The notes under the pieces were generated by a model. The model did no database searches. It had not been told where the DNA came from and saw nothing but the letters and a program-made list of their open reading frames with translations. The position numbers and the translations under genes were made by a program. A DNA stretch of 64,000 bases from Terriglobia bacterium (GTDB taxonomy: Bacteria > Acidobacteriota > Terriglobia > 20CM-2-55-15), in contig CBDCFM010000021.1 of assembly GCA_965216035.1 (NCBI GenBank), positions 4,236 through 68,235 of the forward strand, in the 5' to 3' direction. Positions 1 to 64,000 of the stretch are shown here, one piece after another (position 1 is the stretch's first letter; the number at the start of each line of letters is the position of its first letter).

Positions 1-619
1 GGAGCCGCCCGCCACTAACGGGAACTGTCGTTTTCGGACGAGGTCGGCAATCGCGCCGTCTTTGGAAAACGTGGTTTGGGGACCATATAGGCTTCCATAC
101 CTCAAGACCACACCTTCGAGGTCCGACGTCGCCAACACCAGGCGCTCAAGTTCGGGCAAGCGCCTCAACTGTTCGGCGCCAGGGCCAGGACGCGTTGAGC
201 CACAGAGGGGCAGTTTCATCCTGTACGGGTCCGCCCTCGGGGATGTATGCGAACGCGATACTCTGGGCGACAATGCGGCCGACACCTGCCATTGCGGCGG
301 CCTCGACCAGGTTACGGGTGCCCTCGACACGAATTCGGTCGTTTTCCGGGAGCTGGGTTTCGATCTTTCTGGGATCGATGGCTTTGGGTAACGACGTCAG
401 CTCGTGGATGAGTTCCTCAGGCTGCGCCTTTCGCACCGCTTCTTTAAGGCTGCTCAAGTCGTAGACGTTGCATACCACCGCCTGTATGCCGCGCGAAGCA
501 AGCTCTTCGGCCCGAGACACGTTGCGTGTCATCGCGGTTACGGTATGGCCTGCTTCGATCAGGTGGGGTAGGAGCGACCGCCCGATCACGCCGGTCGCAC
601 CAGCAACGAATACTCTCAT
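1..619 (-). pseudogene. NAD(P)-binding SDR/NmrA-like epimerase-type protein; reading frame broken near 146-215 and 3'-partial at the window edge
   Basis: The ORF 146..619 opens with a Rossmann motif (MRVFVAGATGVIGRSL) but stops after 157 aa. The minus-strand continuation in another frame (2..~240) reads ...ELERLVLATSDLEGVVLRYGSLYGPQTTFSKDGAIADLVRKRQFPLVAGG, a typical C-terminal half of this family. This is a frameshift or a sequencing error. Confidence 0.45.
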
Positions 620-622
620 GAC

Positions 623-1063
623 TCACGGCCGCTCTGTTGGCGGCTTGTCTCCGGGCCCCGGCAAGTGGGCTTTTCGTCTCGACCCTGAAACTTCCTGGTC
701 GATCAGCGTTTCCAGATCGGCGTAGGCATAAATGACGGGCGTATTGTTCTGCATGAGTCCACCGGTGTCGGCAGTCGGCCAGTAATTGCTATGCAGGTCC
801 CTGTTGAGCATCCGCAACATGGCCATCTGCTGTCCCCTGTGATGCGCAGTGTGCGCGACTCTCCGCACGAAAACCCAGGCCCGCGACCGTTCCACATTGA
901 AGAACTCGGCCGGTGTCTCCCACCAGTCCTCGCCCTGACTGCGGAGGGCATCCAGTCGCTTTCCGGAGTCGTCCAGGTATCGCTCGATGAAACCGAGGCG
1001 CGTTTCTTCGACAGGCAACGGCGGCGCGGCGACATCGATGTCCAGCATCCGGCAGAACCAGAG
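623..1063 (-). pseudogene. DinB/YfiT-like (DinB_2 family) protein, C-terminal fragment separated from its N-terminus by IS481-family copy 1
   Basis: The flank-encoded part of ORF 623..1105 carries the HxxxH metal-binding motif (VAHTAHHRGQ). Its first 14 codons (MCLDYSVNDVPGRS) are encoded by the IS end. Confidence 0.6.
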
Positions 1064-2381
1064 TGAACGGCCGGGAACATCATTGACAGAATAGTCCAGG
1101 CACATCCTTTACAGTTTGTACCTCTTTCTCATTCTATTCCCCAAAGCATCTTGAATGGTAAAGGTCCGTTCGTCCATTTGTCCGAGACGAACGGTGCCGA
1201 AGTAGACATCCCAGACGCCGTCGTCGACTTCCTCGAGTCCGACGTACTCACCTTCAAGGGTGTGGGTGATTGGAACACGATGGGCCGACCACCGGAATCC
1301 CCCGTTCCGACTGACCAGTCGCGTTTCGAAATGAGACGGATACTCGATGGGAGGCAGGCCCAACGGAAACTCCCGTGAAGAGGTTTGATAGCGGGAGTCG
1401 GGCGTTTCCTGGTCCAGCGCCTCATGGGGACGCACAGTGTTGAATTCCTCAACAAAACGATTGAACCGGAATTGCTGAGCCCGCATCGTGGCCGCTGGCG
1501 GCCGAGTGGTCTCTTGTTTCAAGGTTTTGTGCATGCGTTCGTGTCGGCCGTTTTGATCTGGCCGGCCGGGCTGAATCAATTCGGGGAAGATTCCGAGGCG
1601 GATCCACCAGACCGATAGCCGGCTCAGTCGCCCGATGGCCGTGGTGGCGAACGGCGGCCCGTTATCGGTCCGGATGATTGCAGGGAGACCGAAGTTCCGG
1701 AAGACACTCTTGAATACGGACTTCGCGCGAACATGATTAGTCGAGTAGAGGCCCTTACATGCGAGCAGATACCGGGTGCAACCGTCGGTGATCGTCAACG
1801 GATAGCAATAGATGCCATCCCCAGTTTTAAACTCGCCTTTATAGTCCGCACACCAGACATCATTGGACCGATCCATTGAAGTCACGGGCTTGCCCGGATG
1901 ACCCGGATAGGTGCGTCTCCGCTTCTTCTCCACAAGCCCATGACGTTTCAGCAGTTCCGAGATCGTCGATCGGGCGGGCCAGTCGACCTCGGGATGCCGG
2001 GTATTCAAGATCTTAAGAAGCTTCTTGGCCCCCCAGTGAGGATGTTTGCGGCGCAGATCGATCACCCGCCGCACCACATCGTCTGACGTCCGATGCGGGC
2101 AGCCGACAGGACGACGGGAACGCTCCTCCAATCCGGATTGGCCATTCTCCAAGAATCTGTCAATCCACTTATATCCGGTGGGCCGGCTCACCCCGTAGCG
2201 CGCACACAGTTCGACGATCGAGAAAGATCGAGTAAGATAATCGGCAATAAATAATCGTTTTTGATCCATGGTCGTTGATTGATCCCAGGGCATATGAAGT
2301 CCTCCACGGAGGACTTCATCGTGATCGATCTGTAAACCATGTACCCGGACAGATATGTAAACGATGTACCCGGACCGTACC
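1064..2381 (-). mobile_element. IS481-family insertion sequence, copy 1 (1318 bp) with imperfect ~26-bp terminal inverted repeats and 3-bp target duplication GAG
   Basis: Identical to 51759..53076. The ends TGAACGGCCGGGAACATC... and ...GATGTACCCGGACCGTACC are imperfect inverted repeats. The flanking triplet gag occurs at 1061-1063 and 2382-2384. Confidence 0.85.
1109..2293 (-). CDS. IS481-family DDE transposase (HTH plus rve integrase core)
   Basis: The N-terminal HTH MDQKRLFIADYLTRSFSIVELCARYGVSRPTGYKWIDRF and the integrase-core region are typical of IS481. The start is set at the first Met inside the IS (MPWDQ...), because the ORF-track N-termini of the two copies differ exactly where they extend beyond the IS boundary. 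Confidence 0.85.
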   Translation of the reverse strand: MPWDQSTTMDQKRLFIADYLTRSFSIVELCARYGVSRPTGYKWIDRFLENGQSGLEERSRRPVGCPHRTSDDVVRRVIDLRRKHPHWGAKKLLKILNTRHPEVDWPARSTISELLKRHGLVEKKRRRTYPGHPGKPVTSMDRSNDVWCADYKGEFKTGDGIYCYPLTITDGCTRYLLACKGLYSTNHVRAKSVFKSVFRNFGLPAIIRTDNGPPFATTAIGRLSRLSVWWIRLGIFPELIQPGRPDQNGRHERMHKTLKQETTRPPAATMRAQQFRFNRFVEEFNTVRPHEALDQETPDSRYQTSSREFPLGLPPIEYPSHFETRLVSRNGGFRWSAHRVPITHTLEGEYVGLEEVDDGVWDVYFGTVRLGQMDERTFTIQDALGNRMRKRYKL

Positions 2382-2558
2382 GAGGTCCTCGCTGACACAT
2401 TGGTGCACCATCTGCTCGTGAACGCTTCGACCGCGCGGATCCCCGGCTTGGGGCCGGATCGTCAGATCGTTGTCGTCGAACATGCTCCAGACACTGAGCG
2501 TCTTGAGCCGCTCGGTGTCGTAGGTATCGATCAGGAACTGGTAGCGCACGACACGCAC
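2382..2558 (-). pseudogene. DinB-like protein, N-terminal fragment (probable original start at Met 2483)
   Basis: ...YQFLIDTYDTERLKTLSVWSMFDDNDLTIRPQAGDPRGRSVHEQMVHQCVSEDL matches the DinB_2 N-terminus with its first conserved His. The fragment is in frame with 623..1063 once the IS and one copy of the GAG duplication are removed. Confidence 0.55.
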
Positions 2559-3196
2559 TCCGTATTCACGAAATCGCCTTCGAACGAGTCAGGAGTCAGA
2601 CCTGCGTCGCGAAGCTGAGATTCCAGCCGTGCGACACGATTCTGAAGCTCCCGGACGACGGGCGACATCTCCTCTTCGGTAAAGCGTGACTGGATGTGCT
2701 GCGGGCAGTTCACATCCCAGGCCAGGACCCGAAATACGAGGGCGCGCTCCGGCTTCGCCTGGTATTCCGCGTCGCGAAGGCTGTTCAGCAGTTCAGGGTC
2801 GTCCTCAACGAATTCAGCCTCACCCCAGATCTTGATTCGGCGGCGGTTGGGATAATCCATCAGGAAGATGAACGCCTTGTTGTTCTCGCTCAGGTTGCCC
2901 AGGGAGATGTACTGGGCGTTTCCGGCGAAGTCAGCCAGAGCGAGGGTTCGGTCGTCCAAGATCTTGAGGAAACCCTTCGGGCCTCCCCGATGCTGGATGT
3001 AAGGTTGGCCCGAGGCGTTTGCGGTACCCAGATACAGCGAGTCTCTCTGGGCGATGAAGTCCCGGAGTTCCGGAGTGACAACGTCGGCCCACCCTCCCCT
3101 CTGTTCCATCTTCGAGTAGGAGCGCCGAGACCCCCGAGCGTCCTGGGCCGTTTTGACTGCAGGCGTGAATGCAATGTCGCTGATTGGATGTTCCAT
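2531..3196 (-). CDS. pyridoxamine 5'-phosphate oxidase-like FMN-binding (split-barrel) family protein
   Basis: Family-level resemblance only, with no diagnostic motif checked. The start was moved to the internal Met (MEHPISD) to remove overlap with the upstream hydrolase gene. Confidence 0.55.
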   Translation of the reverse strand: MEHPISDIAFTPAVKTAQDARGSRRSYSKMEQRGGWADVVTPELRDFIAQRDSLYLGTANASGQPYIQHRGGPKGFLKILDDRTLALADFAGNAQYISLGNLSENNKAFIFLMDYPNRRRIKIWGEAEFVEDDPELLNSLRDAEYQAKPERALVFRVLAWDVNCPQHIQSRFTEEEMSPVVRELQNRVARLESQLRDAGLTPDSFEGDFVNTECVSCATSS

Positions 3197-3224
3197 TTCG
3201 ATCTCTCCCTTCGGACCTCTTCGC

Positions 3225-4139
3225 TCATGCCACGCTATGGCCACGGTCTCGATGAACCACTTTGCGGTCGAGAAACTCGCGAATTCGCGTTGCAATCACA
3301 TCGCCGTCCTCCTCCAACGCGAAGTGCCCGGTGTCAAGCAGATGGAACTCGAGGTCTTTCAAATCACGTCGATAGGGCTCGGCACCTTCACTGGGGAAGA
3401 TGAAGTCATTCTTTCCCCACACCACAAGCGTCGGTGGTTGTTCGCGCCTGAGAAATTCCTGCCACGCAGGATAGTGCGGTGGGTTCGATCCGTAGTCGTA
3501 GAACAACTGCAACTGGATTTGCTTGTTTCCGGGCCGCTCGAGAAGAAACTGGTCGTGATACCAGTTATCTGGAGCAATCGCTGTTGGATTCCGAACACCG
3601 TGCGTGTACTGCCACCGAGTGGCTTCCAGCGTCAAGAGCGAATCCTGAAGGGTTTTCGCCTGCTCCTCGGACCGGTCTTGCCAGTATGCCTTGATCGGGT
3701 CCCAGAATTCGCGCAGCCCTTCCTCGTAGGCGTTGCCATTCTGAACGATGAGTGCCTCGACGCGCTCCGGATGCTTCAATGCCAGCCGATAGCCGACCGG
3801 GGCTCCATAGTCCATCAGGTACAGACTGTACCGATCTATTCCAAGCTGCGACACGAGTTGGTCGATGACTTCGGCGAAGGTATCAAACGTGTAATCGAAT
3901 TCCTCTGGGCTGGGCATGGAACTTGCCCCGAAACCCGGATAGTCTGGTGCGACGACGTGGAAGCGATCGGAAAGGGCCGGAATCAGGTTCCTAAACATGT
4001 GTGACGATGTCGGGAATCCGTGCAGTAAGAGCACGGTCGGGCCATCCACCGGACCCGCCTCTCGGAAGAAGATGTCGAGATCGCCGACTTTGATCGTGCG
4101 GTGCTGTGTCTGCGTTTTGGGCTTGCCGTCAGTAGACAT
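3225..4139 (-). CDS. alpha/beta-fold hydrolase (epoxide hydrolase / haloalkane dehalogenase-like)
   Basis: The [17 protein letters not shown]... and LMDYGAPVG nucleophile-elbow context is typical of the family, and the length (304 aa) fits. Confidence 0.75.
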
Positions 4140-4200
4140 TGCTGATCCTCTATTTTTGTTGGTTGAGCTGCCTTAATTGAGACTCGCATCCGCCGTCGAG

Positions 4201-4905
4201 TCAGTTACCGACGGCGACCGCCTCGGTGGCCTGCTGTAGCTTTGCGACGGCCTCTGGGGTCGTCCAGACGGCACTCGCGATATAGCGGTAGTTCACCAGG
4301 GCCGCTTCATAGCCGTCGCCTTCGGGCACTCTCGCCCCGGCGGTGGCGTCTGACACGACGGCGACTTCGAACCCCTGTTCGGTCAACTCCCGCATGTGGC
4401 TCTCGGTGCAGAGATTGGCCGACATCCCGGCCAGTATCACCCGCGAGATTCCACGCTTTCGCAACTGGAGAACCAAATCGTTGGTCTCGGGTCCGAAGAC
4501 TTTATGGGGACTGGCTACAATGGTGTCGCCATCGTTGATATAGGGCTTGTACTGTTCCAGCCAGTCGGCGCCGGAGTTCTCGAAGCCGTCCAGCTTGAGA
4601 GACCCGGCCCGGTCGAACATTCCGATGTTGTGCATCAGGGTTTCCAGCGCCCCCTCGAACTTCCAGCCGTGGTCGGTTGGATAGTAGTAGTGAGGCGAGA
4701 CGAAAACAGGGATACCGGTGGCCTTGGCGGCCTTGAACAGCGACTCGATGTTCGCGACGGTGTTGTTCTCGGTTACGCTCTCACCCACCACACCCCAGGC
4801 CACGCCATCCGGGCTGAGAAAATCGTTCTGCGGATCTGTGATCAGCAGAGCAGTGTTGGAGCTATCAATTTGCATTCCCGGTACGGGTAGAAACGATGAA
4901 GTCAT
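4201..4905 (-). CDS. isochorismatase-family cysteine hydrolase
   Basis: TALLITDPQNDFLSP is the family signature. The start is set at MTSSFLPV (ATG 4905), which has an AGGAGA Shine-Dalgarno 8 nt upstream and lies downstream of the sigma-54 promoter. Confidence 0.75.
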   Translation of the reverse strand: MTSSFLPVPGMQIDSSNTALLITDPQNDFLSPDGVAWGVVGESVTENNTVANIESLFKAAKATGIPVFVSPHYYYPTDHGWKFEGALETLMHNIGMFDRAGSLKLDGFENSGADWLEQYKPYINDGDTIVASPHKVFGPETNDLVLQLRKRGISRVILAGMSANLCTESHMRELTEQGFEVAVVSDATAGARVPEGDGYEAALVNYRYIASAVWTTPEAVAKLQQATEAVAVGN

Positions 4906-4953
4906 GTCAGTGTCTCCTGTTGAGTTGTTGATGTTGCGATCGCCCAACTGACC

Positions 4954-4968
4954 GCAAGTTCACGTCCA
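4954..4968 (-). promoter_or_regulatory. sigma-54 (-24/-12) promoter TGGACG-N5-TTGC driving the isochorismatase / hydrolase / PNPOx (/DinB) operon
   Basis: Minus-strand TGGACGTGAACTTGC has GG and GC separated by exactly 10 bp, as in the TGGCAC-N5-TTGC consensus. It is divergent from a sigma-54 activator gene. Confidence 0.5.
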
Positions 4969-5060
4969 TTTCGATTTGTTCGTGTAACGCATTGTTTTTA
5001 AAATCTTTAAAAGAAATTAGGCTCGCCAGCGATTGGCATGATATTTCGTAGAGATACGAA

Positions 5061-6728
5061 ATGTCGGCAGCCACCAACGATATTTCGATAGAATGGCGCG
5101 CGATGGACACGACCGTATCGAGTTTCAACGCCGACAATATTCGGCAGTTGCTGCTGGACATGGCTCAGGAACGGAGGGTTGACGGTGTATTGTCCCTAGT
5201 GGTTGAAAGAGTGTCGGAGGAATCCGATGTCGCGCTGGCTCGAGTCTGGCTCAAGGGCCCCGGGGACATCTGCAAGGAATGCGGAATGCTACCGGAATGT
5301 CCCGACCAGTCCGAATGCCTGCACCTGGTGGCCAGCGCCGGTCATTCATCCGCCGAGGACGGCCTTCACTGGCAGCGACTGGACGGATCCTTTCGACGGA
5401 TGCCGATGGGTGTTCGCAAGGTCGGCCACATCGCCGCGACAGGAGCACCGGTCGAGATCGCCGACGTTACCGTGGACGGAAAGTGGATCGCCAGGCCCGA
5501 CTGGGTGGCGGCAGAAAAGATCCGGGGATTCGGCGGACAACTGTTAATCCACCAGGGCGACGTCCTCGGCGTCCTGGCGGTATTCGCCCGCTGTGTGATG
5601 ACACACGATAACCTGATATGGCTGCGTATGATCGCCAACCACGCGGCAACCGCCATCGCGAATGCCAGGGCCTTTGAAGAGATCGACCGTCTGCAGAAGC
5701 GCTTGGAAGACGAGAACGAATACTTGCGCGAAGAAGTTCGTGTGGCTCACGGATTCAGCGAAATCATCGGCGAGAGCGCAGCACTGAAGAAGGTGCTGAC
5801 TCAAGTCGAATTGGTGGGCCCGACGGATACGAGTGTTCTCGTGACCGGGGAGTCCGGGACCGGCAAGGAGTTGATTGCCCGGGCGATTCATCAGATCAGC
5901 CGTCGAAGCAGCCAGCCGATGGTCAGCGTCAACTGCGCGTCGATCCCCCGTGAGTTGTTCGAAAGCGAGTTTTTCGGGCACGTCAAGGGGGCTTTCACTG
6001 GTGCGGTTCGAGATCGGGTCGGTCGTTTTCAATTGGCAGACGGCGGAACGATCTTTCTGGACGAAGTGGGAGAGATCCCGATCGAGCTTCAGAGCAAGTT
6101 GCTGCGAGTGCTCCAGGAAGGTGCCTTCGAGCGTGTTGGCGATGATCGAACCCGTCGGATCGACGTCCGGATCGTAGCGGCGACGAACCGAGATCTCAAG
6201 GCCGATGCTGCCGCGGGCCGATTCCGGGAAGATCTCTACTATCGGCTCGGGGTGTTTCTGATCGAGTCCACGCCGCTTCGAGAACGGACTGAGGACATTC
6301 CGCTACTCGCGATGCGATTCGTCCGGGACATCGGTCAGCGCCTGGGTATCCCCACCCCAAAACTGAAACGCCGTCACATTCTGGCACTCAAAGGCTACGG
6401 TTGGCCCGGCAACGTGCGTGAACTCCAGAATGTCATCGAGCGCGCCGTGATCGTTGCGCGGTCAGGAGTCCTGGACTTCAATTTGCCGAATCAGAGCCGG
6501 CCCAGCCACGAATCACGGACAGATAAAGATAGTCGCTCCGGCGTCGTCAACTATGAGGAACTTCATCGGAGGGAACGGGACAATCTGATAGCTGCTCTCA
6601 AAGAGACGAACTGGCGGATTTCTGGCCCCGAGGGTGCGGCCGTGCTTCTTGGCGTTAAACACACGACGCTGGCATCCAAGATCAAGGCGATGAAGATCGA
6701 GCGATCGAACAGGGAACACCGAGATTGA
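5061..6728 (+). CDS. sigma-54-dependent transcriptional activator with N-terminal GAF domain and C-terminal Fis-type HTH
   Basis: Walker [16 protein letters not shown], the sigma-54 contact motif GAFTGA, and a C-terminal HTH ([12 protein letters not shown] ... [11 protein letters not shown]). Confidence 0.85.
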
Positions 6729-7631
6729 CCGCTAGCGATGTATTTCGGCCGGGATAAGCCTCGATCCTACTCACTCTCATTTGTCCTCCATCCCCTTGAG
6801 GACTTCTCAGGGTCTCCCAATAAAACGCTAGGTGCGGTGCCCCGCCGGGTAGACCCGTCTGCCGACACGAGCAGAGAATCGCGCCGCTCGGTAGGCTCGC
6901 CTCTTCCATTTGTGCGCCACCTGAACGGCTCGCATGCTCTTGTAAAACGCCTTGACCTTCGCACGCAGACGAAAGTGCCGAACACTCTCTTTTAAGTGGA
7001 CGCTTCCGGCGCGCCACGGACGCCGAGCCCGTCGACCGTTTTCGAGACGATCCGGAATCACCGCTGTGCTTTCCAGTCCACGGGTCACGCCACGATCCCT
7101 TATACAGAACCCGATACGAACTCCCACGCTTCCTGCTGGCCATTTTTCTGTGCTCCTTTCGTGCTCCATTCCCACGAGTGCAAATGAAGCATTCTTGAAA
7201 ATCAGTGACATACGATGTCCAGAACAGCACGCCATACACGCTATGTAGTTGATTCTCAAACTCCGGCCAGTTTCCCAAGCTGGACGTCGATTCCTACGGT
7301 CCTCCCTTGGGCCACGACTCGTTCGGTCTTTCTTGAGGATCCGAACCGTTCGGTCTCTCGGACAGGATCCTCGGTATTTGGTTTCGGCCTCGAAAGGTCC
7401 GTAGCCCCAGGCCGATTCTATCCCGCCTTTAGTGAGTAGCACCGGGTAGCACCCGGATCTCGCCGGGACGTTCACCGACAACGAACCGGCACTGTATAGG
7501 AAGGGCCGGCTTCGCCCGTCTGTGCGTCCCGACCATCAGTAAAGGCCTTCGGGTGTTATATTTGCTTGTTCGGCCTCTGTCCGGATTGCCCCCTCCGACA
7601 GAGTGTTGTTCACCTTAACAATCGGTCGACC

Positions 7632-8762
7632 ATGCGCAAAGAGATCCAACAAGCCCAGCGGATCGTTATTAAGTTGGGAACGCGTCTACTGACCAAAGAG
7701 GACGGTGCAGTGGCCGCCTCCCGGCTGGGGAAGCTTGTGTCTCAATGCGCCCGGCTGGTCCAGGAAGACGGGAAGAAGATAATTTTAGTCTCTTCAGGTG
7801 CCGTCGGTTTGGGTCGGATCTCGCTCGGGATCGAAAAGCTGTCGGACGTCTCGGTGAAACAGGCGTGTGCGGCGGTGGGACAGGGCCTGTTGATGCAACG
7901 CTACGAACGGCACTTTGGCCGCCACGGCTTGATGACGGCCCAGCTGCTTGTGACGGCCGACGATTTTTCCGACCGCCGACGCTACCTGAACCTTCGCGAG
8001 ACCTTCGAGCGGCTGCTTTCCTTCAATGTGATTCCGGTCGTGAACGAAAACGATTCCGTATCAACGATGGAGCTCCAGGAAGACGTCCGGACTCACAGTT
8101 TCGGTGACAACGATCTGCTTTCCGCGCTGGTGGCTTCCAAGTTGGGTGCGGACCTGCTTCTCATACTCACCGACGTTGATGGAATTTACGACAGCCACCC
8201 GAAGAAGAATCCCAACGCGAAGCCGATCGAAGAACTGGATGATTTCGACGATCTGCGAAAACTTGACCTGAAAGGCCAATCCGCCTACGGTCGGGGTGGG
8301 GTCACGTCAAAGGTCGAAGCGGCCCGCTTGGCATCGCTCGGCGGCGTCAGCACCGTGATCGCCTCCGGGCTCAAGAAAGATGCCATCCTGCGTTGCACGG
8401 GCACGCTGGTCAGGCCGAAGTTGAAACTCAAGGACCGGCAGCGCTGGATCGGTCTGTCGTCCGGTTTTGGCGGAGTGATCCGGGTCAACCTTGGCGCAGC
8501 CGAAGCCTTAATAAAGAAAAATGCCAGTCTCCTGCCCAGCGGGGTGACCGGTGTCCGCGGCGCGTTCAACGCAAACGAGGTCGTCAGCGTTGAAACCGAG
8601 CAGGGCCGCGAGATCGGCCGGGGTATCGTTTACTTCTCTTCCCACCAGATCACCGAGATTCAGGGCTGTCATAGCCGGGAAATCTCTGAGAAACTCGGAG
8701 AAACAGACCATCAGGAAATTATTCACAGGGATCACCTGGTGATCTTTGGAGAGATCGGATGA
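7632..8762 (+). CDS. proB: glutamate 5-kinase (with PUA domain)
   Basis: MRKEIQQAQRIVIKLGT...ILVSSGAV is typical ProB. The start is set at the internal ATG at 7632. Confidence 0.85.
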   Translation: MRKEIQQAQRIVIKLGTRLLTKEDGAVAASRLGKLVSQCARLVQEDGKKIILVSSGAVGLGRISLGIEKLSDVSVKQACAAVGQGLLMQRYERHFGRHGLMTAQLLVTADDFSDRRRYLNLRETFERLLSFNVIPVVNENDSVSTMELQEDVRTHSFGDNDLLSALVASKLGADLLLILTDVDGIYDSHPKKNPNAKPIEELDDFDDLRKLDLKGQSAYGRGGVTSKVEAARLASLGGVSTVIASGLKKDAILRCTGTLVRPKLKLKDRQRWIGLSSGFGGVIRVNLGAAEALIKKNASLLPSGVTGVRGAFNANEVVSVETEQGREIGRGIVYFSSHQITEIQGCHSREISEKLGETDHQEIIHRDHLVIFGEIG

Positions 8763-10081
8763 CGACGCCTAGTGAATCCAGGCAACGGACCAAGGTCGAC
8801 ACTGCGGCGCTTCTAAAGCAATCCAAGGACGCCTTCTACAAAATCAGCACGCTGGGCGAAGAGATTCGCAACAGGGCTCTGGAGACCTTTGCACGACTTA
8901 CAGAAGAAGCCGGCGGTTTTCTTCTGGCCGAGAACGCCAGGGATCTCGAGGCTTCTCATGGAAAGATCAAGAACAGTCTCTACCAGAGACTTCAGCTCGA
9001 TGCGGGAAAGCTGGCGCAGGGCGTTCAGGGAATTCGTGACGTTGCCGCCCTCCCGGATCCGATAGGCCGTGTGCTCGAACGCACCACACTGAATTCCGGG
9101 CTTGAATTGGAAAAGGTGTCCGTTCCCCTCGGGGTGATTGCCATGGTGTTTGAGTCCCGGCCCGACGTCATTCCTCAAATCCTGTCGCTGGCTCTCAAGA
9201 GTGGGAACGCAGTGGTTCTAAAAGGCGGCCGGGAGGCGCGCCACTCCAACCACGCGTTCATGGCGATTGTGTCAAAGTTGGAAGAGCAGGTTCCGGAGCT
9301 GCCATCCGGGTGGGCTCAATTTGTCGATACACGGGAAGATTTTCAGGAACTGCTGTCCTACCCGGAATGGGTCGACCTGGTCATTCCGCGGGGCTCCAAT
9401 GAACTGGTCCAGCAGATCATGAATTCGACCCAGATCCCGGTCCTTGGGCATGCCGAAGGTATCTGTCATATCTACGTTCACAACAAGGCGGATATCCGTA
9501 CGGCCGTTGAAGTCGCCATCGACGCCAAGGCTCAGTATCCGGCGGTGTGCAACGCTATCGAGACCCTGCTGGTGGACGAGAAGATCGCTGACGAGTTTCT
9601 GCCTGTCTTTGGCCAGGCTGCGGCAAAAGCGAATGTTCGGCTCAAGGGGTGCGCGCGTACCCGCCAGGTTTTGCCTCAAGCCGGTGCGGTGACCGAGGCA
9701 GACTGGACTACGGAGTATGGAGACCTGACGCTTTCAATTCGCGTTGTGGGTGGTCTTGAAGAAGCGGTTTCTCACATCAATCGTTTCGGTTCGCATCACA
9801 CGGATGGAATCATTTCCGAGGACGCCGAAGTTCGGGAACGATTCCTTCAGACAGTGGATTCGGCTACGGTCGTGGCGAACGCGTCCACGCGGTTTGCAGA
9901 TGGATTCCGGTTCGGACTCGGGGCCGAAGTCGGCATCAGCACGCTGAAGACACACGCCCGCGGTCCCGTCGGAGTCGAAGGCCTGACTATCTATAAGTAT
10001 GTCTTACGCGGAGAGGGCCAGGTGGTGGCAGAGTACGTGGGTGAGAACGCGACGCCGTTCTTGCACGAGAAGCACCTCTAG
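8759..10081 (+). CDS. proA: gamma-glutamyl phosphate reductase
   Basis: ProA-family sequence. Its start overlaps the proB stop (ATGA at 8759-8762). Confidence 0.85.
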   Translation: MTTPSESRQRTKVDTAALLKQSKDAFYKISTLGEEIRNRALETFARLTEEAGGFLLAENARDLEASHGKIKNSLYQRLQLDAGKLAQGVQGIRDVAALPDPIGRVLERTTLNSGLELEKVSVPLGVIAMVFESRPDVIPQILSLALKSGNAVVLKGGREARHSNHAFMAIVSKLEEQVPELPSGWAQFVDTREDFQELLSYPEWVDLVIPRGSNELVQQIMNSTQIPVLGHAEGICHIYVHNKADIRTAVEVAIDAKAQYPAVCNAIETLLVDEKIADEFLPVFGQAAAKANVRLKGCARTRQVLPQAGAVTEADWTTEYGDLTLSIRVVGGLEEAVSHINRFGSHHTDGIISEDAEVRERFLQTVDSATVVANASTRFADGFRFGLGAEVGISTLKTHARGPVGVEGLTIYKYVLRGEGQVVAEYVGENATPFLHEKHL

Positions 10082-10124
10082 AAGCAGCGACAAGTGATGA
10101 GCACGAGTTGAGAACTTCTGTTCT

Positions 10125-10140
10125 GGAATGGATTCCTTTT
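10125..10140. terminator. candidate bidirectional terminator hairpin between convergent proA and leuD
   Basis: GGAAT-GG-ATTCC followed by TTTT, with a second small hairpin AGAAC-TTCT-GTTCT just upstream. The stem is weak and AT-rich. Confidence 0.25.
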
Positions 10141-10161
10141 ACTTGTCACCGGTCACTTACC

Positions 10162-10737
10162 TCAGTTCCTCGCTTCAAACGCCGCTATGTCTCCCTCGTG
10201 CTGCAGGATGTACTCGAGGTCGTCGATGCCCTGTAACAGGCACTTGCGCGCGAACGGGTCGATATTGAACTCGAACGTAAGGGAATCCGTGGTGACGGTG
10301 TTGGTTTCCAGGTCTACGGTAAAGTTGGCGCCCGTTGCCGCGGCCTCCAGGCAAGCCTCGTGCGTGGGTGCATCCACTGTGATCGGCAGCAGGCCGTTCC
10401 GCAAGGAATTCTTGTGAAAGATGTCTGCGAAACCGGGTGCGATCACCGCGTCGATTCCATAGTCCATCAGGGCCCAGACCGCGTGCTCTCTGGAGCTCCC
10501 GCAGCCGAAGTTCTTGCCGGTAATCAGTAACCGGGCGTCGTTCAAGCTGGGATCATTCAGGAGAAAACCTTCCCGTGGCTGACCGTCGGCATCATAGCGC
10601 CAGTCATGAAACAGGTGTTTGCCCAGACCTGTCTTTTCAATGGTCTTCAGGTATCGGGCGGGGATGATCTGATCGGTGTCGATATTCTCCAGAGGAAGAC
10701 ACGCTGCCGGCGAAACCATTTTTTCAAATTTCTTCAT
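10162..10737 (-). CDS. leuD: 3-isopropylmalate dehydratase small subunit
   Basis: MKKFEK...ENIDTDQIIPARYLK. The start is set at the internal Met so it does not overlap leuC. Confidence 0.85.
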   Translation of the reverse strand: MKKFEKMVSPAACLPLENIDTDQIIPARYLKTIEKTGLGKHLFHDWRYDADGQPREGFLLNDPSLNDARLLITGKNFGCGSSREHAVWALMDYGIDAVIAPGFADIFHKNSLRNGLLPITVDAPTHEACLEAAATGANFTVDLETNTVTTDSLTFEFNIDPFARKCLLQGIDDLEYILQHEGDIAAFEARN

Positions 10738-10759
10738 CGTCGGAACCTGCTTTGGAACC

Positions 10760-12190
10760 TTACTCAACCGCTTCGTGGGAAATGAACTCTCTCGGGTCCG
10801 CAACTTTTCCGGCCACTGCGGATGCCGCTGCTGTCAGGGGAGAACCCAGCATGGTCCGGCCGCCCTGCCCCTGCCGGCCCTCAAAGTTTCGATTGCTTGT
10901 GCTGACCGCCCGTTGCCCGGGCTCGAGCTGGTCCCCGTTCATTGCCAGGCACATGCTGCATCCGGGCTGACGCCACTCGGCGCCGGACTCTTCAAAAATG
11001 CGATCCAGCCCTTCGCTCTCGGCCTCGGCCCGGACTTGCTCTGATCCCGGAACGATCAAGGCGCGGACACCTTCGCTCACCTTTCGACCTTTGAGAACCC
11101 TTGCAGCTTCCCGCATGTCGGAAATCCGCGAGTTGGTGCAGCTCCCGATGAAGACCACATCCACCTTCTGCCCGATCAAGGGTTCTCCGGCTAGCAGGCC
11201 CATATACTTAAGTGACGCTTCGAGTTGATCGCGTTCTACGGGGTTGTCTATGTCTGCGGGGCTCGGTATCCCTTCCCGGATGGGCGCGCACATTGAGGGG
11301 TTGGTACCGAAGCTGATCATCGGCTCCAGCGCCGACGTATTGATCGTTACGGTCTTGTCGTACAACGCTTCCGGATCGCTGGGTAACTGGTGCCATTTTT
11401 CCACGGCGCGATCCCAATCTTTCCCTTTGGGTGCGAATTCCCGTCCGGACATGTACGCGTAGGTCGTGTCGTCCGGTGCGACGAGTCCGGCGCGCGCGCC
11501 GCCTTCAATGGACATGTTGCAAATCGTCATCCGGGCTTCCATCCCGAGACTCCGAATCGCCGAACCCGTGTATTCGATGACGTGGCCCGTGCCGCCTCCG
11601 ATGCCGATCTTTGAGATCAACCCGAGAATCATGTCCTTGCTGGAAACGCCGGGTTGGAGCCGGCCCTGGAAATCCACCTTGAAGTTGCCAACCTTGCGTT
11701 CAAGCAGGCACTGAGACGCAAGCACATGCTCGACCTCGGTGGTCCCGATGCCGAAGGCCAGGGTCCCAAAGGCGCCATGCGTCGAGGTATGGCTGTCGCC
11801 GCAAACCAAGGTCAGGCCGGGCTGGGTCAGTCCGAGCTCCGGACCAATGACGTGAACGATGCCGCGCCGGCTGTCCCCGATTGTGTATAGGCGCACACCA
11901 AAGTCCGCACAACTCTGCTCGAGGCTCCGGAGCTGTTCAACGGCCAGCTCGCCCGCGTCAGCGATGTTCCGGCTGATGGTCGGAGTGACATGGTCTGCCG
12001 TCGCCAGGGTTCGATCCGGCCGGCGGACCTTGAGTCCCCGATTGCGGATCCCTGTAAATGCTTGAGGAGAAGTGACTTCATGGATCAGATGAAGATCGAT
12101 GTAAAGGATCGAGGGCTTCTCGTCGCCGTCCACCACAACGTGGCTATCCCAGATTTTGTCGTAGAGCGTCCTGGCTTTTGGGTCCGTCAT
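10760..12190 (-). CDS. leuC: 3-isopropylmalate dehydratase large subunit
   Basis: Aconitase-family LeuC sequence throughout, 476 aa. Confidence 0.9.
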
Positions 12191-12257
12191 ATCAGTGAAT
12201 ATTATTGCGCTTCGGTGCGGCTTCTTGATAATCTACCTACCGATCGGTCGGTAGGTT

Positions 12258-12905
12258 ATGGCAATTCGGAACGGTACTTCAAAATCGAAGCAGAAATCAA
12301 CTGCGCCGCGGGACAAAGTATACGAGATCGCGGCAGAAGTTTTTCACCGAAAGGGATACGACAACACTTCGATGAATGATATCGCCGAGGCTGTCGGTCT
12401 GACCAAGGCCGGTTTATATCACCACGTCTCCAGCAAGGAAAGCCTGCTCTTTACCATTCTTGACTACGGAATGGACATGACCGAGGCCTACGTTGTCGAT
12501 CCCTTGGACGCCATCGCAGACCCGGTGCGTCGCCTGAAGAAGATGATCGAACTGCACCTCAAGCTGATCCTGGAGGGGCGGAAGTTGGCTGTAACCGGGC
12601 TCTTGCATGAATGCCAGGGTCTTTCGAGGCCGCACCAGGCCAAGGTCAACCGCCGGAAGAAGCAATATGTCCGGCTCGTCACCGGGCTCGTGAGTGAGGT
12701 GATGCAAAAATCGAATTGCAAAGCCGCCGAACCTGCAGACCCCAAGGTTGCCGCGCTGGCGTTGCTTGGGATGTTGAACTGGACCTACCAGTGGTACAAA
12801 CCTTCAGGTTCGGTCAAACCGGACGAAGTCGTGCGTGAGTTCCAGGATTTATTTATCCACGGCGTTCTTGGAACCCCGGAGTTAAGGGAGACAGAGGCAC
12901 AATAG
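12258..12905 (+). CDS. TetR/AcrR-family transcriptional regulator
   Basis: N-terminal TetR HTH (YDNTSMNDIAEAVGLTKAGLYHHVSSKESLLF). It is divergent from leuCD and upstream of leuA. Confidence 0.8.
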   Translation: MAIRNGTSKSKQKSTAPRDKVYEIAAEVFHRKGYDNTSMNDIAEAVGLTKAGLYHHVSSKESLLFTILDYGMDMTEAYVVDPLDAIADPVRRLKKMIELHLKLILEGRKLAVTGLLHECQGLSRPHQAKVNRRKKQYVRLVTGLVSEVMQKSNCKAAEPADPKVAALALLGMLNWTYQWYKPSGSVKPDEVVREFQDLFIHGVLGTPELRETEAQ

Positions 12906-13000
12906 GCCGGCGTGTCGGGCTTGGAAGAGGCCGAACGTCGATCAACCGTATTTAGCATGGACCCAGATGGATCCAGGGCCCACAGGCTCAAAGCTAAGGA

Positions 13001-14539
<1,539 letters not shown>

Positions 14540-14544
14540 AGAAT

Positions 14545-15621
14545 ATGGAAGGCCGCATCGCATTTCTGCCGGGAGACGGCATCGGTCCGGAGGTTCTAGG
14601 CGAAGCACGGCGTGTGCTGGAAGCGATCGGAGAGGCTTACGGCCACCGATTCGAAATTGTCGAAGGTGCGATGGGGGCTGGAGCTATAGAGAGTGCGGGT
14701 GACCCGCTACCGGGGCCAACACGCGAGCTGGTAACCCAGGTCGATGCCGTTCTCCTCGGAGCAGTCGGATTCGCTACGCCCCCAACCGATCCCACCGTTC
14801 CCGATGCCGCAAAAGGGCTGTTGGATCTTCGGAAGCTCCTTGGAAACTACGCCAACATTCGTCCCGTTGCGGTGCCTGATGCAATCGTGAATCAATCTCC
14901 GTTTCGAGCGGAGCACATCCGCGGTGTGGACCTGGTGGTTGTGCGCGAGTTGTTGGGTGGCATTTATTTCGGACTGCCGCGGGGCCTTGACGACGGGATC
15001 GCGCACAACACCGAGGTGTACACGGAAGAAGAGGTTCGCCGCATTACCAAGATGGCGTTCGAAATTGCCCGGAAACGCCGGAACAAGGTGGTCTCGATTG
15101 ACAAAGCGAACGTTCTGGAATCGTCGGTTCTGTGGCGCCGGGTCGCGACCGACGTTGCGCGCGAATATGCCGACGTCGAATTCAGCAGCATGTTGGTCGA
15201 CAACTGTGCGATGCAACTGATTGCCAACCCGCGCCAGTTCGACGTCATCCTGACGAACAACATCTTCGGAGACATATTGAGCGACGAAGCTTCGGTTCTG
15301 GCCGGGAGCCTGGGCATGTTGCCATCTGCCAGCATCGGGGCCACGATCGGGTTGTATGAGCCGGTGCACGGCACGGCGCCCGACATAGCGGGACAAGGGA
15401 TTGCCAACCCGATCGGAGCCATTCTATCGGTCGCAATGATGCTTGAACTGACCTTCAAGCTTTTCGCGGAAGCAGCCGCCATCCGTGGGGGTGTGGACCG
15501 CGCTCTCACTGAAGGCTGCTGGACGGCCGATCTTCGATCCGACGGAGATCGGCCGCCTGTTTCGACCTCCGAAATGGGGTCGTTTGTCGTGGGGTCGCTC
15601 AAGGCATTGAAGGCCAGTTAA
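14545..15621 (+). CDS. leuB: 3-isopropylmalate dehydrogenase
   Basis: MEGRIAFLPGDGIGPEV. The start is 6 nt after the leuA stop. Confidence 0.9.
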   Translation: MEGRIAFLPGDGIGPEVLGEARRVLEAIGEAYGHRFEIVEGAMGAGAIESAGDPLPGPTRELVTQVDAVLLGAVGFATPPTDPTVPDAAKGLLDLRKLLGNYANIRPVAVPDAIVNQSPFRAEHIRGVDLVVVRELLGGIYFGLPRGLDDGIAHNTEVYTEEEVRRITKMAFEIARKRRNKVVSIDKANVLESSVLWRRVATDVAREYADVEFSSMLVDNCAMQLIANPRQFDVILTNNIFGDILSDEASVLAGSLGMLPSASIGATIGLYEPVHGTAPDIAGQGIANPIGAILSVAMMLELTFKLFAEAAAIRGGVDRALTEGCWTADLRSDGDRPPVSTSEMGSFVVGSLKALKAS

Positions 15622-15805
15622 GTGAAATTTCTAAGGTGAGTGCTTCGAAGCGTACTCTAAGTTTGTGGGATCTTTTCAAATTTCACCGTGATCGTCTTCT
15701 GTAGGTGCGCTCTGTGAGCGCGCATTCGAACCCTGCGGTCATAAACGTCGATTACAGGGCCCGCAATCACGGAGGGGTGGGTATTTTCCAGGGAGCCAAT
15801 AGCGA

Positions 15806-17503
15806 ATGCCCGACAACGCGGAAACAAAAGAGCTGAACCGTTTCAGCAGGCATCTGACCCAGGCCTATGACCGTCCCGCGGCCCGGGCAATGTTGCTCGG
15901 GGCCGGCTTGTCGGAATCGGACCTCAATCGGGCGCAGGTCGGGATTACCAGCGCGGGATATGAAGGCAATCCCTGCAACATGCACTTGAACCGCCTGGCT
16001 ATGGCGGCCAAGGAAGGTGTGCGGTCATCCGACCTGGTGGGGCTGGTTTCCAATACCATCGGTGTCAGCGATGGCATCTCGATGGGGACCTTCGGAATGC
16101 GGTATTCGCTGCCGTCGAGAGATCTGATTGCGGACTCCATAGAGACGATCGCCTCAGCCCAGCACTACGACGGCCTGATCACTATCATGGGCTGCGACAA
16201 GAACATGCCGGGTGCGATGATCGCCATGGAACGTCTCAACCGTCCCGCGCTCATGATCTATGGCGGGACCATTGCTCCCGGACATCTCAATGGAGACAAG
16301 CTCGATGTGATTTCCTCCTTCGAGGCGTTGGGTGAGCACCTTGCCGGGAAGATCACGTTGGAACGGTTTCAGGACGTCGTCCGTCAGAGTTGTCCCGGTG
16401 CAGGTGCCTGCGGGGGGATGTTTACGGCCAATACGATGGCCAGCGCGATCGAGGTTATGGGAATGAGCCTGCCCTACAGTTCTTCCAATCCCGCCGAAAG
16501 TAACGAGAAGGTTGCCGAGTGCCGCAGCGCGGGGCCAGCGCTTCGAGGGCTTTTAGAAAAAGACCTGCGGCCGCGGGATATCTTGACGCGCAAGTCTTTT
16601 GAAAATGCCATTACGCTTGTGACCGTTCTGGGTGGATCAACCAACGCCGTCCTCCATCTTCTGGCCATGGCTAGAACGGTCCAGGTCGATCTCACGGTCG
16701 ATGATTTTCAGGAAATCAGCAGCCGGGTACCTGTCCTGGCCGATTTCAGGCCGAGCGGCCCGTACTTGATGGAAGACCTCCATGCCATCGGTGGAACGCC
16801 GGCCGTCGTCAGAATGCTCTTGGAACAGGGACTGCTGCATGGCGACTGCATGACCGTTACCGGTGCCACGCTCGCCGAAAACGTGGCCGACCTACCCCCC
16901 CTCAAGAGCGGACAGGAGGTCGTCCGTAGCCCGGAGGATCCGATCAGCGCGTGCGGCCATTTGAGAATCCTCTACGGGAACCTTGCTGAGAGAGGTGCCG
17001 TAGCGAAAATTACCGGTAAGGAAGGCGAGACTTTCGAAGGCCCGGCCCGAGTTTTCGACAGCGAGGCGGATGCGAATGCGGGTATTGCCGAGGGAGGCGT
17101 AAAAGCCGGCGACGTTGTTGTGATTCGGTACGAGGGCCCCAGGGGCGGACCCGGGATGCCGGAGATGCTGACTCCGAGTTCGATGATCATGGGAGCCGGC
17201 CTGGGTAAGGACGTCGCGTTGATTACGGACGGCCGTTTTTCGGGTGGAACACATGGTTTTGTCGTGGGCCATATCACTCCGGAAGCTCAGGATGGCGGTC
17301 TGATTGCGTTCCTCAAGGATGGCGATCGCATACGCATCGATGCCGTCAACAACACGATCGATCTGGACCTGGCACCCGACGCAATAGCAGCGCGCCGGGC
17401 CGGGTGGTCGGCGCCGCCGTTACGCGTGACCTCGGGCGCTCTCTACAAATATGCCCGGGCGGTGTCATCCGCGTCCGAAGGCTGTACTACAGACGGAGCG
17501 TAA
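15806..17503 (+). CDS. ilvD: dihydroxy-acid dehydratase
   Basis: IlvD/EDD-family sequence, 565 aa. Confidence 0.9.
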
Positions 17504-17504
17504 G

Positions 17505-19286
17505 ATGTCGCGAAGCAAGACGACGGTAAGCGGGGAAGAAGAAACACTGAGCGCTCTAGAGCCAGAAGCCATAGCGCCAGAAGGTTTCCTCCAACCACCA
17601 CAGACAGTGTCGGGATCCGAAGCACTTGTGCTTTCGTTGTTGCAGGGAGGCGTCCGCACGGTCTTCGGTTACCCGGGTGGAGCGATCATGCCCGTGTACG
17701 ACGCCCTGTTCGAGTACGACCATCAGATTCGACATATTCTCGTCCGTCACGAACAGGGATCGATCCATGCTGCCCAAGGCTACGCGCGCGCCTCGGGAAG
17801 GCCCGGCGTCTGTATTGCCACGTCCGGCCCTGGAGCGACAAACCTGATCACGGGCATTGCAGACGCAAAAATGGACAGCACACCCGTGGTGTGTATTACC
17901 GGACAAGTGCCCTCGAGGATGCTGGGTTCGGACGCGTTTCAGGAGACGGACATCATCTCGGTGAGCGCGCCCCTGACAAAGTGGAATTACCAGATCACGC
18001 AGCCCGAAGAGATCCCCGAAGTGATTGCCAAAGCCCTCTATATCGCACGGTCGGGACGTCCTGGACCCGTGTTGATCGATGTCACAAAGGACGCACAGAT
18101 CGGGAATCTCGACTACCGGCCGGTGATCATACCCGAGATCCGGGGTTACCGGCCGCGGCCCGCATTGGAACCTGGGAATGTTGAGGCAGCAGCCCGGTTG
18201 ATCGACCAGTCGCGAAAACCATTCGTTCTGGTGGGACAGGGCGTCCTGCTGTCGGAGGCACAGGCCGAACTGAAGGCCTTTGTCGAGAAGGCCCAGCTCC
18301 CGTTCGCGTGCACACTGCTGGGACTGTCGGCCCTACCGCGCCGTCACCGGCTGCACACCGGCATGCTGGGAATGCATGGAAACTACGGACCGAACATCAA
18401 GACCAACCAGTGCGATCTCTTGATAGCGGTCGGGATGCGGTTCGATGACCGGGTGACCGGTGATCTTTCCAAGTATGCGCGGCAAGCTAGGGTCATTCAT
18501 ATAGATATCGATCGGTCCGAAATCGACAAGAACGTCAAGACCGATGTTGCTATCGTCGCCGACGCCAAGGAGGCTCTTCGGGCTCTCGTTGACGCGGTCG
18601 GGCCAGCAAATCGTGAGGAGTGGCTGGCTGAGTTTCGAGAGTGCGACAGGATCGAAATCGATCGGGTCATTCAAAAAGATATTCATCCCGACTCTCCCGG
18701 TCTCCGGATGGCGGAAGTCATTCATCAGTTGTCCGAGCGCAGTGATGGAAAAGCCATCATCGTCTCCGACGTTGGACAACACCAGATGGCTGCGGCCCGC
18801 TATTACAAGTTCGAAGAAGGCAGCGGCACTATAACCTCCGGGGGCCTCGGGACGATGGGTTTTGCCCTGCCGGCGGCGATTGGCGCGGCCATCGCACGGC
18901 AGGACCGACCCGTTATCGCCATTATTGGTGACGGTGGGTTCCAGATGACACTTCAGGAGTTGGGCACGATTTCCCAGGCGAAGATTCCGGTCAAGATGAT
19001 GATCCTGAACAACGAGTACCTGGGAATGGTGCGCCAGTGGCAACAGTTGTTCTTTTCACGCCGTTATTCGGCGACCGAATTGATGAATCCGGACTTCGTG
19101 GCCATTGCGGCGGCTTACGGTATGGAAGGAATTCGGGTGACTGAAAGAGGAAAGCTCGGTGAGTCGATTGAAGCGATGTTGGGAGCGGAGTCGTCGTTCC
19201 TTCTGGAAGTGCTAGTGGAACGGGAGGACAACGTGTTCCCGATGGTCCCTTCCGGTTCGGCCTGTTCCGAGATTCGCTTGGAATAG
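17505..19286 (+). CDS. ilvB: acetolactate synthase large subunit (TPP/FAD)
   Basis: The ATG at 17505 follows the ilvD TAA by 1 nt, and the TPP-enzyme motifs are present. Confidence 0.9.
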   Translation: MSRSKTTVSGEEETLSALEPEAIAPEGFLQPPQTVSGSEALVLSLLQGGVRTVFGYPGGAIMPVYDALFEYDHQIRHILVRHEQGSIHAAQGYARASGRPGVCIATSGPGATNLITGIADAKMDSTPVVCITGQVPSRMLGSDAFQETDIISVSAPLTKWNYQITQPEEIPEVIAKALYIARSGRPGPVLIDVTKDAQIGNLDYRPVIIPEIRGYRPRPALEPGNVEAAARLIDQSRKPFVLVGQGVLLSEAQAELKAFVEKAQLPFACTLLGLSALPRRHRLHTGMLGMHGNYGPNIKTNQCDLLIAVGMRFDDRVTGDLSKYARQARVIHIDIDRSEIDKNVKTDVAIVADAKEALRALVDAVGPANREEWLAEFRECDRIEIDRVIQKDIHPDSPGLRMAEVIHQLSERSDGKAIIVSDVGQHQMAAARYYKFEEGSGTITSGGLGTMGFALPAAIGAAIARQDRPVIAIIGDGGFQMTLQELGTISQAKIPVKMMILNNEYLGMVRQWQQLFFSRRYSATELMNPDFVAIAAAYGMEGIRVTERGKLGESIEAMLGAESSFLLEVLVEREDNVFPMVPSGSACSEIRLE

Positions 19287-19305
19287 GCTCGTCTACAGGA
19301 AACCA

Positions 19306-19833
19306 TTGGATCCGCAATTTACAGTTTCGGCACTCACCGAGAACGACTCGAGTTCACTGCTTCGTCTGGCGGCCTGCCTGGGGCGCCACCGAGTGAAGAT
19401 TGAAAGCTTCACCTGCACGAACGGCGGTAAATCCAAGCTGTACCAGCATACCATCGTTGTTCGGGCCACTCCGGAGCGGGTACGCCGGGCCGTCAAGCAG
19501 ATTGGTGCGGCTATGGGTGTGCTCGACGTGAACTTTCACCGCGATGAGGAAACCCACGAACGGCAAGTGGCCCTGTTCAAGCTTTCCCTCGACGCGACAG
19601 CAATTGGAAGTTCTCTTGGAAAGATTGTGCGGACGAGCCGCGCGCGGATCCTCGTGGCGGGATCGGGCTACGTCGTTGTGGAAAAGACCGGGTCGCAGCG
19701 CGAGATCGAAGAGTTATTAGGCAGTTTGGAGCCTTTCGGCGTAATGGAGTTCGTGAGGTCGGGCAGTATCTCCGTCACGAAGCCTTCTCTCGCCCAAATC
19801 GATGCGTCAGCTGACGCGAAAAACGGAGGTTAA
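19306..19833 (+). CDS. ilvN: acetolactate synthase small (regulatory, ACT-domain) subunit
   Basis: ACT-domain pattern colinear with IlvH/IlvN. The likely TTG start has an AGGAAA Shine-Dalgarno. Confidence 0.7.
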   Translation: MDPQFTVSALTENDSSSLLRLAACLGRHRVKIESFTCTNGGKSKLYQHTIVVRATPERVRRAVKQIGAAMGVLDVNFHRDEETHERQVALFKLSLDATAIGSSLGKIVRTSRARILVAGSGYVVVEKTGSQREIEELLGSLEPFGVMEFVRSGSISVTKPSLAQIDASADAKNGG

Positions 19834-19839
19834 AGCAGC

Positions 19840-20949
19840 ATGGCAAAGATACGCTTCGGCGACGTCGAGGAAAACGTGACGACGCGAGAAGAATGGCCTT
19901 TGGATAAGTCTCGCGCATGTTTGAAGGATGAAATGATTGCTGTTCTGGGTTACGGGATCCAGGGACCCGGACAGGCGCTGAATTTGAAGGACAACGGATT
20001 CAACGTGATTGTAGGGCAGCGGAAAGACTCGCGCTCGTGGGACAAGGCTGTCCAAGACGGATGGGTCGAAGGCGAGAGTCTTTTTGAGATCGAAGAAGCG
20101 GCCGACCGTGGAACGATCATCCAGTATCTCCTCTCCGATGCCGGTCAGATCGCCCAATGGGATAAGGTGCGGCCGAATCTAAAGGCAGGCAAGTGTCTTT
20201 ACTTCTCCCACGGTTTTGCGGTGACGTTCAAGGATCAGACCCATGTCATTCCTCCAGATGACATCGACGTCATTCTGATCGCCCCTAAAGGTTCCGGGAC
20301 TTCTCTCCGACGGCTATTTGTTGAAGGGAAGGGTTTGAATTCGAGCTACGCAATTTTCCAGGATGCCACTGGACGCGCGCTGGAGCGCGTGATGTCGCTG
20401 GGCATTGGCGTGGGTTCCGGCTACCTCTTCGAGACCGACTTCCGGAAGGAAGTCTATTCGGATCTGACCGGGGAGCGCGGCGTATTGATGGGGGCGATTG
20501 CGGGAGTTTTCGAAGCGCAGTTCAACACCCTTCGAAAGAACGGCCACTCTCCCTCAGAGGCCTTCAATGAGACAGTCGAAGAATTGACCCAGAGTTTAAT
20601 GCCGCTTGTGGCCGAAAACGGCATGGACTGGATGTATGCCAATTGTTCCACTACGGCTCAGCGCGGAGCCCTGGATTGGCGTCACAAGTTTCGTGAAGCC
20701 GTGACACCGGTGTATGAAGAGCTCTACGAAAGCGTACGCTCGGGGAAGGAAGCCGAAATTGTCATCGAATCCTGCAGCAAGGATGATTACCGGGTCCGGC
20801 TCGAAGCGGAGTTGGACGAGTTGGGGAATCAAGAGATCTGGCGTACCGGGAAGCAAGTCCGGCAGTTGCGGCCCGAAGCAAAGGGGGGTCGCCCTGTGAA
20901 GGAAACCATCGGAGCAGCGGCCGCAAAGGAAGCACACGTAGCCAAGTGA
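19840..20949 (+). CDS. ilvC: ketol-acid reductoisomerase
   Basis: Rossmann GYGIQGPGQALNLKDNG plus the KARI C-terminal domain. Confidence 0.85.
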   Translation: MAKIRFGDVEENVTTREEWPLDKSRACLKDEMIAVLGYGIQGPGQALNLKDNGFNVIVGQRKDSRSWDKAVQDGWVEGESLFEIEEAADRGTIIQYLLSDAGQIAQWDKVRPNLKAGKCLYFSHGFAVTFKDQTHVIPPDDIDVILIAPKGSGTSLRRLFVEGKGLNSSYAIFQDATGRALERVMSLGIGVGSGYLFETDFRKEVYSDLTGERGVLMGAIAGVFEAQFNTLRKNGHSPSEAFNETVEELTQSLMPLVAENGMDWMYANCSTTAQRGALDWRHKFREAVTPVYEELYESVRSGKEAEIVIESCSKDDYRVRLEAELDELGNQEIWRTGKQVRQLRPEAKGGRPVKETIGAAAAKEAHVAK

Positions 20950-22220
20950 CACGGTCCGACTCTCCTGAACTGACCTGGCGTCCGGGGACGGACGCCATTG
21001 GGAAGGCTGCGAACCGTGTGAAGAACGTCGTCGTCCGCACTCCCATGGAGCGCGATGCCAGCCTTTCCGAAGATTACGAAGCCAACGTCCTGCTCAAGCG
21101 AGAAGATCTGCAGGTTGTCCGTTCCTACAAAATTAGGGGCGCCTACAACAAGATCCGCAGTTGTTCGGATGAGGAACTCTCAAGGGGCGTTTCATGTGCA
21201 AGCGCCGGTAACCATGCCCAGGGCGTCGCTTACGCTGCCAAGAGCCTCGGCATTCACGCGACAATCTATATGCCGCTGACCACACCAAGTCAGAAGATTG
21301 AACGCGTGCGTGCGCTTGGCGGATCGAGGGTTGATATCGAGATGGTTGGCGATGTCTTTGACGATGCTGAACGGGAGGCTGTCCGTCGGACGACGTCCGA
21401 CGGTTCCATCTACGTGCACCCGTTTGAGGATCCCATCGTGATCGAAGGTCAGGCAACCGTCGGCATGGAGATGCTCGAAGACGCGGGTCACACCATCGAC
21501 ATCATGTTTGTGCCCGTAGGAGGGGGTGGCCTGGCCGCCGGCGTGGGCAGTTGGGTCAAAGCGAAATCTCCAGAAACCGAGATCATCGGTGTGCAGCCCG
21601 AAGGTGCACCCTCGATGGTCGAAGCATTTCGTGCTGGCCATCCGGTCCAGCTCGAAACGATCGACGTATTCACTGATGGAGCGGCCGTTCAGCGGGTGGG
21701 GGAGTTGACCTACCAGATCTGCAGGGAGGTGCTCGACGAGGTTGTGACCGTTCCTGAAGGACGGTTGTGCGCCACTATTCTCAGCCTTTACAACGATCAT
21801 GGAATCATTGTCGAACCTGCCGGCGCCTTAGCGATTTCCGCGCTCGAAGACTGTCGGGATCGCATCAGGGAAAAGACCGTTGCCTGTCTGATCAGCGGCG
21901 GCAATAACGACTTTCGGAGAATCGAAGAGATCCGAGAGCGAGCGCTGATCTACGAAGGCTTGAAGCACTACTTCATCGTGCGATTCCCGCAGCGTGCCGG
22001 TGCGCTCCGTGAGTTCGTTGTTGATGTCCTGGGACCGGGCGATGACATCACACACTTTTCATACTCCAAAAAGACCGACCGGGACAGGGGCCCCGCGGTG
22101 ATCGGAGTGGAATTGAGAAATAAGGAAGATCTGGAACCTCTGATCCGTCGAATGAAAGGTTCAGGTTTCTTTGGAGAGTACCTGAACGACAGTCCCGACC
22201 TACTCCACTACCTCGTCTAG
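20946..22220 (+). CDS. ilvA: threonine ammonia-lyase (biosynthetic, with C-terminal regulatory domain)
   Basis: PLP-fold threonine dehydratase. It is ATGA-coupled to ilvC. Confidence 0.85.
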   Translation: MTRSDSPELTWRPGTDAIGKAANRVKNVVVRTPMERDASLSEDYEANVLLKREDLQVVRSYKIRGAYNKIRSCSDEELSRGVSCASAGNHAQGVAYAAKSLGIHATIYMPLTTPSQKIERVRALGGSRVDIEMVGDVFDDAEREAVRRTTSDGSIYVHPFEDPIVIEGQATVGMEMLEDAGHTIDIMFVPVGGGGLAAGVGSWVKAKSPETEIIGVQPEGAPSMVEAFRAGHPVQLETIDVFTDGAAVQRVGELTYQICREVLDEVVTVPEGRLCATILSLYNDHGIIVEPAGALAISALEDCRDRIREKTVACLISGGNNDFRRIEEIRERALIYEGLKHYFIVRFPQRAGALREFVVDVLGPGDDITHFSYSKKTDRDRGPAVIGVELRNKEDLEPLIRRMKGSGFFGEYLNDSPDLLHYLV

Positions 22221-22227
22221 AAATGGG

Positions 22228-22289
22228 GTCAGAGCCCTGTTTCGTCTCACGTTTTTTCAACAATTCAATAGGGGAAACAGGGCTCTGAC
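22228..22289. repeat. perfect 16-bp inverted repeat with a ~30-nt loop immediately after ilvA (terminator or REP-like element)
   Basis: GTCAGAGCCCTGTTTC ... GAAACAGGGCTCTGAC, followed by ccattttcg. Confidence 0.35.
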
Positions 22290-22487
22290 GCCATTTTCGA
22301 GGGCCGTTAGCCGGGCATTGAAGGGACTCGGATCAAGATCCTGGAAAAAACCTCCCTTCCACCCGGCTGACAGACAGCAGGGGTGGACGACCTGTGGGAC
22401 AAGACTGTGGAACAGGCTTTTCGAGATATCATTAACGAGGACGGACACGCAACTGGAACACAGTATCGAAAAGGCAGGCCACACCCG

Positions 22488-23387
22488 ATGCCACTTTCTA
22501 AATCGATAGTCACAGCTGAATACGACGTCGTATATCAGGGGCAGCCTGGTGCATTCAGCGAGGATGCCGCTTTCGATTTTGTATCCAGGGATTCCCGGCT
22601 CCTCGGATTAAAGACGCTCCAGGAGGTGTTCGACCGTATCGCTCAGGGTCAGGCCCAGTACGCGGTCATTCCGGTCGAGAACACGCTCGCCGGCCCGATC
22701 GATGAAACATACGATCTGCTTGCACAGAACGATCTGGTCATCATCGACGAGGCCGTGCAGACCATTTCGCATTGCCTGATTGTTCCATCGGGGACGCCGA
22801 TCGAAGACGTCCGGCGGGTCCTATCCCATCCGATCGCGTTGGCCCAGTGCGAGCAATCTTTGAAAACCCAGCTTAAGATGGATCCCGTGCCCGCCTTCGA
22901 CACGGCGGGCGCGGTCGAACTGGTGATCCGAGAGAGGACACCCCATACGGGAGCAATCGGGAGCGCGCGCAGTGCGGCGGTCTACGGTGGAGAGATTTTG
23001 CGGTCGGGAATCCAGGACCATCCCGAAAATTACACACGCTTTCTGCTCATGTGCGCTGATAACAATCTCAAATCGGATAGATCCTCAAGCGATTCACTGA
23101 AGACCAGCATTTGTTTTCAGGTGCCGCATTCCGAGCGGCGAGACTCGGGCGTACTCCGGCCGTTTGTCGAGGGCGGGATTCCGCTGACCAACGTCGTGTC
23201 ACGGCCTGTCCAGGGGTCCGATTCCGAGTCGGTCTATCATGTGGATTTTATTGGCACGATGGAGAGCCCCGGAGTCGGGAAGGCGATTGCAGAGCTTAGA
23301 CGGGGATTGCGTGCCGTGAAAGTGATCGGAACCTATCCCCTGCGTGTTGCGACGATCCGAGAGGTCGTTCGTAGCGGTTTACCTTAA
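22488..23387 (+). CDS. pheA: prephenate dehydratase (PDT plus ACT domains, no chorismate mutase domain)
   Basis: AVIPVENTLAGPIDETYDLL ... C-terminal ACT domain. The start is set at the internal ATG (MPLSKS). Confidence 0.8.
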   Translation: MPLSKSIVTAEYDVVYQGQPGAFSEDAAFDFVSRDSRLLGLKTLQEVFDRIAQGQAQYAVIPVENTLAGPIDETYDLLAQNDLVIIDEAVQTISHCLIVPSGTPIEDVRRVLSHPIALAQCEQSLKTQLKMDPVPAFDTAGAVELVIRERTPHTGAIGSARSAAVYGGEILRSGIQDHPENYTRFLLMCADNNLKSDRSSSDSLKTSICFQVPHSERRDSGVLRPFVEGGIPLTNVVSRPVQGSDSESVYHVDFIGTMESPGVGKAIAELRRGLRAVKVIGTYPLRVATIREVVRSGLP

Positions 23388-23440
23388 ACCCCGTCGGGAC
23401 CACCTCAAGCACGCGGCGGTATAACGAGTAGAAGCACTGC

Positions 23441-24253
23441 ATGGATATTGAAGCGAATGCCGTCCTTATTCAAAAGATTGAGGTTGCCCCAGGGCTAGCG
23501 ATCTTTCGAGTCGTACCCGAGGGCTGGAACCTGTCTGATTTTGTGCCTGGACAGTTCGCGGTCTTGGGACTTCCCGGCAGCGCTCCACGCTGTGACGGAT
23601 GTGATCCTGAAGAGAAAGCAGTCCAAGCCGACAAGCTGGTCAAGCGTGCGTTCTCGATCGCCTCATCGCCGTCAGCGAAAGAATACATGGAGTTCTACGT
23701 CGTTCTGGTTCCTGCTGGCGCCCTCACCCCCCGTTTGTTCGCGCTGTCGGGCGGAGATCGACTGTGGTTGTCGCCGAAGGTTACCGGCAATTTTACGCTC
23801 GAGAATACGCCCTCCGAAAAGCACGTCGTACTGATCTCCACGGGCACCGGCCTCGCTCCCTATGTCAGTATGCTTCGAACCCAACTGACATGCGGAGACA
23901 CGCGAAAGTTTGCCATCCTCCACGGCGTTCGTCATTCGTGGGATTTGGGCTACCGAAGTGAGCTGATGGCTTTGAACAGGATGTGCCCCAACTTCACCTA
24001 CATTCCCATTATCAGCCGACCTAAAGAAGAAGCCGCTCCCTGGGGCGGTGCGACCGGTTATGTTCAGGACCTCTGGGGAAGCCCGGCTCTAACAGACGCC
24101 TGGGGACTGAACCCGTCACCCGAAGACACGCACGTCTTCGTCTGTGGCAATCCGGCCATGATCGAGGACGTGGTGGAGATATTGGAAGGGGAAGGATTTC
24201 GGGAACATAAAAAGAAAGCCCCGGGCCAGATTCACACCGAAAAATACTGGTAG
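23441..24253 (+). CDS. fpr: ferredoxin-NADP+ reductase (bacterial Fpr type)
   Basis: RAFSIASSP FAD site, ISTGTGLAP NAD(P) site, and C-terminal ...EKYW. Confidence 0.8.
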   Translation: MDIEANAVLIQKIEVAPGLAIFRVVPEGWNLSDFVPGQFAVLGLPGSAPRCDGCDPEEKAVQADKLVKRAFSIASSPSAKEYMEFYVVLVPAGALTPRLFALSGGDRLWLSPKVTGNFTLENTPSEKHVVLISTGTGLAPYVSMLRTQLTCGDTRKFAILHGVRHSWDLGYRSELMALNRMCPNFTYIPIISRPKEEAAPWGGATGYVQDLWGSPALTDAWGLNPSPEDTHVFVCGNPAMIEDVVEILEGEGFREHKKKAPGQIHTEKYW

Positions 24254-24359
24254 CTGTAGGGAATGTCGCCTCCCGGAGACGGCATATAAACGGCAAGCGA
24301 CAGAACAGTCAAGAGGCACGCACCTACGTTTTAAGAAATAGTCACCGGAAGTGAAGGCG

Positions 24360-24512
24360 TCAGAATGGAGCCGTCACAGCACGAGCCAACCCGCCGCCCA
24401 AACTCTTGAAGAATCTGCCGACCTTCTGAGTCCACATGTCGCGGATGTCCTCGTTGGAAAGCATGCTTCGGTAGTTGTGCGAGTTCCATGAGGGGAACCA
24501 GACTGTATTGAG
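24360..24512 (-). pseudogene. displaced original C-terminal coding segment (about 50 codons) of the ABC1/UbiB-like kinase gene, cut off by the IS21-family insertion
   Basis: It is in frame with 27471..29162 once 24513..27465 plus one TTGAG copy is removed. The duplicated Leu codon sits at both junctions. Confidence 0.45.
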
Positions 24513-24700
24513 TGCGTATTCCGGACCATCCTGAACACTGATTCCGATCCATCGTGAACACCGATTCCGGGATCGTGAACGCGGATTCCGGGATCCTGAA
24601 CAGTGATTCCGGTGATCCTGAACACCGATTCCGGCCATCGTGATCACTCGTCGGTAGCGAAGTTTGGAGCTTTTAGGTTCTCCTGAAGCACAGGAGGGCC

Positions 24701-26260
24701 TTGATGGCAACGAAACGACTACCGATGAGACAGATACGCGAGATTCTACGACTCAAACACGACCAACAGCTCAGCCACCGGGCGATCGCCAGCGCATGTC
24801 GCGTGGGCTTGGGCACCGTTGCGGACTACTTGGGACGGGCCAAGCAGGCCGGACTGGAATGGCCGCTGCCCGAAGACCTGGACGAGGCAGCGCTTGAAGC
24901 GCGGCTGTTTCCCCGCGCGGGACCGGGCTCCCGGGAACGGGTGGCTCCGGATGTAGAACGGATCCACCAGGAGTTGAAGCGTGTTGGAGTCACCCTGCAC
25001 CTGCTGTGGGAAGAGTACCGAGAAGCGAATCCAAAGGGATATGCCTACAGCCAGTTCTGTGAGATCTACCGGCGTTGGGCCCAGAAATTGAAGCCCTCGA
25101 TGCGACAGGTGCACCGCGCCGGAGAGAAGACCTTCATCGACTTTTCCGGCAAACGGCCACAGCTGACGGATCCACGGACGGGCAAAGCTATTCCAGTCGA
25201 GTTGTTCGTCGCTGTTCTGGGCGCCAGCGGTTACACCTACGCGGAAGCGACACCGAGCCAGAAACTCCCCGATTGGGTCGGCGTGCATATCCGCATGGTG
25301 GAGTTCTTCGGCGGATCGAGCCGGATCTGGGTTCCCGACCAACTCAAGAGTGCCATTACCCAGCCCTGCCGCTATGAAGCAGGCGTCAACCGTACCTACC
25401 AGGATGAGGCCGAACACTACGGCGCCGTTGTCATACCGGCCCGACCGCGGAAAGCTCGGGACAAAGCGAAAGTTGAATCGACCGTCCTGGTCGCACAGCG
25501 GTGGATCCTGGCCAGGATCCGGAATCGCACGTTCTTCAGTCTGGCCGACTTGAACGGAGCCATTCGAGAGTTGCTGGTGGAACTGAACCAGCGGCCGATG
25601 CAGAAGCTTCGAGTATCCCGCCTGGAACTCTACGAGCGGCTGGATCGACCGGCATTACAGCCCCTCCCGACCAACCGGTATGAACAGGCCGAGTGGAAGG
25701 ACTGTCGTGTCAGCATCGATTACCACATTACCGTGGACCGCCATCCTTACAGCGTGCCCTGCCAGTTGATCCATGAGAGGGTGGAAGCACGTTACACGGC
25801 GTCCATTGTCGAGGTCTACTACAAAGGCCGGCGCGTGACGTCCCATCGCCGTCGCTACGATCACAAGCCGTCGACTCTGTCCGAACATATGCCCAGTGCC
25901 CATCGGGCCCATGCGGAATGGACACCGTCCCGGCTGATTAGTTGGGCGGAGAAAACTGGCCCCAAGACCGGCCGCCTGGTCGAGGAGATCATGAAACGGT
26001 GGCCGCATCCGGAACAGGGGTACCGGGCCTGCCTGGGATTGATGAGTCTAGGTCGCCGCTCCGGCGCCGAGCGGCTCGAAGCCGCCAGTGCGCGGGCGCT
26101 GCACTTGCAGTCCTATAGCTACCGCACCGTCAAGAACATCCTGTCGTCGGCCCAGGACCGGTTGCCTTTCGGGGACACCGAAACCCCACCGACGCCCCAT
26201 CACGACAACATTCGCGGCGCCGCCTACTATGCGGACCCCGAGGAGACGCACTCATGCTAA
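24701..26260 (+). CDS. istA: IS21-family transposase IstA
   Basis: N-terminal HTH MRQIREILRLKHDQQLSHRAIASA and the IstA integrase core, 519 aa. Confidence 0.85.
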   Translation: MMATKRLPMRQIREILRLKHDQQLSHRAIASACRVGLGTVADYLGRAKQAGLEWPLPEDLDEAALEARLFPRAGPGSRERVAPDVERIHQELKRVGVTLHLLWEEYREANPKGYAYSQFCEIYRRWAQKLKPSMRQVHRAGEKTFIDFSGKRPQLTDPRTGKAIPVELFVAVLGASGYTYAEATPSQKLPDWVGVHIRMVEFFGGSSRIWVPDQLKSAITQPCRYEAGVNRTYQDEAEHYGAVVIPARPRKARDKAKVESTVLVAQRWILARIRNRTFFSLADLNGAIRELLVELNQRPMQKLRVSRLELYERLDRPALQPLPTNRYEQAEWKDCRVSIDYHITVDRHPYSVPCQLIHERVEARYTASIVEVYYKGRRVTSHRRRYDHKPSTLSEHMPSAHRAHAEWTPSRLISWAEKTGPKTGRLVEEIMKRWPHPEQGYRACLGLMSLGRRSGAERLEAASARALHLQSYSYRTVKNILSSAQDRLPFGDTETPPTPHHDNIRGAAYYADPEETHSC

Positions 26261-27012
26261 TGGAACAAACCCTGGAGAAGATGAACCAGATGAAGCTATC
26301 GGCCATGGTCGAGGCCCTGGAGCAGCAACGCCGCTCGAATCAGTACACGGATCTCGGCTTCGAGGAACGTCTGGGCCTACTGGTGGATGAGGAGTGGACG
26401 GCCCGGGAGCACCGCAAGCTCACCCGACGCCTGCGCGCGGCGAAGCTGCGCGACGCGACGGCATCGCTGGAAAACGTCGACTTCAAACATCGTCGCCGTC
26501 TGGACCGTTCCCAAGTCCTCGCCCTGGGCTCCTGCGGGTGGATCCAAGACCGGCACAATCTTCTCATCACCGGTCCGACCGGCATCGGAAAGAGTTTTCT
26601 GGCTTCGGCTTTCGTCGAACGCGCCTGCCGGCGGGGTTTTAACGCCACCTACGTCCGCATGCCTCGGCTCTTGCACCAACTGGCGGTCGGCCGTGGCGAC
26701 GGCTCCTACACCCGAGTCCTGGCCCGTCTGGCCAAAACCGATCTGCTGGCCATCGACGACTGGCTCCTGGCCCCGCTGCGCGACGCTGAACGCCGGGACC
26801 TGATCGAAGTCGTCGAGGAACGGAGCGAACGTTCCGCCATCTTGATCGCCAGCCAGCTCCCGGTCCCCGACTGGCACGGCGTCATTGGCGACCCGAACCA
26901 GGCCGACGCCATCTGCGATCGCCTCCTCCACAATGCGCACCGTATCGAACTGAAAGGGGCATTGATGCGGCAAACCAAGACCCAACCCAAGACGTTGAAG
27001 GAGTCCCGATGA
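26254..27012 (+). CDS. istB: IS21-family helper ATPase IstB
   Basis: Walker A LLITGPTGIGKSFLA. It overlaps the end of istA. Confidence 0.85.
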   Translation: MLMEQTLEKMNQMKLSAMVEALEQQRRSNQYTDLGFEERLGLLVDEEWTAREHRKLTRRLRAAKLRDATASLENVDFKHRRRLDRSQVLALGSCGWIQDRHNLLITGPTGIGKSFLASAFVERACRRGFNATYVRMPRLLHQLAVGRGDGSYTRVLARLAKTDLLAIDDWLLAPLRDAERRDLIEVVEERSERSAILIASQLPVPDWHGVIGDPNQADAICDRLLHNAHRIELKGALMRQTKTQPKTLKESR

Positions 27013-27401
27013 TCGGCGCACCGATGCATCCACACGCCGCCGCCAGGGGGTACTCCAGGCCGGCCCCGGACCCAATCGTCGCTCCTGCGCAATCCTCGCG
27101 CGAAGGAAGTGCGGGAATCCGGGTCCGGGCGCGGAACGCGCGCCTCACGCAGGGCACGGGGCCTGTGGAAACTGCCGCAGCCGTGCAAATGGGAATGGTG
27201 GCCTTCGGCCGACTTTCTCTTGATCATTTCCACCGCTGCTTGCAAAAGCCTCCGCAAAAAACGCTCCCGGCTTTCGCACAGTTACACACAGGCCGGCGGC
27301 GATTTATCACAATAATTTTGGAAAGGACTAAAACAGAGAAAACCTGGACTCTGAAAGGAATAAACTGAGACGCTAACCCGTCGCTTCGCTCCGGCGAGTG
27401 T

Positions 27402-29162
27402 TCACGATGGCCGGAATCGGTGTTCATGATTCCGGAACTGGTGTTCACGATCAGCGGAATACCCATTGAGCACGTGCTTGGGGAATTCCCTCCAGACCAA
27501 AGCCCTCGCCCGATCCAACATGTATTCATCCTGATCGAAATCGGGATCCAGTTCCAGCAGGATGCCCGCGATGGTGATCTGTGACTTAATAAAGAGCGCA
27601 ATGTTGAAGCGGGTTTGAAATCCGGCTGTGGCCAGGTCAACGATCAGCCTCTGAAGGGTCGGGAATACCTCGGACTTCTGCCCCACCGCTCGGTCCACGA
27701 TTTCACCTATCTTTTCGTGTTCTGCAGCAGACGCCGGTGGCCATTCCTCAATCAGCGCCCCCACATTATTCACGATACGCTTGGTGTTTCCGAGATGGAC
27801 TCCGAGGACCAGTTGAACGAGTTGTGCTCGCTGCGCCCGAGGGAAACTGCCGTAGAGTCCCCAATCCAAAAGGGCAATTTGGTACGGATTCGAGGCGTCT
27901 TCAGAAACATGGAAGACGTTGCCGGCGTGGGGATCACCGTGGAAGATGGCCTCTTCTGCTGAGGAAAATATTACATCGACCGTGAGAACGTCACTTAGAC
28001 GCTGGGCCATTTCCTTACGGTCACCCGGCTGGCCGGTGTGCGCATCCGTGATCTTATTTCCAGGGACAAACTCCATCGCTGTCACGTTTGGTGTTGAAAG
28101 CGGGTACAGATGAGGTACCCGGACTGCGGGGTTGCCGGCGTAGTAGGTTTCGGCCAAAGCCAAGTTCCGCTGCTCATCCACAATGCGGATTTCGCTCGAG
28201 AGTGCTGTTTTGACATCCCGAAAGGTGTCGGAGAGCGGAATGTCGCCAAGACCGTAGGCGCTGCTGTTTTCCTCGAAGAACAGGGAGAGTTGATCGAGTA
28301 TTTCAAGTTCCCGCGGCAGCGATTCCAGGACGTAGGGCTTGACGACCTTGAAAACGATATCTTCTTCGCTTTCTCTCTCTGCCTGGATGAGGGTGGCGCG
28401 GATCACGGCTCCGACGCTGGCTTCGGCCAAGATATCTTCAGCGAATCGGACTTGAAATGTGTCGATAGCTTCTTGACCGATGTCCTCCTCGATCAATCCG
28501 ACTATTTCTTCAGGATCTGAAGTCGCAATGCCGTTTTCCAGGGTCTGCAAAGCCATGCGGAGGTCCGGCGACAGGTCTGGATTACGAGCCAGAATCTGAC
28601 CAATCTTTTGCAGCGAGGGTGTCCTGTCAGTGAACTTGAGCAGCCGGTCTGCCCTGCCCGTACCTGCGGGCAGATAGGTCAAGTTTAAAATTCGCTCGAA
28701 AATCCGTTCGTCGCCCAACCCATCCAGGAAAAACAAGAGTGAATCGTGGACAACGGGAATCCAATCTGATGCGCTACCCGGGACAAGGTCGAGAATACTG
28801 GAATGGTGGATCAGCAATTCCAGAATCTCCCTACGGAACGGTTCCAGGTCGAGTGATCGAAGCAAGGTCAAGGCTTCAGAACGATGTACTTGCGGCGTAG
28901 TCCCGGCTGAGCGAGGACTGAGGAACTGCTGAACTATCGCCTGAGATTCGACATCCAATTCCGGCAGCAATGTATTCAGCAGACGGATGCCTGCCAGGTC
29001 GGCGTCGAAACGTGTGTAATGGGCGGGTGGCGTCGGCAGCTCCAGGTCGGCACCATCCGCCATGGGAGCGAGGCACAGGAGGGGGAGGATTACAGCATTT
29101 GAAAGAAATCGTCGCGTCATTAGTCGGTTTTTACAAAAACAACGGAAAGTCTTCCTCTGCAT
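27402..29162 (-). CDS. ABC1/UbiB-family atypical protein kinase; the last ~21 codons and the stop are derived from the IS21 end
   Basis: Kinase-like motifs KVVKP, HGDPHAGNV and LDWG. The N-terminus looks like a signal peptide (MTRRFLSNAVILPLLCLAPMA). Confidence 0.7.
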   Translation of the reverse strand: MQRKTFRCFCKNRLMTRRFLSNAVILPLLCLAPMADGADLELPTPPAHYTRFDADLAGIRLLNTLLPELDVESQAIVQQFLSPRSAGTTPQVHRSEALTLLRSLDLEPFRREILELLIHHSSILDLVPGSASDWIPVVHDSLLFFLDGLGDERIFERILNLTYLPAGTGRADRLLKFTDRTPSLQKIGQILARNPDLSPDLRMALQTLENGIATSDPEEIVGLIEEDIGQEAIDTFQVRFAEDILAEASVGAVIRATLIQAERESEEDIVFKVVKPYVLESLPRELEILDQLSLFFEENSSAYGLGDIPLSDTFRDVKTALSSEIRIVDEQRNLALAETYYAGNPAVRVPHLYPLSTPNVTAMEFVPGNKITDAHTGQPGDRKEMAQRLSDVLTVDVIFSSAEEAIFHGDPHAGNVFHVSEDASNPYQIALLDWGLYGSFPRAQRAQLVQLVLGVHLGNTKRIVNNVGALIEEWPPASAAEHEKIGEIVDRAVGQKSEVFPTLQRLIVDLATAGFQTRFNIALFIKSQITIAGILLELDPDFDQDEYMLDRARALVWREFPKHVLNGYSADREHQFRNHEHRFRPS

Positions 29163-29670
29163 TCGACCTGAAGAACCAGAGGCTCGCCCGGTTGCTGTGT
29201 GATCCGATTCGTTCTTAGACCCACCTTAGATCCACAAGAAACCGCGGCTTCTGCCCCTCCAGAGTAACGCTAGGGAGGATCTCGTCGGCGAGTTGGGCGA
29301 TTGATGTATTGCGTGCACTCGCAGAAAACTTTGCTGAAAGTCCCCGCCAGCAGCGTTCTCCAGTGACCCCGAATCCTGGGTGGGTTCCGGCGGGAAGTCC
29401 AGCCACCTCTCGTGTTCGACCCACACGATCCACTCATCAGTGATAGTCATCATTGTGCCTCGTATAGGCACTGTCAACCAAACTTTAAGCACAGTTTCTC
29501 TACGAGAAAACGATGTCGGGCGCTTCCTGTCAGCACATTGAGAAAGTCGCCCGGATCCCCGCCGCGGACGATGAAGCTCAGGTCAAGGTGGAGAACGAGC
29601 GGGCCCAGCGCAACCGACCTGTGCGGCTGCTATTCCCACGGACAGCCCGAAACCTGTAGTATCCGGTCTG

Positions 29671-30951
29671 ATGACAGCGATCATACAACCGACTGCGGAG
29701 GACCTTATCGAGGATCTGCGCGAAGCGCGTGAGAGAGAGCTTACGCTCTTCACGGATCTCTCCGAGGCGCAATTGTTGGGTCCGAAGGATCACTTCCTCG
29801 AACCTCCAATCTGGGAAGCAGGTCACGTCGGCTGGTTTCAGGACTACTGGATCCTCCGGAACCTCGGGAAGGCGACACCAATTCTCGAAGACGGGGACGA
29901 TATTTACGATGCGTTCAACGTGTCTTACAAGAGTCGCTGGGATCACGACTACATGTCACGTGACCAGACGCTGGATTATCTACACACCGTCCTCGATCGC
30001 TCGATCGCCCGCCTGGAGGGACGCGACACCAATGAGACGGAGAGATACTTCTATTGGTTGACGACACAACACGAATACATGCACTCGGAAAACCTTTGTA
30101 TGGTGCGGCAGACCCTGGGATACCCCAGACCGAAGTTTACAGAGATAGCCGTTTTGCCGGACCCGAGCTTCGAACCCGGGGATGTGGAGATTCCAGGCGG
30201 AACGTATTCCCATGGGGCCAGGAGCGATGATTGCTTCGTCTTCGACAACGAAAAATGGGCACACGAAATCGAGATCACTCCATTCCGTATTGCCAACGCG
30301 CCCGTGACGAACGCCGAGTTTCTTCGCTTCGTCGATGCTGGAGGATACGGTGTGAGGCGGTTCTGGGGGAAGCACGGTTGGGAGTGGCGCCGCCGGGAAG
30401 GCGCAACCCGTCCGTTGTTCTGGCGCAAGTCGAACCGCGGTTGGGTACAGAAACGATTCGACGGTAGCTTTCCGCTGAGGCCGAACGATCCGGTCGTGCA
30501 CATCAACTGGTATGAGGCACGGGCGTATTGTGCGTGGTCCGGTCGCAGGCTTCCGACCGAGTCTGAATGGGAAGTGACTGCCGCAGGCTATGAGAAGCGT
30601 CGGTTCCCGTGGGGCGGGGAGCCCCCGAGGGTGGAGCACGCCAATCTGGATTGGAACCATCTGGATGTCGTGGATGTCAGCGCCTATCCGGAAGGGGACA
30701 GTGCTTTTGGCTGCCGACAGATGATTGGCAACATCTGGGAATGGACCGACAGCGTGCTGGAACCGTACCCGGGGTTTTCGCCGGACCCGTATAAGGAGTA
30801 TTCCCAGCCTTGTTTTGGGCAGAAGCCTGTCCTTCGCGGAGGCGGGTTCGCGTCGCGTTCCAAGATGATCCGAAACACCTGGCGGAACTTCTTCATGCGG
30901 CATCGCCGCAACATTGTCGCCGGATTTCGAACCTGCGCCCTGCAGGGCTGA
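29671..30951 (+). CDS. EgtB-like sulfoxide synthase (DinB_2 N-domain plus FGE-sulfatase C-domain non-heme iron enzyme)
   Basis: HVGWFQDYW and HEYMHSEN iron-ligand motifs, and a C-terminal FGE-sulfatase domain (RGGGFASR...), 426 aa. Confidence 0.7.
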   Translation: MTAIIQPTAEDLIEDLREARERELTLFTDLSEAQLLGPKDHFLEPPIWEAGHVGWFQDYWILRNLGKATPILEDGDDIYDAFNVSYKSRWDHDYMSRDQTLDYLHTVLDRSIARLEGRDTNETERYFYWLTTQHEYMHSENLCMVRQTLGYPRPKFTEIAVLPDPSFEPGDVEIPGGTYSHGARSDDCFVFDNEKWAHEIEITPFRIANAPVTNAEFLRFVDAGGYGVRRFWGKHGWEWRRREGATRPLFWRKSNRGWVQKRFDGSFPLRPNDPVVHINWYEARAYCAWSGRRLPTESEWEVTAAGYEKRRFPWGGEPPRVEHANLDWNHLDVVDVSAYPEGDSAFGCRQMIGNIWEWTDSVLEPYPGFSPDPYKEYSQPCFGQKPVLRGGGFASRSKMIRNTWRNFFMRHRRNIVAGFRTCALQG

Positions 30952-31011
30952 TGCGATTGACTCCCATCCCCGTTCGTACGGGAAGCCGTCCCTCCGATGC
31001 CGCCGTTTAAG

Positions 31012-31351
31012 TTAGCAGCCCGTGGCAGAAGTCCCAAGGACCGCGCGCAGGGGTCTTCGGGTTGCAGGCGCGAAGTGAGGAGTGGGCACCGAGGTTTGAA
31101 ATCGAGGCCGCGGGCGCCGTCTTTTCATCGTGACCGGCCTTATCAATGCCGGACAAAGCCTGCGGGGCGCCTGCGGCCTCCGTTTGATACGTCGGTGGCC
31201 CCCCTGCGCCCGAAGGGTTACGGCGAAACGGGGCCGTCTTCGTTGTCGCCGACTCCTCCCAATGAATGCGCATTGTCTCGACGTCGTCTCCTAGAATCCG
31301 GCCCCGTTTGGCCGTAACGCGGTCCTTGGGACTTCTGCCACGGGCTACTAA
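31012..31351. mobile_element. MITE-like non-autonomous element (~340 bp) with 34-bp terminal inverted repeats (1 mismatch)
   Basis: TTAGCAGCCCGTGGCAGAAGTCCCAAGGACCGCG at 31012-31045 and its reverse complement, with TAGTAG for TAGCAG, at 31318-31351. The interior has nested complementarity and no coding capacity. Confidence 0.45.
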
Positions 31352-32631
31352 GCTTCGAGCGGTTGACCGCTCCTGTCGGGAAGCGTGAACACCAAAAGCG
31401 CGGCCAGAAGAAAGAATCCCGACGTCACGCCGAGCGCCAGCCCGATACCGATACCCGGCAACGCCCCCAGATAACCGATAACGAAAGGAGCGAGACCTCC
31501 GACCAGGCGTCCCAGGCTGAAGCTCGTTCCCTGGCCGGTCGCCCGCACCGATGTCGGAAACAGTTCGGCGATGAAACTGCCGAACATTGAAAGGTAACCG
31601 TGGCCGACGTAGCCGAGGAAGGGTCCGAGCAGCAAGAGGATCAGCGGGCTGCGCGCCATCTGTCCATATATCGGCACCAAAATGGCCGCCGCGAGCATGA
31701 AGAGGACAAAGGTGCGCCGGCGTCCGATTTCGTCCGCAATGAACCCGAAGGTGAGGTAGCCAAGGTATGCGCCGATCTGAACGGGAACAATCCACCCGAG
31801 TGAACCGACCACGCCCATACCCGCGCCCCCGTCCTCAATGGGTCGGGAGAGAAAAGCCGGTAGCCAGAAGAAGACGCCCCAGTAGGCGAACTGGACTGTG
31901 GAGCTGAGCAGGATGATCAAAAGCGTCCGGCCAATCAGGTCTCGACCGAAAATCACAGCGAACTGATTTCGGCCTTGAGTCCGCGGAGCGGCACGGTGTT
32001 CAGTCCAGAGATCCGGCTCGGGAACACTGCGCCGCACCCACAGCACCAGCAACGCCGGAGCCGCTCCCAGGGCAAACAACAGGCGCCAAGAGTCGTCGCC
32101 CAGCCAGGCCGGGCCCAGTATGACGGCACCGAGAACCGCGGCCAGGAGGTAGCCCAATGCCCAGCCTGTTTGCATGATGCTGATTGCCTTGTTGCGATGC
32201 GCGGGCGGCCACGTCTCGCTGATCAGCACGGCGCCTGTGGCCCATTCGCCACCCATACCGATTCCGAGCAAGGCGCGCCACAGCAACAGTTGGAGTAACG
32301 ATTGCGAAGTAGCGGTCCCGAGCGAGGCCAGCGAGAAGATCAGGATCGTGAACATCAGTGCGCGTGTCCGGCCGACGCGGTCTGCCACGAAACCGAAAGT
32401 GATGCCTCCGACAGCGGACGTTGCGAGCGCGACCGTCCCCAGGATGCCGGCAGTGGCGTCGCTGAACCCGAAGTAGACTGTGAGTTCGCTGACCGCGATT
32501 GCGTAGAGCATGAAATCCATCGCGTCCAACATCCAACCCAGCTTTGCTGCGAGCAGGATCTTCCATTGGTATCGCGAGATGGTCGAGTACCAGCGCATGG
32601 GTACCGAGATATCTGCTTCTACTCGGCTCAC
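31348..32631 (-). CDS. MFS transporter
   Basis: 12-TM MFS pattern (GxLaDrxGrR-like motif DRVGRTRAL). The stop codon lies within the MITE terminus. Confidence 0.8.
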   Translation of the reverse strand: MSRVEADISVPMRWYSTISRYQWKILLAAKLGWMLDAMDFMLYAIAVSELTVYFGFSDATAGILGTVALATSAVGGITFGFVADRVGRTRALMFTILIFSLASLGTATSQSLLQLLLWRALLGIGMGGEWATGAVLISETWPPAHRNKAISIMQTGWALGYLLAAVLGAVILGPAWLGDDSWRLLFALGAAPALLVLWVRRSVPEPDLWTEHRAAPRTQGRNQFAVIFGRDLIGRTLLIILLSSTVQFAYWGVFFWLPAFLSRPIEDGGAGMGVVGSLGWIVPVQIGAYLGYLTFGFIADEIGRRRTFVLFMLAAAILVPIYGQMARSPLILLLLGPFLGYVGHGYLSMFGSFIAELFPTSVRATGQGTSFSLGRLVGGLAPFVIGYLGALPGIGIGLALGVTSGFFLLAALLVFTLPDRSGQPLEA

Positions 32632-32742
32632 CGGGATTTCGTCTCTTGTTCCATGGCCAGCTGTGTATGACCCGCAATTGTGTTGACTCGATTGAAGAGG
32701 GCTCCACGCGTCCGGATACTACACCAATCTGAAACTGGAGAG

Positions 32743-35178
32743 TCAGACAAACGGCGGAAATTTCATCGGATCGTGGCGGTGCATCAGCCCGTAGACCGCC
32801 TCGACGACCTGTTCTCGATTGGGTTTTGAAAAATAGTCCCCATCGGAACCGTAGGCCGGGCGATGCGCTTGGCCGGACAGTGTCAGCGGCGGGCTGTCGA
32901 GCCACTCGAAGCCCCCTTGGTGCTCCAATACTTCCTGCATCATGTACGCGGTCGCCCCACCGGGGCAGTCCTCGTCGAGGAAAAGTATTCGATTGGTCTT
33001 CTTGAGCGACTTGCAGATCACGCCATCGATATCGAATGGCAGGAGGGTGCGCACATCGACTATCTCGGCCTCGATACCGACCGTTTGGAGCAGCGTGGCC
33101 CCTGCTTCGGCAACGGCGCAGCACGCGCCGTAGGTGACGATCGTGATATCTCTACCCTCCCGTATAATCTCGGGCACTCCCAGCGGGAGAGTAAAGTCGC
33201 CGATATTTTCCGGAATTGCTTCTTTCTTGCGATAGCCGTTCAGAACCTCGACTACTAAGACCGCGTCATCGGAACGCAGGATCGTGTTGTAGAACCCGGC
33301 GGCCTGGACAGAGTTTCTGGGGACACAGACGTAGATGCCGCGAACGAGGTTGATGATTCCGGACATGGGTGAGCCCGAATGCCATATGCCCTCGAGCCGA
33401 TGGCCTCGCGTCTTAATAATGACCGGAGCTTTCTGTCCCCCTCGCGTGCGCCAGCGAAGAGATGCCAGATCGTCGGAGATAATCTGGAGTGCGTAGAGGA
33501 AGTAGTCCAAGTATTGAATCTCAGCGATGGGGCGGAGGCCCCGCAAGGCCATCCCGATTGCCTGTCCGACTATTGTGGTCTCACGGATGCCGGTATCTGT
33601 GATTCGTGCGGGACCGTATTTTTCCTGCAGGTGCGCCCAACCTTGGTTGACGCCTCCGAGGAGGCCGACATCTTCACCGAGGGCAATCAGGTTCGGAAAT
33701 CGCGAAAAAGCGGCGTCCATGCAGGCCTGAATGATTTCGAAACCTTTTAGAACTGGGGGCTCGGCCAAATACCGGGCCGGCACGATCGGGACGGCCAGCG
33801 CGGATTTAGAGGATTCGCTATAGAGATCTGAACCGTAACGCCGTTCGTTGACGAGGCCCTGCTCCCGCTTCCAGTGCCGCAATGCCTCTGTGTCCAGGCC
33901 TTCTTCTTTCACGGCAAGAAGAATCTCCCCTACGGTCGCCATGATGTCCCTGCGCCCGACTGTGGGTATCTGCTCAAGCGATTCCCTCGGAGCGGTGATC
34001 TTATTCGGGTCGCGGGATTCTTGTTCGAGCGCCTTCGCCATCGACAGCACGGTGTGTCGCTCATTTTCGATCGGATCCCGGAATTCCAACCACGCCTTGT
34101 CGCGCGCCGCCACGACGGTCTGTCTCTCAATATTGTCGAGCGCGTCCAATTCCTCTGAACGGGCGAAGCCCTTTTCCAGAATCCATTCCCGCATCTTGGA
34201 CAGGCAATCGTGTGCCTTTTCCCAGTCCAGCCGTTCCTGCGACTTATAGCGCTCATGGTTTCCTGAGGTGGAATGGCCCAGCGGCTGCGTCAGCTCAGTG
34301 ACATGAATAATCCCCGGTCCATGGTCTTCCCGGGTCCGTCTGGACGCTTCCAGATACGTGGTACAGAGCTCCGGGTAGTCCCACCCTGTCGCCACATAGA
34401 TGTCGAGCCCCGGCCGTCCGCCGGGCCGACGGCGAAAGCCATCCAGAATCCGGCCGATATCCCCTTTCGTCATCTGAAATGCGTTGGGGACGGAGATCCC
34501 GAAACCGTCGTCCCATATCGACAGCAACATCGGGACCTGCAGAACGCCCACTGCGTTGACCGCTTCCCAGAACACGCCCTCGGCACAGCTGGCGTTTCCG
34601 ATCGTACCGAAAGCGATCTCGTCACCGTTGCTAGAAAAATTTGCTCCTATTTCCTTCAGGCTGTCCAAATCCCTATAGAGTTTCGATGCGTAGGCGAGCC
34701 CCACAAGTCGGGGCATCTGGGCACCCGTGGGCGACAGATCGGCGGAGGAGTTATAACGATCGTTCTGTGGAATAAATGCCCCGGTCTCGTCCAGAAGCCT
34801 GGTGGCAAAGTGACCCGACATCGACCGGCCGCCGAAAGCGGGCTCCGCCGCCAAATCCGCATGGGCATAGAGTTGGGCAAAGAACTGTTCGGGAGTCAGG
34901 AGGTTCAAGGCAAACATCAGCGTCTGGTCCCGGTAGTAACCCGACCGGAAATCACCCTTTTTGAAGGCGTACGCCATGGCCATCTGGGCCACTTCTTTCC
35001 CGGCACCGAAGATTCCGAATTTTGCTTTGCCCGAAAAAACTTCTTTCCGTCCCAGGACACTGCAGGCGCGGCTTCGGATCCCGACGCGATAGTCCCGCAG
35101 GACAGCGTCCCGGTTCCACGTCACCACCTCAGGTCCTTTTTTGAATGGGCTTGTCAGGGACATAGTCGAGGGATCCAT
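32743..35178 (-). CDS. 2-oxoacid dehydrogenase E1 component, fused alpha-beta (TPP-dependent)
   Basis: An N-terminal E1-alpha TPP-binding region is followed by a transketolase-like pyrimidine-binding domain and C-terminal domain, 811 aa. Confidence 0.75.
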   Translation of the reverse strand: MDPSTMSLTSPFKKGPEVVTWNRDAVLRDYRVGIRSRACSVLGRKEVFSGKAKFGIFGAGKEVAQMAMAYAFKKGDFRSGYYRDQTLMFALNLLTPEQFFAQLYAHADLAAEPAFGGRSMSGHFATRLLDETGAFIPQNDRYNSSADLSPTGAQMPRLVGLAYASKLYRDLDSLKEIGANFSSNGDEIAFGTIGNASCAEGVFWEAVNAVGVLQVPMLLSIWDDGFGISVPNAFQMTKGDIGRILDGFRRRPGGRPGLDIYVATGWDYPELCTTYLEASRRTREDHGPGIIHVTELTQPLGHSTSGNHERYKSQERLDWEKAHDCLSKMREWILEKGFARSEELDALDNIERQTVVAARDKAWLEFRDPIENERHTVLSMAKALEQESRDPNKITAPRESLEQIPTVGRRDIMATVGEILLAVKEEGLDTEALRHWKREQGLVNERRYGSDLYSESSKSALAVPIVPARYLAEPPVLKGFEIIQACMDAAFSRFPNLIALGEDVGLLGGVNQGWAHLQEKYGPARITDTGIRETTIVGQAIGMALRGLRPIAEIQYLDYFLYALQIISDDLASLRWRTRGGQKAPVIIKTRGHRLEGIWHSGSPMSGIINLVRGIYVCVPRNSVQAAGFYNTILRSDDAVLVVEVLNGYRKKEAIPENIGDFTLPLGVPEIIREGRDITIVTYGACCAVAEAGATLLQTVGIEAEIVDVRTLLPFDIDGVICKSLKKTNRILFLDEDCPGGATAYMMQEVLEHQGGFEWLDSPPLTLSGQAHRPAYGSDGDYFSKPNREQVVEAVYGLMHRHDPMKFPPFV

Positions 35179-35406
35179 TTTGCCACGGCTGGCGCGGTTT
35201 GATGCACCGGGTTCCGATCCAAGGCTGCCATTGACCTTAACTCCTCCAATTCTATAGACTTCACGTTGTTTTCAATCGCTGTGACTCCGATCTGGTGTCG
35301 GGAACCGTGTGATTGATTTTCTAGCGCTGAAATTGTTCATGCGGAAACAAGTGCGAAACACCGCCTTCGAGCATGTCCGCTTCTTCTTGGGGAGTTAATT
35401 AAGACT

Positions 35407-36309
35407 ATGGAATTTCTGGCCGAACAGGTTGGGTTTATCAACTCTACGGTGGTTCCCTGGGTGCTCCGTCTCGTCATGCTGGGTTTGGGCCTGTCCTTGA
35501 CTTTAGCCGACTTCAGACGCGTGATCACGTTTCCGAAGGCTGCGGCGATTGGACTGACGGCTCAACTGATCGGTCTGCCTGTCACGGCGTTCGCTCTGGC
35601 ATGGATATTTGGCCCGGTGCCGGCGGTTGCCGTCGGCCTGGTCATTCTGGCGATATGCCCCAGTGGAGTGACGTCCAACGCCTACACCTTTGCGGCGCGA
35701 GGCGACGTCCCCTTGTGCGTCACACTGGCGGCGGTCACAAGCGTCATTACGGTGTTCACGATTCCATTCCTGACATTTTTGGCGCTTCAGACCTTTATGG
35801 GTCAGGATCAACGACCCGAGTTGCCCGTGCTGCAGATGCTTGGAGGATTGATGACGCTGACGCTGTTTCCAATTGCGATCGGTATGATCATTCGCTACCG
35901 ATGGTCCGGGCTTGCCAAGCGCGCCGAGGAACCCATCCGGAAAATGGTTCTGGTCCTGCTCTACATTGTGCTGATCCTCGGTGTCCTTTCCAGCTGGCAG
36001 GTCATCGTGGACCAGATCACGACCGTGGGGTTGCTCGTCATCACGATGAATCTGCTGACGATGGGCCTGGGTTACGGACTGGGCCGGCTGTTTAAGCTGC
36101 CCGCGCCTCAGGTCGTCACCATCACATACGAGGTGGGTGTGCAGAACCTGGCTCTGGCTTTTGCGATCACGTTTAACATCCTCCAGAATCCGGACCTCGC
36201 AGTTGCGGCGTTGATTTATGCGGCGATCATGCCGTTGACCGCCTTGATTTTTATCCGTTTTGCGCGGCGATTAATCGAATCCGAGCAAGCGACCCAGGCC
36301 GCAGCATAA
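35407..36309 (+). CDS. bile acid:sodium symporter (BASS) family transporter
   Basis: Family-level resemblance only, 300 aa; no motif checked. Confidence 0.7.
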   Translation: MEFLAEQVGFINSTVVPWVLRLVMLGLGLSLTLADFRRVITFPKAAAIGLTAQLIGLPVTAFALAWIFGPVPAVAVGLVILAICPSGVTSNAYTFAARGDVPLCVTLAAVTSVITVFTIPFLTFLALQTFMGQDQRPELPVLQMLGGLMTLTLFPIAIGMIIRYRWSGLAKRAEEPIRKMVLVLLYIVLILGVLSSWQVIVDQITTVGLLVITMNLLTMGLGYGLGRLFKLPAPQVVTITYEVGVQNLALAFAITFNILQNPDLAVAALIYAAIMPLTALIFIRFARRLIESEQATQAAA

Positions 36310-36385
36310 ATTGGCCGCCGCTGAATAACAGCAAGCCTTCCGGCAGAGGAGCTCTCTCGGCAAGCTGTTTGCGGACCCGGCCAAA

Positions 36386-36895
36386 TCAGAGGTCGTCCGC
36401 AGGCGGGTCCGCCAGCTCCCCGCGTTGCTTCTTCCGTTCACCGGTGGTGGAATAGCCGCGTTCCCGGTCGATGTCCTGTACGTGAACCGTGACGGACCCC
36501 AATGCCGGAAGACCTGCCACGAAGCTGTCGATCGCATTTCCGAGGGTTTCGGCGGCGTGCCTGCGAACCTCCCCCGTGCGTCCCGGCGTATCGTTGCCGG
36601 CCGCGAATGTGAGGTGAAGAAAACCCTTGGAGAGATCGCCTCCAACACCTGAGTGATAAACAGGGATCACGGCGTGTTTGAGGTTGCGTTTATTGATCAT
36701 CGGAACCCATTCGGGTGTGGGGCCATCGGCGCCTGGGAAGTGTGGCCCCTGTCCTTCAGCCGCAGCTTTCTCCATACGGAGACCGGCGACGACCTCTACA
36801 AGGTGATCGAGAAGTTTTCGGGCATCAAAGCCTGTGGCTAGGATGAAATCGTCGCTCAACCAGTCTTCGGGAACTTCCAGTCTCAAATGCGGCAT
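36386..36895 (-). CDS. 5-carboxymethyl-2-hydroxymuconate isomerase (CHMI/HpaF)-family protein
   Basis: MPH... start, and FLHLTFAAGNDTPGRTGEVRRHAAETL is colinear with HpcD FVHMTLKIGAGRSLESRQQAGEMLFE. Confidence 0.5.
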   Translation of the reverse strand: MPHLRLEVPEDWLSDDFILATGFDARKLLDHLVEVVAGLRMEKAAAEGQGPHFPGADGPTPEWVPMINKRNLKHAVIPVYHSGVGGDLSKGFLHLTFAAGNDTPGRTGEVRRHAAETLGNAIDSFVAGLPALGSVTVHVQDIDRERGYSTTGERKKQRGELADPPADDL

Positions 36896-37830
36896 CAGGA
36901 CTCCCGGAAATCGTAAAGCTTGCGCGGGTTGACCACGAGAATCTGTTCCAATATGCCGGGATCGTGATGTGCCACGGGCCAGATCCAGTAGTTCGCAATG
37001 TCGCCATCATTGGGCATCTTGTTTGGCGGGTCCGGTTTGGGAGTAATGATCACAGTGTTCATATTCGGGCGTGGCCGGTCGGTGCCGCTAATGACGTTTC
37101 CCGGAAAGTGCTTCAGTAACGCGTGCGCGAACCCCAGGGCGAGGGCCCAGTCCTCAGGGCGCGCGGACCGCGTGTGCCGGTCCGGTGATGTCACTTTCCA
37201 GAAGATGTCGTCCCGGTGTCCACCCAGCTCGAGCAGTCGTTCAAAGTAGTCGTTCTCTTCGACCGGTACATGCACGTCGGGCCGCCCCATGTGATCAATG
37301 ATCACGGGCGTGGGCAGCGACCGTATCAACGGTTCCATCTGGTCAAAGGTATCCGGCAGGAAATAGAGTTCCGTGTGCCAACCCAGCGGTGCGATTCTTT
37401 CTGAGATGCGCAGGATGATGTCCGTCTCCGGCGCTTCGCTCGTGATGTGTGGCAGGAAAGCAAAGCGCACGCCGCGGACGCCGACTTCATGCATGCGCCG
37501 GAGTTCTTCTGCAGTCACATCTTCTGTGACGCTGACCACACCGGCGGCGCGCCCATCCATCTGTTCCAGCGCATCGACGACGACATCGTTGTCGGTGCCG
37601 TGGCAGGTCGCAGCCACCACGACGAAACCCCAGAATCCCATCCGGTCGATCAGAACTTCTTTTTGTTCCGCCCAGGTGGCGGCGAAGGGTCGATATTTCG
37701 ACTTTGCCGACAGAGGAAACAGGTCGAACGGCCCGATCACGTGCATGTGGGCGTCAATTGCCCTCTCCGGCATCTCGAAGATGAGAGGCGCGGGGTTGGG
37801 ATCTTGCTTTACGTATGGCTCAGCGCCCAT
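36895..37830 (-). CDS. amidohydrolase-2 family metal-dependent hydrolase (ACMSD/LigI-like TIM barrel)
   Basis: AIDAHMHV metal-binding start; 1-nt overlap with the CHMI-like gene. Confidence 0.7.
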   Translation of the reverse strand: MGAEPYVKQDPNPAPLIFEMPERAIDAHMHVIGPFDLFPLSAKSKYRPFAATWAEQKEVLIDRMGFWGFVVVAATCHGTDNDVVVDALEQMDGRAAGVVSVTEDVTAEELRRMHEVGVRGVRFAFLPHITSEAPETDIILRISERIAPLGWHTELYFLPDTFDQMEPLIRSLPTPVIIDHMGRPDVHVPVEENDYFERLLELGGHRDDIFWKVTSPDRHTRSARPEDWALALGFAHALLKHFPGNVISGTDRPRPNMNTVIITPKPDPPNKMPNDGDIANYWIWPVAHHDPGILEQILVVNPRKLYDFRES

Positions 37831-38362
37831 ATCCGCCTAGTCTATTCCCCGGTTCGTCCTTCTGCCGCACCATCCCGCAATATCGCACAACTGGATGCCG
37901 GAACAAAATGGTTGCCCGGCATCGCCTCAAGCTGATCGTGTGCGCTGGCATGGGGAAGTAAACTATTTGTCCGCCCGCCCGCTTCCCACGTCAGAAGTGA
38001 GTTGCCTGATAGTTTCGTCATGATCCGAATCGATCGTCTGTGTACGCTGGACGCCTCCGCTCCAATGCGGTGCCCTCACCGTCAAATCTCGACGAGTCGT
38101 TCTGGCCCGGCATCTCTCTGGGAAAGGCTTGCGATTTTTCAACGAGAGTGCGGATCGAAGGTAGATCGACCGGATACGCCCCCAAGTCTACGCCGTGATA
38201 ATATTTGTGTGAGTAGGTGTAGACCTGCATTCAGAACGCCCCCTTCCGAATTTGTGTCGCCGCCGCCCATGCCATTGATGTCCCTGACAGGCGAGGGGGC
38301 CGCTATCAAGATCACGCGACCGAAACCGGGGGTCTTGGGAGCGACAGACCGATTGTGCAATC

Positions 38363-39298
38363 GTGAAACACAGCATGCAACCTGCGAACAGTCAGCCGAA
38401 CTTCGATGTTACCGTCCGCGTGGGATGCAGTCTCGTCTACGAAGTCACAGGCACGGCTTCGCTGCTGCTGAATCTTAGACTGAGTCCGGATCCCAGTCGC
38501 TCCGTACTCTTCGAGGCGCTGACGCTGGGCAGTGACCTTCCGTCTGAGGTATTTAGTGACAGCCACGGTAACCGCGTATGTCGCGTCACTCTCGCGCCGG
38601 GCACCAACTGTATCCGGCACGACGCAATCGTTGCGGTGTCCTCCCAAGTGGACAACCATGGTCTGATCACCAGCGTTCCGCAGGCTCCGGGGGATCTCCC
38701 GGCTCCGTTGCTGCGCTATACACTACCCAGCCGGTATTGCGACTCCGACAAGATGACTAATTTCGCCTGGGAGAAATTCGGCCCGGTCGAGCACGGAATC
38801 GGGCGAGTTCAGGCGATCAGCCGCTGGATTCACGAAAATTTCGAATATCGCTATATGTCGGGTAGCTCCAATTTGTCGGCATGGGACGCATTGCAGCGGG
38901 GTTACGGCGTTTGCCGTGATTTTGCGCACATCGCCGTCGCGCTCAATCGCACGTTCAACCTCCCAGCGCGCTATGTGACGGGGCACCTACCCGACATCGG
39001 TTTCCCCGAACCGGACAACCACATGGATTTCCATGCATATGCCGAAGTCTACATCGGTGGAACCTGGTTCACGACCGACCCCCGCTTCCATGTCCCGCGC
39101 ATCGGCCGCATCAGGGTTGGCTGGGGGCAAGATGCCGTAGATGCGGCGTTCTCGACAATCTTTGGCGGCGCCACGATGACGTACTTTCAGGTGTGGGCCT
39201 ACCAGGTGGCGCGTGGGTCTGTGAATGTGGGTGATCCAATCGATCTCACGCAGCGTCTGGACAATGCCTGGACGGTCCGGACGGACCCGGTGGGGTGA
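38363..39298 (+). CDS. transglutaminase-like cysteine protease superfamily protein with N-terminal Bact_transglu_N-like region
   Basis: Catalytic triad context GYGVCRDFAHIAVAL ... DFHAYAEVYIGGTWFTTDP. Confidence 0.75.
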   Translation: MKHSMQPANSQPNFDVTVRVGCSLVYEVTGTASLLLNLRLSPDPSRSVLFEALTLGSDLPSEVFSDSHGNRVCRVTLAPGTNCIRHDAIVAVSSQVDNHGLITSVPQAPGDLPAPLLRYTLPSRYCDSDKMTNFAWEKFGPVEHGIGRVQAISRWIHENFEYRYMSGSSNLSAWDALQRGYGVCRDFAHIAVALNRTFNLPARYVTGHLPDIGFPEPDNHMDFHAYAEVYIGGTWFTTDPRFHVPRIGRIRVGWGQDAVDAAFSTIFGGATMTYFQVWAYQVARGSVNVGDPIDLTQRLDNAWTVRTDPVG

Positions 39299-39450
39299 TT
39301 TGGTGCCCCGCTTTGAAGGTTGGACAAGGCAAGGGCGGCGGTTGCGGTTAAGTTCAGAGGAATTCTGGTGGCAGGTTCCTTGTCAGAGGGCGGGGTCGTT
39401 CATACGGCCATCCATGGCCGAATGGCCTTTGCCTCTCGTCATCATCAAAA

Positions 39451-40176
39451 TTGTCGGCGGCTATGTTTGACCGAATCGTGTTGACTTGTGAACACGGCGG
39501 CAATCATATTCCGGCGAGATACGCGCCTCTCTTTAGTTCCGCTGCCGCAGAACTGGAAGGGCATCGAGGCTACGATGTGGGGGCTCTGGAGGTAGCCCGT
39601 TTCCTGGCGCGAAAGCTCGGGGTGGGGCTGTTCTCAGGCAGGGCGTCCAGATTGCTCGTCGATCTCAACCGGTCACTGGGCCACACGGGGCTCTTCTCCG
39701 AGTACGTGCAGGACCTCGATTCCGTAGAGCAGATGCGGATACTCCGACGCCATTACCATCCGTACAGAGACCGGGTTGAGAATGCGCTCCGGAGCGAGAC
39801 GAACCGTCGTCGCGTGTTACACCTCAGCATTCACAGTTTCACGCCGGAGTGGGATGGGGCACCGCGTCGGGCGGATGTCGGGCTGCTATACGATCCCCAG
39901 CGCAGCATCGAACGCCAGGCCTGCGCACGTCTGTTGGGCCGACTCAATGGTATTGATCCGACACTCACTGTGCGCCGCAACTATCCCTATCGCGGAACAG
40001 GCGATGGCTTCACCACCCATCTTCGAAAGACGCTGGCTTCAGATCGATATGCGGGTATCGAGATTGAACTGAATCAGGGAGGAGTCGCCTCGGGTCCGGG
40101 GCGTCGGCACATCGGGGCAGTTCTGGAAAACGCTATCCGACAGGAGCTGAGCCCCAGCCCTCGGCCCCCAGACTGA
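39451..40176 (+). CDS. N-formylglutamate amidohydrolase (FGase)-family zinc hydrolase
   Basis: LTCEHGGNHIP ... LHLSIHSFTP ... GIEIELNQ is typical of the family. Confidence 0.65.
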   Translation: MSAAMFDRIVLTCEHGGNHIPARYAPLFSSAAAELEGHRGYDVGALEVARFLARKLGVGLFSGRASRLLVDLNRSLGHTGLFSEYVQDLDSVEQMRILRRHYHPYRDRVENALRSETNRRRVLHLSIHSFTPEWDGAPRRADVGLLYDPQRSIERQACARLLGRLNGIDPTLTVRRNYPYRGTGDGFTTHLRKTLASDRYAGIEIELNQGGVASGPGRRHIGAVLENAIRQELSPSPRPPD

Positions 40177-40261
40177 CGGATTCAATCCTGTCGTTTAGCT
40201 AATAAGTCATTAATGGCACTGGACATCGAAGGGCCGTATCGTGCATAGAGTAGAAGGGGTG

Positions 40262-40430
40262 GCCCTGGCAGGCTTGGGGGGAAAAGGCTCGTTTTTCGGC
40301 AGTCCGCCATGCGGCACAGGATGTGCCACGATTTTCGATGGCTGTAAGCCATGCGAGAATTACACGTCTCGGATGGCGATGCTGAAAAAGTCATGGATGG
40401 CTTTTCGAGCATCCTGTTAGTGGGCTTGCC
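40262..40430. repeat. conserved ~150-nt intergenic element, copy A (palindrome GGCAC-N5-GTGCC at 40313-40327)
   Basis: Most positions are identical to 43875..44025 over more than 100 nt, with two short indels. Confidence 0.5.
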
Positions 40431-40448
40431 TGAGAGATCCCGTACGCT

Positions 40449-42977
40449 TTGAGGCCGCTGGCTGGAATCAGAGATCGCGCTATGGTGAACGTAAAAAATT
40501 TGGCATACGAGCCCTTACCGGGCCATTACGATGAATTGATGGCCCCCGACGGCTCCGTTCGCCCCCACTGGCGTCCTCTTGTTGACGTCCTGGAAGGCTT
40601 GGGCCCCGATGAATTGAATCGGAGGGTGCATGAGAGTGTGAGGATGGTTCGCGACAACGGAGCCACCTTTCAGTTCCAGAAGGATGTCGGCGTCCAAAGG
40701 GAACGTCCCTGGCCGCTGGACCTGATTCCCATGGTCATCGACAGGGCGGAGTGGGATGCTCTAGCTCAGGGCGTGGCCCAGCGTGCTCGGTTACTCAACA
40801 TGATTCTGGCTGATCTTTACGGTCCGCAGAAACTGCTCCGGGATCGGTTGCTTCCAGCGGAACTGCTCTACGCCCACCCAAGGTTTCTCCGGCCATGTTC
40901 GGGTATCGAGCCCATTGATGGTGTGTGGTTGACGGTATACGCCCTCGATCTTGCCCGTTCTGAGGACGGGAGCTGGTGGATCCTTAGCGATCGGACCGAT
41001 GCGCCTACGGGATCCGGATTTGCCCTGGAGAATCGGCTCGTGACGAATCGGGCCCTGTCCGAAGCATTTGAAGCATCGAGCGTCCGGCGGCTATCAGGAT
41101 ACTTTCGAACACATCGGTCCACCCTGGCCCGATTGGCGCCTCGGAACCAGGAAAACCCGCGCATCGTGCTCCTCTCGCCCGGACCCGAGACCGAAACCTA
41201 CTTTGAGCAAGCACTGCTGTCACGATACCTGGGCTACACACTGGTTGAAGGATCCGACCTCGTCGTCAGGGACCACCGTGTTTTTCTCAAGACGCTCGGT
41301 GGTTTGCTGCCCGTGGACGTCGTTTGGCGCCGCCAGGATTCCGAGTCGTGCGATTCGCTGGAACTGGGAGGTGGATCCTCCGCTGGTGCTCCCGGGCTGC
41401 TGGACTGTGTCCGTGGAGGTCACGTCACCATTGCCAATGCCCTGGGAAGCGGACTGGCGGAGTCGCCCGCGCTGATGGCATTCCTTCCCAACCTGGCGAA
41501 TCACCTCATCGGCGAAGACCTCCGAATTCCGTCCGTAGCGACCTGGTGGTGTGGGCAAGAGGGCCCGCGCACAGAAGTCCTGGACCGGCTGGGCGAGTTG
41601 GTGATCAAACCGGCCTTCCCGGGCCCGCGGAGGGAGCGTCGGTTCGGTCACGAGCTGGGGGGCGAAGAACGCATGGCTCTCAGAGACGACATCCTCGGAG
41701 AACCCCGCGCCTATCTCGCACAAGAGCAAATACCTCTCTCGACTACTCCCGTCGGAATCCCCGGTTCGCTGTCTCCACGGTTCATGGTCATCCGGGCGTT
41801 TGCAGTCTCCGACGGCCAATCCTACGCGGTTATGCCCGGCGGGCTCGGACGGGTTTCGCCGAGCACCGCGTCCTACGATGTGACGGTCCTCGGCGGGGGC
41901 AGCAGCAAGGACATCTGGGTTGTGGGCGAGTCCGATGAACTACCCGTCACGCTCCTGCCGAGCGCGCCACGTCCGATCGATGTCAGTCGCGCCACATTCG
42001 ATCTGCCCAGCCGCGTGGCTGAGAATCTCTACTGGCTTGGGCGTTACGCGGAACGACTGGACGCAGCCGCACGGCTGATTCGGGCGACCCTCCCCCTCCT
42101 GTTTGGAGAATCATCTCGTTCGTCTTCCGCATTGAGCGGCGCTCTCAGCTTTCTGGAAGAACTCGGATACGCTGAACACAAGGCCGAATGGTCAACCACC
42201 CGGGAGCTCGAAGACGCTTTGGAACGTGCGATCGGGTTGGCTGTGGCGGAGTCGGACCGTAAGGGGAGTTTCGGGTGGCAGATTTTCCATCTTCACCGGA
42301 AGGCCCGCTCGCTGGGTGATCGGCTTTCAGTGGACGCGTGGAACATAATCTCGCAGCTCGAATCCGACTATGCGGCTGGAAACTCGCTTCCCCTCGAACG
42401 GGGACTCCCCGAACTACTCGACCGCATCGTTATTGCCCTGACCGGCTTCAGTGGTGCTGTGGGGGACGCGATGACCCGGGGTCACGGCTGGCGCTTTCTG
42501 GATATCGGACGGAGGATCGAGCGTGCTCTGCAGGTGATCGAGCTGTTGCGACATGGGTTGTTTCGTGTGGCCGAAGACGAAAGGGCGCGGATCGAGCTGC
42601 TCTTGGTTGCCGCTGACAGCACAATGACCTATCGATCTCGATACTTGACCTCACTGCAGGCGAATCTCACGATGGATCTCTTGCTGATCGATGAAGCCAA
42701 CCCTCGCGGGCTGGCCTTCCAGCTGCGCCGCCTCAAGGAGCATGTCGAAAGGTTGCCGGACGTCGATACGGTGGCCCGCCGTTCTGCCGAATCGTGGCGC
42801 CTGACCGACGCGATGGCGGCGGTCGAACTCGCTGAAATCGAGTTGCTGGCACGGGTGGAGGATGGGCGACGCGACGGCCTCGGGCAATTACTCGATCGCG
42901 TCAGCGGCGATCTCTCCCAACTCTCGGAGCACTTGACACGCGACTACCTGACCCATGCCCGGCCGTCGCCCCAGTGA
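40449..42977 (+). CDS. fused circularly permuted ATP-grasp type 2 (N-terminal) and alpha-E domain (C-terminal) protein
   Basis: The N-terminal ~480 aa are colinear with the standalone CP-ATP-grasp at 45035..46504. The C-terminus starts with the alpha-E motif SRVAENLYWLGRYAER, 842 aa. The ATG at 40482 is an alternative start. Confidence 0.75.
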   Translation: MRPLAGIRDRAMVNVKNLAYEPLPGHYDELMAPDGSVRPHWRPLVDVLEGLGPDELNRRVHESVRMVRDNGATFQFQKDVGVQRERPWPLDLIPMVIDRAEWDALAQGVAQRARLLNMILADLYGPQKLLRDRLLPAELLYAHPRFLRPCSGIEPIDGVWLTVYALDLARSEDGSWWILSDRTDAPTGSGFALENRLVTNRALSEAFEASSVRRLSGYFRTHRSTLARLAPRNQENPRIVLLSPGPETETYFEQALLSRYLGYTLVEGSDLVVRDHRVFLKTLGGLLPVDVVWRRQDSESCDSLELGGGSSAGAPGLLDCVRGGHVTIANALGSGLAESPALMAFLPNLANHLIGEDLRIPSVATWWCGQEGPRTEVLDRLGELVIKPAFPGPRRERRFGHELGGEERMALRDDILGEPRAYLAQEQIPLSTTPVGIPGSLSPRFMVIRAFAVSDGQSYAVMPGGLGRVSPSTASYDVTVLGGGSSKDIWVVGESDELPVTLLPSAPRPIDVSRATFDLPSRVAENLYWLGRYAERLDAAARLIRATLPLLFGESSRSSSALSGALSFLEELGYAEHKAEWSTTRELEDALERAIGLAVAESDRKGSFGWQIFHLHRKARSLGDRLSVDAWNIISQLESDYAAGNSLPLERGLPELLDRIVIALTGFSGAVGDAMTRGHGWRFLDIGRRIERALQVIELLRHGLFRVAEDERARIELLLVAADSTMTYRSRYLTSLQANLTMDLLLIDEANPRGLAFQLRRLKEHVERLPDVDTVARRSAESWRLTDAMAAVELAEIELLARVEDGRRDGLGQLLDRVSGDLSQLSEHLTRDYLTHARPSPQ

Positions 42978-43872
42978 TTCCACGATGAGCGTTACGGCCG
43001 GGGAACGGACTCTGATCGTCTCACACCGAACGCGATATACATACGCCGAGCTTGTCTCACATTCGCTCCACAGGGGCTTTCTGACACCCCGGACGACTCC
43101 GTACCAGGACGTACGCGTCAGCCGATTTACCATCGATCCTCCGCCTGCGGGCTCGACGACCCATGATGACTATTTCGGAAACCGAGTCTCGCTGTTCATG
43201 ATCGATGCGCCTCATAACGAGTTGATCGTTGAGGCCCAGAGCGAGCTGACCATCCGTCCGAACCCGCTCCTGCATTCGGAGATTCCGACCTGCAATCTGA
43301 ATATCGAGAGCGTTCGCCAGCGGATCCACCAGCCGGAGTCGCCCGAAGACCTGCAAGTCTATGAATTCTGCTTCAACTCGCCCCACGTGTCTCAGAGTTC
43401 GGAGTTGGCCCGCTACGCGTCTTCCTGCTTCACCCAACATGAAGACTTTCTGGCCGGCGTGGGGGCGCTGATGCACCGAATCCATTCTGGATTTCGCTAC
43501 GATCCCACGGTTACGACCGTTTCGACCCCGGTTTCCGAAGTGTTCGTCCACAAACACGGCGTGTGCCAGGATTTTGCGCATCTCATGATCGCGTGTCTGC
43601 GGTCCCTTGGCCTGGCTGCGCGATACGTCAGCGGTTACCTCGTGCCCGGCCCCGATGTAATCGGGGCCCAGGCTTCCCACGCCTGGGTCGCGGCTTACTG
43701 TTCGGGAATCGGATGGACGGATTTCGATCCGACCAACGACGTGGCGCCCTCGGGGAGTCACATTACTCTGGCCTGGGGTCGCGACTACTCCGATGTCAGC
43801 CCGTTCCGGGGCGTTATTTTTGGGGGCGGGGAACACCGGGTATCGGTCGAAGTCTCCGTGTCGCCAGAATAG
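42955..43872 (+). CDS. transglutaminase-like protein (Bact_transglu_N plus TGase core)
   Basis: IVSHRTRYTYAELVSHSL N-domain, HGVCQDFAHLMIA, SHAWVAAYCSGIGWTDFDPTND. The ATG at 42985 is an alternative start 8 nt after the upstream stop. Confidence 0.8.
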   Translation: MPGRRPSDSTMSVTAGERTLIVSHRTRYTYAELVSHSLHRGFLTPRTTPYQDVRVSRFTIDPPPAGSTTHDDYFGNRVSLFMIDAPHNELIVEAQSELTIRPNPLLHSEIPTCNLNIESVRQRIHQPESPEDLQVYEFCFNSPHVSQSSELARYASSCFTQHEDFLAGVGALMHRIHSGFRYDPTVTTVSTPVSEVFVHKHGVCQDFAHLMIACLRSLGLAARYVSGYLVPGPDVIGAQASHAWVAAYCSGIGWTDFDPTNDVAPSGSHITLAWGRDYSDVSPFRGVIFGGGEHRVSVEVSVSPE

Positions 43873-43874
43873 GA

Positions 43875-44025
43875 GGCTGGGGAAAAACGCTCGTTTTTCC
43901 TCGAGTCTGCTATGCGGCACAAGATGTGCCACGATTTTCGATGGCTGTCAGCCATTGAAAATGTGAGCCATGCGGGAATCACACTTCTCGGATGGCTTTT
44001 TCAGCATCCTGATAGTGCCCACCAC
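43875..44025. repeat. conserved ~150-nt intergenic element, copy B (palindrome GGCAC-N5-GTGCC at 43916-43930)
   Basis: It starts 3 nt after the TG2 stop and is the same element as copy A. Confidence 0.5.
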
Positions 44026-44052
44026 AGAGCAAATGCAGGTGACGCTGTCGGT

Positions 44053-45030
44053 TTATTCGGTTTGCGATCCTTCGTCCGCCGGTGCCGCCTCAGCCGGTTC
44101 GGGATCGGCGCAAAACGTTTCCAGGATCGCAGAGCTGGCATCATTCAGCTTCGTCTGCAGGACGTCGATGAAGTCGTGCACCCCCTCGGCTATGATCTCA
44201 TCCACGTGCATATAGTCCAGGTAGGCCCGCAGTCGGCCGAGTACCTGTTCGGCACGATTCTGGAACGTCGAGCCGGGCGTCTCTGAGATCGCTCGCACCG
44301 CTTCTTCCGCCTCGGTAACGCAGTGCCGGATGGACCGCGGGAACGCCCTGTCGAGAACCAGAAAAGCGACGAGGCGTTCCGGAATGATCCGTTGGTGCCG
44401 CTTTCTGTACATCTGCAACGCGCTGGTGGACCGCAACAGCGCCGCCCAAAGAATGTCGCCGTAGGGCCGGACAACCGACGGATCCTCCGGCAGCGAAAAC
44501 AGGTATCGCACGTCGAGCATACGGGAAGTCTTATCGGCCCGCTCGATCATCCGGCCCAGACGAAAGAAATGCCAACCCTCGTCATGAGACATCGTAGTGT
44601 CAGTAATGCCACTGATCAACCGGCAGGTCCGGACGACGCCTCTAAAGAAATCCTGAGACGAATTCATCGTCTCGGTAGCGGTTCGAAGCTTCAAATGTAA
44701 GAAGTTCAACTCCTCCCACATTGCAAGGGTGATGAAGTCACGCGCGGTATTGGCATTCGACCGTGCGGCATTGACACTGAACAGGATCGAGTTGGGGTTG
44801 TTGAGATCGTAAGTCATGAACCGGATGACGTTGTCGGCACTGATCACGTCGTACTTCGACTCAAACAGCTCACGGACTCCCAGCGCTTTAACCAGAGGCT
44901 CCCAATGACCGACATCCGATGGCAAATCCAGGGTCAGGTACGAATTCACGGAAATCAGCCGCGCGGTGTTTTCAGCGCGCTCCAGGTATCGGCTGCACCA
45001 GTACAGGGATTCGGCAACGCGGCTGAGCAT
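44053..45030 (-). CDS. alpha-E domain protein
   Basis: MLSRVAESLYWCSRYLERAENTARL is the alpha-E signature. Confidence 0.75.
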   Translation of the reverse strand: MLSRVAESLYWCSRYLERAENTARLISVNSYLTLDLPSDVGHWEPLVKALGVRELFESKYDVISADNVIRFMTYDLNNPNSILFSVNAARSNANTARDFITLAMWEELNFLHLKLRTATETMNSSQDFFRGVVRTCRLISGITDTTMSHDEGWHFFRLGRMIERADKTSRMLDVRYLFSLPEDPSVVRPYGDILWAALLRSTSALQMYRKRHQRIIPERLVAFLVLDRAFPRSIRHCVTEAEEAVRAISETPGSTFQNRAEQVLGRLRAYLDYMHVDEIIAEGVHDFIDVLQTKLNDASSAILETFCADPEPAEAAPADEGSQTE

Positions 45031-45034
45031 CAGG

Positions 45035-46504
45035 TCACGGACCTCTGCCAGGAAGATTCTGGGCCTTCGCCGTTTCTCCCGACAACACCCAGGTGTCCTT
45101 ACTGCCGCCGCCCTGAGACGAATTGACGACGAGGGATCCTTTCTTCAGTGCAACTCGGGTCAGTCCTCCAGGCATGACATAAATGTCTTCGCCATAAAGA
45201 ACGTACGGCCTCAAGTCGACGTGGCGCCCTTCGAACCCGCTCCCGGTGATCACCGGCACCCGCGACAGCGACAGAGTGGGTTGAGCAACATAGTTTCGCG
45301 GATTCTCTCGGATCAAGCGGCGAAAAGATTCGCAGTCGGCCTTGCTCGCATGCGGGCCAACGAGCATGCCGTATCCCCCGGCTTCGTTGGCGCTCTTGAC
45401 AACCAGGGTTTCCAGATGTTCCAGGACGTGTTGACGGTCTTTGCTATCCCAGCAGACAAATGTTGGAACGTTGGCCAGGACGGGATCCTCTCCGAGGTAG
45501 TATCGGATGACTTTCGGTATGTATGCATAGACAGCCTTGTCATCCGCGATCCCGCAGCCCGGGGCGTTCGCCAGCGCCACACGCCCCTTTCTATAGGCTG
45601 CAAAGATCCCGGGTACGCCGAGGCAGGTGTCTTTCCGGAATGCCAGCGGGTCAAGGAAGTCGTCATCGATCCTCCGATAGAGCACGTCGACCCGCCTGGG
45701 GCCCCGGGTCGTCCGCATGATCAGGTCGCCATCCAGGATCGCCAGATCACTCCCCTCGACGAGCTCGACACCCATTTCCCTTGCAAGAAAGGAGTGTTCA
45801 AAGTATGCGGAGTTGTAGATTCCGGGAGTCAAAACCGCAACGGTGGGGTTCTCCTGGCCCACGGCCAGCGATTCAAGGGTGGACAGCAAATGGCTCGGGT
45901 AGTCGCTCACCGGTCGGACGTTCGAATTCTGGAAGGCGACGGGAAACGTTTCCTTGAGAACCCTTCGATTTTCCAGAACATAGGAGACTCCGGAAGGACA
46001 GCGGAGGTTGTCTTCGAGCACGTAGTACTGCCCGTCCGTATCGCGCACGAGGTCCGCACCGTTGATATGACTCCAGACGCTCCGCGGCGGATCGAGGCCC
46101 ATGCAAACTTCGCGGAAAGACTGCGAGGACAGGATCAGTTCCCGAGGCACGACCCCGTCCTTCAGGATCTTCTGATCATGGTAGAGGTCATCAATGAAGA
46201 GGTTCAGTGCCAGCATACGCTGGCAAAGGCCACGCTCAAGGGTTTCCCATTCGGGGGCCTCGACGATCCGGGGAATGATGTCGAACGGAAAGATGCGCTC
46301 CGTCCCCGCGTTGTCTTCATACACCGTGAAGGTCACGCCTGCTCCGTAGAAAGCCTGTTCTGCGGCCTTCTGTCGAGCATGGATTTCCGAAATCGGAAGT
46401 CCCCGGATCCGTTCCGCAAGGGGGCGGGCTCCGGCGCGGGGTTGCCCGCGCGATACAAACATTTCGTCGTGGAAACCCGTCGGATCGTATTGACTGAACG
46501 GCAT
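45035..46504 (-). CDS. circularly permuted ATP-grasp type 2 protein
   Basis: 489 aa, colinear with the CP_ATPgrasp_2 family and with the N-terminal half of 40449..42977. Confidence 0.8.
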   Translation of the reverse strand: MPFSQYDPTGFHDEMFVSRGQPRAGARPLAERIRGLPISEIHARQKAAEQAFYGAGVTFTVYEDNAGTERIFPFDIIPRIVEAPEWETLERGLCQRMLALNLFIDDLYHDQKILKDGVVPRELILSSQSFREVCMGLDPPRSVWSHINGADLVRDTDGQYYVLEDNLRCPSGVSYVLENRRVLKETFPVAFQNSNVRPVSDYPSHLLSTLESLAVGQENPTVAVLTPGIYNSAYFEHSFLAREMGVELVEGSDLAILDGDLIMRTTRGPRRVDVLYRRIDDDFLDPLAFRKDTCLGVPGIFAAYRKGRVALANAPGCGIADDKAVYAYIPKVIRYYLGEDPVLANVPTFVCWDSKDRQHVLEHLETLVVKSANEAGGYGMLVGPHASKADCESFRRLIRENPRNYVAQPTLSLSRVPVITGSGFEGRHVDLRPYVLYGEDIYVMPGGLTRVALKKGSLVVNSSQGGGSKDTWVLSGETAKAQNLPGRGP

Positions 46505-47195
46505 GGCAGCTCCAAATTATTCTATTTCTGTAGGTCCTTGCAAATTGTCGTGGGTTTTCTCAGACCCGTCATTGAACCGCGGAAGAGAACGGACGCGTCG
46601 AGCACGGAACATCAAACCCTGGGGAGAGAGGTCGCTTTGACGCACATACACGTTCCGATAGATCACCTGTAGTACACATCGACTGGAACACCCCATTGCA
46701 GACGTTCAAACATTCCTCCCTGGGATGGATCGGTGTCGGGGCCGGACTCGTTTCGTGTTGGAGCTGCCGTCTCGGAAGGCCATGGATAGCCTGTTCCTGG
46801 CGGAATGCCCCACGCGGCTCAATACAGACCTGCCATTGTCGTACATTGTCAAAACCAATGAAGTTTTCTGAACTCACCCCGGAGCACCCGATCAAGGTTG
46901 AGAAGAACGCCGTCAGAAGTACAGTTTCTAGAGTGTGGTGTGGACACGGCTGCATTCCGATTGCACGCCATGATGGACACAGCAATGTCGGTGGCGGGAC
47001 CCCTCATCCTGATGGCCACTCGAAGCTCACTTCTACCATTCGTGAACTCACGGCGTGATGTTTCGTACAATAGAAACCGAACTTTCACAGAATCGGCGCA
47101 TGTGCGGTTCCCGGAAAGCTGTCATTCCCGAAAGCCGGGATGTCGTGTGTGAATCGCTGTAAACTTTTACTTGATGTAACCATGTGAGGCTGAAC

Positions 47196-47342
47196 AATGT
47201 CGCAGTTGAATGGTGATAAATCCCGCCATAACCGTCAGCGGAAAGAAAAACTTCGGAAGAGGGTTCTACTTCGGGATTTACGCGGAGACCCGCGGGCCCA
47301 GGCCAAGGACCCTCCGAAAAAGACCAAAAAGCCCGCCGAGTG
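47196..47342 (+). CDS. unannotated 48-aa highly basic small protein (MSQLNGDKSRHNRQRKEKLRKRVLLRDLRGDPRAQAKDPPKKTKKPAE)
   Basis: ATG with a GAGG Shine-Dalgarno 7 nt upstream. It falls below the 60-aa cut-off of the ORF track and sits in a 930-bp gap otherwise free of credible ORFs. Confidence 0.35.
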
Positions 47343-47431
47343 AGGTTTGGCGAGTGAGGTTTGGACGGAGTCGTCGGTTTTGATCGGAAGCCGGCCAGGA
47401 CGCATCGTGAGTGTCGCGCCCTGGCCCCTGT

Positions 47432-48601
47432 TTATATGGATTCCGCCGAAAGCTGCGGAAAGATCCGTTCGATGTTGTCCCGGTAGAGTTGCTCGAACTC
47501 CTGCGTATCGAACACACCTGCATCGGTAAGTCCTTTAACATCGTTGACCATGTTGCTGTAGGGGAAATCGGTTCCGAACACCATCTGGTCGATGCCCACA
47601 ACCTGCCGGAGCGCACGCATCGCCACCCCATTCGCGGTGGCCGCACAGTCGTAATAGAAGCCCCGGAGCTGGTCGAGCTCCGAACCGGGTTCCGCCGTCT
47701 GCCGCAGATACGAGTCGAGATCGCCGCGGTGTCCGACAATGCGCTGGACAAGGAATGGCATCGTGCCGCCCGCATGCGAGAAAATCCAATTGATGTTGGG
47801 GAACCTCGTTGGCACGTCGTTGACGATGAGGCTCATGATCATCCGGGTCGTGTCGGTCCCGTACTCAATCGTGTTCGGGCGCATGTTCTTGACGATGTTG
47901 ATGCAGCAGGCCGCATCCGTCGGATGCGTGTAGACGGTCAGGCTACGGCGATTGAGTTCCTCCAGGAGTGGGGTGAATTGCGGTTCGCCGATGTATTGAT
48001 CGCCGTTGCTCGTCGCCAGGAACGCACCGCCCGCCCCAAGGGTGTCAATAGCATACTCCAGTTCTAGGAGGCTGTTGTCGACGTCGGGCATTGGCATCGA
48101 CGCCATCAAGACGAAACGGCCGGGGTAGTCCGCAACCATCTGCGTGCCGTATTCGTTTCCCTCGCGTGCCAGCCGACGGATGGTCTCCGCACCCTGGGCC
48201 TCGGAGACGCCCCGCTGTTGGAGCCTGTCCGGGGTAAAAGCCCCGCCGGCCTGTCCCGTCGAAATCAGCGCCGTCGCCGTCCCCGTGCTGTCCATTGCCT
48301 CGATCGATCTGTCGGGCGTCCAACCAATTCTGGCGTTGGGTGCCAGATTGACCGCCTCGAGCTCCTCGAACCAGCCGGCCGACGTGAAGTGATGATGGAC
48401 ATCGACCCGGCGGCCCGCGGCGACATCTATTCCCGCCGTTGACGTCGGCGCCTCCCCGCCTGGAGCCTCCGTCCCCTGTTCGCTGCTGCCACAGCTTGAT
48501 AGCCACACCCCCGCTCCCGCAGCCGCGAGCCCGGTCAGAAACTGCCTCCGCGGTTGGACCGGGTTCACGCCGTTCGGTCCATTCACATCGTCACACTTCA
48601 T
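47432..48601 (-). CDS. amidohydrolase-2 family hydrolase, Tat-exported lipoprotein
   Basis: Tat motif RRQFLTGLAAAGAGV plus lipobox LSSCG, then HHHF... Confidence 0.65.
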   Translation of the reverse strand: MKCDDVNGPNGVNPVQPRRQFLTGLAAAGAGVWLSSCGSSEQGTEAPGGEAPTSTAGIDVAAGRRVDVHHHFTSAGWFEELEAVNLAPNARIGWTPDRSIEAMDSTGTATALISTGQAGGAFTPDRLQQRGVSEAQGAETIRRLAREGNEYGTQMVADYPGRFVLMASMPMPDVDNSLLELEYAIDTLGAGGAFLATSNGDQYIGEPQFTPLLEELNRRSLTVYTHPTDAACCINIVKNMRPNTIEYGTDTTRMIMSLIVNDVPTRFPNINWIFSHAGGTMPFLVQRIVGHRGDLDSYLRQTAEPGSELDQLRGFYYDCAATANGVAMRALRQVVGIDQMVFGTDFPYSNMVNDVKGLTDAGVFDTQEFEQLYRDNIERIFPQLSAESI

Positions 48602-49089
48602 GTTCGACCTCCAAAGATACGAAAAGGGCGCCGTGAGACCATTTACGTCGTTTCAAATAGATGCATCCGGGGGCCGGCCTGTACCGGTTCACATCACCGG
48701 ATGCGGCAAAAGGGCACGCCCTCACCACGACCGAAAAGCCTACGCTGTTGACCGCATTCCGAACAAAGTACCGCCCGAGCGTAGTCAAAATAAGCGCACA
48801 ATTGCAATGAAAATAGGATGATGTGTGACGTTTGCGAGACACGAAATTGGGCCGCGAAGTCGCAATCAAGACACTGCCCGAAAAGTACTCCGCCGACAAA
48901 GTGCCTCAAGTGCAGTTTCGGGCCGCACGCCGCACCTGACCAAAAATTCAGAAATTCTTAAGTTGTATGTACCCTCCTGTGGGACCTAGCGTTTATCTTG
49001 ATGATCAGGCTGAGGTACTAAACTGTGTGGCTGGCATTTGTAGTTGGCAATGGATACATTAGGACCCGCATTATGAGAGGAGACTGTCG

Positions 49090-51543
49090 ATGAGCCATGC
49101 ATATTGCCGGGGCCGACTCCTAGCCCTTCTGTTCATATTCTTGTTGTGTGGACCGCCGGTTACGGAACTGAGGGCCCAGGCTGCCCAGACGGGAAACATT
49201 GAAGGCAGCGTCGTCGACCGAGTCACCGGTGAGGCGCTTTCGGACGCGCTGATCAGCATTGAAGGAACTGATGTCAGCACCACCGCGAACGCCATCGGAC
49301 GCTTTGAATTGCTGGGAATCTCGACTGGAGAGGCCGTCGTCCTGATCGAAGCGCCAGGTTTTCTCCCGCTACGCATCCCCGAACTCCGGGTCGGCGCTGA
49401 GGCCAGCTTGCAGCTCGAAGTCGGCATGGAGCGAACGCCAAACATATTTCAACAGATTCAGGTGACGGCGACCAAAGATGCCGTCAGCATCGGCGATCTT
49501 GCCGTCCCCGCGACCATACTCGACAGTGAGTCGATAGAACGTCGAGGCGACCTCGAACTGACGAACGCTCTGGAAAATGTGCCGGGTATGATTGTCAGCG
49601 GACAGCTCGGACCCTTCGAATCCATTCTCATGCGAGGGATGCCAAGATCCGGCAACGAGAACGAGACCACGCTCCTGCTCATCGACGGTGTCCCACAGAC
49701 CGACTCGAGAAACAGCGCGCGTGTGATCAATCTCCCGATCCACGATGCCAGCAGAGTCGAAATCATCCGTGGCCCCAATTCTGCGCTTTATGGCCGAACT
49801 GCGATCGGCGGATCGGTCAACGTGATTACCGGCAACCCCACGCCGACGCCGAGATTCTCCGTCGATCTGACGGGTGGGAGCTTTGGAACGTTCAAAGCCG
49901 TCGCGACGGCCTCCGGGCCGATTTCCGATTGGGGTGGCTATTACGTGTCGACGGCGGGCAACCGTGACCACGGTTACTACGAAAAAGACTTCAATTTCGG
50001 CGTGGAAGAATCGTCGCATTTCGGCAAGTTCACTTTTATTCCGGATGAACGGTCTCTGGGCAGCGTCAGTTTCAATCGCGTGCTCTCCGACAACAGCACT
50101 GCAACCAACGAACCGATCGTAACCGATCCCGCCACGGGTGAATTCGAGCTGCTGCACAAGGTTGATCCGGATTTTGTCCGCCTGAGCAACCTGAACATTC
50201 CTGTGACGAATTACCATCAGGAAGAAACTCGAGCAACGCTGAACTACACGCGGGAGTTGGCCCCCTGGGTGAGTCTGACCGAAATACTCGGTTACCGAAA
50301 AATCCAGTACAAGTTTATCGACGACGGAGATTTTATCGGGTCACCGTTCGACTTGACGGCCCAGACCCTCTCCATGTATCCGTTCGAGCAGCAAACGGAT
50401 GAAGACATCTGGTATCAAGAGTTGAGGTTCAACGTCGACCATAGCTTCGGAAATATCGAAGGTGATTTAATCGCGGGCTGGTCGTATGAAAACACCAACG
50501 GTTACAAACTGGGTAACCTGATATTTACGGACGAAGATCTCTTCGGTATCCCGCTCAACTACGTCGATCCTGTCATTCCTCCCCGAAAAGACTGGCAGTA
50601 TTTCCAAATCGGCGGACGGGACTACGATCTGGGCAATCACGGAGTCTTTGGTCAGTACACTATTGAGCCCGGCCGATTCATTCTTTCGGGAGGGGGGCGC
50701 TACGATCGGCTCCGACTCGACAACGTGCGCACGCTCGATGCTGGACAGCCGAGTTTCAGCGAGACTTTCGAAGCCTTCAGCCCCAAGGCCAGCGCGACGT
50801 TCAAGCTACTGGGAGCCGACGGGATCGGACCGTCAGTCAACGTCTATGGCGCATACTCAGAAGCGTTTCGACCGCCTCGAGTTCCGAGTTCTCTATCGCT
50901 CAGCACGGATGAGGAACAGCTGGACCCCGAAAACGTCCGCAACTACGAAGCGGGTGTCAAGGCCAGCCTCCTGGATGATCGTCTCTCCCTGGAAGGCGGG
51001 TTCTTTTGGATGGACCGGGAGGGCATCGTGATCTCGATTCGAAGGGGCGCATTCTTTGAAGACGCGAATGCCGGAGCGCACGAATATAAAGGGCTCGAGT
51101 TCGGGGCTAGTTTTGCGGCGACCGACGAAGTGTCCGTCTTCGGAAACGCTGCGTTCTACCGAAATAAATTCGCGGATTTCGTTGTCGAAACCGAAAACAG
51201 CGTGACCGATTTGACTGGCAATCGGCTCAACCTCTCTCCCGAATACATCGTTAACTGGGGTGTCCTCTACTCGCCGCTGCTTCAGGTGGATCTCACTCTG
51301 GACGTCAAGCATGTCGGCGACACATTTGTGGATATCGGAAATCAGTTCCTGCTGGATCCATATACGATCGTCGATGCGGCCGTCGCTTGGAGTGTCGGGC
51401 CAGCGCGGTTCACACTCTCGGCGACCAACCTGTTCGATAAGGAGTACTACTGGGGTGGCGGGAGTTCGTCGGTCGAGGTCGCCGATCCGGGACGCCCAAG
51501 GCAGATTCTGTTGCGGACGTCTTTTGAGTTCGGGCCCGAATAA
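49090..51543 (+). CDS. TonB-dependent outer-membrane receptor (carboxypeptidase-regulatory-like N-domain plus plug plus barrel)
   Basis: Signal peptide, then the plug and 22-strand barrel pattern ending with a C-terminal F, 817 aa. Confidence 0.85.
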   Translation: MSHAYCRGRLLALLFIFLLCGPPVTELRAQAAQTGNIEGSVVDRVTGEALSDALISIEGTDVSTTANAIGRFELLGISTGEAVVLIEAPGFLPLRIPELRVGAEASLQLEVGMERTPNIFQQIQVTATKDAVSIGDLAVPATILDSESIERRGDLELTNALENVPGMIVSGQLGPFESILMRGMPRSGNENETTLLLIDGVPQTDSRNSARVINLPIHDASRVEIIRGPNSALYGRTAIGGSVNVITGNPTPTPRFSVDLTGGSFGTFKAVATASGPISDWGGYYVSTAGNRDHGYYEKDFNFGVEESSHFGKFTFIPDERSLGSVSFNRVLSDNSTATNEPIVTDPATGEFELLHKVDPDFVRLSNLNIPVTNYHQEETRATLNYTRELAPWVSLTEILGYRKIQYKFIDDGDFIGSPFDLTAQTLSMYPFEQQTDEDIWYQELRFNVDHSFGNIEGDLIAGWSYENTNGYKLGNLIFTDEDLFGIPLNYVDPVIPPRKDWQYFQIGGRDYDLGNHGVFGQYTIEPGRFILSGGGRYDRLRLDNVRTLDAGQPSFSETFEAFSPKASATFKLLGADGIGPSVNVYGAYSEAFRPPRVPSSLSLSTDEEQLDPENVRNYEAGVKASLLDDRLSLEGGFFWMDREGIVISIRRGAFFEDANAGAHEYKGLEFGASFAATDEVSVFGNAAFYRNKFADFVVETENSVTDLTGNRLNLSPEYIVNWGVLYSPLLQVDLTLDVKHVGDTFVDIGNQFLLDPYTIVDAAVAWSVGPARFTLSATNLFDKEYYWGGGSSSVEVADPGRPRQILLRTSFEFGPE

Positions 51544-51758
51544 CCTAGATGAAAGCGACAGATTATTGTCTTGTAGGTGCGGGCATCCATTAGCATGGGG
51601 CCCACCGTCCTTCGGCCGGTCCCCCCATATGCTCTATCTCTGTGGCCCCTGAGCGCGCCAAACCAGGCGCGACATTTACGACATGCGTCGGAAGACCCCA
51701 CCTGCAGCTGAACGGAAGCCCCTACCCGATAAATCCACCGCTGGCGCAAAGGCGAATC

Positions 51759-53076
51759 TGAACGGCCGGGAACATCATTGACAGAATAGTCCAGGCACAT
51801 CCTTTACAGTTTGTACCTCTTTCTCATTCTATTCCCCAAAGCATCTTGAATGGTAAAGGTCCGTTCGTCCATTTGTCCGAGACGAACGGTGCCGAAGTAG
51901 ACATCCCAGACGCCGTCGTCGACTTCCTCGAGTCCGACGTACTCACCTTCAAGGGTGTGGGTGATTGGAACACGATGGGCCGACCACCGGAATCCCCCGT
52001 TCCGACTGACCAGTCGCGTTTCGAAATGAGACGGATACTCGATGGGAGGCAGGCCCAACGGAAACTCCCGTGAAGAGGTTTGATAGCGGGAGTCGGGCGT
52101 TTCCTGGTCCAGCGCCTCATGGGGACGCACAGTGTTGAATTCCTCAACAAAACGATTGAACCGGAATTGCTGAGCCCGCATCGTGGCCGCTGGCGGCCGA
52201 GTGGTCTCTTGTTTCAAGGTTTTGTGCATGCGTTCGTGTCGGCCGTTTTGATCTGGCCGGCCGGGCTGAATCAATTCGGGGAAGATTCCGAGGCGGATCC
52301 ACCAGACCGATAGCCGGCTCAGTCGCCCGATGGCCGTGGTGGCGAACGGCGGCCCGTTATCGGTCCGGATGATTGCAGGGAGACCGAAGTTCCGGAAGAC
52401 ACTCTTGAATACGGACTTCGCGCGAACATGATTAGTCGAGTAGAGGCCCTTACATGCGAGCAGATACCGGGTGCAACCGTCGGTGATCGTCAACGGATAG
52501 CAATAGATGCCATCCCCAGTTTTAAACTCGCCTTTATAGTCCGCACACCAGACATCATTGGACCGATCCATTGAAGTCACGGGCTTGCCCGGATGACCCG
52601 GATAGGTGCGTCTCCGCTTCTTCTCCACAAGCCCATGACGTTTCAGCAGTTCCGAGATCGTCGATCGGGCGGGCCAGTCGACCTCGGGATGCCGGGTATT
52701 CAAGATCTTAAGAAGCTTCTTGGCCCCCCAGTGAGGATGTTTGCGGCGCAGATCGATCACCCGCCGCACCACATCGTCTGACGTCCGATGCGGGCAGCCG
52801 ACAGGACGACGGGAACGCTCCTCCAATCCGGATTGGCCATTCTCCAAGAATCTGTCAATCCACTTATATCCGGTGGGCCGGCTCACCCCGTAGCGCGCAC
52901 ACAGTTCGACGATCGAGAAAGATCGAGTAAGATAATCGGCAATAAATAATCGTTTTTGATCCATGGTCGTTGATTGATCCCAGGGCATATGAAGTCCTCC
53001 ACGGAGGACTTCATCGTGATCGATCTGTAAACCATGTACCCGGACAGATATGTAAACGATGTACCCGGACCGTACC
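51759..53076 (-). mobile_element. IS481-family insertion sequence, copy 2 (identical to copy 1), target duplication ATC
   Basis: Same 1318 bp as 1064..2381. The triplet atc occurs at 51756-51758 and 53077-53079. Confidence 0.85.
51804..52988 (-). CDS. IS481-family DDE transposase
   Basis: Identical to 1109..2293. Confidence 0.85.
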   Translation of the reverse strand: MPWDQSTTMDQKRLFIADYLTRSFSIVELCARYGVSRPTGYKWIDRFLENGQSGLEERSRRPVGCPHRTSDDVVRRVIDLRRKHPHWGAKKLLKILNTRHPEVDWPARSTISELLKRHGLVEKKRRRTYPGHPGKPVTSMDRSNDVWCADYKGEFKTGDGIYCYPLTITDGCTRYLLACKGLYSTNHVRAKSVFKSVFRNFGLPAIIRTDNGPPFATTAIGRLSRLSVWWIRLGIFPELIQPGRPDQNGRHERMHKTLKQETTRPPAATMRAQQFRFNRFVEEFNTVRPHEALDQETPDSRYQTSSREFPLGLPPIEYPSHFETRLVSRNGGFRWSAHRVPITHTLEGEYVGLEEVDDGVWDVYFGTVRLGQMDERTFTIQDALGNRMRKRYKL

Positions 53077-53194
53077 ATCTTTTAACTAACATCTAGGTGG
53101 ATCGCCCGGTGCGGATCGGTTCGGCACGCACAAGGTCGTGGGCGGACATCGAATCAAAGAGTACGTATCAAACCAGAAACAGGGGAGACGCATC

Positions 53195-53884
53195 GTGAGC
53201 TATAAACAGATCGTTCTTGCTGCAGTGGCCGCCATCGGTTTGAGTTCGGCCGCTGATTTGGCCCAGGGCCAGGAATCTCAGTTTCCGCTGGGTTTCTTTG
53301 TCACCAGCACCACACACAGTGGCAATCTCGGTGGCCTCGCTGGTGCCGACGCCGAGTGCCAACGCCTGGCGGCCGCCGTCGGTGCGGGCAATCGCACCTG
53401 GCGCGCTTATCTCAGCACCCAGGGCACCCAGAGCGCACCTGCCGTCAACGCACGTGATCGCATTGGCAATGGGCCTTGGTACAATGCCAGCGGGACTATG
53501 GTAGCGGGCAGCCTTGCAGGTCTGCATGGCGACGTTCAACGTGCCAGCAACCTGATCAATGTCAGAACTGCGTTAACGGAAGCGGGCGAGCTCGTGAACG
53601 GGTTCGGCCGTGCCGAAGGCACGCCGCAAGAACACGACATGCTGACGGGATCGGATTCGCATGGCCGGGCGTTTCCGCCGGGCATGTCCAACCAGGCCGA
53701 CGACCGCACGTGCAACAACTGGACGTCCGATAGCCGCGACGCCCATGCCATGATCGGCCACCATGACCGGATGAGCGGCTGGAACACATCCTGGAATTCA
53801 TCGCACTCAACCGCGGGCTGCAGCCTGGAGGCGTTTAACGACACTGGCGGCGCTGGACGCTTTTATTGCTTCGCTGCGGACTGA
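53195..53884 (+). CDS. secreted endostatin-like (collagen XV/XVIII NC1 / C-type-lectin-fold, DUF1554-type) protein
   Basis: GTG start with an AGGGGAG Shine-Dalgarno; signal peptide IVLAAVAAIGLSSAADLA. GNLGGLAGADAECQRLAAAVGAGNRTWRAYLST parallels human endostatin [32 protein letters not shown], and the Cys pattern is conserved. Confidence 0.5.
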   Translation: MSYKQIVLAAVAAIGLSSAADLAQGQESQFPLGFFVTSTTHSGNLGGLAGADAECQRLAAAVGAGNRTWRAYLSTQGTQSAPAVNARDRIGNGPWYNASGTMVAGSLAGLHGDVQRASNLINVRTALTEAGELVNGFGRAEGTPQEHDMLTGSDSHGRAFPPGMSNQADDRTCNNWTSDSRDAHAMIGHHDRMSGWNTSWNSSHSTAGCSLEAFNDTGGAGRFYCFAAD

Positions 53885-54318
53885 TACAGAGCGACCCGGG
53901 TATCGCTCGCCAGTAGTATCGCTGCTAGACCGATCACGTGTGGGCCGAACCGCACCACTTCCGTGGGCGCGGTTCGGCACACATGGGCCAATCCCCACCG
54001 AGCGCCCGGGCGGGACTGCCCGAATTCGTATCGTCGCAGTTCCCGCTCCGGTGCATCACGGGTCCGCGCTATCTGCTGGCCGGGGATGTCGATCACGTCG
54101 CCGTCTGGATCCACCCCACGACTCAGATATAGCCGCTCATCGTCGAAGGTGACGCAGACCCGCGATAGAGGAGTCGGATTTCATGCCGCAAGTCTGGGAG
54201 TATCTCACCCGGTGGAGGGTTCCTATCTCGATCCGACTGGCCTTCCAGGGACCTTGTGTCATACACTTCGTGTTATATATCAACGTTTCACAGGCCAACT
54301 GGATAAAAGCGAGGGAGC

Positions 54319-55029
54319 ATGAATGAACAGAAGTTGAATTCACCACTCGAACGGCGATCGTTTCTCTCACGCCTGGGTGCAGGCGCAGCAGCCGTCGGTG
54401 CGGTTTTTGCCTCAGGTGTCCAGCCGGTGCAGGCGCAGTCGCTCGGAGGGCGAAGCTGGCAACCGACGCGTCACGCTGAAGACGACTGGTTCGACGAGCT
54501 GCCCGGCAAGCACCGGTTTATGTTCGACAACATTAACGCTGGAGGCTTCGGGCAGGCGATGCGTTTCGCCAACAATTTCATCAACGTCAACATGGATGCC
54601 TACGGAGTCGAATCGAGCGACCTTGCCGTGGTCATCGTGGCGCGCAGTCGGTCCACGGCGTTCGCATTCAACGACGCGATCTGGGAAAAATACGGTGTCC
54701 CAATGGCAGCACGAACCGGCCTCAACGACCCGAAAACGGATCAACCACCCACGGTGAACTTGTTCAATGCCCCCGACTATGGCGGGGAACTCCCCAACGG
54801 AGGACTGATGCTCGAGACGCTGTTCGAGAGAGGCCTACGTTTAGCCGTGTGCCGAGTGGCGACGCGGGGCTATGCGCGTCGGGTGGCCGCGGCAGTCGAT
54901 GGGGACGTAGACAGCATCTTTGAGGAGATGTCAGAAAATCTGATCGAGAACTCCACCATGGTCCCGGCCGGTATTGTTGCCGTCAATCGGGCACAGGAGC
55001 GTGGCTACGCGTTCTCATACGTGGCATAA
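54319..55029 (+). CDS. Tat-signal protein of unknown function
   Basis: Twin-arginine motif RRSFLSRLGAGAAAVGA. No confident family assignment. Confidence 0.5.
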   Translation: MNEQKLNSPLERRSFLSRLGAGAAAVGAVFASGVQPVQAQSLGGRSWQPTRHAEDDWFDELPGKHRFMFDNINAGGFGQAMRFANNFINVNMDAYGVESSDLAVVIVARSRSTAFAFNDAIWEKYGVPMAARTGLNDPKTDQPPTVNLFNAPDYGGELPNGGLMLETLFERGLRLAVCRVATRGYARRVAAAVDGDVDSIFEEMSENLIENSTMVPAGIVAVNRAQERGYAFSYVA

Positions 55030-55299
55030 ACGGCCCCTTGCCCATCGTGCGCCGCCGGCGTCGAAGCCGACGGCCGAGCGGCCCCCGGGGGTTCGGATCT
55101 GTGTAATGCGCGCGAAACGACCCGGCAGCCTCGGCTGGGACCCTGTCTACTAAAGCGGTTGGGTCGCGTTATCGCCGCCCTCTACCCGCTCTGTGTCTGT
55201 GATCCGGGTATCGGCTCCGGCAAACTCCATCCCCAGAACCGCCGGATTTTGGTAGTGGCGTCTTTTTGACCCCCTCTGTGTGAAGATCCCTTTTCCCTG

Positions 55300-56694
55300 A
55301 TGAAGACGGACACCCAATATGACGTGCTGGTCGTGGGGGGCGGAAACGCCGGGCTCTGCGCCGCGATCGCCGCGAGCAGTTCCGGCGCCCGGGTCCTGGT
55401 CCTCGAGGTCGCACCCCGCTCCTTGCGTGGCGGCAACAGCCGGCACACGCGAAACCTTCGCTGCATGCATGAGGGGCCAGAGGACGTCCTGACAGGCGCC
55501 TATTCCTTTGCTGAGTACTGGGACGACCTGATCGAGGTGACGGGGGGAGAAACCAACGAAACGCTGGCCCGCATCACGCTTGAGGAGTCCGCAACCTGCC
55601 GCGAATGGATGATGCGGCATGGCGTTCGGTTTCAGCCTGCGCTCGGCGGCACGCTCCACCTCTCCAGAACGAACGCCTTTTTCCTAGGGGGTGGCAAAGC
55701 CCTGCTGAACGCCTACTACCGAGCGGCCGAGACCATGGGTGTCGACATCGAGTATGACGCCGAGGTCCAGGCCCTGGATATCCGGGATGGGCGGTTTGAC
55801 TCGGCCACAGTCCGCCGCAACGGCGCGTGTCAGGAGGTCTCGGCCGCATCCCTCGTCGCCGCGGCCGGGGGTTTTCAGGGGAACCTCGACTGGCTCCGCG
55901 AGGTCTGGGGCGAGGCGGCGGACAACTTCATAATCCGGGGGACGCCTTACGACACCGGGACAATTCTGCGTGCCCTCCAGGGGTGTAGTGCCAAGACCGT
56001 TGGGGACCCGGCCCAGTGCCATGCGATCGCTGTCGATGCGCGGTCCCCACGCTTCGACGGCGGCATTGTGACACGGGTGGACTCGGTGTCTCTCGGGATC
56101 GTTGTGAATCAGGACGGTGTTCGTTTCTACGACGAAGGTGAAGACTTCTGGCCCAAAAGGTATGCCATCTGGGGCCTTCTGATTGCCGGGCAGCCGGGGC
56201 AGATCGCCTATTCGATCGTCGATTCCAAGTCCATGGGCCTGTTTCTGCCGTCACTCTATCCCCCGATCAAAGGTGCGTCGGTCGCCGAACTCGCACGCGC
56301 GCTTTCAGTGGATGCAGCCACACTCGAGAACACGGTCATGGAATTCAACGCCTCCGTTCAGGATGGTGCGTTCGATCACACGGTGCTCGACAACTGCCGG
56401 ACGGAAGGGCTGACGCCTTCCAAAAAACACTGGGCCCGGACCCTGGATCGGCCTCCGTTCTTCGCCTATCCCCTGCGGCCCGGCATCACCTTCACCTATC
56501 TGGGTGTCGCCGTGAACGAGCGTGCCCAGGTTCTGATGGAAAACAGGGAACCGTCGGACAACGTGTTCGCGGCCGGCGAGATCATGGCTGGCAACATTCT
56601 CGGCAAGGGCTACCTGGCGGGGATAGGGATGACAATCGGCACGGTATTCGGCCGGATCGCGGGGAGGGAGGCTGCAGCCAATGTCCGTCACTGA
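55300..56694 (+). CDS. tcuA: tricarballylate dehydrogenase flavoprotein
   Basis: Colinear with TcuA: YDVLVVGGGNAGLCAAI, HTRNLRCMHEG, LSRTNAFFLGGGKAL, AAGEIMAGNILGKGYLAGIGMTIG. Confidence 0.8.
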   Translation: MKTDTQYDVLVVGGGNAGLCAAIAASSSGARVLVLEVAPRSLRGGNSRHTRNLRCMHEGPEDVLTGAYSFAEYWDDLIEVTGGETNETLARITLEESATCREWMMRHGVRFQPALGGTLHLSRTNAFFLGGGKALLNAYYRAAETMGVDIEYDAEVQALDIRDGRFDSATVRRNGACQEVSAASLVAAAGGFQGNLDWLREVWGEAADNFIIRGTPYDTGTILRALQGCSAKTVGDPAQCHAIAVDARSPRFDGGIVTRVDSVSLGIVVNQDGVRFYDEGEDFWPKRYAIWGLLIAGQPGQIAYSIVDSKSMGLFLPSLYPPIKGASVAELARALSVDAATLENTVMEFNASVQDGAFDHTVLDNCRTEGLTPSKKHWARTLDRPPFFAYPLRPGITFTYLGVAVNERAQVLMENREPSDNVFAAGEIMAGNILGKGYLAGIGMTIGTVFGRIAGREAAANVRH

Positions 56695-57802
56695 GCTAAA
56701 ACTCCTGACGCTGATTGAGGATGGTGAGCGCGCGATGAGCATCTGTAACGCCTGTCGTTACTGTGAGGGCTTTTGCGCGGTCTTCCCGGCCATGGAAAAG
56801 AGATTGACGTTCCCGCCCGAGCAACTCGGCTATCTTGCGAATCTCTGCCACGACTGCCGCGAGTGTTACTACTCCTGTCAATACGCGCCACCTCACGAAT
56901 TCAGTCTGAATCTCCCCAAAACGCTCGCAGGCCTGAGACGGGAGAGTTATCGCCGTTATGCGTGGCCCGGGTTTCTCGTGCGCATACTTGGAAACGCCGG
57001 TCCCGCTCTGATGGTGAGCTTCCTACTGAGTCCGGTCCTGTTTCTGCTGGCAACGCTCGCGTTTCAGGATCCGGACATCGTGTTCGCGGCCCACTCTGTT
57101 GAGGCAGGCTCCTTCTACCGGGTTATTCCCCATACCGCCATGGTTCTGTGCTTCGGCGTCGTCGGTGTATTCGTGGTCCTGGCGCTCGGGATGGGGTTTC
57201 GCAATTTCTGGCGGGAGTCGAATTCAGGGGGCTTCACCTGGGGCGACCTCACCGCAATCGGGGACGCGCTTCGGGATAGTGCGCGCTTGCGCTACCTGGG
57301 CGGGGGCGGAGCGGGTGGGGACGGCTGCGCATACCCTGAAGAACGGACGTCCAATAGCCGGCGCGTCTACCACCACCTGACGTTCTACGGATTTATGCTC
57401 TGCTTTGCCTCGACGACGATCGCCGCCCTCTATCACAACATTCTCGGCTGGGAAGCGCCCTATGATTTCCGTAGCCTGCCCGTTGTCCTCGGTTCCCTCG
57501 GAGGCGTCGGGCTCCTGGTCGGCCCCGCAGGCCTGCTTGGACTCAAGTCGATCCGAGACCCCGAGCCCTCGGATCCGCTGCAGAGCAGGATGGATGTCGC
57601 CTTTCTCATCCATCTGTTTCTGACGAGCCTCACAGGCCTATTGATTCTGTGGCTGCGAGAGACCCCGGCGATGGGTGTCACGCTGGCTGTTCACCTGGGC
57701 GTGGTGATGGGACTCTTTTTGACCATGCCCTACGGCAAGTTCGTCCACGGGATTTACCGATTCGGTGCCCTCATCCGTTTTGCGAAGGAGAAACAGCAGT
57801 GA
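56681..57802 (+). CDS. tcuB: tricarballylate utilisation membrane Fe-S protein
   Basis: CNACRYCEGFCAVFPAM and LCHDCRECYYSCQYAPPHEF cysteine clusters plus TM segments; overlaps tcuA. Confidence 0.75.
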   Translation: MSVTELKLLTLIEDGERAMSICNACRYCEGFCAVFPAMEKRLTFPPEQLGYLANLCHDCRECYYSCQYAPPHEFSLNLPKTLAGLRRESYRRYAWPGFLVRILGNAGPALMVSFLLSPVLFLLATLAFQDPDIVFAAHSVEAGSFYRVIPHTAMVLCFGVVGVFVVLALGMGFRNFWRESNSGGFTWGDLTAIGDALRDSARLRYLGGGGAGGDGCAYPEERTSNSRRVYHHLTFYGFMLCFASTTIAALYHNILGWEAPYDFRSLPVVLGSLGGVGLLVGPAGLLGLKSIRDPEPSDPLQSRMDVAFLIHLFLTSLTGLLILWLRETPAMGVTLAVHLGVVMGLFLTMPYGKFVHGIYRFGALIRFAKEKQQ

Positions 57803-58788
57803 TCACTATCCGAACATGCACAATCAGGCATGCCATAGCCCCTCTGGCCGCGGCCGCCCTCTTTCTCGGCGCCCCAGGTTGCGGTCTCCCACCACCGGCA
57901 TCGGACACCCTGACGCTGCTTGCGCCGGCCGCGCCTGGCGGCGGCTGGGATCAGACCGCCCGCGCGATGCAGCAGGTTCTAGCGAGCACGGGTGTTGCAC
58001 CCGCGGTACAGGTGATCAATGTCCCAGGTGCCGGTGGGATCATCGGTCTGGCGCAGGTGGCGAACGCATATGAGGGTGATCCCAATCTTCTGATGATGAC
58101 GGGGCTGATCATGATGGGGGCCATCCTAACCAATGACTCACCGGTCACCCTCGATGAGGTCACGCCGATCGCGCGGCTTCTCGGAGAGTGCGAGGTTCTC
58201 GTTGTGCCGAGTGATTCGCCGTATCAAACGCTCGAGGACTTCGTGGCCGGGTGGAGAGAGGATCCCGGGGCGTTCGCCATTGCAGGTGGCTCTGCCGGGG
58301 GGACCGACCACATGCTGACCGGTCTGCTCGCCCGGGCCGTTGGCATCGATCCCACGGCGATCAACTATCTGCCGCACTCGGGGGGCGGAGAGTCGTTGGC
58401 ATCAATTCTGGGCGGCCACGTGGCCGCCGGCATCAACGGTTATGCGGAACTCAATCCGTTTATCGACGCGGGCCGGTTGACGCCACTGGGAATCTCCAGC
58501 GACGAACCGATCGCGGGAGTCGACATTCCCACGTTCCGGGAGCAGGGTTTCGACGTCGCGCTTGCGAACTGGCGTGGGGTCGCCGCGCCTCCCGGCATCA
58601 CCGATGCAGAGCAATCCCGTCTCATCGCGTTGCTGGATCAGATGCATGCCTCCAGGGAATGGCGTGTGGCGCTGGAGGCCAACAACTGGTTCGATCTCTA
58701 TCTGACCGGTGAGGAATATGGGGCTTTTCTGAACGAGGAAGACGGGCGCACGATGGCCGTTCTCGAGTCCATCGGCCTGCTCAACTGA
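57799..58788 (+). CDS. tctC: tripartite tricarboxylate transporter substrate-binding protein (TctC/Bug family)
   Basis: GTG start overlapping the tcuB stop (GTGA), with a GAAGGAG Shine-Dalgarno 8 nt upstream, and the Bug-family core. Confidence 0.75.
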   Translation: MITIRTCTIRHAIAPLAAAALFLGAPGCGLPPPASDTLTLLAPAAPGGGWDQTARAMQQVLASTGVAPAVQVINVPGAGGIIGLAQVANAYEGDPNLLMMTGLIMMGAILTNDSPVTLDEVTPIARLLGECEVLVVPSDSPYQTLEDFVAGWREDPGAFAIAGGSAGGTDHMLTGLLARAVGIDPTAINYLPHSGGGESLASILGGHVAAGINGYAELNPFIDAGRLTPLGISSDEPIAGVDIPTFREQGFDVALANWRGVAAPPGITDAEQSRLIALLDQMHASREWRVALEANNWFDLYLTGEEYGAFLNEEDGRTMAVLESIGLLN

Positions 58789-58804
58789 AGGGGACATTGC
58801 TGTC

Positions 58805-59287
58805 GTGCATTCGGACCCAACCGAATCCGGACGCGATAAGGTTGAAGTCGCAGTAGCGGCTGGCGTGATCGCGCTGGGACTCGTCGTTGTCGGAGGCGCG
58901 TTCACAATCGGTTTCGGGGTGCGCTACGACCGGATCGGCCCGCGTTTCTTTCCCTATCTCGTCGCCGCCGGCTTGCTGGTGTCCGGAGTTTTTCTTCTCC
59001 GGGAAGTCCTCCGCTCGAAGACCACCCCCGGCATTCGCAGCAGCAGTCGCGTATCGAACCTGGGAATCCTGACGATTGCCCTGGCTTCGGGAGTGCTGGG
59101 TCTGGAATCGGCCGGGTTCATCCTTACGTCTGTCGTCGTGTTCTGGCTGGTCGCTCGCGCCTTCGGGAGCCGGCGGCCATGGCGGGATGTCCTCGTGGGA
59201 ACGCTGCTGTCGGTCATCGTCTACTTCGCCTTCACGCGAGGCCTGGGCCTGCCCTTGCCCGGGGGTATTCTTCAGGGGCTAAACTGA
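58805..59287 (+). CDS. tctB: tripartite tricarboxylate transporter small permease
   Basis: Four-TM small protein between tctC and tctA. Confidence 0.65.
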   Translation: MHSDPTESGRDKVEVAVAAGVIALGLVVVGGAFTIGFGVRYDRIGPRFFPYLVAAGLLVSGVFLLREVLRSKTTPGIRSSSRVSNLGILTIALASGVLGLESAGFILTSVVVFWLVARAFGSRRPWRDVLVGTLLSVIVYFAFTRGLGLPLPGGILQGLN

Positions 59288-60778
59288 ATGGATTCCCTGC
59301 AGCTGCTCGCCGAAGGCTTTACCGTCGCCCTCCAGCCCGCAAACATCCTATGGGCGTTCCTCGGAGTTCTGCTGGGCACCGTCGTCGGCATCCTGCCGGG
59401 CATCGGTCCGGCCCTTACCGTGGCGCTGCTCCTGCCGGTCACCTACGGCCTCCCTCCGGTGGCGGCCTTCATTATGTTCGCAGGCATCTACTACGGTGCG
59501 ATGTACGGCGGGTCGACGACGTCCATCCTGATGAATACACCCGGCGAGAGTGGAAGCATCATCACTGCGCTGGAAGGCAACCGGATGGCCCGTGCCGGCC
59601 GCGCTTCGGCCGCGCTGGCAACCGCGGCAATCGGCTCCTTCGTGGCTGGAACGATCGGCACGCTGGCGCTGACCTTCGCTGCACCGGCTCTGGCGGACCT
59701 TGCACTCGCATTCGGTCCTGCGGAGTACTTCGCGCTGATCGTCGTAGGCTTCACCACGATCGCATCGGTGCTGGGAGATACGCCGTCGCGCGGGTTTGCC
59801 AGCCTGTTCTTCGGTCTTGCGCTCGGTCTTGTCGGCATCGATCTGCAAACCGGCCAGGCGCGCTACACAATGGGCTTCCCCCAGCTGCTTGACGGCATCC
59901 ACGTTGTCGTGGTGGCTGTCGGTCTTTTCGCAGTCGGCGAGACTCTTTTTCTCGCCTCCCGCCCCCACGGTCGGGACGCGGTGATTCCGGTCCGTGGCTG
60001 GACGTGGCTGTCGCGGAAAGAACTGGCGCGGTCCTGGAAACCGTGGCTGAGAGGAACGCTGCTCGGCTTTCCCATCGGCGGATTGCCCACCGGGGGCGCG
60101 GAGATCCCGACGTTTCTGTCCTATTCACTGGAACGGCGACTCTCCCCTCACCCCGAAGAGTTCGGTCACGGCGCCATCGAAGGCGTTGCAGGCCCCGAAG
60201 CCGCCAACAACGCCGCAGCCGCCGGAGTCCTCGTCCCCTTGCTTACGCTCGGGCTGCCCACTTCCTCAACCGCGGCGATCATGCTGGCGGCATTCCAGCA
60301 GTTCAACCTTCAGCCCGGCCCCCTGATATTTACAGCCAATCCGGAACTGGTGTGGGGACTGATCGCGAGCCTGTACCTGGGCAACACGATGCTGTTGCTG
60401 CTGAACCTCCCGCTGGCGCCGTTGTGGGCGCGGCTGCTCCGGATCCCCGCGCCCCTGTTGTACGGGGGCATCCTCGTCTTCGCGACGCTCGGCACCTACA
60501 GCCTGAAAAACTCCGTGTTCGATGTCGGACTGATGTACCTGATCGGAATGATCGGCTTCCTGATGCGCCGGGTCGACATCCCCGTGGCCCCAGCCATCAT
60601 TGGCATGATTCTCGGACCGATGGTAGAACAGCAGTTCCGGCGGGCGTTGGCCATCTCCGAAGGCGACCTGTCCGTCTTCCTCACGCGCCCCATCTCCGCA
60701 ACACTTCTTCTCCTGGCACTGGTCGCACTGCTCGCCGTTCCGCTGGCTCGCGCATACCGGGGCCGGAAGCGGGCATAG
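59288..60778 (+). CDS. tctA: tripartite tricarboxylate transporter large permease
   Basis: TctA-family sequence, 496 aa. Confidence 0.85.
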
Positions 60779-60851
60779 AAACGGGCACGTTCCCGGAGCA
60801 GGATTGGTGGATGCCCGCGGTCGCGTCGGCGAAGGCACGACGATCCAGCGC

Positions 60852-61573
60852 TTAACGGAGTCCTCGACCAGGCCAGGAAGTTGAGTCTCGGCACAGACAA
60901 TCGTCGTTCCACCTTTCGGAGACTATGTCTTTTTCCGATAAGACTCGCTCAATGAGCGCAAACTTTCCCTTGAGTTGCTCCTCATCGATTGCGGGATTCG
61001 AGATGTTCTTGTGAATCCGCTTCCCCGTGTCAACCGTGGCGTCAAGACCGAGAAAGCGCCTGAGCTTGTCCTGCCAGTTTTTGTCCTCACAGACGTTAAT
61101 AACCAGGAGCTTCTCTAAGCCTTCAACCGAAAAGAATTCCAAGACATCGCGGTGATAGGCTTCGCGGTTTTCAATCCAGCGGGCTAGGGCCCGTCTTTCG
61201 CCGTTGAGGAACTCCACCGCCATCGCCCCAAGCTGCCCCGATCGGACCCGGCGAAAGTGATACAGGCGGGAGGACCACTTCGTCAAGAATGAATCGTTAT
61301 CTCCGATGAGCCGAATGCCGCCCGGGCGAAAGACGTGCTTCACACGACTCTCCAACCAGCTCTTCATGCTGCGCGTATTGAGCAGGAAAATACTTTCCGG
61401 GTAGAGCCTCGAGAGTCTTCTGAAATCAGCCATCTCCCCGTCAGAGTAGGCGTCGTGCGGTGCTAGATACTTCATCAGCTGCTCATCGCTGAACTCTCGC
61501 GTGCGCTGCGGCCATTCAACGTTATGCGTCGACTTGATTCCAACCCACTCAAGCCAGCAATGAAGTGTCTTAG
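60852..61573 (-). pseudogene. hypothetical protein (possibly sulfotransferase-like), 5'-truncated by the IS3-family insertion
   Basis: Only the C-terminal ~240 codons of the 493-aa track ORF lie outside the IS. The upstream 250 codons read antisense through IS3 orfA. Confidence 0.3.
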
Positions 61574-61644
61574 TGAGAAGTGGACCCCAAATTTCGGACA
61601 GCGTTGTAAGGTGGGCTCTGCACAGATGAGAGGACGTTACAACG

Positions 61645-61926
61645 ATGGCAAAACGACGGAATTTTTCTGCGGACTTCAAAGCGAAGGTGGCGTTGGCCGC
61701 GATGCGCGGCGACGGGACGATGGCGGAGTTGGCGGCGCGGTACAAAATCCACCCGAACATGATCACGAAGTGGAAGCGCGATGCGCTGGATGGGGTCAAG
61801 GAGACGTTCCAGCGGGGAAAGGACCGGTCCGTCCGGAACCACGAGGAGGAGATCAAAGATCTGCAAGCCAAGATCGGGGAACTCGTGGTGGAGCGGGATT
61901 TTTTAGCCAAAACCTTCAATCGGTGA
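61645..61926 (+). CDS. IS3-family transposase OrfA (HTH)
   Basis: MAKRRNFSADFKAKVALAAMRG... Confidence 0.8.
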   Translation: MAKRRNFSADFKAKVALAAMRGDGTMAELAARYKIHPNMITKWKRDALDGVKETFQRGKDRSVRNHEEEIKDLQAKIGELVVERDFLAKTFNR

Positions 61927-62687
61927 GCCTGGATCGAAGGCGCGAGATGGTCCAACCCGACCATCATGAGCTCAGCGTCGTGCGGCAGTGCGAGTTGATC
62001 AGGATGAGCCGATCCAGTTGGTACTATCGGCCCCGGGGTGAGAGTGAGCGCAATCTCGAGCTGATGCGCGTGATTGACGAAGCGTATCTGAAGATGCCCT
62101 GGTACGGTTCGAGGCAGATGGTGCGTCATCTGAACCGTCTCGGCTATGGTGTCGGCCGGAAGCGGGTGCGGCGGCTGATGCGGCTGATGGGACTGCGGTC
62201 GGTGGCGCCGCAACCGCACACGTCCCGGCGAAACCCGGGTCATCCGGTCTACCCGTATCTGTTGAACGACATTACCGTAGATCGGGCCAATCAGGTTTGG
62301 TGCACCGACCTCACCTATATCCCGATGGCGCACGGCTTCCTTTATCTAGTTGCGATCATGGACTGGCACACGCGCAAGGTGCTGTCGTGGCGGCTATCCA
62401 ACACGCAGGACACGACATTCTGCGTCGAGGCCGTCGACGAGGCTATCGAGCAATACGGCTGTCCGGAAATCTTCAACACCGATCAAGGCAGCCAGTTCAC
62501 CAGCAGCACCTGGACCGATCCACTCAAAGATCAAGGAATCCGGATCTCCATGGACGGCAAGGGGCAATGGATGGACAATGTTTTCATCGAACGCTTATGG
62601 CGCTCGATGACGTACGAATGCGTTTATCTAAGCGCTTTCACTGACTTCAAAGAGAGTTATAACCGAATCTGGTGTTTGAGGGATTGA
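61899..62687 (+). CDS. IS3-family transposase OrfB (DDE/rve), reached by -1 programmed frameshift; C-terminally truncated
   Basis: The slippery heptamer T TTT TTA lies at 61899-61905 in the orfA frame. The -1 frame reads FFSQNLQSVSLDRRREM... into the rve core. It ends prematurely at ...SYNRIWCLRD. Confidence 0.7.
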   Translation, partial: FFSQNLQSVSLDRRREMVQPDHHELSVVRQCELIRMSRSSWYYRPRGESERNLELMRVIDEAYLKMPWYGSRQMVRHLNRLGYGVGRKRVRRLMRLMGLRSVAPQPHTSRRNPGHPVYPYLLNDITVDRANQVWCTDLTYIPMAHGFLYLVAIMDWHTRKVLSWRLSNTQDTTFCVEAVDEAIEQYGCPEIFNTDQGSQFTSSTWTDPLKDQGIRISMDGKGQWMDNVFIERLWRSMTYECVYLSAFTDFKESYNRIWCLRD

Positions 62688-62756
62688 AGAAAAGCGGCGT
62701 ATCTGGTTGATTTGTTGTTTACAAGACTTCAAAGCAACCAAAGGAGATACGCCACT

Positions 62757-64000
62757 ATGAGTAAGAGTATCGTTATTGAACTGGAAGATCGAGAAGCGAT
62801 TGCAGACCCAGTGACCGACCTGCTACGAGCCGGGGCGCAAGAGCTGATCCAACGCGCTGTGGAAGCCGAACTGTCCGAACTGCTATCCCAGCACGGCGAT
62901 CGGCGAACCGAGACGGGGAAGGCTGGAGTGGTGCGCAACGGTTATCTGCCTGAACGCGAGCTGCAGACCGGCCTGGGTCCGGTAACGGTGCAAATCCCGA
63001 AGGTTCGCGCCAAGACGGGCGAAGCTGTGACGTTCCGCTCGGCCCTGGTACCCCCCTACATTCGGAAGACGCAGTCGATGGAAGCCGCCGTGCCGTGGTT
63101 GTATTTGAAAGGCGTCTCCAGTGGCGAGATGGGTGAGGCCCTGAAAGTTCTTGTCGGTCCGAAGGCGCAGGGCTTGTCAGCGAGCACGGTATCGCGCTTG
63201 AAACGGGTCTGGGCTGAAGAGTACCGCATCGGGTGCGACCAGCGTTTGGACGCCGACCGCTGGGTCTATGTCTGGGCCGACGGTATCTACAGCGGACTTC
63301 GAGCTGAACAAACCAAGTTGTGTGCGTTGGTCGTGATCGGCGTGAATGAACGCGGAGAGAAGCGTTTTCTGGCGATCGAAGACGGTGTACGGGAATCGAC
63401 ACAGAGTTGGCGTGAGGTCTTGTTGAAGCTGAAGTCCCGAGGGATGAATATTCCGAAGTTGGCCATCGGTGACGGGGCGATGGGGTTCTGGGCCGCACTG
63501 GAGGAAATCTATCCCGAGACACACCAACAACGCTGCTGGATGCACAAGACCATGAATGTGCTCAACTGCTTACCCAAGTCGGTCCAGGCGAAAGCGAAAC
63601 AGGCACTGCACGCGATCTGGAAGGCTGAGACACACGCAGATGCCGAGAAGGCATTCGATCTGTTCATTGAAACCTATGAGCCGAAGTATCCGAAAGCCAC
63701 TGTCTGCCTGCAGAAAGACAGAGAAGAACTGCTGGCCTTTTACGGCTTTCCGGCCAAGCACTGGCAGAGCATCCGAACGACTAATCCCATTGAATCGACC
63801 TTTGCCACCATTCGACACCGAACCAAGCGATCCAGAGGCTGCCTGACACGGGATGGAATGCTGCACATGATGTTCAAGCTGGGTCAGTGCGCTGAGAAGA
63901 ACTGGCGACGATTACGAGGATTCGATGATCTGGTCAAGGTGATTACTGGAGTGAAATTTAACGATGGAATCGAAGTGACAAAGCTCGATCAGACCGCCGC
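62757..64000 (+). CDS. IS256-family (Mutator-like) transposase, intact ORF running off the window end; not in the ORF track
   Basis: Codon-by-codon translation from ATG 62757 shows no stop through the last complete codon in the window, about 414 codons. The product is MSKSIVIELEDREAIADPVTDLLRAGAQELIQRAVEAELSELLSQHGDRRTETGKAGVVRNGYLPERELQTGLGPVTVQIPKVRAKTGEAVTFRSALVPPYIRKTQSMEAAVPWLYLKGVSSGEMGEAL...CWMHKTMNVLNCLPKSVQAKAKQALHAIW...TNPIESTFATIRHRTKRSRGC..., typical of IS256. Confidence 0.8.
   Translation, partial: MSKSIVIELEDREAIADPVTDLLRAGAQELIQRAVEAELSELLSQHGDRRTETGKAGVVRNGYLPERELQTGLGPVTVQIPKVRAKTGEAVTFRSALVPPYIRKTQSMEAAVPWLYLKGVSSGEMGEALKVLVGPKAQGLSASTVSRLKRVWAEEYRIGCDQRLDADRWVYVWADGIYSGLRAEQTKLCALVVIGVNERGEKRFLAIEDGVRESTQSWREVLLKLKSRGMNIPKLAIGDGAMGFWAALEEIYPETHQQRCWMHKTMNVLNCLPKSVQAKAKQALHAIWKAETHADAEKAFDLFIETYEPKYPKATVCLQKDREELLAFYGFPAKHWQSIRTTNPIESTFATIRHRTKRSRGCLTRDGMLHMMFKLGQCAEKNWRRLRGFDDLVKVITGVKFNDGIEVTKLDQTA

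Follow-up and report, generated by a model that had tools for sequence, protein, structure and literature searches.

Two conserved elements in the amidoligase gene cluster of a Terriglobia bacterium, here called copies A and B, are best understood as worn-out copies of a dispersed non-coding MITE and not as an amidoligase-specific control element, a reading to which we assign a probability of about 0.85. The MITE family is multi-copy, possesses terminal inverted repeats and a 4-bp direct target duplication preferring YTAR, and has apparently not been described before. The first-pass annotation had reported two conserved intergenic elements at these sites, which MAFFT, BLAST and nhmmer indeed align over ~150 nt. 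A small repeat family was among its candidate explanations and proved correct, as dispersed copies occupy many unrelated loci in several phyla.

A dispersed family with a conserved fold

GTDB genomes were scanned with a 20-nt degenerate core pattern that lies inside hairpin H3 of the element. The pattern matched 81 genome stretches, ~69 of which are full or partial family copies (best nhmmer E-value 1e-30, best cmsearch score 186 bits), each at a different, unrelated locus. A metagenome scan added 46 further stretches, all of ~270 nt or less. Hosts include Terriglobia, Sedimenticola, Woeseiaceae, Lysobacterales and other MAGs, a range that covers Acidobacteriota from soil and several orders of marine Gammaproteobacteria, with at least 6 and at least 5 copies in two Terriglobia MAGs and at least ~21 in one Sedimenticola MAG. 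With respect to neighbouring ORFs the copies are oriented approximately at random, both in tandem contexts (13 sense, 16 antisense) and where copies abut a stop codon (7 sense, 5 antisense).

Full-length relatives are nearly all exactly 169 nt including the 4-bp duplications, with an intact element of ~161 bp. Between the two duplications, an intact copy consists of a left terminal inverted repeat that doubles as the 5' arm of hairpin H1 (CAGGCTGYTGAAAAAC), H2 with GGA in its loop, the central palindrome H3, the freely covarying hairpin H4, and H5, whose 3' arm runs into the right repeat. The terminal repeats of ~19 nt (CAGGCTGYTGAAAAA) are inverted copies of each other, and A5 and T5 tracts are frequent in the element. 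All five hairpins show strong compensatory covariation, and the folding z-scores of an intact copy are -10.7 (plus strand) and -11.7 (minus strand). The structural intuition of the first-pass annotation was sound as to a covariation-supported structure, but this structure belongs to a mobile element. A dispersed repeat lacking such structure had been named as the outcome that would speak against the original proposal; the dispersal at unrelated loci was observed, whereas the structure turned out to be strongly supported.

Copies A and B in the amidoligase cluster

Within the window, the whole 64-kb stretch of DNA analyzed here, the 37-nt core ATGCGGCACArGATGTGCCACGATTTTCGATGGCTGT occurs exactly twice, at 40309-40345 and 43912-43948, with 0 occurrences expected from 100 shuffles. 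Copies A and B are identical at 119 of 142 aligned positions (~84%), and no further full copy is present elsewhere in the window. The limits first given, 40272-40425 and 43875-44020, were right as to place but not as to exact ends, which the family alignment sets at 40265-40420 and 43869-44015, each with 4-bp flanking repeats. The features are as follows.

22253..22322, plus strand: probable third family fragment, highly degenerate, from the H1 3' arm to H3; nhmmer E = 7.2e-6
40265..40420, plus strand: MITE copy A, 156 nt with flanking 4-mers; cmsearch R1 64.4 bits, E = 1.6e-15, full model 1-169
40269..40306, plus strand: copy A left terminal inverted repeat and H1, from the family alignment; degenerate, CAGGCTTGGGGGGAAAAGG versus consensus CAGGCTGCTGAAAAAC
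40311..40329, plus strand: copy A H2, GCGGCAC-AGGAT-GTGCCAC, GGA kept in the loop; the GGCAC-N5-GTGCC palindrome of the first-pass annotation
40330..40377, plus strand: copy A H3 5' arm and loop fused directly to the 3' part of H4 by a 16-nt deletion
40378..40416, plus strand: copy A H5 and right terminal inverted repeat; loop CAUGGAUG with GGA, repeat TTTTCGAGCATCCTG
43869..44015, plus strand: MITE copy B, 147 nt with 4-bp repeats; cmsearch R1 90.4 bits, E = 2.3e-22
43873..43909, plus strand: copy B left terminal inverted repeat and H1
43914..43932, plus strand: copy B H2, GCGGCAC-AAGAT-GTGCCAC, loop GGA mutated to AGA
43933..43963, plus strand: copy B H3, intact, GATTTTCGATGGCT-GTC-AGCCATTGAAAATG
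43967..44011, plus strand: copy B H4, intact, then H5 reduced to its 3' arm, and the right inverted repeat; 24-nt deletion

The sub-hairpins noticed originally exist and correspond to H1, H2 and H3 of the family. Copy A, which the family HMM detects with an nhmmer E-value of 4e-27, separates a conserved promoter/leader-like block from the start of the fused ligase gene; its flanking 4-mers, CTGG and TTAG, are degenerate, differing at two positions. Copy B is flanked by a perfect 4-bp direct repeat (ATAG...ATAG) and its insertion point is exactly the TAG stop that ends the TG2 transglutaminase gene, in a convergent intergenic region. The probable third fragment was detected with a family HMM built without any window sequence, has no match to the covariance model, and is flanked by a threonine dehydratase gene on one side and a prephenate dehydratase gene on the other.

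What had been described as a private internal duplication in each copy is the reverse, as the family consensus contains both segments and each copy has lost one. Relative to this consensus, copy A lacks 16 nt (TGAAAATGTGAGCCAT) between two GCCAT repeats, a loss that took the H3 3' arm and the H4 5' arm, and copy B lacks 24 nt (GATGCTGAAAAAGTCATGGATGGC) between two GGATGGC repeats, which took the H5 5' arm and loop. To a Terriglobia copy, A is 84% and B 87% identical, and the internal segments that the two lack, each bounded by short direct repeats, are different ones. After insertion, each copy would have undergone one slippage deletion and acquired point changes in its left repeat, and such damage makes it very likely that A and B are immobile relics.

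Absence from the same sites in close relatives

Three relatives share the gene order of the window, TG1-FGase-ligase-TG2 followed by convergent alpha-E and ATP-grasp genes, and their ligase proteins are 84% (L004) or 82% (L005 and L006) identical to that of the window. The family model returned zero matches in these three loci, and both copies are absent. The intergenic region containing copy A measures 305 nt in the window versus 150-157 nt in the relatives, that containing copy B 180 nt versus 27 or 83 nt, and with copy A removed the window region is colinear with L005 up to the start codon. By this sequence comparison, A and B are both insertions that the nearest relatives lack.

The same comparison bears on the proposal that A and B constitute a cis-regulatory device of the amidoligase cluster, be it an operator, a leader or 3'UTR RNA, or an antisense sigma-54 promoter. 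The two copies do share one orientation and bracket the ligase-TG2 pair, H2 in each presents TGGCAC-N5-GTGC on its minus strand, which differs from TGGCAC-N5-TTGC at a single position, and a sigma-54 activator gene is located 5 kb upstream in L004. However, the closest relatives lack both copies at these positions, in other phyla the element adjoins unrelated genes and points either way, both copies have been disabled by deletions, Rfam families gave no match, and a sigma-54 promoter here would fire antisense into FGase and TG2. We consider the proposal already largely refuted and extremely improbable. Two of the original candidates are not supported, namely an RNA of the amidoligase genes, 3'UTR-derived or cis-regulatory, and a transcription-factor operator for the cluster: the nearest syntenic relatives have neither copy, and the family resides beside unrelated genes, in both orientations. 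The suggested minus-strand sigma-54 promoter survives as a literal TGGCAC-N5-GTGC match, but any GGCAC-N5-GTGCC palindrome automatically affords the GG-N10-GC spacing. Furthermore, gammaproteobacterial type I copies have N6 spacing in H2 and type II copies replace GGCAC/GTGCC with GATGC/GCATC, so a sigma-54 site is not a feature of the family.

Target duplication and a possible IS5-type transposase

The four outer bases of the element behave as direct repeats. They are identical in 15 of 33 independent copies versus 5.5 expected, including TTAG/TTAG seven times, CTAA/CTAA twice and the ATAG/ATAG of copy B, whereas the TTAG/CTAA pairing expected if these bases belonged to the inverted repeat occurs in 0 of the 33. 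Divergent subfamilies also display 4-bp duplications (CATA, TTTG, TTGA, TGTA), and the Sedimenticola MAGs L025 and L026 provide a filled/empty insertion-site pair. IS5 generates 4-bp YTAR target duplications (PMC5009759). One subfamily repeat, GGAAGGTCTGAAAAAT, agrees with the IS5-group repeat GGAAGGTGCGAA(C/T)AAG at 12 of 16 positions, and the type I repeat resembles the IS903B repeat GGCTTTGTTGAATAAATC (PMC10569121). No transposase gene flanked by family repeats was found in ~0.95 Mb of loci or in the window, whose insertion sequences belong to the IS21 and IS481 families and have ends unrelated to the MITE. All H3-containing sequences in the collections scanned are MITE-sized, so the interior does not obviously derive by deletion from a known insertion sequence.

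Movement as single-stranded DNA by an HUH/Y1 enzyme would instead make the family an IS200/IS605-derived palindrome-associated element or a REP/RAYT-type repeat. Such movement would explain five strong hairpins with compensatory changes and z-scores of -10.7 (plus) and -11.7 (minus), and type II copies do sit in the loop of a REP-like palindrome, CCCTCTCCC...GGGAGAGGG. It is nonetheless highly improbable in view of the 19-nt terminal inverted repeats and 4-bp duplication, with sequence varying jointly at both ends; to our knowledge, IS200/IS605 elements have neither terminal inverted repeats nor target duplication. Copy B and the L025/L026 pair already suggest one 4-mer at the empty site and two at the filled site, and an unsystematic look near the copies revealed no tnpA(Y1) or RAYT gene.

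We infer instead that the element was moved in trans by an IS5-family cut-and-paste DDE transposase encoded elsewhere in the genome. Copy B would have inserted on the TG2 TAG stop codon because YTAR sites contain TAG or TAA, and copy A in the leader between the promoter-like block and the fused ligase gene. Copy A would then add a 156-nt structured leader and copy B a structured 3' end between convergent genes, with any present effect on the amidoligase genes being a by-product.

Possible roles of the conserved interior

Cut-and-paste transposition of double-stranded DNA does not require the free covariation of H2 and H4, which points to a constraint beyond transposase recognition. One possible, if doubtful, role concerns H3 as a candidate site for the DNA-bending protein IHF or a relative, where a bend would bring the ends of the 161-bp element together in transposition. 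The main family has TTTCAATGGCTTA on the bottom strand of H3, L098 has TTTCAATCACTTG and L094 has AATCAATCGCTTG, such that TCAA-N4-TTR is constant while N4 and the inner stem vary; copy B (TCAATGGCTGA) is one T off this motif. The IHF consensus is WATCAANNNNTTR, which the L094 version matches perfectly. A nearly fixed G-T 'wobble' in H3 (23 of 24 sequences) leaves TCAA on one strand only. Midway through the terminal 177 bp of IS5 there are a comparable IHF site (TCAA...TT) and A-tracts (PMC2753651), and the MITE is likewise rich in A5/T5 tracts, although by a rough count these are not cleanly phased. The outer stem of H3, however, is truly compensatory (CATTTTCGAT/ATTGAAAATG versus CAAAATCGAT/ATTGATTTTG), consistent with base pairing and not a protein site alone. 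The motif is backed by just two divergent subfamilies. That H3 hardly varies in the main data set is in part an artefact of searching with a pattern located in H3 itself.

A different purpose for the interior, compatible with MITE identity, would be that of a structured RNA module: its sense transcript would expose CsrA/RsmA-binding hairpins and either act as a mobile Rsm-like decoy or bring neighbouring genes under Csr control. GGA is retained in the H2 loop of 64 of 69 distinct copies while the stem covaries (GGCAC, GGTAC, GGGAC, GATGC), in the H5 loop of 50 of 69, and in both loops of two divergent subfamilies that the search pattern had not selected. The CsrA SELEX consensus RUACARGGAUGU, which carries a loop requirement (PMC4347634), is present at H2 in full in 5 copies and as ACARGGAUGU in 15, a match that was spotted post hoc. 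CsrA itself is found in Gammaproteobacteria and some Acidobacteria (PMC4682653), and copy A keeps both GGA loops in sense orientation in the ligase leader. One type II copy fits the full Rfam RsmW model with 42.1 bits (E ~4e-6, in a small search), but no copy tested reached the gathering score of 52 bits and type I copies gave no Rsm match. We regard this role as unlikely overall, since there are only two GGA loops where known sponges have more, and random orientation relative to genes means that half of the copies would show UCC instead of GGA. The Terriglobia subfamily also lacks the H5 GGA, copy B has lost that of H2, and in place of a GacA box there is only a TGTAAG half-site in the H3 loop. 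Finally, the plus-strand excess of G-U over A-C (227 versus 71 cells) derives mostly from three inherited positions, and counted by column becomes 40 versus 32.

Comparison with known systems

Correia elements (NEMIS/CREE), known only from Neisseria, are MITEs of ~100-160 bp that end in inverted repeats, occur as many intergenic copies and yield a strongly folded transcript; they duplicate TA and contain a central IHF site, where bending is reported to help the ends meet. The present family resembles them in MITE size class, terminal inverted repeats, numerous intergenic copies and strong fold, but shares zero sequence similarity, has a 4-bp duplication, and occurs both in Acidobacteriota and in several orders of Gammaproteobacteria. 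REP/BIME and ERIC sequences are similarly dispersed palindromic intergenic repeats that occur in both orientations and often right after stop codons. In contrast, REPs are far shorter (20-40 nt) and are not known to have terminal inverted repeats or target duplications, and we know of no demonstrated duplication pattern for ERIC that resembles that of the MITE family.

The hairpin run with GGA in the first and last loops mirrors RsmW of the Csr-Rsm sRNA clan (Rfam RF02809, CL00106), to whose whole model a type II copy aligns at 42 bits, and H2 fits the CsrA SELEX motif. Unlike RsmW, the family consists of many mobile copies that lack a promoter of their own, and it presents only two GGA loops; all copies tested score below threshold, with a match mostly of architecture and few letters in common. 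The 177-bp 'IB' end of IS5 is of similar size and A-tract-rich, has a TCAA...TT IHF-type site near the middle, and can alter expression from an adjacent promoter (PMC2753651). IB sits within full IS5, however, and its likeness to the MITE is one of features.

With the IS5 family and its MITEs, the elements described here share the 4-bp duplication, YTAR preference, non-coding bias and insertion at TAG or TAA, and their terminal repeats are similar to those of IS5/IS903 (GGAAGGTCTGAAAAAT versus GGAAGGTGCGAATAAG, 12/16). They differ in that no cognate transposase was found, some subfamilies use targets other than YTAR, and type II copies enter a REP-like palindrome loop. Their interior differs too: instead of a random insertion-sequence-end remnant it is an array of five conserved hairpins whose length is fixed, at 169 nt when the duplications are counted.

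Copies A and B are insertions in the amidoligase cluster

The two conserved intergenic elements of the amidoligase cluster, copy A (40265-40420) and copy B (43869-44015), form a genuine repeat whose explanation is ordinary: they are decayed MITE copies. The 64-kb window, part of a long-read metagenome contig from an Acidobacteriota-like organism, contains a 37-nt core two times and no more (40309-40345 and 43912-43948), where chance would give none, and about 150 nt around this core align between A and B at about 84% identity. The pairing of elements reported in the first-pass annotation thus holds, as does the gene order that it gave: TG1, FGase, fused ligase and TG2, followed by convergent alpha-E and ATP-grasp genes.

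Genes of the amidoligase cluster
38363-39298: transglutaminase TG1 gene
39451-40176: FGase gene
40482-42977: fused circularly permuted ATP-grasp/alpha-E ligase gene
42955-43872: transglutaminase TG2 gene
44053-45030, minus strand: alpha-E gene, convergent
45035-46504, minus strand: ATP-grasp gene, convergent

Gene order is unchanged in the loci of the ligase's closest relatives, L004 (84% identity), L005 and L006 (82%). The first intergenic region, which holds copy A, measures 150-157 nt in these relatives versus 305 nt in the window, and the second, which holds copy B, measures 27 or 83 nt versus 180 nt; none of the three loci gives a hit to the family model. Excision of copy A with one 4-mer left behind makes the intergenic region colinear with that of L005, from the start codon back to a conserved block upstream. 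The site of copy A is filled in the window and empty in L005 and L004, and that of copy B is filled in the window and empty in L004. A and B are therefore both insertions. The TAG stop codon of TG2, which the relatives have in common with the window, is exactly where copy B starts.

The comparison bears on the genes as well. The minus-strand genes at 44053-46504 form an unfused ATP-grasp and alpha-E pair, convergent to the fused ligase-TG2 pair, so that two paralogous amidoligase sets lie back to back, as they do in L004 to L006. The ligase ORF opens with ATG GTG AAC in the window (ATG GTG at 40482-40487), and the relatives have only the GTG there (TCT GTG AAC, AAC GTG AAC), which indicates that the true ligase start may be the GTG at 40485.

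Intact members of the family fold as five hairpins, H1 to H5, and several first-pass motifs map onto them: the GGCAC-N5-GTGCC palindrome is H2, GAAAA...TTTTC is H1, and CGATTTTCG...ATGGCTGTAAGCCAT is the 5' half of H3. The short internal duplications described as private to each copy are, judged by alignment to the family, deletions. Copy A has lost 16 nt between two GCCAT repeats, and with them half of H3 and half of H4; copy B has lost 24 nt between two GGATGGC repeats, and with them half of H5. The left repeat is mutated alike in both (GGGG where the family has GCTG), which places them in the same lineage-specific subfamily, and their identity to a Terriglobia copy is 84% (A) and 87% (B). 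Their terminal inverted repeats are degenerate, still recognisable, and are flanked by ATAG/ATAG in copy B and by the degenerate pair CTGG/TTAG in copy A. A family HMM built without window sequences detects a third, degenerate fragment at 22253-22322 (E = 7e-6). The window copies are old relics, very probably no longer mobile.

A dispersed family in two phyla

Using the degenerate core ATTTTCGAKGGCYGTNAGCC as a pattern, we obtained 81 stretches from a scan of 185,579 species genomes, of which about 13 are chance matches; the others align over the whole element. Copies are carried by Terriglobia (three MAGs), Sedimenticola (six MAGs), Woeseiaceae, Lysobacterales, Thiolapillus, Wenzhouxiangellaceae and unclassified Gammaproteobacteria. 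Scanning metagenomes for the 27-nt centre added 46 stretches, all of MITE size, and the two scans together place at least 110 copies at distinct loci across many MAGs. The copy-number search proposed in the first-pass annotation therefore returned a dispersed, multi-copy repeat at unrelated loci, with copies at scattered positions on megabase-size contigs.

Nearly all intact copies are exactly 169 nt long. Plus-strand ORFs are not conserved across the family, which has no coding capacity, and about a dozen copies adjoin a stop codon, on either side. Copies inside the same MAG hardly differ from one another, as with the five of the Terriglobia MAG CBDAOY01, which points to recent bursts. Some metagenomic members are longer, 220-268 nt, and carry an extra internal insertion (L100:2382-2601, L122:2959-3178, L109:2535-2754 and L101:359-626). 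At L039:155-385 (plus strand), two type II copies lie head to tail with one junction in common, in a tandem or nested arrangement. In a 'Proteobacteria bacterium' MAG, about 70 nt separate a MITE copy from an upstream group I intron at L074:7363-7601 (plus strand), which scores 73.7 bits against Rfam RF00028 and so passes the threshold.

This family seems not to have been described before. The Rfam check suggested by the first pass gave no Rfam 15 family at gathering score for window or intact copies, and at permissive thresholds its sole lead was a sub-threshold RsmW match of type II copies. BLAST found no match in plasmid or phage collections, a search of viral contigs by pattern was likewise negative, and a literature search on the core sequence and on a MITE-CsrA link returned nothing.

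Terminal repeats and target-site duplication

Besides type I, the main subfamily, the family includes three further subfamilies.

Other subfamilies
Type II: second Sedimenticola subfamily, ends GGAGGGTGTCGCAAAAG
Type III: divergent, chance find in the fetched loci, L098:4440-4596
Type IV: divergent, chance find in the fetched loci, L094:1131-1291

Intact type I copies carry terminal inverted repeats about 19 nt long; CAGGCTGCTGAAAAA(C) on the left is reverse-complementary to (G)TTTTTCAGCAGCCTG on the right. The four bases outside these termini behave as a direct duplication, with both ends varying together. Of 33 independent type I copies, 15 have the same four bases on both sides, where 5.5 would be expected, and 15 more differ by one base. 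Informative pairs are TTAG...TTAG (seven copies), CTAA...CTAA (two), TTAA...TTAA and ATAG...ATAG (copy B), and the TTAG...CTAA pairing expected of an inverted repeat occurs in none of the 33. The flank consensus is YTAR: CTAG, TTAG, CTAA and TTAA account for 20 of 33 flanks on the left and 26 of 33 on the right; YTAR is also the target and the duplication of IS5 (PMC5009759). Types II to IV likewise carry 4-bp duplications (TTGA, TGTA, CATA, TTTG), not at YTAR.

Two Sedimenticola MAGs provide a further filled and empty pair (L025 and L026, respectively), in which a type II copy sits in the loop of a REP-like palindrome. Its precise placement there makes one repeat family the landing site of another. 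The palindrome, CCCTCTCCC(C)-N4-(G)GGGAGAGGG, is found in Sedimenticola MAGs, for example at L079:952-1110, at L018:1860-2018 and around position 3310 of L026. Overall, inverted termini, a 4-bp duplication, dispersal and filled and empty sites together identify a MITE, one that would be moved by a DDE transposase.

A conserved five-hairpin structure

Among 24 diverse sequences, pairing is kept in 93.6% of cells, and compensatory double changes are seen at 23 of 62 pairs. Each of the five measures of structure lies above all 500 shuffles, and sliding the partners by one to three columns lowers pairing to 38-51%. Lack of a covariation-supported structure had been named in the first pass as grounds for dismissing the element; on that point the structure is strongly supported.

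H2 and H4 vary freely in sequence with pairing kept, so real base pairing is constrained, in RNA or in single-stranded DNA. The near-invariance of H3 is partly a matter of ascertainment, since both collection scans used a pattern inside it, and H3 does covary in the two divergent subfamilies, types III and IV. An intact copy folds about equally well on both strands (z = -10.7 on one and -11.7 on the other). On the plus strand, G-U outnumbers A-C by 227 to 71 cells and 40 to 32 columns, an excess driven mostly by a few inherited positions. One terminal repeat forms the 5' arm of H1 and the other the 3' arm of H5; the arms that pair with them could be a reflection of paired transposase sites. 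The structure is genuine, but it belongs to a mobile element; a riboswitch was rejected on its defining features.

Control of the amidoligase cluster

The first-pass annotation had also noted the palindrome as a close match to a sigma-54 promoter. A literal match to TGGCAC-N5-TTGCW, with one mismatch, is present in the window copies, but the family keeps neither its spacing nor its sequence: H2 has an N6 spacing in gammaproteobacterial type I copies, and GGCAC is absent from type II. With the GG-N10-GC spacing and sequence differing among homologues, we reject a sigma-54 promoter and regard the match as a by-product of the palindrome. Promoter scans around A and B found nothing promoter-like, and terminator scans there found a single weak terminator-like hairpin, H4 of copy B.

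A different feature lies directly upstream of copy A and of the fused ligase.

Conserved intergenic block
40220-40256, plus strand: TGGACATCGA-N9-TCGTGCATAGAGTAGAAG

This block is almost base-for-base the same in L004 and L005, where the remaining intergenic region has diverged, and it fits neither a sigma-70 scan nor the sigma-54 consensus. It is likely the native promoter or leader of the ligase-TG2 operon and is a better candidate than the MITE for control of the amidoligase cluster. The MITE does not explain regulation of the cluster; for annotation of the window, a tempting false lead is thereby removed, leaving an amidoligase cluster without a special shared regulatory element.

Interior motifs

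Two motifs in the interior are leads rather than findings. H2 and H5 are candidate CsrA-binding hairpins, as an end-to-end match of a type II copy to the Rfam RsmW model (RF02809) would suggest; its score, 42.1 bits, compares with a gathering threshold of 52, which none of 20 type II loci passes, and type I copies match no Rsm family. CsrA binding favours GGA in a hairpin loop, with the SELEX consensus RUACARGGAUGU and core ACARGGAUGU (PMC4347634). H2 has GGA in its loop in 64 of 69 copies, frequently within ACARGGAUGU, and H5 has it in 50 of 69; both persist in the divergent subfamilies, although the Terriglobia subfamily lacks GGA in H5. Two GGA loops per element are at the low end for a Csr/Rsm sRNA. 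The GacA/UvrY box (TGTAAG-N6-CTTACA), read off the sequence, is absent from the element apart from a half-site in the H3 loop. By crude longest-ORF gene calling, copies lie in roughly random orientation to the ORFs beside them, which counts against a selected RNA function.

H3 may in turn be an IHF site. In three subfamilies that differ in the bases between, its bottom strand keeps TCAA-N4-TTR, the IHF consensus core, and the element is rich in A and T tracts. The terminal 177 bp of IS5 contain an IHF site and a bend (PMC2753651).

The most ambitious reading of these motifs is that the family is a mobile structured module whose interior is selected for action after insertion. An IS5-like transposase, together with horizontal transfer linking Acidobacteriota and Gammaproteobacteria, would spread two candidate CsrA hairpins that flank an IHF-type bend site, scattering CsrA decoys or CsrA-responsive leaders and 3' ends; copy A would then put the fused amidoligase gene under such control. 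We regard this reading as improbable.

Other mobile elements in the window

A second MITE-like element of about 346 bp lies in the window, together with insertion sequences.

Mobile elements in the window
31008-31353: MITE-like element with 34-nt terminal inverted repeats (TTAGCAGCCCGTGGCAGAAGTCCCAAGGACCGCG), 97% complementary
1064-2381 and 51759-53076: two 1318-bp copies of an IS481-family insertion sequence
24551-27451: IS21-family element, terminal inverted repeats repeated at each end
24701-26260: istA (Mu-transposase C-terminal and rve domains)
26254-27012: istB

By eye, about 15 of 22 positions at the start of the 346-bp element's repeat agree with the start of the repeat of A and B's family, a likeness that suggests activity of related transposases in this genome. 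The IS481 copies encode transposases of 424-429 aa with HTH, rve and LZ_Tnp_IS481 domains, and their 100% identity indicates recent transposition. The IS21- and IS481-family elements were rejected as partners of the MITE, their ends being unrelated to it.

Relation to known mobile elements

An autonomous partner, sought as matching repeats 0.4-5 kb apart around an ORF, gave nothing convincing in about 0.95 Mb of loci plus the window, and no transposase follows the truncated copy at L033. A partner transposase gene would be expected to be flanked by CAGGCTGYTGAAAAA and a 4-bp YTAR duplication.

The family is unusual in three respects: a 169-nt five-hairpin architecture with compensatory changes is kept across subfamilies with different ends and targets, members occur in two phyla, and the loops keep a CsrA-type motif and the centre an IHF-type motif. 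Were either motif functional, the family would offer a clean system for studying mobile elements that bring regulatory structure with them; otherwise it is simply another MITE.

Two other classes of known element were considered and set aside. IS200/IS605 and REP/RAYT elements are defined by the lack of inverted repeats and of a duplication, their hairpins being subterminal only, and the family has 19-nt repeats and a co-varying 4-bp duplication. Integron attC sites (R''/R' core sites RYYYAAC...GTTRRRY, in cassette arrays with an integrase) do not fit ends of CAGGCTG...CAGCCTG, copies that are solitary and dispersed, and relatives with the same genes without the element. The ends resemble those of IS5-type elements (repeat sequences from PMC10569121): by eye, the type IV end GGAAGGTCTGAAAAAT agrees with the IS5-group repeat GGAAGGTGCGAA(C/T)AAG at 12 of 16 positions, the type II end agrees with that repeat at 13 of 16 with one gap, and the type I end shares 12 of 14 positions with the IS903B repeat, given a 2-nt gap. 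The putative mover of the MITE would most likely be a DDE transposase of the IS5 family.

What the first reader, a model, noticed from the sequence alone, without database searches (positions are those of the whole stretch)
53195..53884. Secreted bacterial protein with an endostatin / collagen XVIII NC1-like fold next to IS481 copy 2
After a signal peptide the protein reads GNLGGLAGADAECQRLAAAVGAGNRTWRAYLST and later TCNNWTSDS...MIGHHD...GCSLEAF...RFYCFA. This parallels human endostatin ([32 protein letters not shown] ... SYCETW ... SCHHAYIVLCIE), including the cysteine spacing. Bacterial members of this fold (DUF1554-type, from memory) are uncharacterised. A eukaryote-like extracellular domain in an IS-flanked accessory region suggests a surface or host-interaction role or lectin-like binding.
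Basis: partly seen in the sequence, partly recalled or inferred. Interest (0 to 1): 0.5.

Follow-up and report, generated by a model that had tools for sequence, protein, structure and literature searches.

The report
Secreted bacterial endostatin-fold protein, conserved family
This is a real, strongly conserved gene for a small exported bacterial protein with the same fold as animal endostatin; it belongs to a very large uncharacterised family of environmental bacteria, carries a conserved histidine/aspartate site that endostatin lacks, and is an ordinary chromosomal gene into whose upstream region an insertion sequence has recently landed.

Summary

The rest of the interpretation needs correcting. 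The gene is not accessory. A 98-99 % identical genome has the same gene order without the IS, which sits inside a conserved upstream element 118 bp before the start codon. Bacterial relatives are not all uncharacterised, because the Leptospira Len proteins have been studied. A host role is unlikely: the carriers are soil and aquatic Acidobacteriota, Gemmatimonadota and Proteobacteria. Endostatin's zinc site and basic surface are absent (pI 5.7 against 9.1).

The family is very large (7,489 clusters at 50 % identity) and under strong purifying selection (dN/dS about 0.1). It keeps four cysteines and a set H111/H147/D148/H189/D191/H204 whose members are lost together. The domain also occurs fused to GH5 hydrolases, an esterase, a subtilase and DUF6152. 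My best reading, which is an inference, is a metal-dependent ligand-binding (lectin-like) module.

The parts
53195..53884 (+). Coding sequence of the endostatin-fold protein: 229 aa, GTG start, TGA stop
   Evidence: The start is supported by the ortholog alignment and by the Shine-Dalgarno sequence. dN/dS is 0.09-0.17 against orthologs.
53182..53187 (+). Shine-Dalgarno sequence GGGGAG, 7 nt before the GTG
   Evidence: Read from the sequence. GGGAG is conserved in all 10 ortholog leaders.
53195..53269 (+). Sec-type signal peptide, residues 1-25, with predicted cleavage LAQG|QE and no lipobox cysteine
   Evidence: Inferred from the sequence features (a Lys in the n-region, the hydrophobic stretch IVLAAVAAIGLSSAA, small residues at -3 and -1). 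The 'LAQ' end is conserved in the family. No signal-peptide predictor was available.
53285..53881 (+). Endostatin-fold domain, residues about 31-229. The mature protein is about 204 aa, 21.4 kDa, pI 5.7 and has no lysine.
53357..53359 (+). Cys55 (C1), aligned with endostatin Cys33. With Cys225 (53867-53869) it is the presumed outer disulfide.
   Evidence: Aligned. 100 % conserved in 111 diverse domain copies. The endostatin disulfide pattern Cys33-Cys173 and Cys135-Cys165 comes from PMC5426730. The bonding here is inferred by homology.
53711..53713 (+). Cys173 (C2), aligned with endostatin Cys135 (TCNNW against YCETW). With Cys209 (53819-53821) it is the presumed inner disulfide.
   Evidence: The bonding is inferred.
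53525..53527 (+). His111, conserved in 93 % of copies; endostatin has Phe here
53633..53638 (+). His147-Asp148, each 90 % conserved; endostatin has Lys-Ser. They precede the shared motif TGSDxxGR.
   Evidence: They are lost together with His189 (p = 6e-10).
53759..53767 (+). His189-His190-Asp191 of the MIGHHD motif. H189 is 90 % conserved and D191 84 % (otherwise Asn).
53792..53806 (+). Trp200-Asn201-Ser-Ser-His204 (the SWNSSH motif). W is 99 % conserved, N 86 %, H 93 %.
51759..53076 (-). IS481-family insertion sequence, copy 2 (1,318 bp). It is 100 % identical to 1064-2381, is flanked by an ATC duplication (51756-51758 and 53077-53079), and its transposase is transcribed away from the target gene.
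   Evidence: It is absent at this site in L001.
51735..51744 (.). Left half of the conserved upstream element (palindrome CCACCGCTGG; consensus CCACCGGTGG), now separated from the gene by the IS
   Evidence: It lies a fixed 22 nt before the second half in 7 Terriglobia orthologs.
53079..53095 (+). Right half of the conserved upstream element (CTTTTAACTAACATCTA), immediately next to the IS end

Best explanation
The gene encodes a small Sec-exported, disulfide-stabilised, single-domain protein with the endostatin variant of the C-type-lectin-like fold. It is a core chromosomal gene of a Terriglobia-like (Acidobacteriota) bacterium. It belongs to a very large, highly constrained family found in soil, freshwater and marine bacteria. 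All of that is shown. My inference on function is that it works in the periplasm or outside the cell as a ligand-binding (lectin-like) module. The binding site would be a metal centre formed by the family-specific residues H147/D148, H189/D191 and H204, probably with H111 and N201. This site is different from endostatin's N-terminal zinc site and from its basic heparin-binding surface, and the bacterial protein has neither. The likeliest ligand class is a polysaccharide or another extracellular polymer, because the same domain is attached as a terminal module to secreted GH5 glycoside hydrolases, an esterase, a subtilase and giant surface lipoproteins. The IS481-family element is unrelated to the gene's function. 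It inserted recently into a conserved upstream palindrome-plus-motif element and may have changed the gene's regulation.
Against: There is no direct evidence of metal or ligand binding. I could not read the model coordinates, so I could not check whether the His/Asp residues cluster in space. AlphaFold2 confidence is low exactly where two of the motifs lie (mean pLDDT 55 for residues 111-120 and 50 for 191-200). The correlated-loss test is not corrected for phylogeny, and the sequences concerned include related giant proteins. The fusions are in relatives at or below about 50 % identity, and some of them (S8, giant proteins) have lost the His residues. A site rich in histidine is unusual for carbohydrate-binding modules and would fit an enzyme or a metal-handling protein equally well. 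No neighbour is conserved across the family.
Confidence: 0.45

Rival explanations
1. It is a metalloenzyme. The conserved His/Asp centre would be catalytic (hydrolytic or redox), acting on an extracellular polymer or small molecule. In the fusion proteins the domain would be an auxiliary catalytic module and not a binding module.
For: There are four conserved His plus Asp and Glu, and they are lost together. The conservation is extreme for a mere binding module: 66-97 % identity across phyla and dN/dS about 0.1. Recurrent neighbours include redox-type beta-propellers: GSDH-like in 6 loci, and CarboxypepD_reg + CxxCH + Vgb_lyase/SGL in 8 loci. The DUF6152 partners start their mature chain with His-His. 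GH5 fusions are also typical of auxiliary-activity enzymes.
Against: No enzyme is among the structural neighbours. The domain occurs at the N-terminus, at the C-terminus and in tandem, which is how binding modules behave. Family members without the His residues persist. The neighbour associations are each at or below 10 % of loci and have no background control.
Confidence: 0.17
2. It is a periplasmic metal-binding, metal-buffering or metallochaperone protein, and the His/Asp site is the whole function.
For: It is small, acidic, exported and rich in His (8 His in 204 residues). It sits directly downstream of a TonB-dependent receptor in this genome and in L001. It is linked to DUF6152 proteins with an N-terminal His-His.
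Against: The link to the TonB-dependent receptor is not conserved in other lineages. Fusion to GH5, esterase and protease domains and to giant surface proteins is hard to explain for a metal chaperone. No metal-regulator box was recognised upstream, although I only inspected it by eye.
Confidence: 0.12
3. It is a host or extracellular-matrix adhesin like the Leptospira Len proteins or endostatin itself.
For: It has the same fold superfamily as the Len proteins, which bind laminin, fibronectin and factor H. There are weak NCBIfam hits to LenA/B and LenF.
Against: The Len models score 21 bits against cut-offs of 300 and 400. There is no lipobox or membrane anchor. The carriers are free-living environmental lineages. 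The surface is acidic and endostatin's Zn and heparin sites are absent.
Confidence: 0.04
4. It is mobile accessory cargo brought in by the IS481 copies, either as a composite transposon or as part of an island.
For: Two identical IS copies lie in the same orientation about 49 kb apart. Transposase genes lie within 6 kb of family members in 9 of 81 loci.
Against: The locus is syntenic on both sides in L001, which has no IS there. There is a clean 3-bp target duplication at this copy and a different one (GAG) at copy 1. G+C is normal. dS against the cross-phylum copy is saturated, so there has been no recent transfer.
Confidence: 0.02

Closest known systems
Endostatin domain (NC1 C-terminal domain) of animal collagens XVIII and XV (Pfam PF06482; PDB 1koe, 1bnl, 1dy0, 1dy2)
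   Different: It is a stand-alone exported protein and not the C-terminus of a collagen. The Pfam Endostatin model scores below its cut-off (17.9 against 29.4). It lacks the zinc ligands His1/His3/His11/Asp76 and the arginine-rich heparin-binding surface (pI 5.7 against 9.1). It has about 25 extra residues in loops. It has its own conserved His/Asp set, which endostatin lacks.
Leptospira interrogans LenA-F, endostatin-like outer-membrane proteins (NCBIfam NF047482 and NF047483; Stevenson et al. 2007, PMC2063517)
   Same: They are bacterial exported proteins of the same endostatin-like / DUF1554 superfamily. The N-terminal GAD..C helix motif is recognisable.
   Different: The Len models score 21 bits against cut-offs of 300 and 400, aligning only residues 8-95. 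The Len proteins are outer-membrane proteins of a pathogen (NCBIfam labels LenF a lipoprotein) and are reported absent from non-pathogenic Leptospira. This protein has no lipobox and comes from free-living bacteria.
Pfam DUF1554 (PF07588)
   Same: It passes the gathering threshold, and most close homologs carry the precomputed PF07588 hit.
   Different: Only model positions 2-40 of 136 align. The rest of this subfamily, including the HD / GHHD / SWNSSH motifs, is not captured by the model. The function of DUF1554 is unknown in any case.
Canonical Ca2+-dependent C-type lectin domains (for example mannose-binding protein, selectins, tetranectin)

Membership tests
Pfam DUF1554 (PF07588) | HMM score at or above the gathering threshold of 27.5 bits | tested here: met
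   28.2 bits, E 1.9e-6, but only residues 39-77 align to model positions 2-40 of 136. This is marginal, partial membership.
Endostatin / collagen XV-XVIII NC1 (PF06482) | HMM score at or above the gathering threshold of 29.4 bits | tested here: not met
   17.9 bits, E 0.0026, residues 39-89 only.
Endostatin / collagen XV-XVIII NC1 (PF06482) | Endostatin three-dimensional fold | tested here: met
Endostatin / collagen XV-XVIII NC1 (PF06482) | Two nested disulfides (Cys33-Cys173, Cys135-Cys165) | tested here: inconclusive
   There are four near-invariant Cys in the same order. C55 aligns with C33 and C173 with C135. The disulfide pattern comes from PMC5426730.
Endostatin / collagen XV-XVIII NC1 (PF06482) | C-terminal domain of a multiplexin collagen, preceded by a trimerisation domain and a hinge | tested here: not met
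   The protein is a signal peptide plus a single domain, 229 aa in all.
Endostatin / collagen XV-XVIII NC1 (PF06482) | N-terminal Zn site (His1, His3, His11, Asp76) and basic heparin-binding Arg clusters | tested here: not met
   The alignment places G100 at D76, and the domain starts too late to have H1 and H3. pI is 5.69 against 9.10. The ligand list comes from PMC5426730.
Leptospira Len family (NCBIfam NF047482 LenA/B, NF047483 LenF) | Equivalog HMM score at or above the cut-off (300 or 400 bits) | tested here: not met
   21.0 and 20.6 bits.
Leptospira Len family (NCBIfam NF047482 LenA/B, NF047483 LenF) | Outer-membrane or lipoprotein anchoring; binding of laminin, fibronectin and factor H | not testable with these tools
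   There is no Cys in or just after the signal peptide, so no lipobox (read from the sequence). Binding cannot be tested in silico.
Canonical C-type lectin domain (Ca2+-dependent carbohydrate recognition) | Close CTLD structural match, a Pfam Lectin_C hit, and EPN/QPD + WND Ca2+/sugar motifs | tested here: not met
IS481 family (for the neighbouring element) | DDE (rve) transposase with the IS481 leucine-zipper/HTH N-terminus, terminal inverted repeats and a short target duplication | tested here: met
   rve 49 bits, rve_3 55, HTH_32 61 and LZ_Tnp_IS481 28.8 (cut-off 22.2). The ends are imperfect inverted repeats, TGAACGGCCGGGAACATC and GATGTACCCGGACCGTACC. The flanking duplications are 3 bp: ATC here and GAG at copy 1.

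The most novel reading that the evidence does not exclude
The conserved H147/D148/H189/D191/H204 centre would make this a previously unrecognised class of metal-dependent extracellular module built on the endostatin scaffold. It could be a transition-metal-dependent lectin or carbohydrate-binding module. It could also be an auxiliary catalytic (redox or hydrolytic) domain that works with glycoside hydrolases, DUF6152 proteins with an N-terminal His-His, and periplasmic haem-c or PQQ-type beta-propellers. In that case animal endostatin would be a derived, site-less relative of an ancient and abundant bacterial family.
Probability: 0.12. Interest if true: 0.75.

Novelty: new member of a known kind. 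Interest (0 to 1): 0.36.

Why it matters
The endostatin fold is usually thought of as an animal basement-membrane domain with a few pathogen look-alikes in Leptospira. Here it appears as the scaffold of one of the larger uncharacterised exported protein families of environmental bacteria: about 7,500 clusters at 50 % identity, often several paralogs per genome, and dN/dS about 0.1. The family has its own conserved His/Asp site and is used as a module on secreted hydrolases. That gives a concrete hypothesis that is cheap to test (metal content, polysaccharide binding, one crystal structure) for a protein that soil Acidobacteriota, Gemmatimonadota and marine Proteobacteria all keep nearly unchanged. 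For this window specifically, the result is mostly clarifying. The gene is core and not accessory, and the IS is an incidental recent insertion that may have disturbed its regulation.

Tried and rejected
(1) The AFDB50 fold library, wanted for annotated structural neighbours, was not available.
(2) The model coordinates are not exposed, so I could not measure the spatial clustering of the conserved residues or the disulfide geometry. I used a correlated-loss test as a proxy.
(3) Conserved operon partner: ORFs from 81 loci were clustered, and nothing was found in more than 10 % of loci. The three biggest apparent clusters were shadow ORFs overlapping the gene itself.
(4) The sulfatase + anSME operon upstream of the gene in Vibrio sp. 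and the DUF3500 gene in Phaeobacter sp. are one-off contexts: DUF3500 recurs in one other locus and the sulfatase in none.
(5) Structured 5' leader or riboswitch: no Rfam hit. RNAalifold gives a covariation term of +0.26, and the first hairpin is absent in two orthologs. This is inconclusive.
(6) The sigma-70 promoter and intrinsic terminator scan found no promoter. The two terminator-like hits lie inside the coding sequence and match the number expected by chance.
(7) Recent horizontal transfer as the explanation for 80-88 % identity to an alphaproteobacterial copy: rejected, because dS is saturated.
(8) hhalign of the close-homolog alignment against human endostatin gave only 61.6 % probability, because the alignment has Neff 1.7. 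A profile from diverse representatives did better.
(9) Literature searches for DUF6152, for bacterial endostatin domains and for horizontal transfer found nothing relevant. The Hohenester 1998 structure paper is not held.
(10) There is no second copy of the gene in the window (tblastn).

Full report
**1. The observation**

Window 53195-53884 (+) holds an intact ORF of 229 codons. It starts at a GTG that lies 7 nt after GGGGAG (53182-53187). The mechanical ORF list extends it to a GTG at 53138. However, 44 homologs of 226-263 aa align from the position of 53195, and the GGGAG box is conserved in all ortholog leaders.

The N-terminus (MSYKQIVLAAVAAIGLSSAADLAQG|QE) has the features of a Sec signal peptide with no lipobox cysteine. 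I judged this by eye because no predictor was available. The mature protein would be about 204 aa and 21.4 kDa, with pI 5.69, no lysine and four cysteines.

**2. Is it an endostatin fold?**

Yes.

- **Sequence level.** Pfam DUF1554 scores 28.2 bits (cut-off 27.5), but only residues 39-77 align. Pfam Endostatin scores 17.9 bits, below its 29.4 cut-off. phmmer against all PDB sequences returns only endostatins, at E 1.3e-3 to 5e-2. hhalign of the family alignment against human endostatin aligns 118 columns, including GADxxC, WRAYLS/FRAFLS, GSDSHGR/GSDPNGR and TCNNW/YCETW. Its probability is only 61.6 % because the alignment is shallow, with Neff 1.7. A profile built from 111 diverse domain copies scores mouse endostatin at 37 bits over about 130 residues.

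The match is therefore specifically to the endostatin type and not just to a "C-type lectin fold".

The four cysteines (55/173/209/225) are in the same order as endostatin's 33/135/165/173, and the first two align directly. By homology with endostatin's Cys33-Cys173 and Cys135-Cys165 bonds (PMC5426730), I infer C55-C225 and C173-C209. I could not check the geometry.

**3. Is it accessory and IS-borne?**

No.

- The closest homolog (P0001, 97 % identity) sits on a 5.9-Mb metagenomic contig. Its DNA is 98.4-99.0 % identical to window 41926-61575.
- That contig has the same gene order: ATP-grasp/Alpha-E genes, an amidohydrolase, a CarboxypepD_reg-Plug TonB-dependent receptor, this gene, a 236-aa gene, an FAD protein, CitB and TctCBA. 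It has no IS.
- In the window, a 1,318-bp element (51759-53076) is 100 % identical to 1064-2381. It encodes an rve/HTH_32/LZ_Tnp_IS481 transposase on the minus strand. It is flanked by a 3-bp ATC duplication, and copy 1 has GAG. It ends 118 bp before the GTG.
- G+C is unremarkable.
- dN/dS against orthologs is 0.09-0.17. Against the 80-88 % identical Micropepsaceae (Alphaproteobacteria) copy, dS is saturated. The cross-phylum similarity therefore reflects constraint and not recent transfer.

One consequence of the insertion is worth noting. Seven Terriglobia orthologs share an upstream element, CCACCGGTGG-CGCAAATGCGAnC-TTTAAACTAACATCTA, with fixed internal spacing. In the window the IS sits exactly between the palindrome half (51735-51744) and the second half (53079-95). 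The IS has therefore split what looks like the gene's operator/promoter region. Whether expression is affected cannot be told from sequence.

**4. The family**

The word-indexed search returned 7,993 hits at E <= 0.001. The best 120 are 66-97 % identical and almost all 226-230 aa. A few NCBI records call them "lectin" and the rest are "hypothetical". An exhaustive profile search of 1.84 billion cluster representatives found 7,489 at E <= 1e-3, 2,457 at 1e-10 and 519 at 1e-30.

In species-representative genomes the close family occurs in several groups:

- Terriglobia, Vicinamibacteria and other Acidobacteriota
- Gemmatimonadota, including Longimicrobiales
- Alphaproteobacteria (Micropepsaceae, Rhodospirillaceae, Beijerinckiaceae, Phaeobacter sp.)
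- Gammaproteobacteria (Vibrio sp., Oceanospirillaceae)
- one Dehalococcoidia MAG

Several genomes have two or three paralogs. One Micropepsaceae chromosome has three dispersed copies, and another Micropepsaceae contig has three in tandem. The window's organism is Terriglobia-like.

**5. Context in other genomes**

There is no universal partner. Clustering all ORFs from 81 loci gave these recurrent neighbours:

| Neighbour | Loci (of 81) |
|---|---|
| rve transposases | 9 |
| CarboxypepD_reg + CxxCH + Vgb_lyase/SGL beta-propeller proteins | 8 |
| DUF6152-type exported proteins | 7 |
| GSDH-like (PQQ sugar dehydrogenase-type) beta-propellers | 6 |

Each is at or below about 10 % of loci, and none is controlled against background. 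The Vibrio copy follows a sulfatase and its radical-SAM maturase. That context does not recur.

**6. Clues to mechanism**

(a) *A conserved site that endostatin lacks.* Across 111 diverse domain copies the four Cys are 99-100 % conserved. Conservation of the other key residues is H111 93 %, E129 91 %, H147 90 %, D148 90 %, H189 90 %, D191 84 % (otherwise Asn), W200 99 %, N201 86 % and H204 93 %. Endostatin has Phe, Lys and Ser at the positions of H111, H147 and D148. It has no counterpart of GHHD or SWNSSH.

(b) *The residues are lost together.* Nine of the 11 copies lacking H147 also lack H189 (Fisher p = 6e-10). The figure is the same for D148 and H189. For D148 and H204, p = 7.5e-8. The change is often a paired H/H to R/R replacement. 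This is what one functional site would look like, although the test is not corrected for phylogeny.

(c) *Endostatin's own binding features are absent.* The alignment places G100 at the Zn ligand D76, and the domain starts too late to have H1 and H3. The protein and its family are acidic, with pI 5.0-6.5 against 9.1 for endostatin.

(d) *The domain behaves as a module.* It sits at the N-terminus, just after the signal peptide and followed by a Pro/Ala linker, in two GH5 proteins and a subtilase. It sits at the C-terminus of a dienelactone-hydrolase-type esterase. It sits at the C-terminus of DUF6152 fusions. It occurs in tandem pairs. It occurs three times in lysine-free 6.5-6.9-kaa lipoproteins. 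The GH5, DUF6152 and giant architectures recur on 9, 10 and 3 independent contigs respectively. The N-terminal part of the DUF6152 fusions is homologous to the neighbour genes found in 7 loci. Fusion and neighbourhood therefore agree for that partner.

(e) *A caveat on the model.* The loops carrying H111 and H189-D191 have low model confidence (pLDDT 55 and 50). That is compatible with cofactor-dependent ordering, but it also means the model cannot be leaned on there.

**7. Best explanation and rivals**

*Shown:* it is an exported, cysteine-stabilised, single-domain endostatin-fold protein. It is a core gene under strong constraint and a member of a very large environmental family.

*Inferred, about 0.45:* it is a soluble periplasmic or extracellular ligand-binding (lectin-like) module. 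Its site would be a metal centre made of H147/D148/H189/D191/H204, possibly with H111 and N201. The ligand would most likely be a polysaccharide or other extracellular polymer.

*Rivals:*

| Reading | Confidence |
|---|---|
| Metalloenzyme or auxiliary activity | 0.17 |
| Periplasmic metal-handling protein | 0.12 |
| Len/endostatin-type host-matrix adhesin | 0.04 |
| IS-borne accessory cargo | 0.02 |

The remainder is unassigned.

**8. Comparison with what is known**

By fold and motifs it is closest to the collagen XV/XVIII endostatin domain. It fails that family's sequence threshold, its architectural context, its Zn site and its basic surface. It passes Pfam DUF1554 marginally and only partially.

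**9. Verdict**

For novelty, this is a new member of a known kind, the bacterial DUF1554 / endostatin-like proteins. The subfamily-specific His/Asp site is the one feature that could raise it to a new variant if it is confirmed. Interest is 0.36: a solid "dark-matter" family with a testable hypothesis, but no surprise in kind.

Noticed in passing
window 51735-51744 and 53079-53095; L001 9949-9987; L009, L010, L012, L015, L020, L021 about 75-165 nt upstream of the gene: A conserved upstream element, CCACCGGTGG (perfect palindrome)-CGCAAATGCGAnC-TTTAAACTAACATCTA, is shared by Terriglobia orthologs. In the window the IS481-type element inserted exactly between its two halves, so it probably disrupts an operator/promoter.
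   Followed up: partly
window 53096-53194 and the ortholog leaders (alignment A3): The GC-rich 5' leader has a small hairpin (CTGG-CCCGCA-CGGGTCG) conserved in all 10 orthologs. There is no covariation and no Rfam match, and a first hairpin is missing in two orthologs.
   Followed up: yes
window 1064-2381 and 51759-53076: Two 100 % identical 1,318-bp IS481-family copies lie in the same orientation about 49 kb apart. Their 3-bp target duplications differ (GAG and ATC), which indicates recent and independent transposition.
   Followed up: partly
window 51545-51734 against L001 9620-9947: The intergenic DNA between the TonB-dependent receptor stop and the conserved palindrome is unrelated in the two otherwise 98-99 % identical genomes: about 190 bp in the window and about 330 bp in L001. 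This is a small replacement or indel of unknown origin.
   Followed up: no
window 54319-55029 (+): A 236-aa protein has a twin-arginine signal (RRSFLSRLGAGAAAVGA) and no Pfam match. It is conserved next to the target gene in L001 but is not found near the gene in the other 80 loci.
   Followed up: partly
window 55300-60778 (+): The cluster looks like tricarballylate/tricarboxylate utilisation genes: a TcuA-like FAD_binding_2 protein (464 aa), a CitB/TcuB-like protein (373 aa), then TctC, TctB and TctA. The names rest on the Pfam hits in L001 and on my recollection of the tcu system.
   Followed up: no
L008 11881-12252, L044 206-1249 and 1593-2621, L047 5427-5831; proteins P0214, P0262: DUF6152-family proteins, as neighbours of the domain and fused to it, all begin their mature chain with His-His-[Ser/Ala] directly after the signal-peptide cleavage site, and they share an 'xPH' motif about 35 residues later. 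This could be an N-terminal metal site. There is no literature on DUF6152.
   Followed up: partly
L026 4038-5849, L083 6707-8389, L074 2671-4383, L065 2040-3959, L050 9755-11401, L072 4013-5260: Exported proteins with CarboxypepD_reg + a single CxxCH haem-c motif + a Vgb_lyase/SGL beta-propeller recur near the endostatin-like gene in different phyla. In two cases they are directly adjacent on the same strand.
   Followed up: partly
proteins P0122 (6,876 aa) and P0123 (6,506 aa): These giant lipoprotein-like proteins have essentially no lysine and are rich in Thr, Asp and Pro. Each carries three endostatin-like domains, one near the N-terminus and two near the C-terminus. The origin looks myxobacterial, but I did not identify it.
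   Followed up: partly
L054 3073-6672 (Vibrio sp. 99-70-13A1): A sulfatase, a radical-SAM/SPASM sulfatase-maturase-like gene and the endostatin-like gene lie in a row on one strand. This one-off context hints at sulfated-glycan metabolism in that lineage.
   Followed up: partly
L010 12429-12545: An Rfam ALIL pseudoknot (RF01497, 102 bits), an IS3-family frameshift element, lies about 6 kb from the ortholog in that Terriglobia MAG. It is another sign of IS activity near these loci.
   Followed up: no
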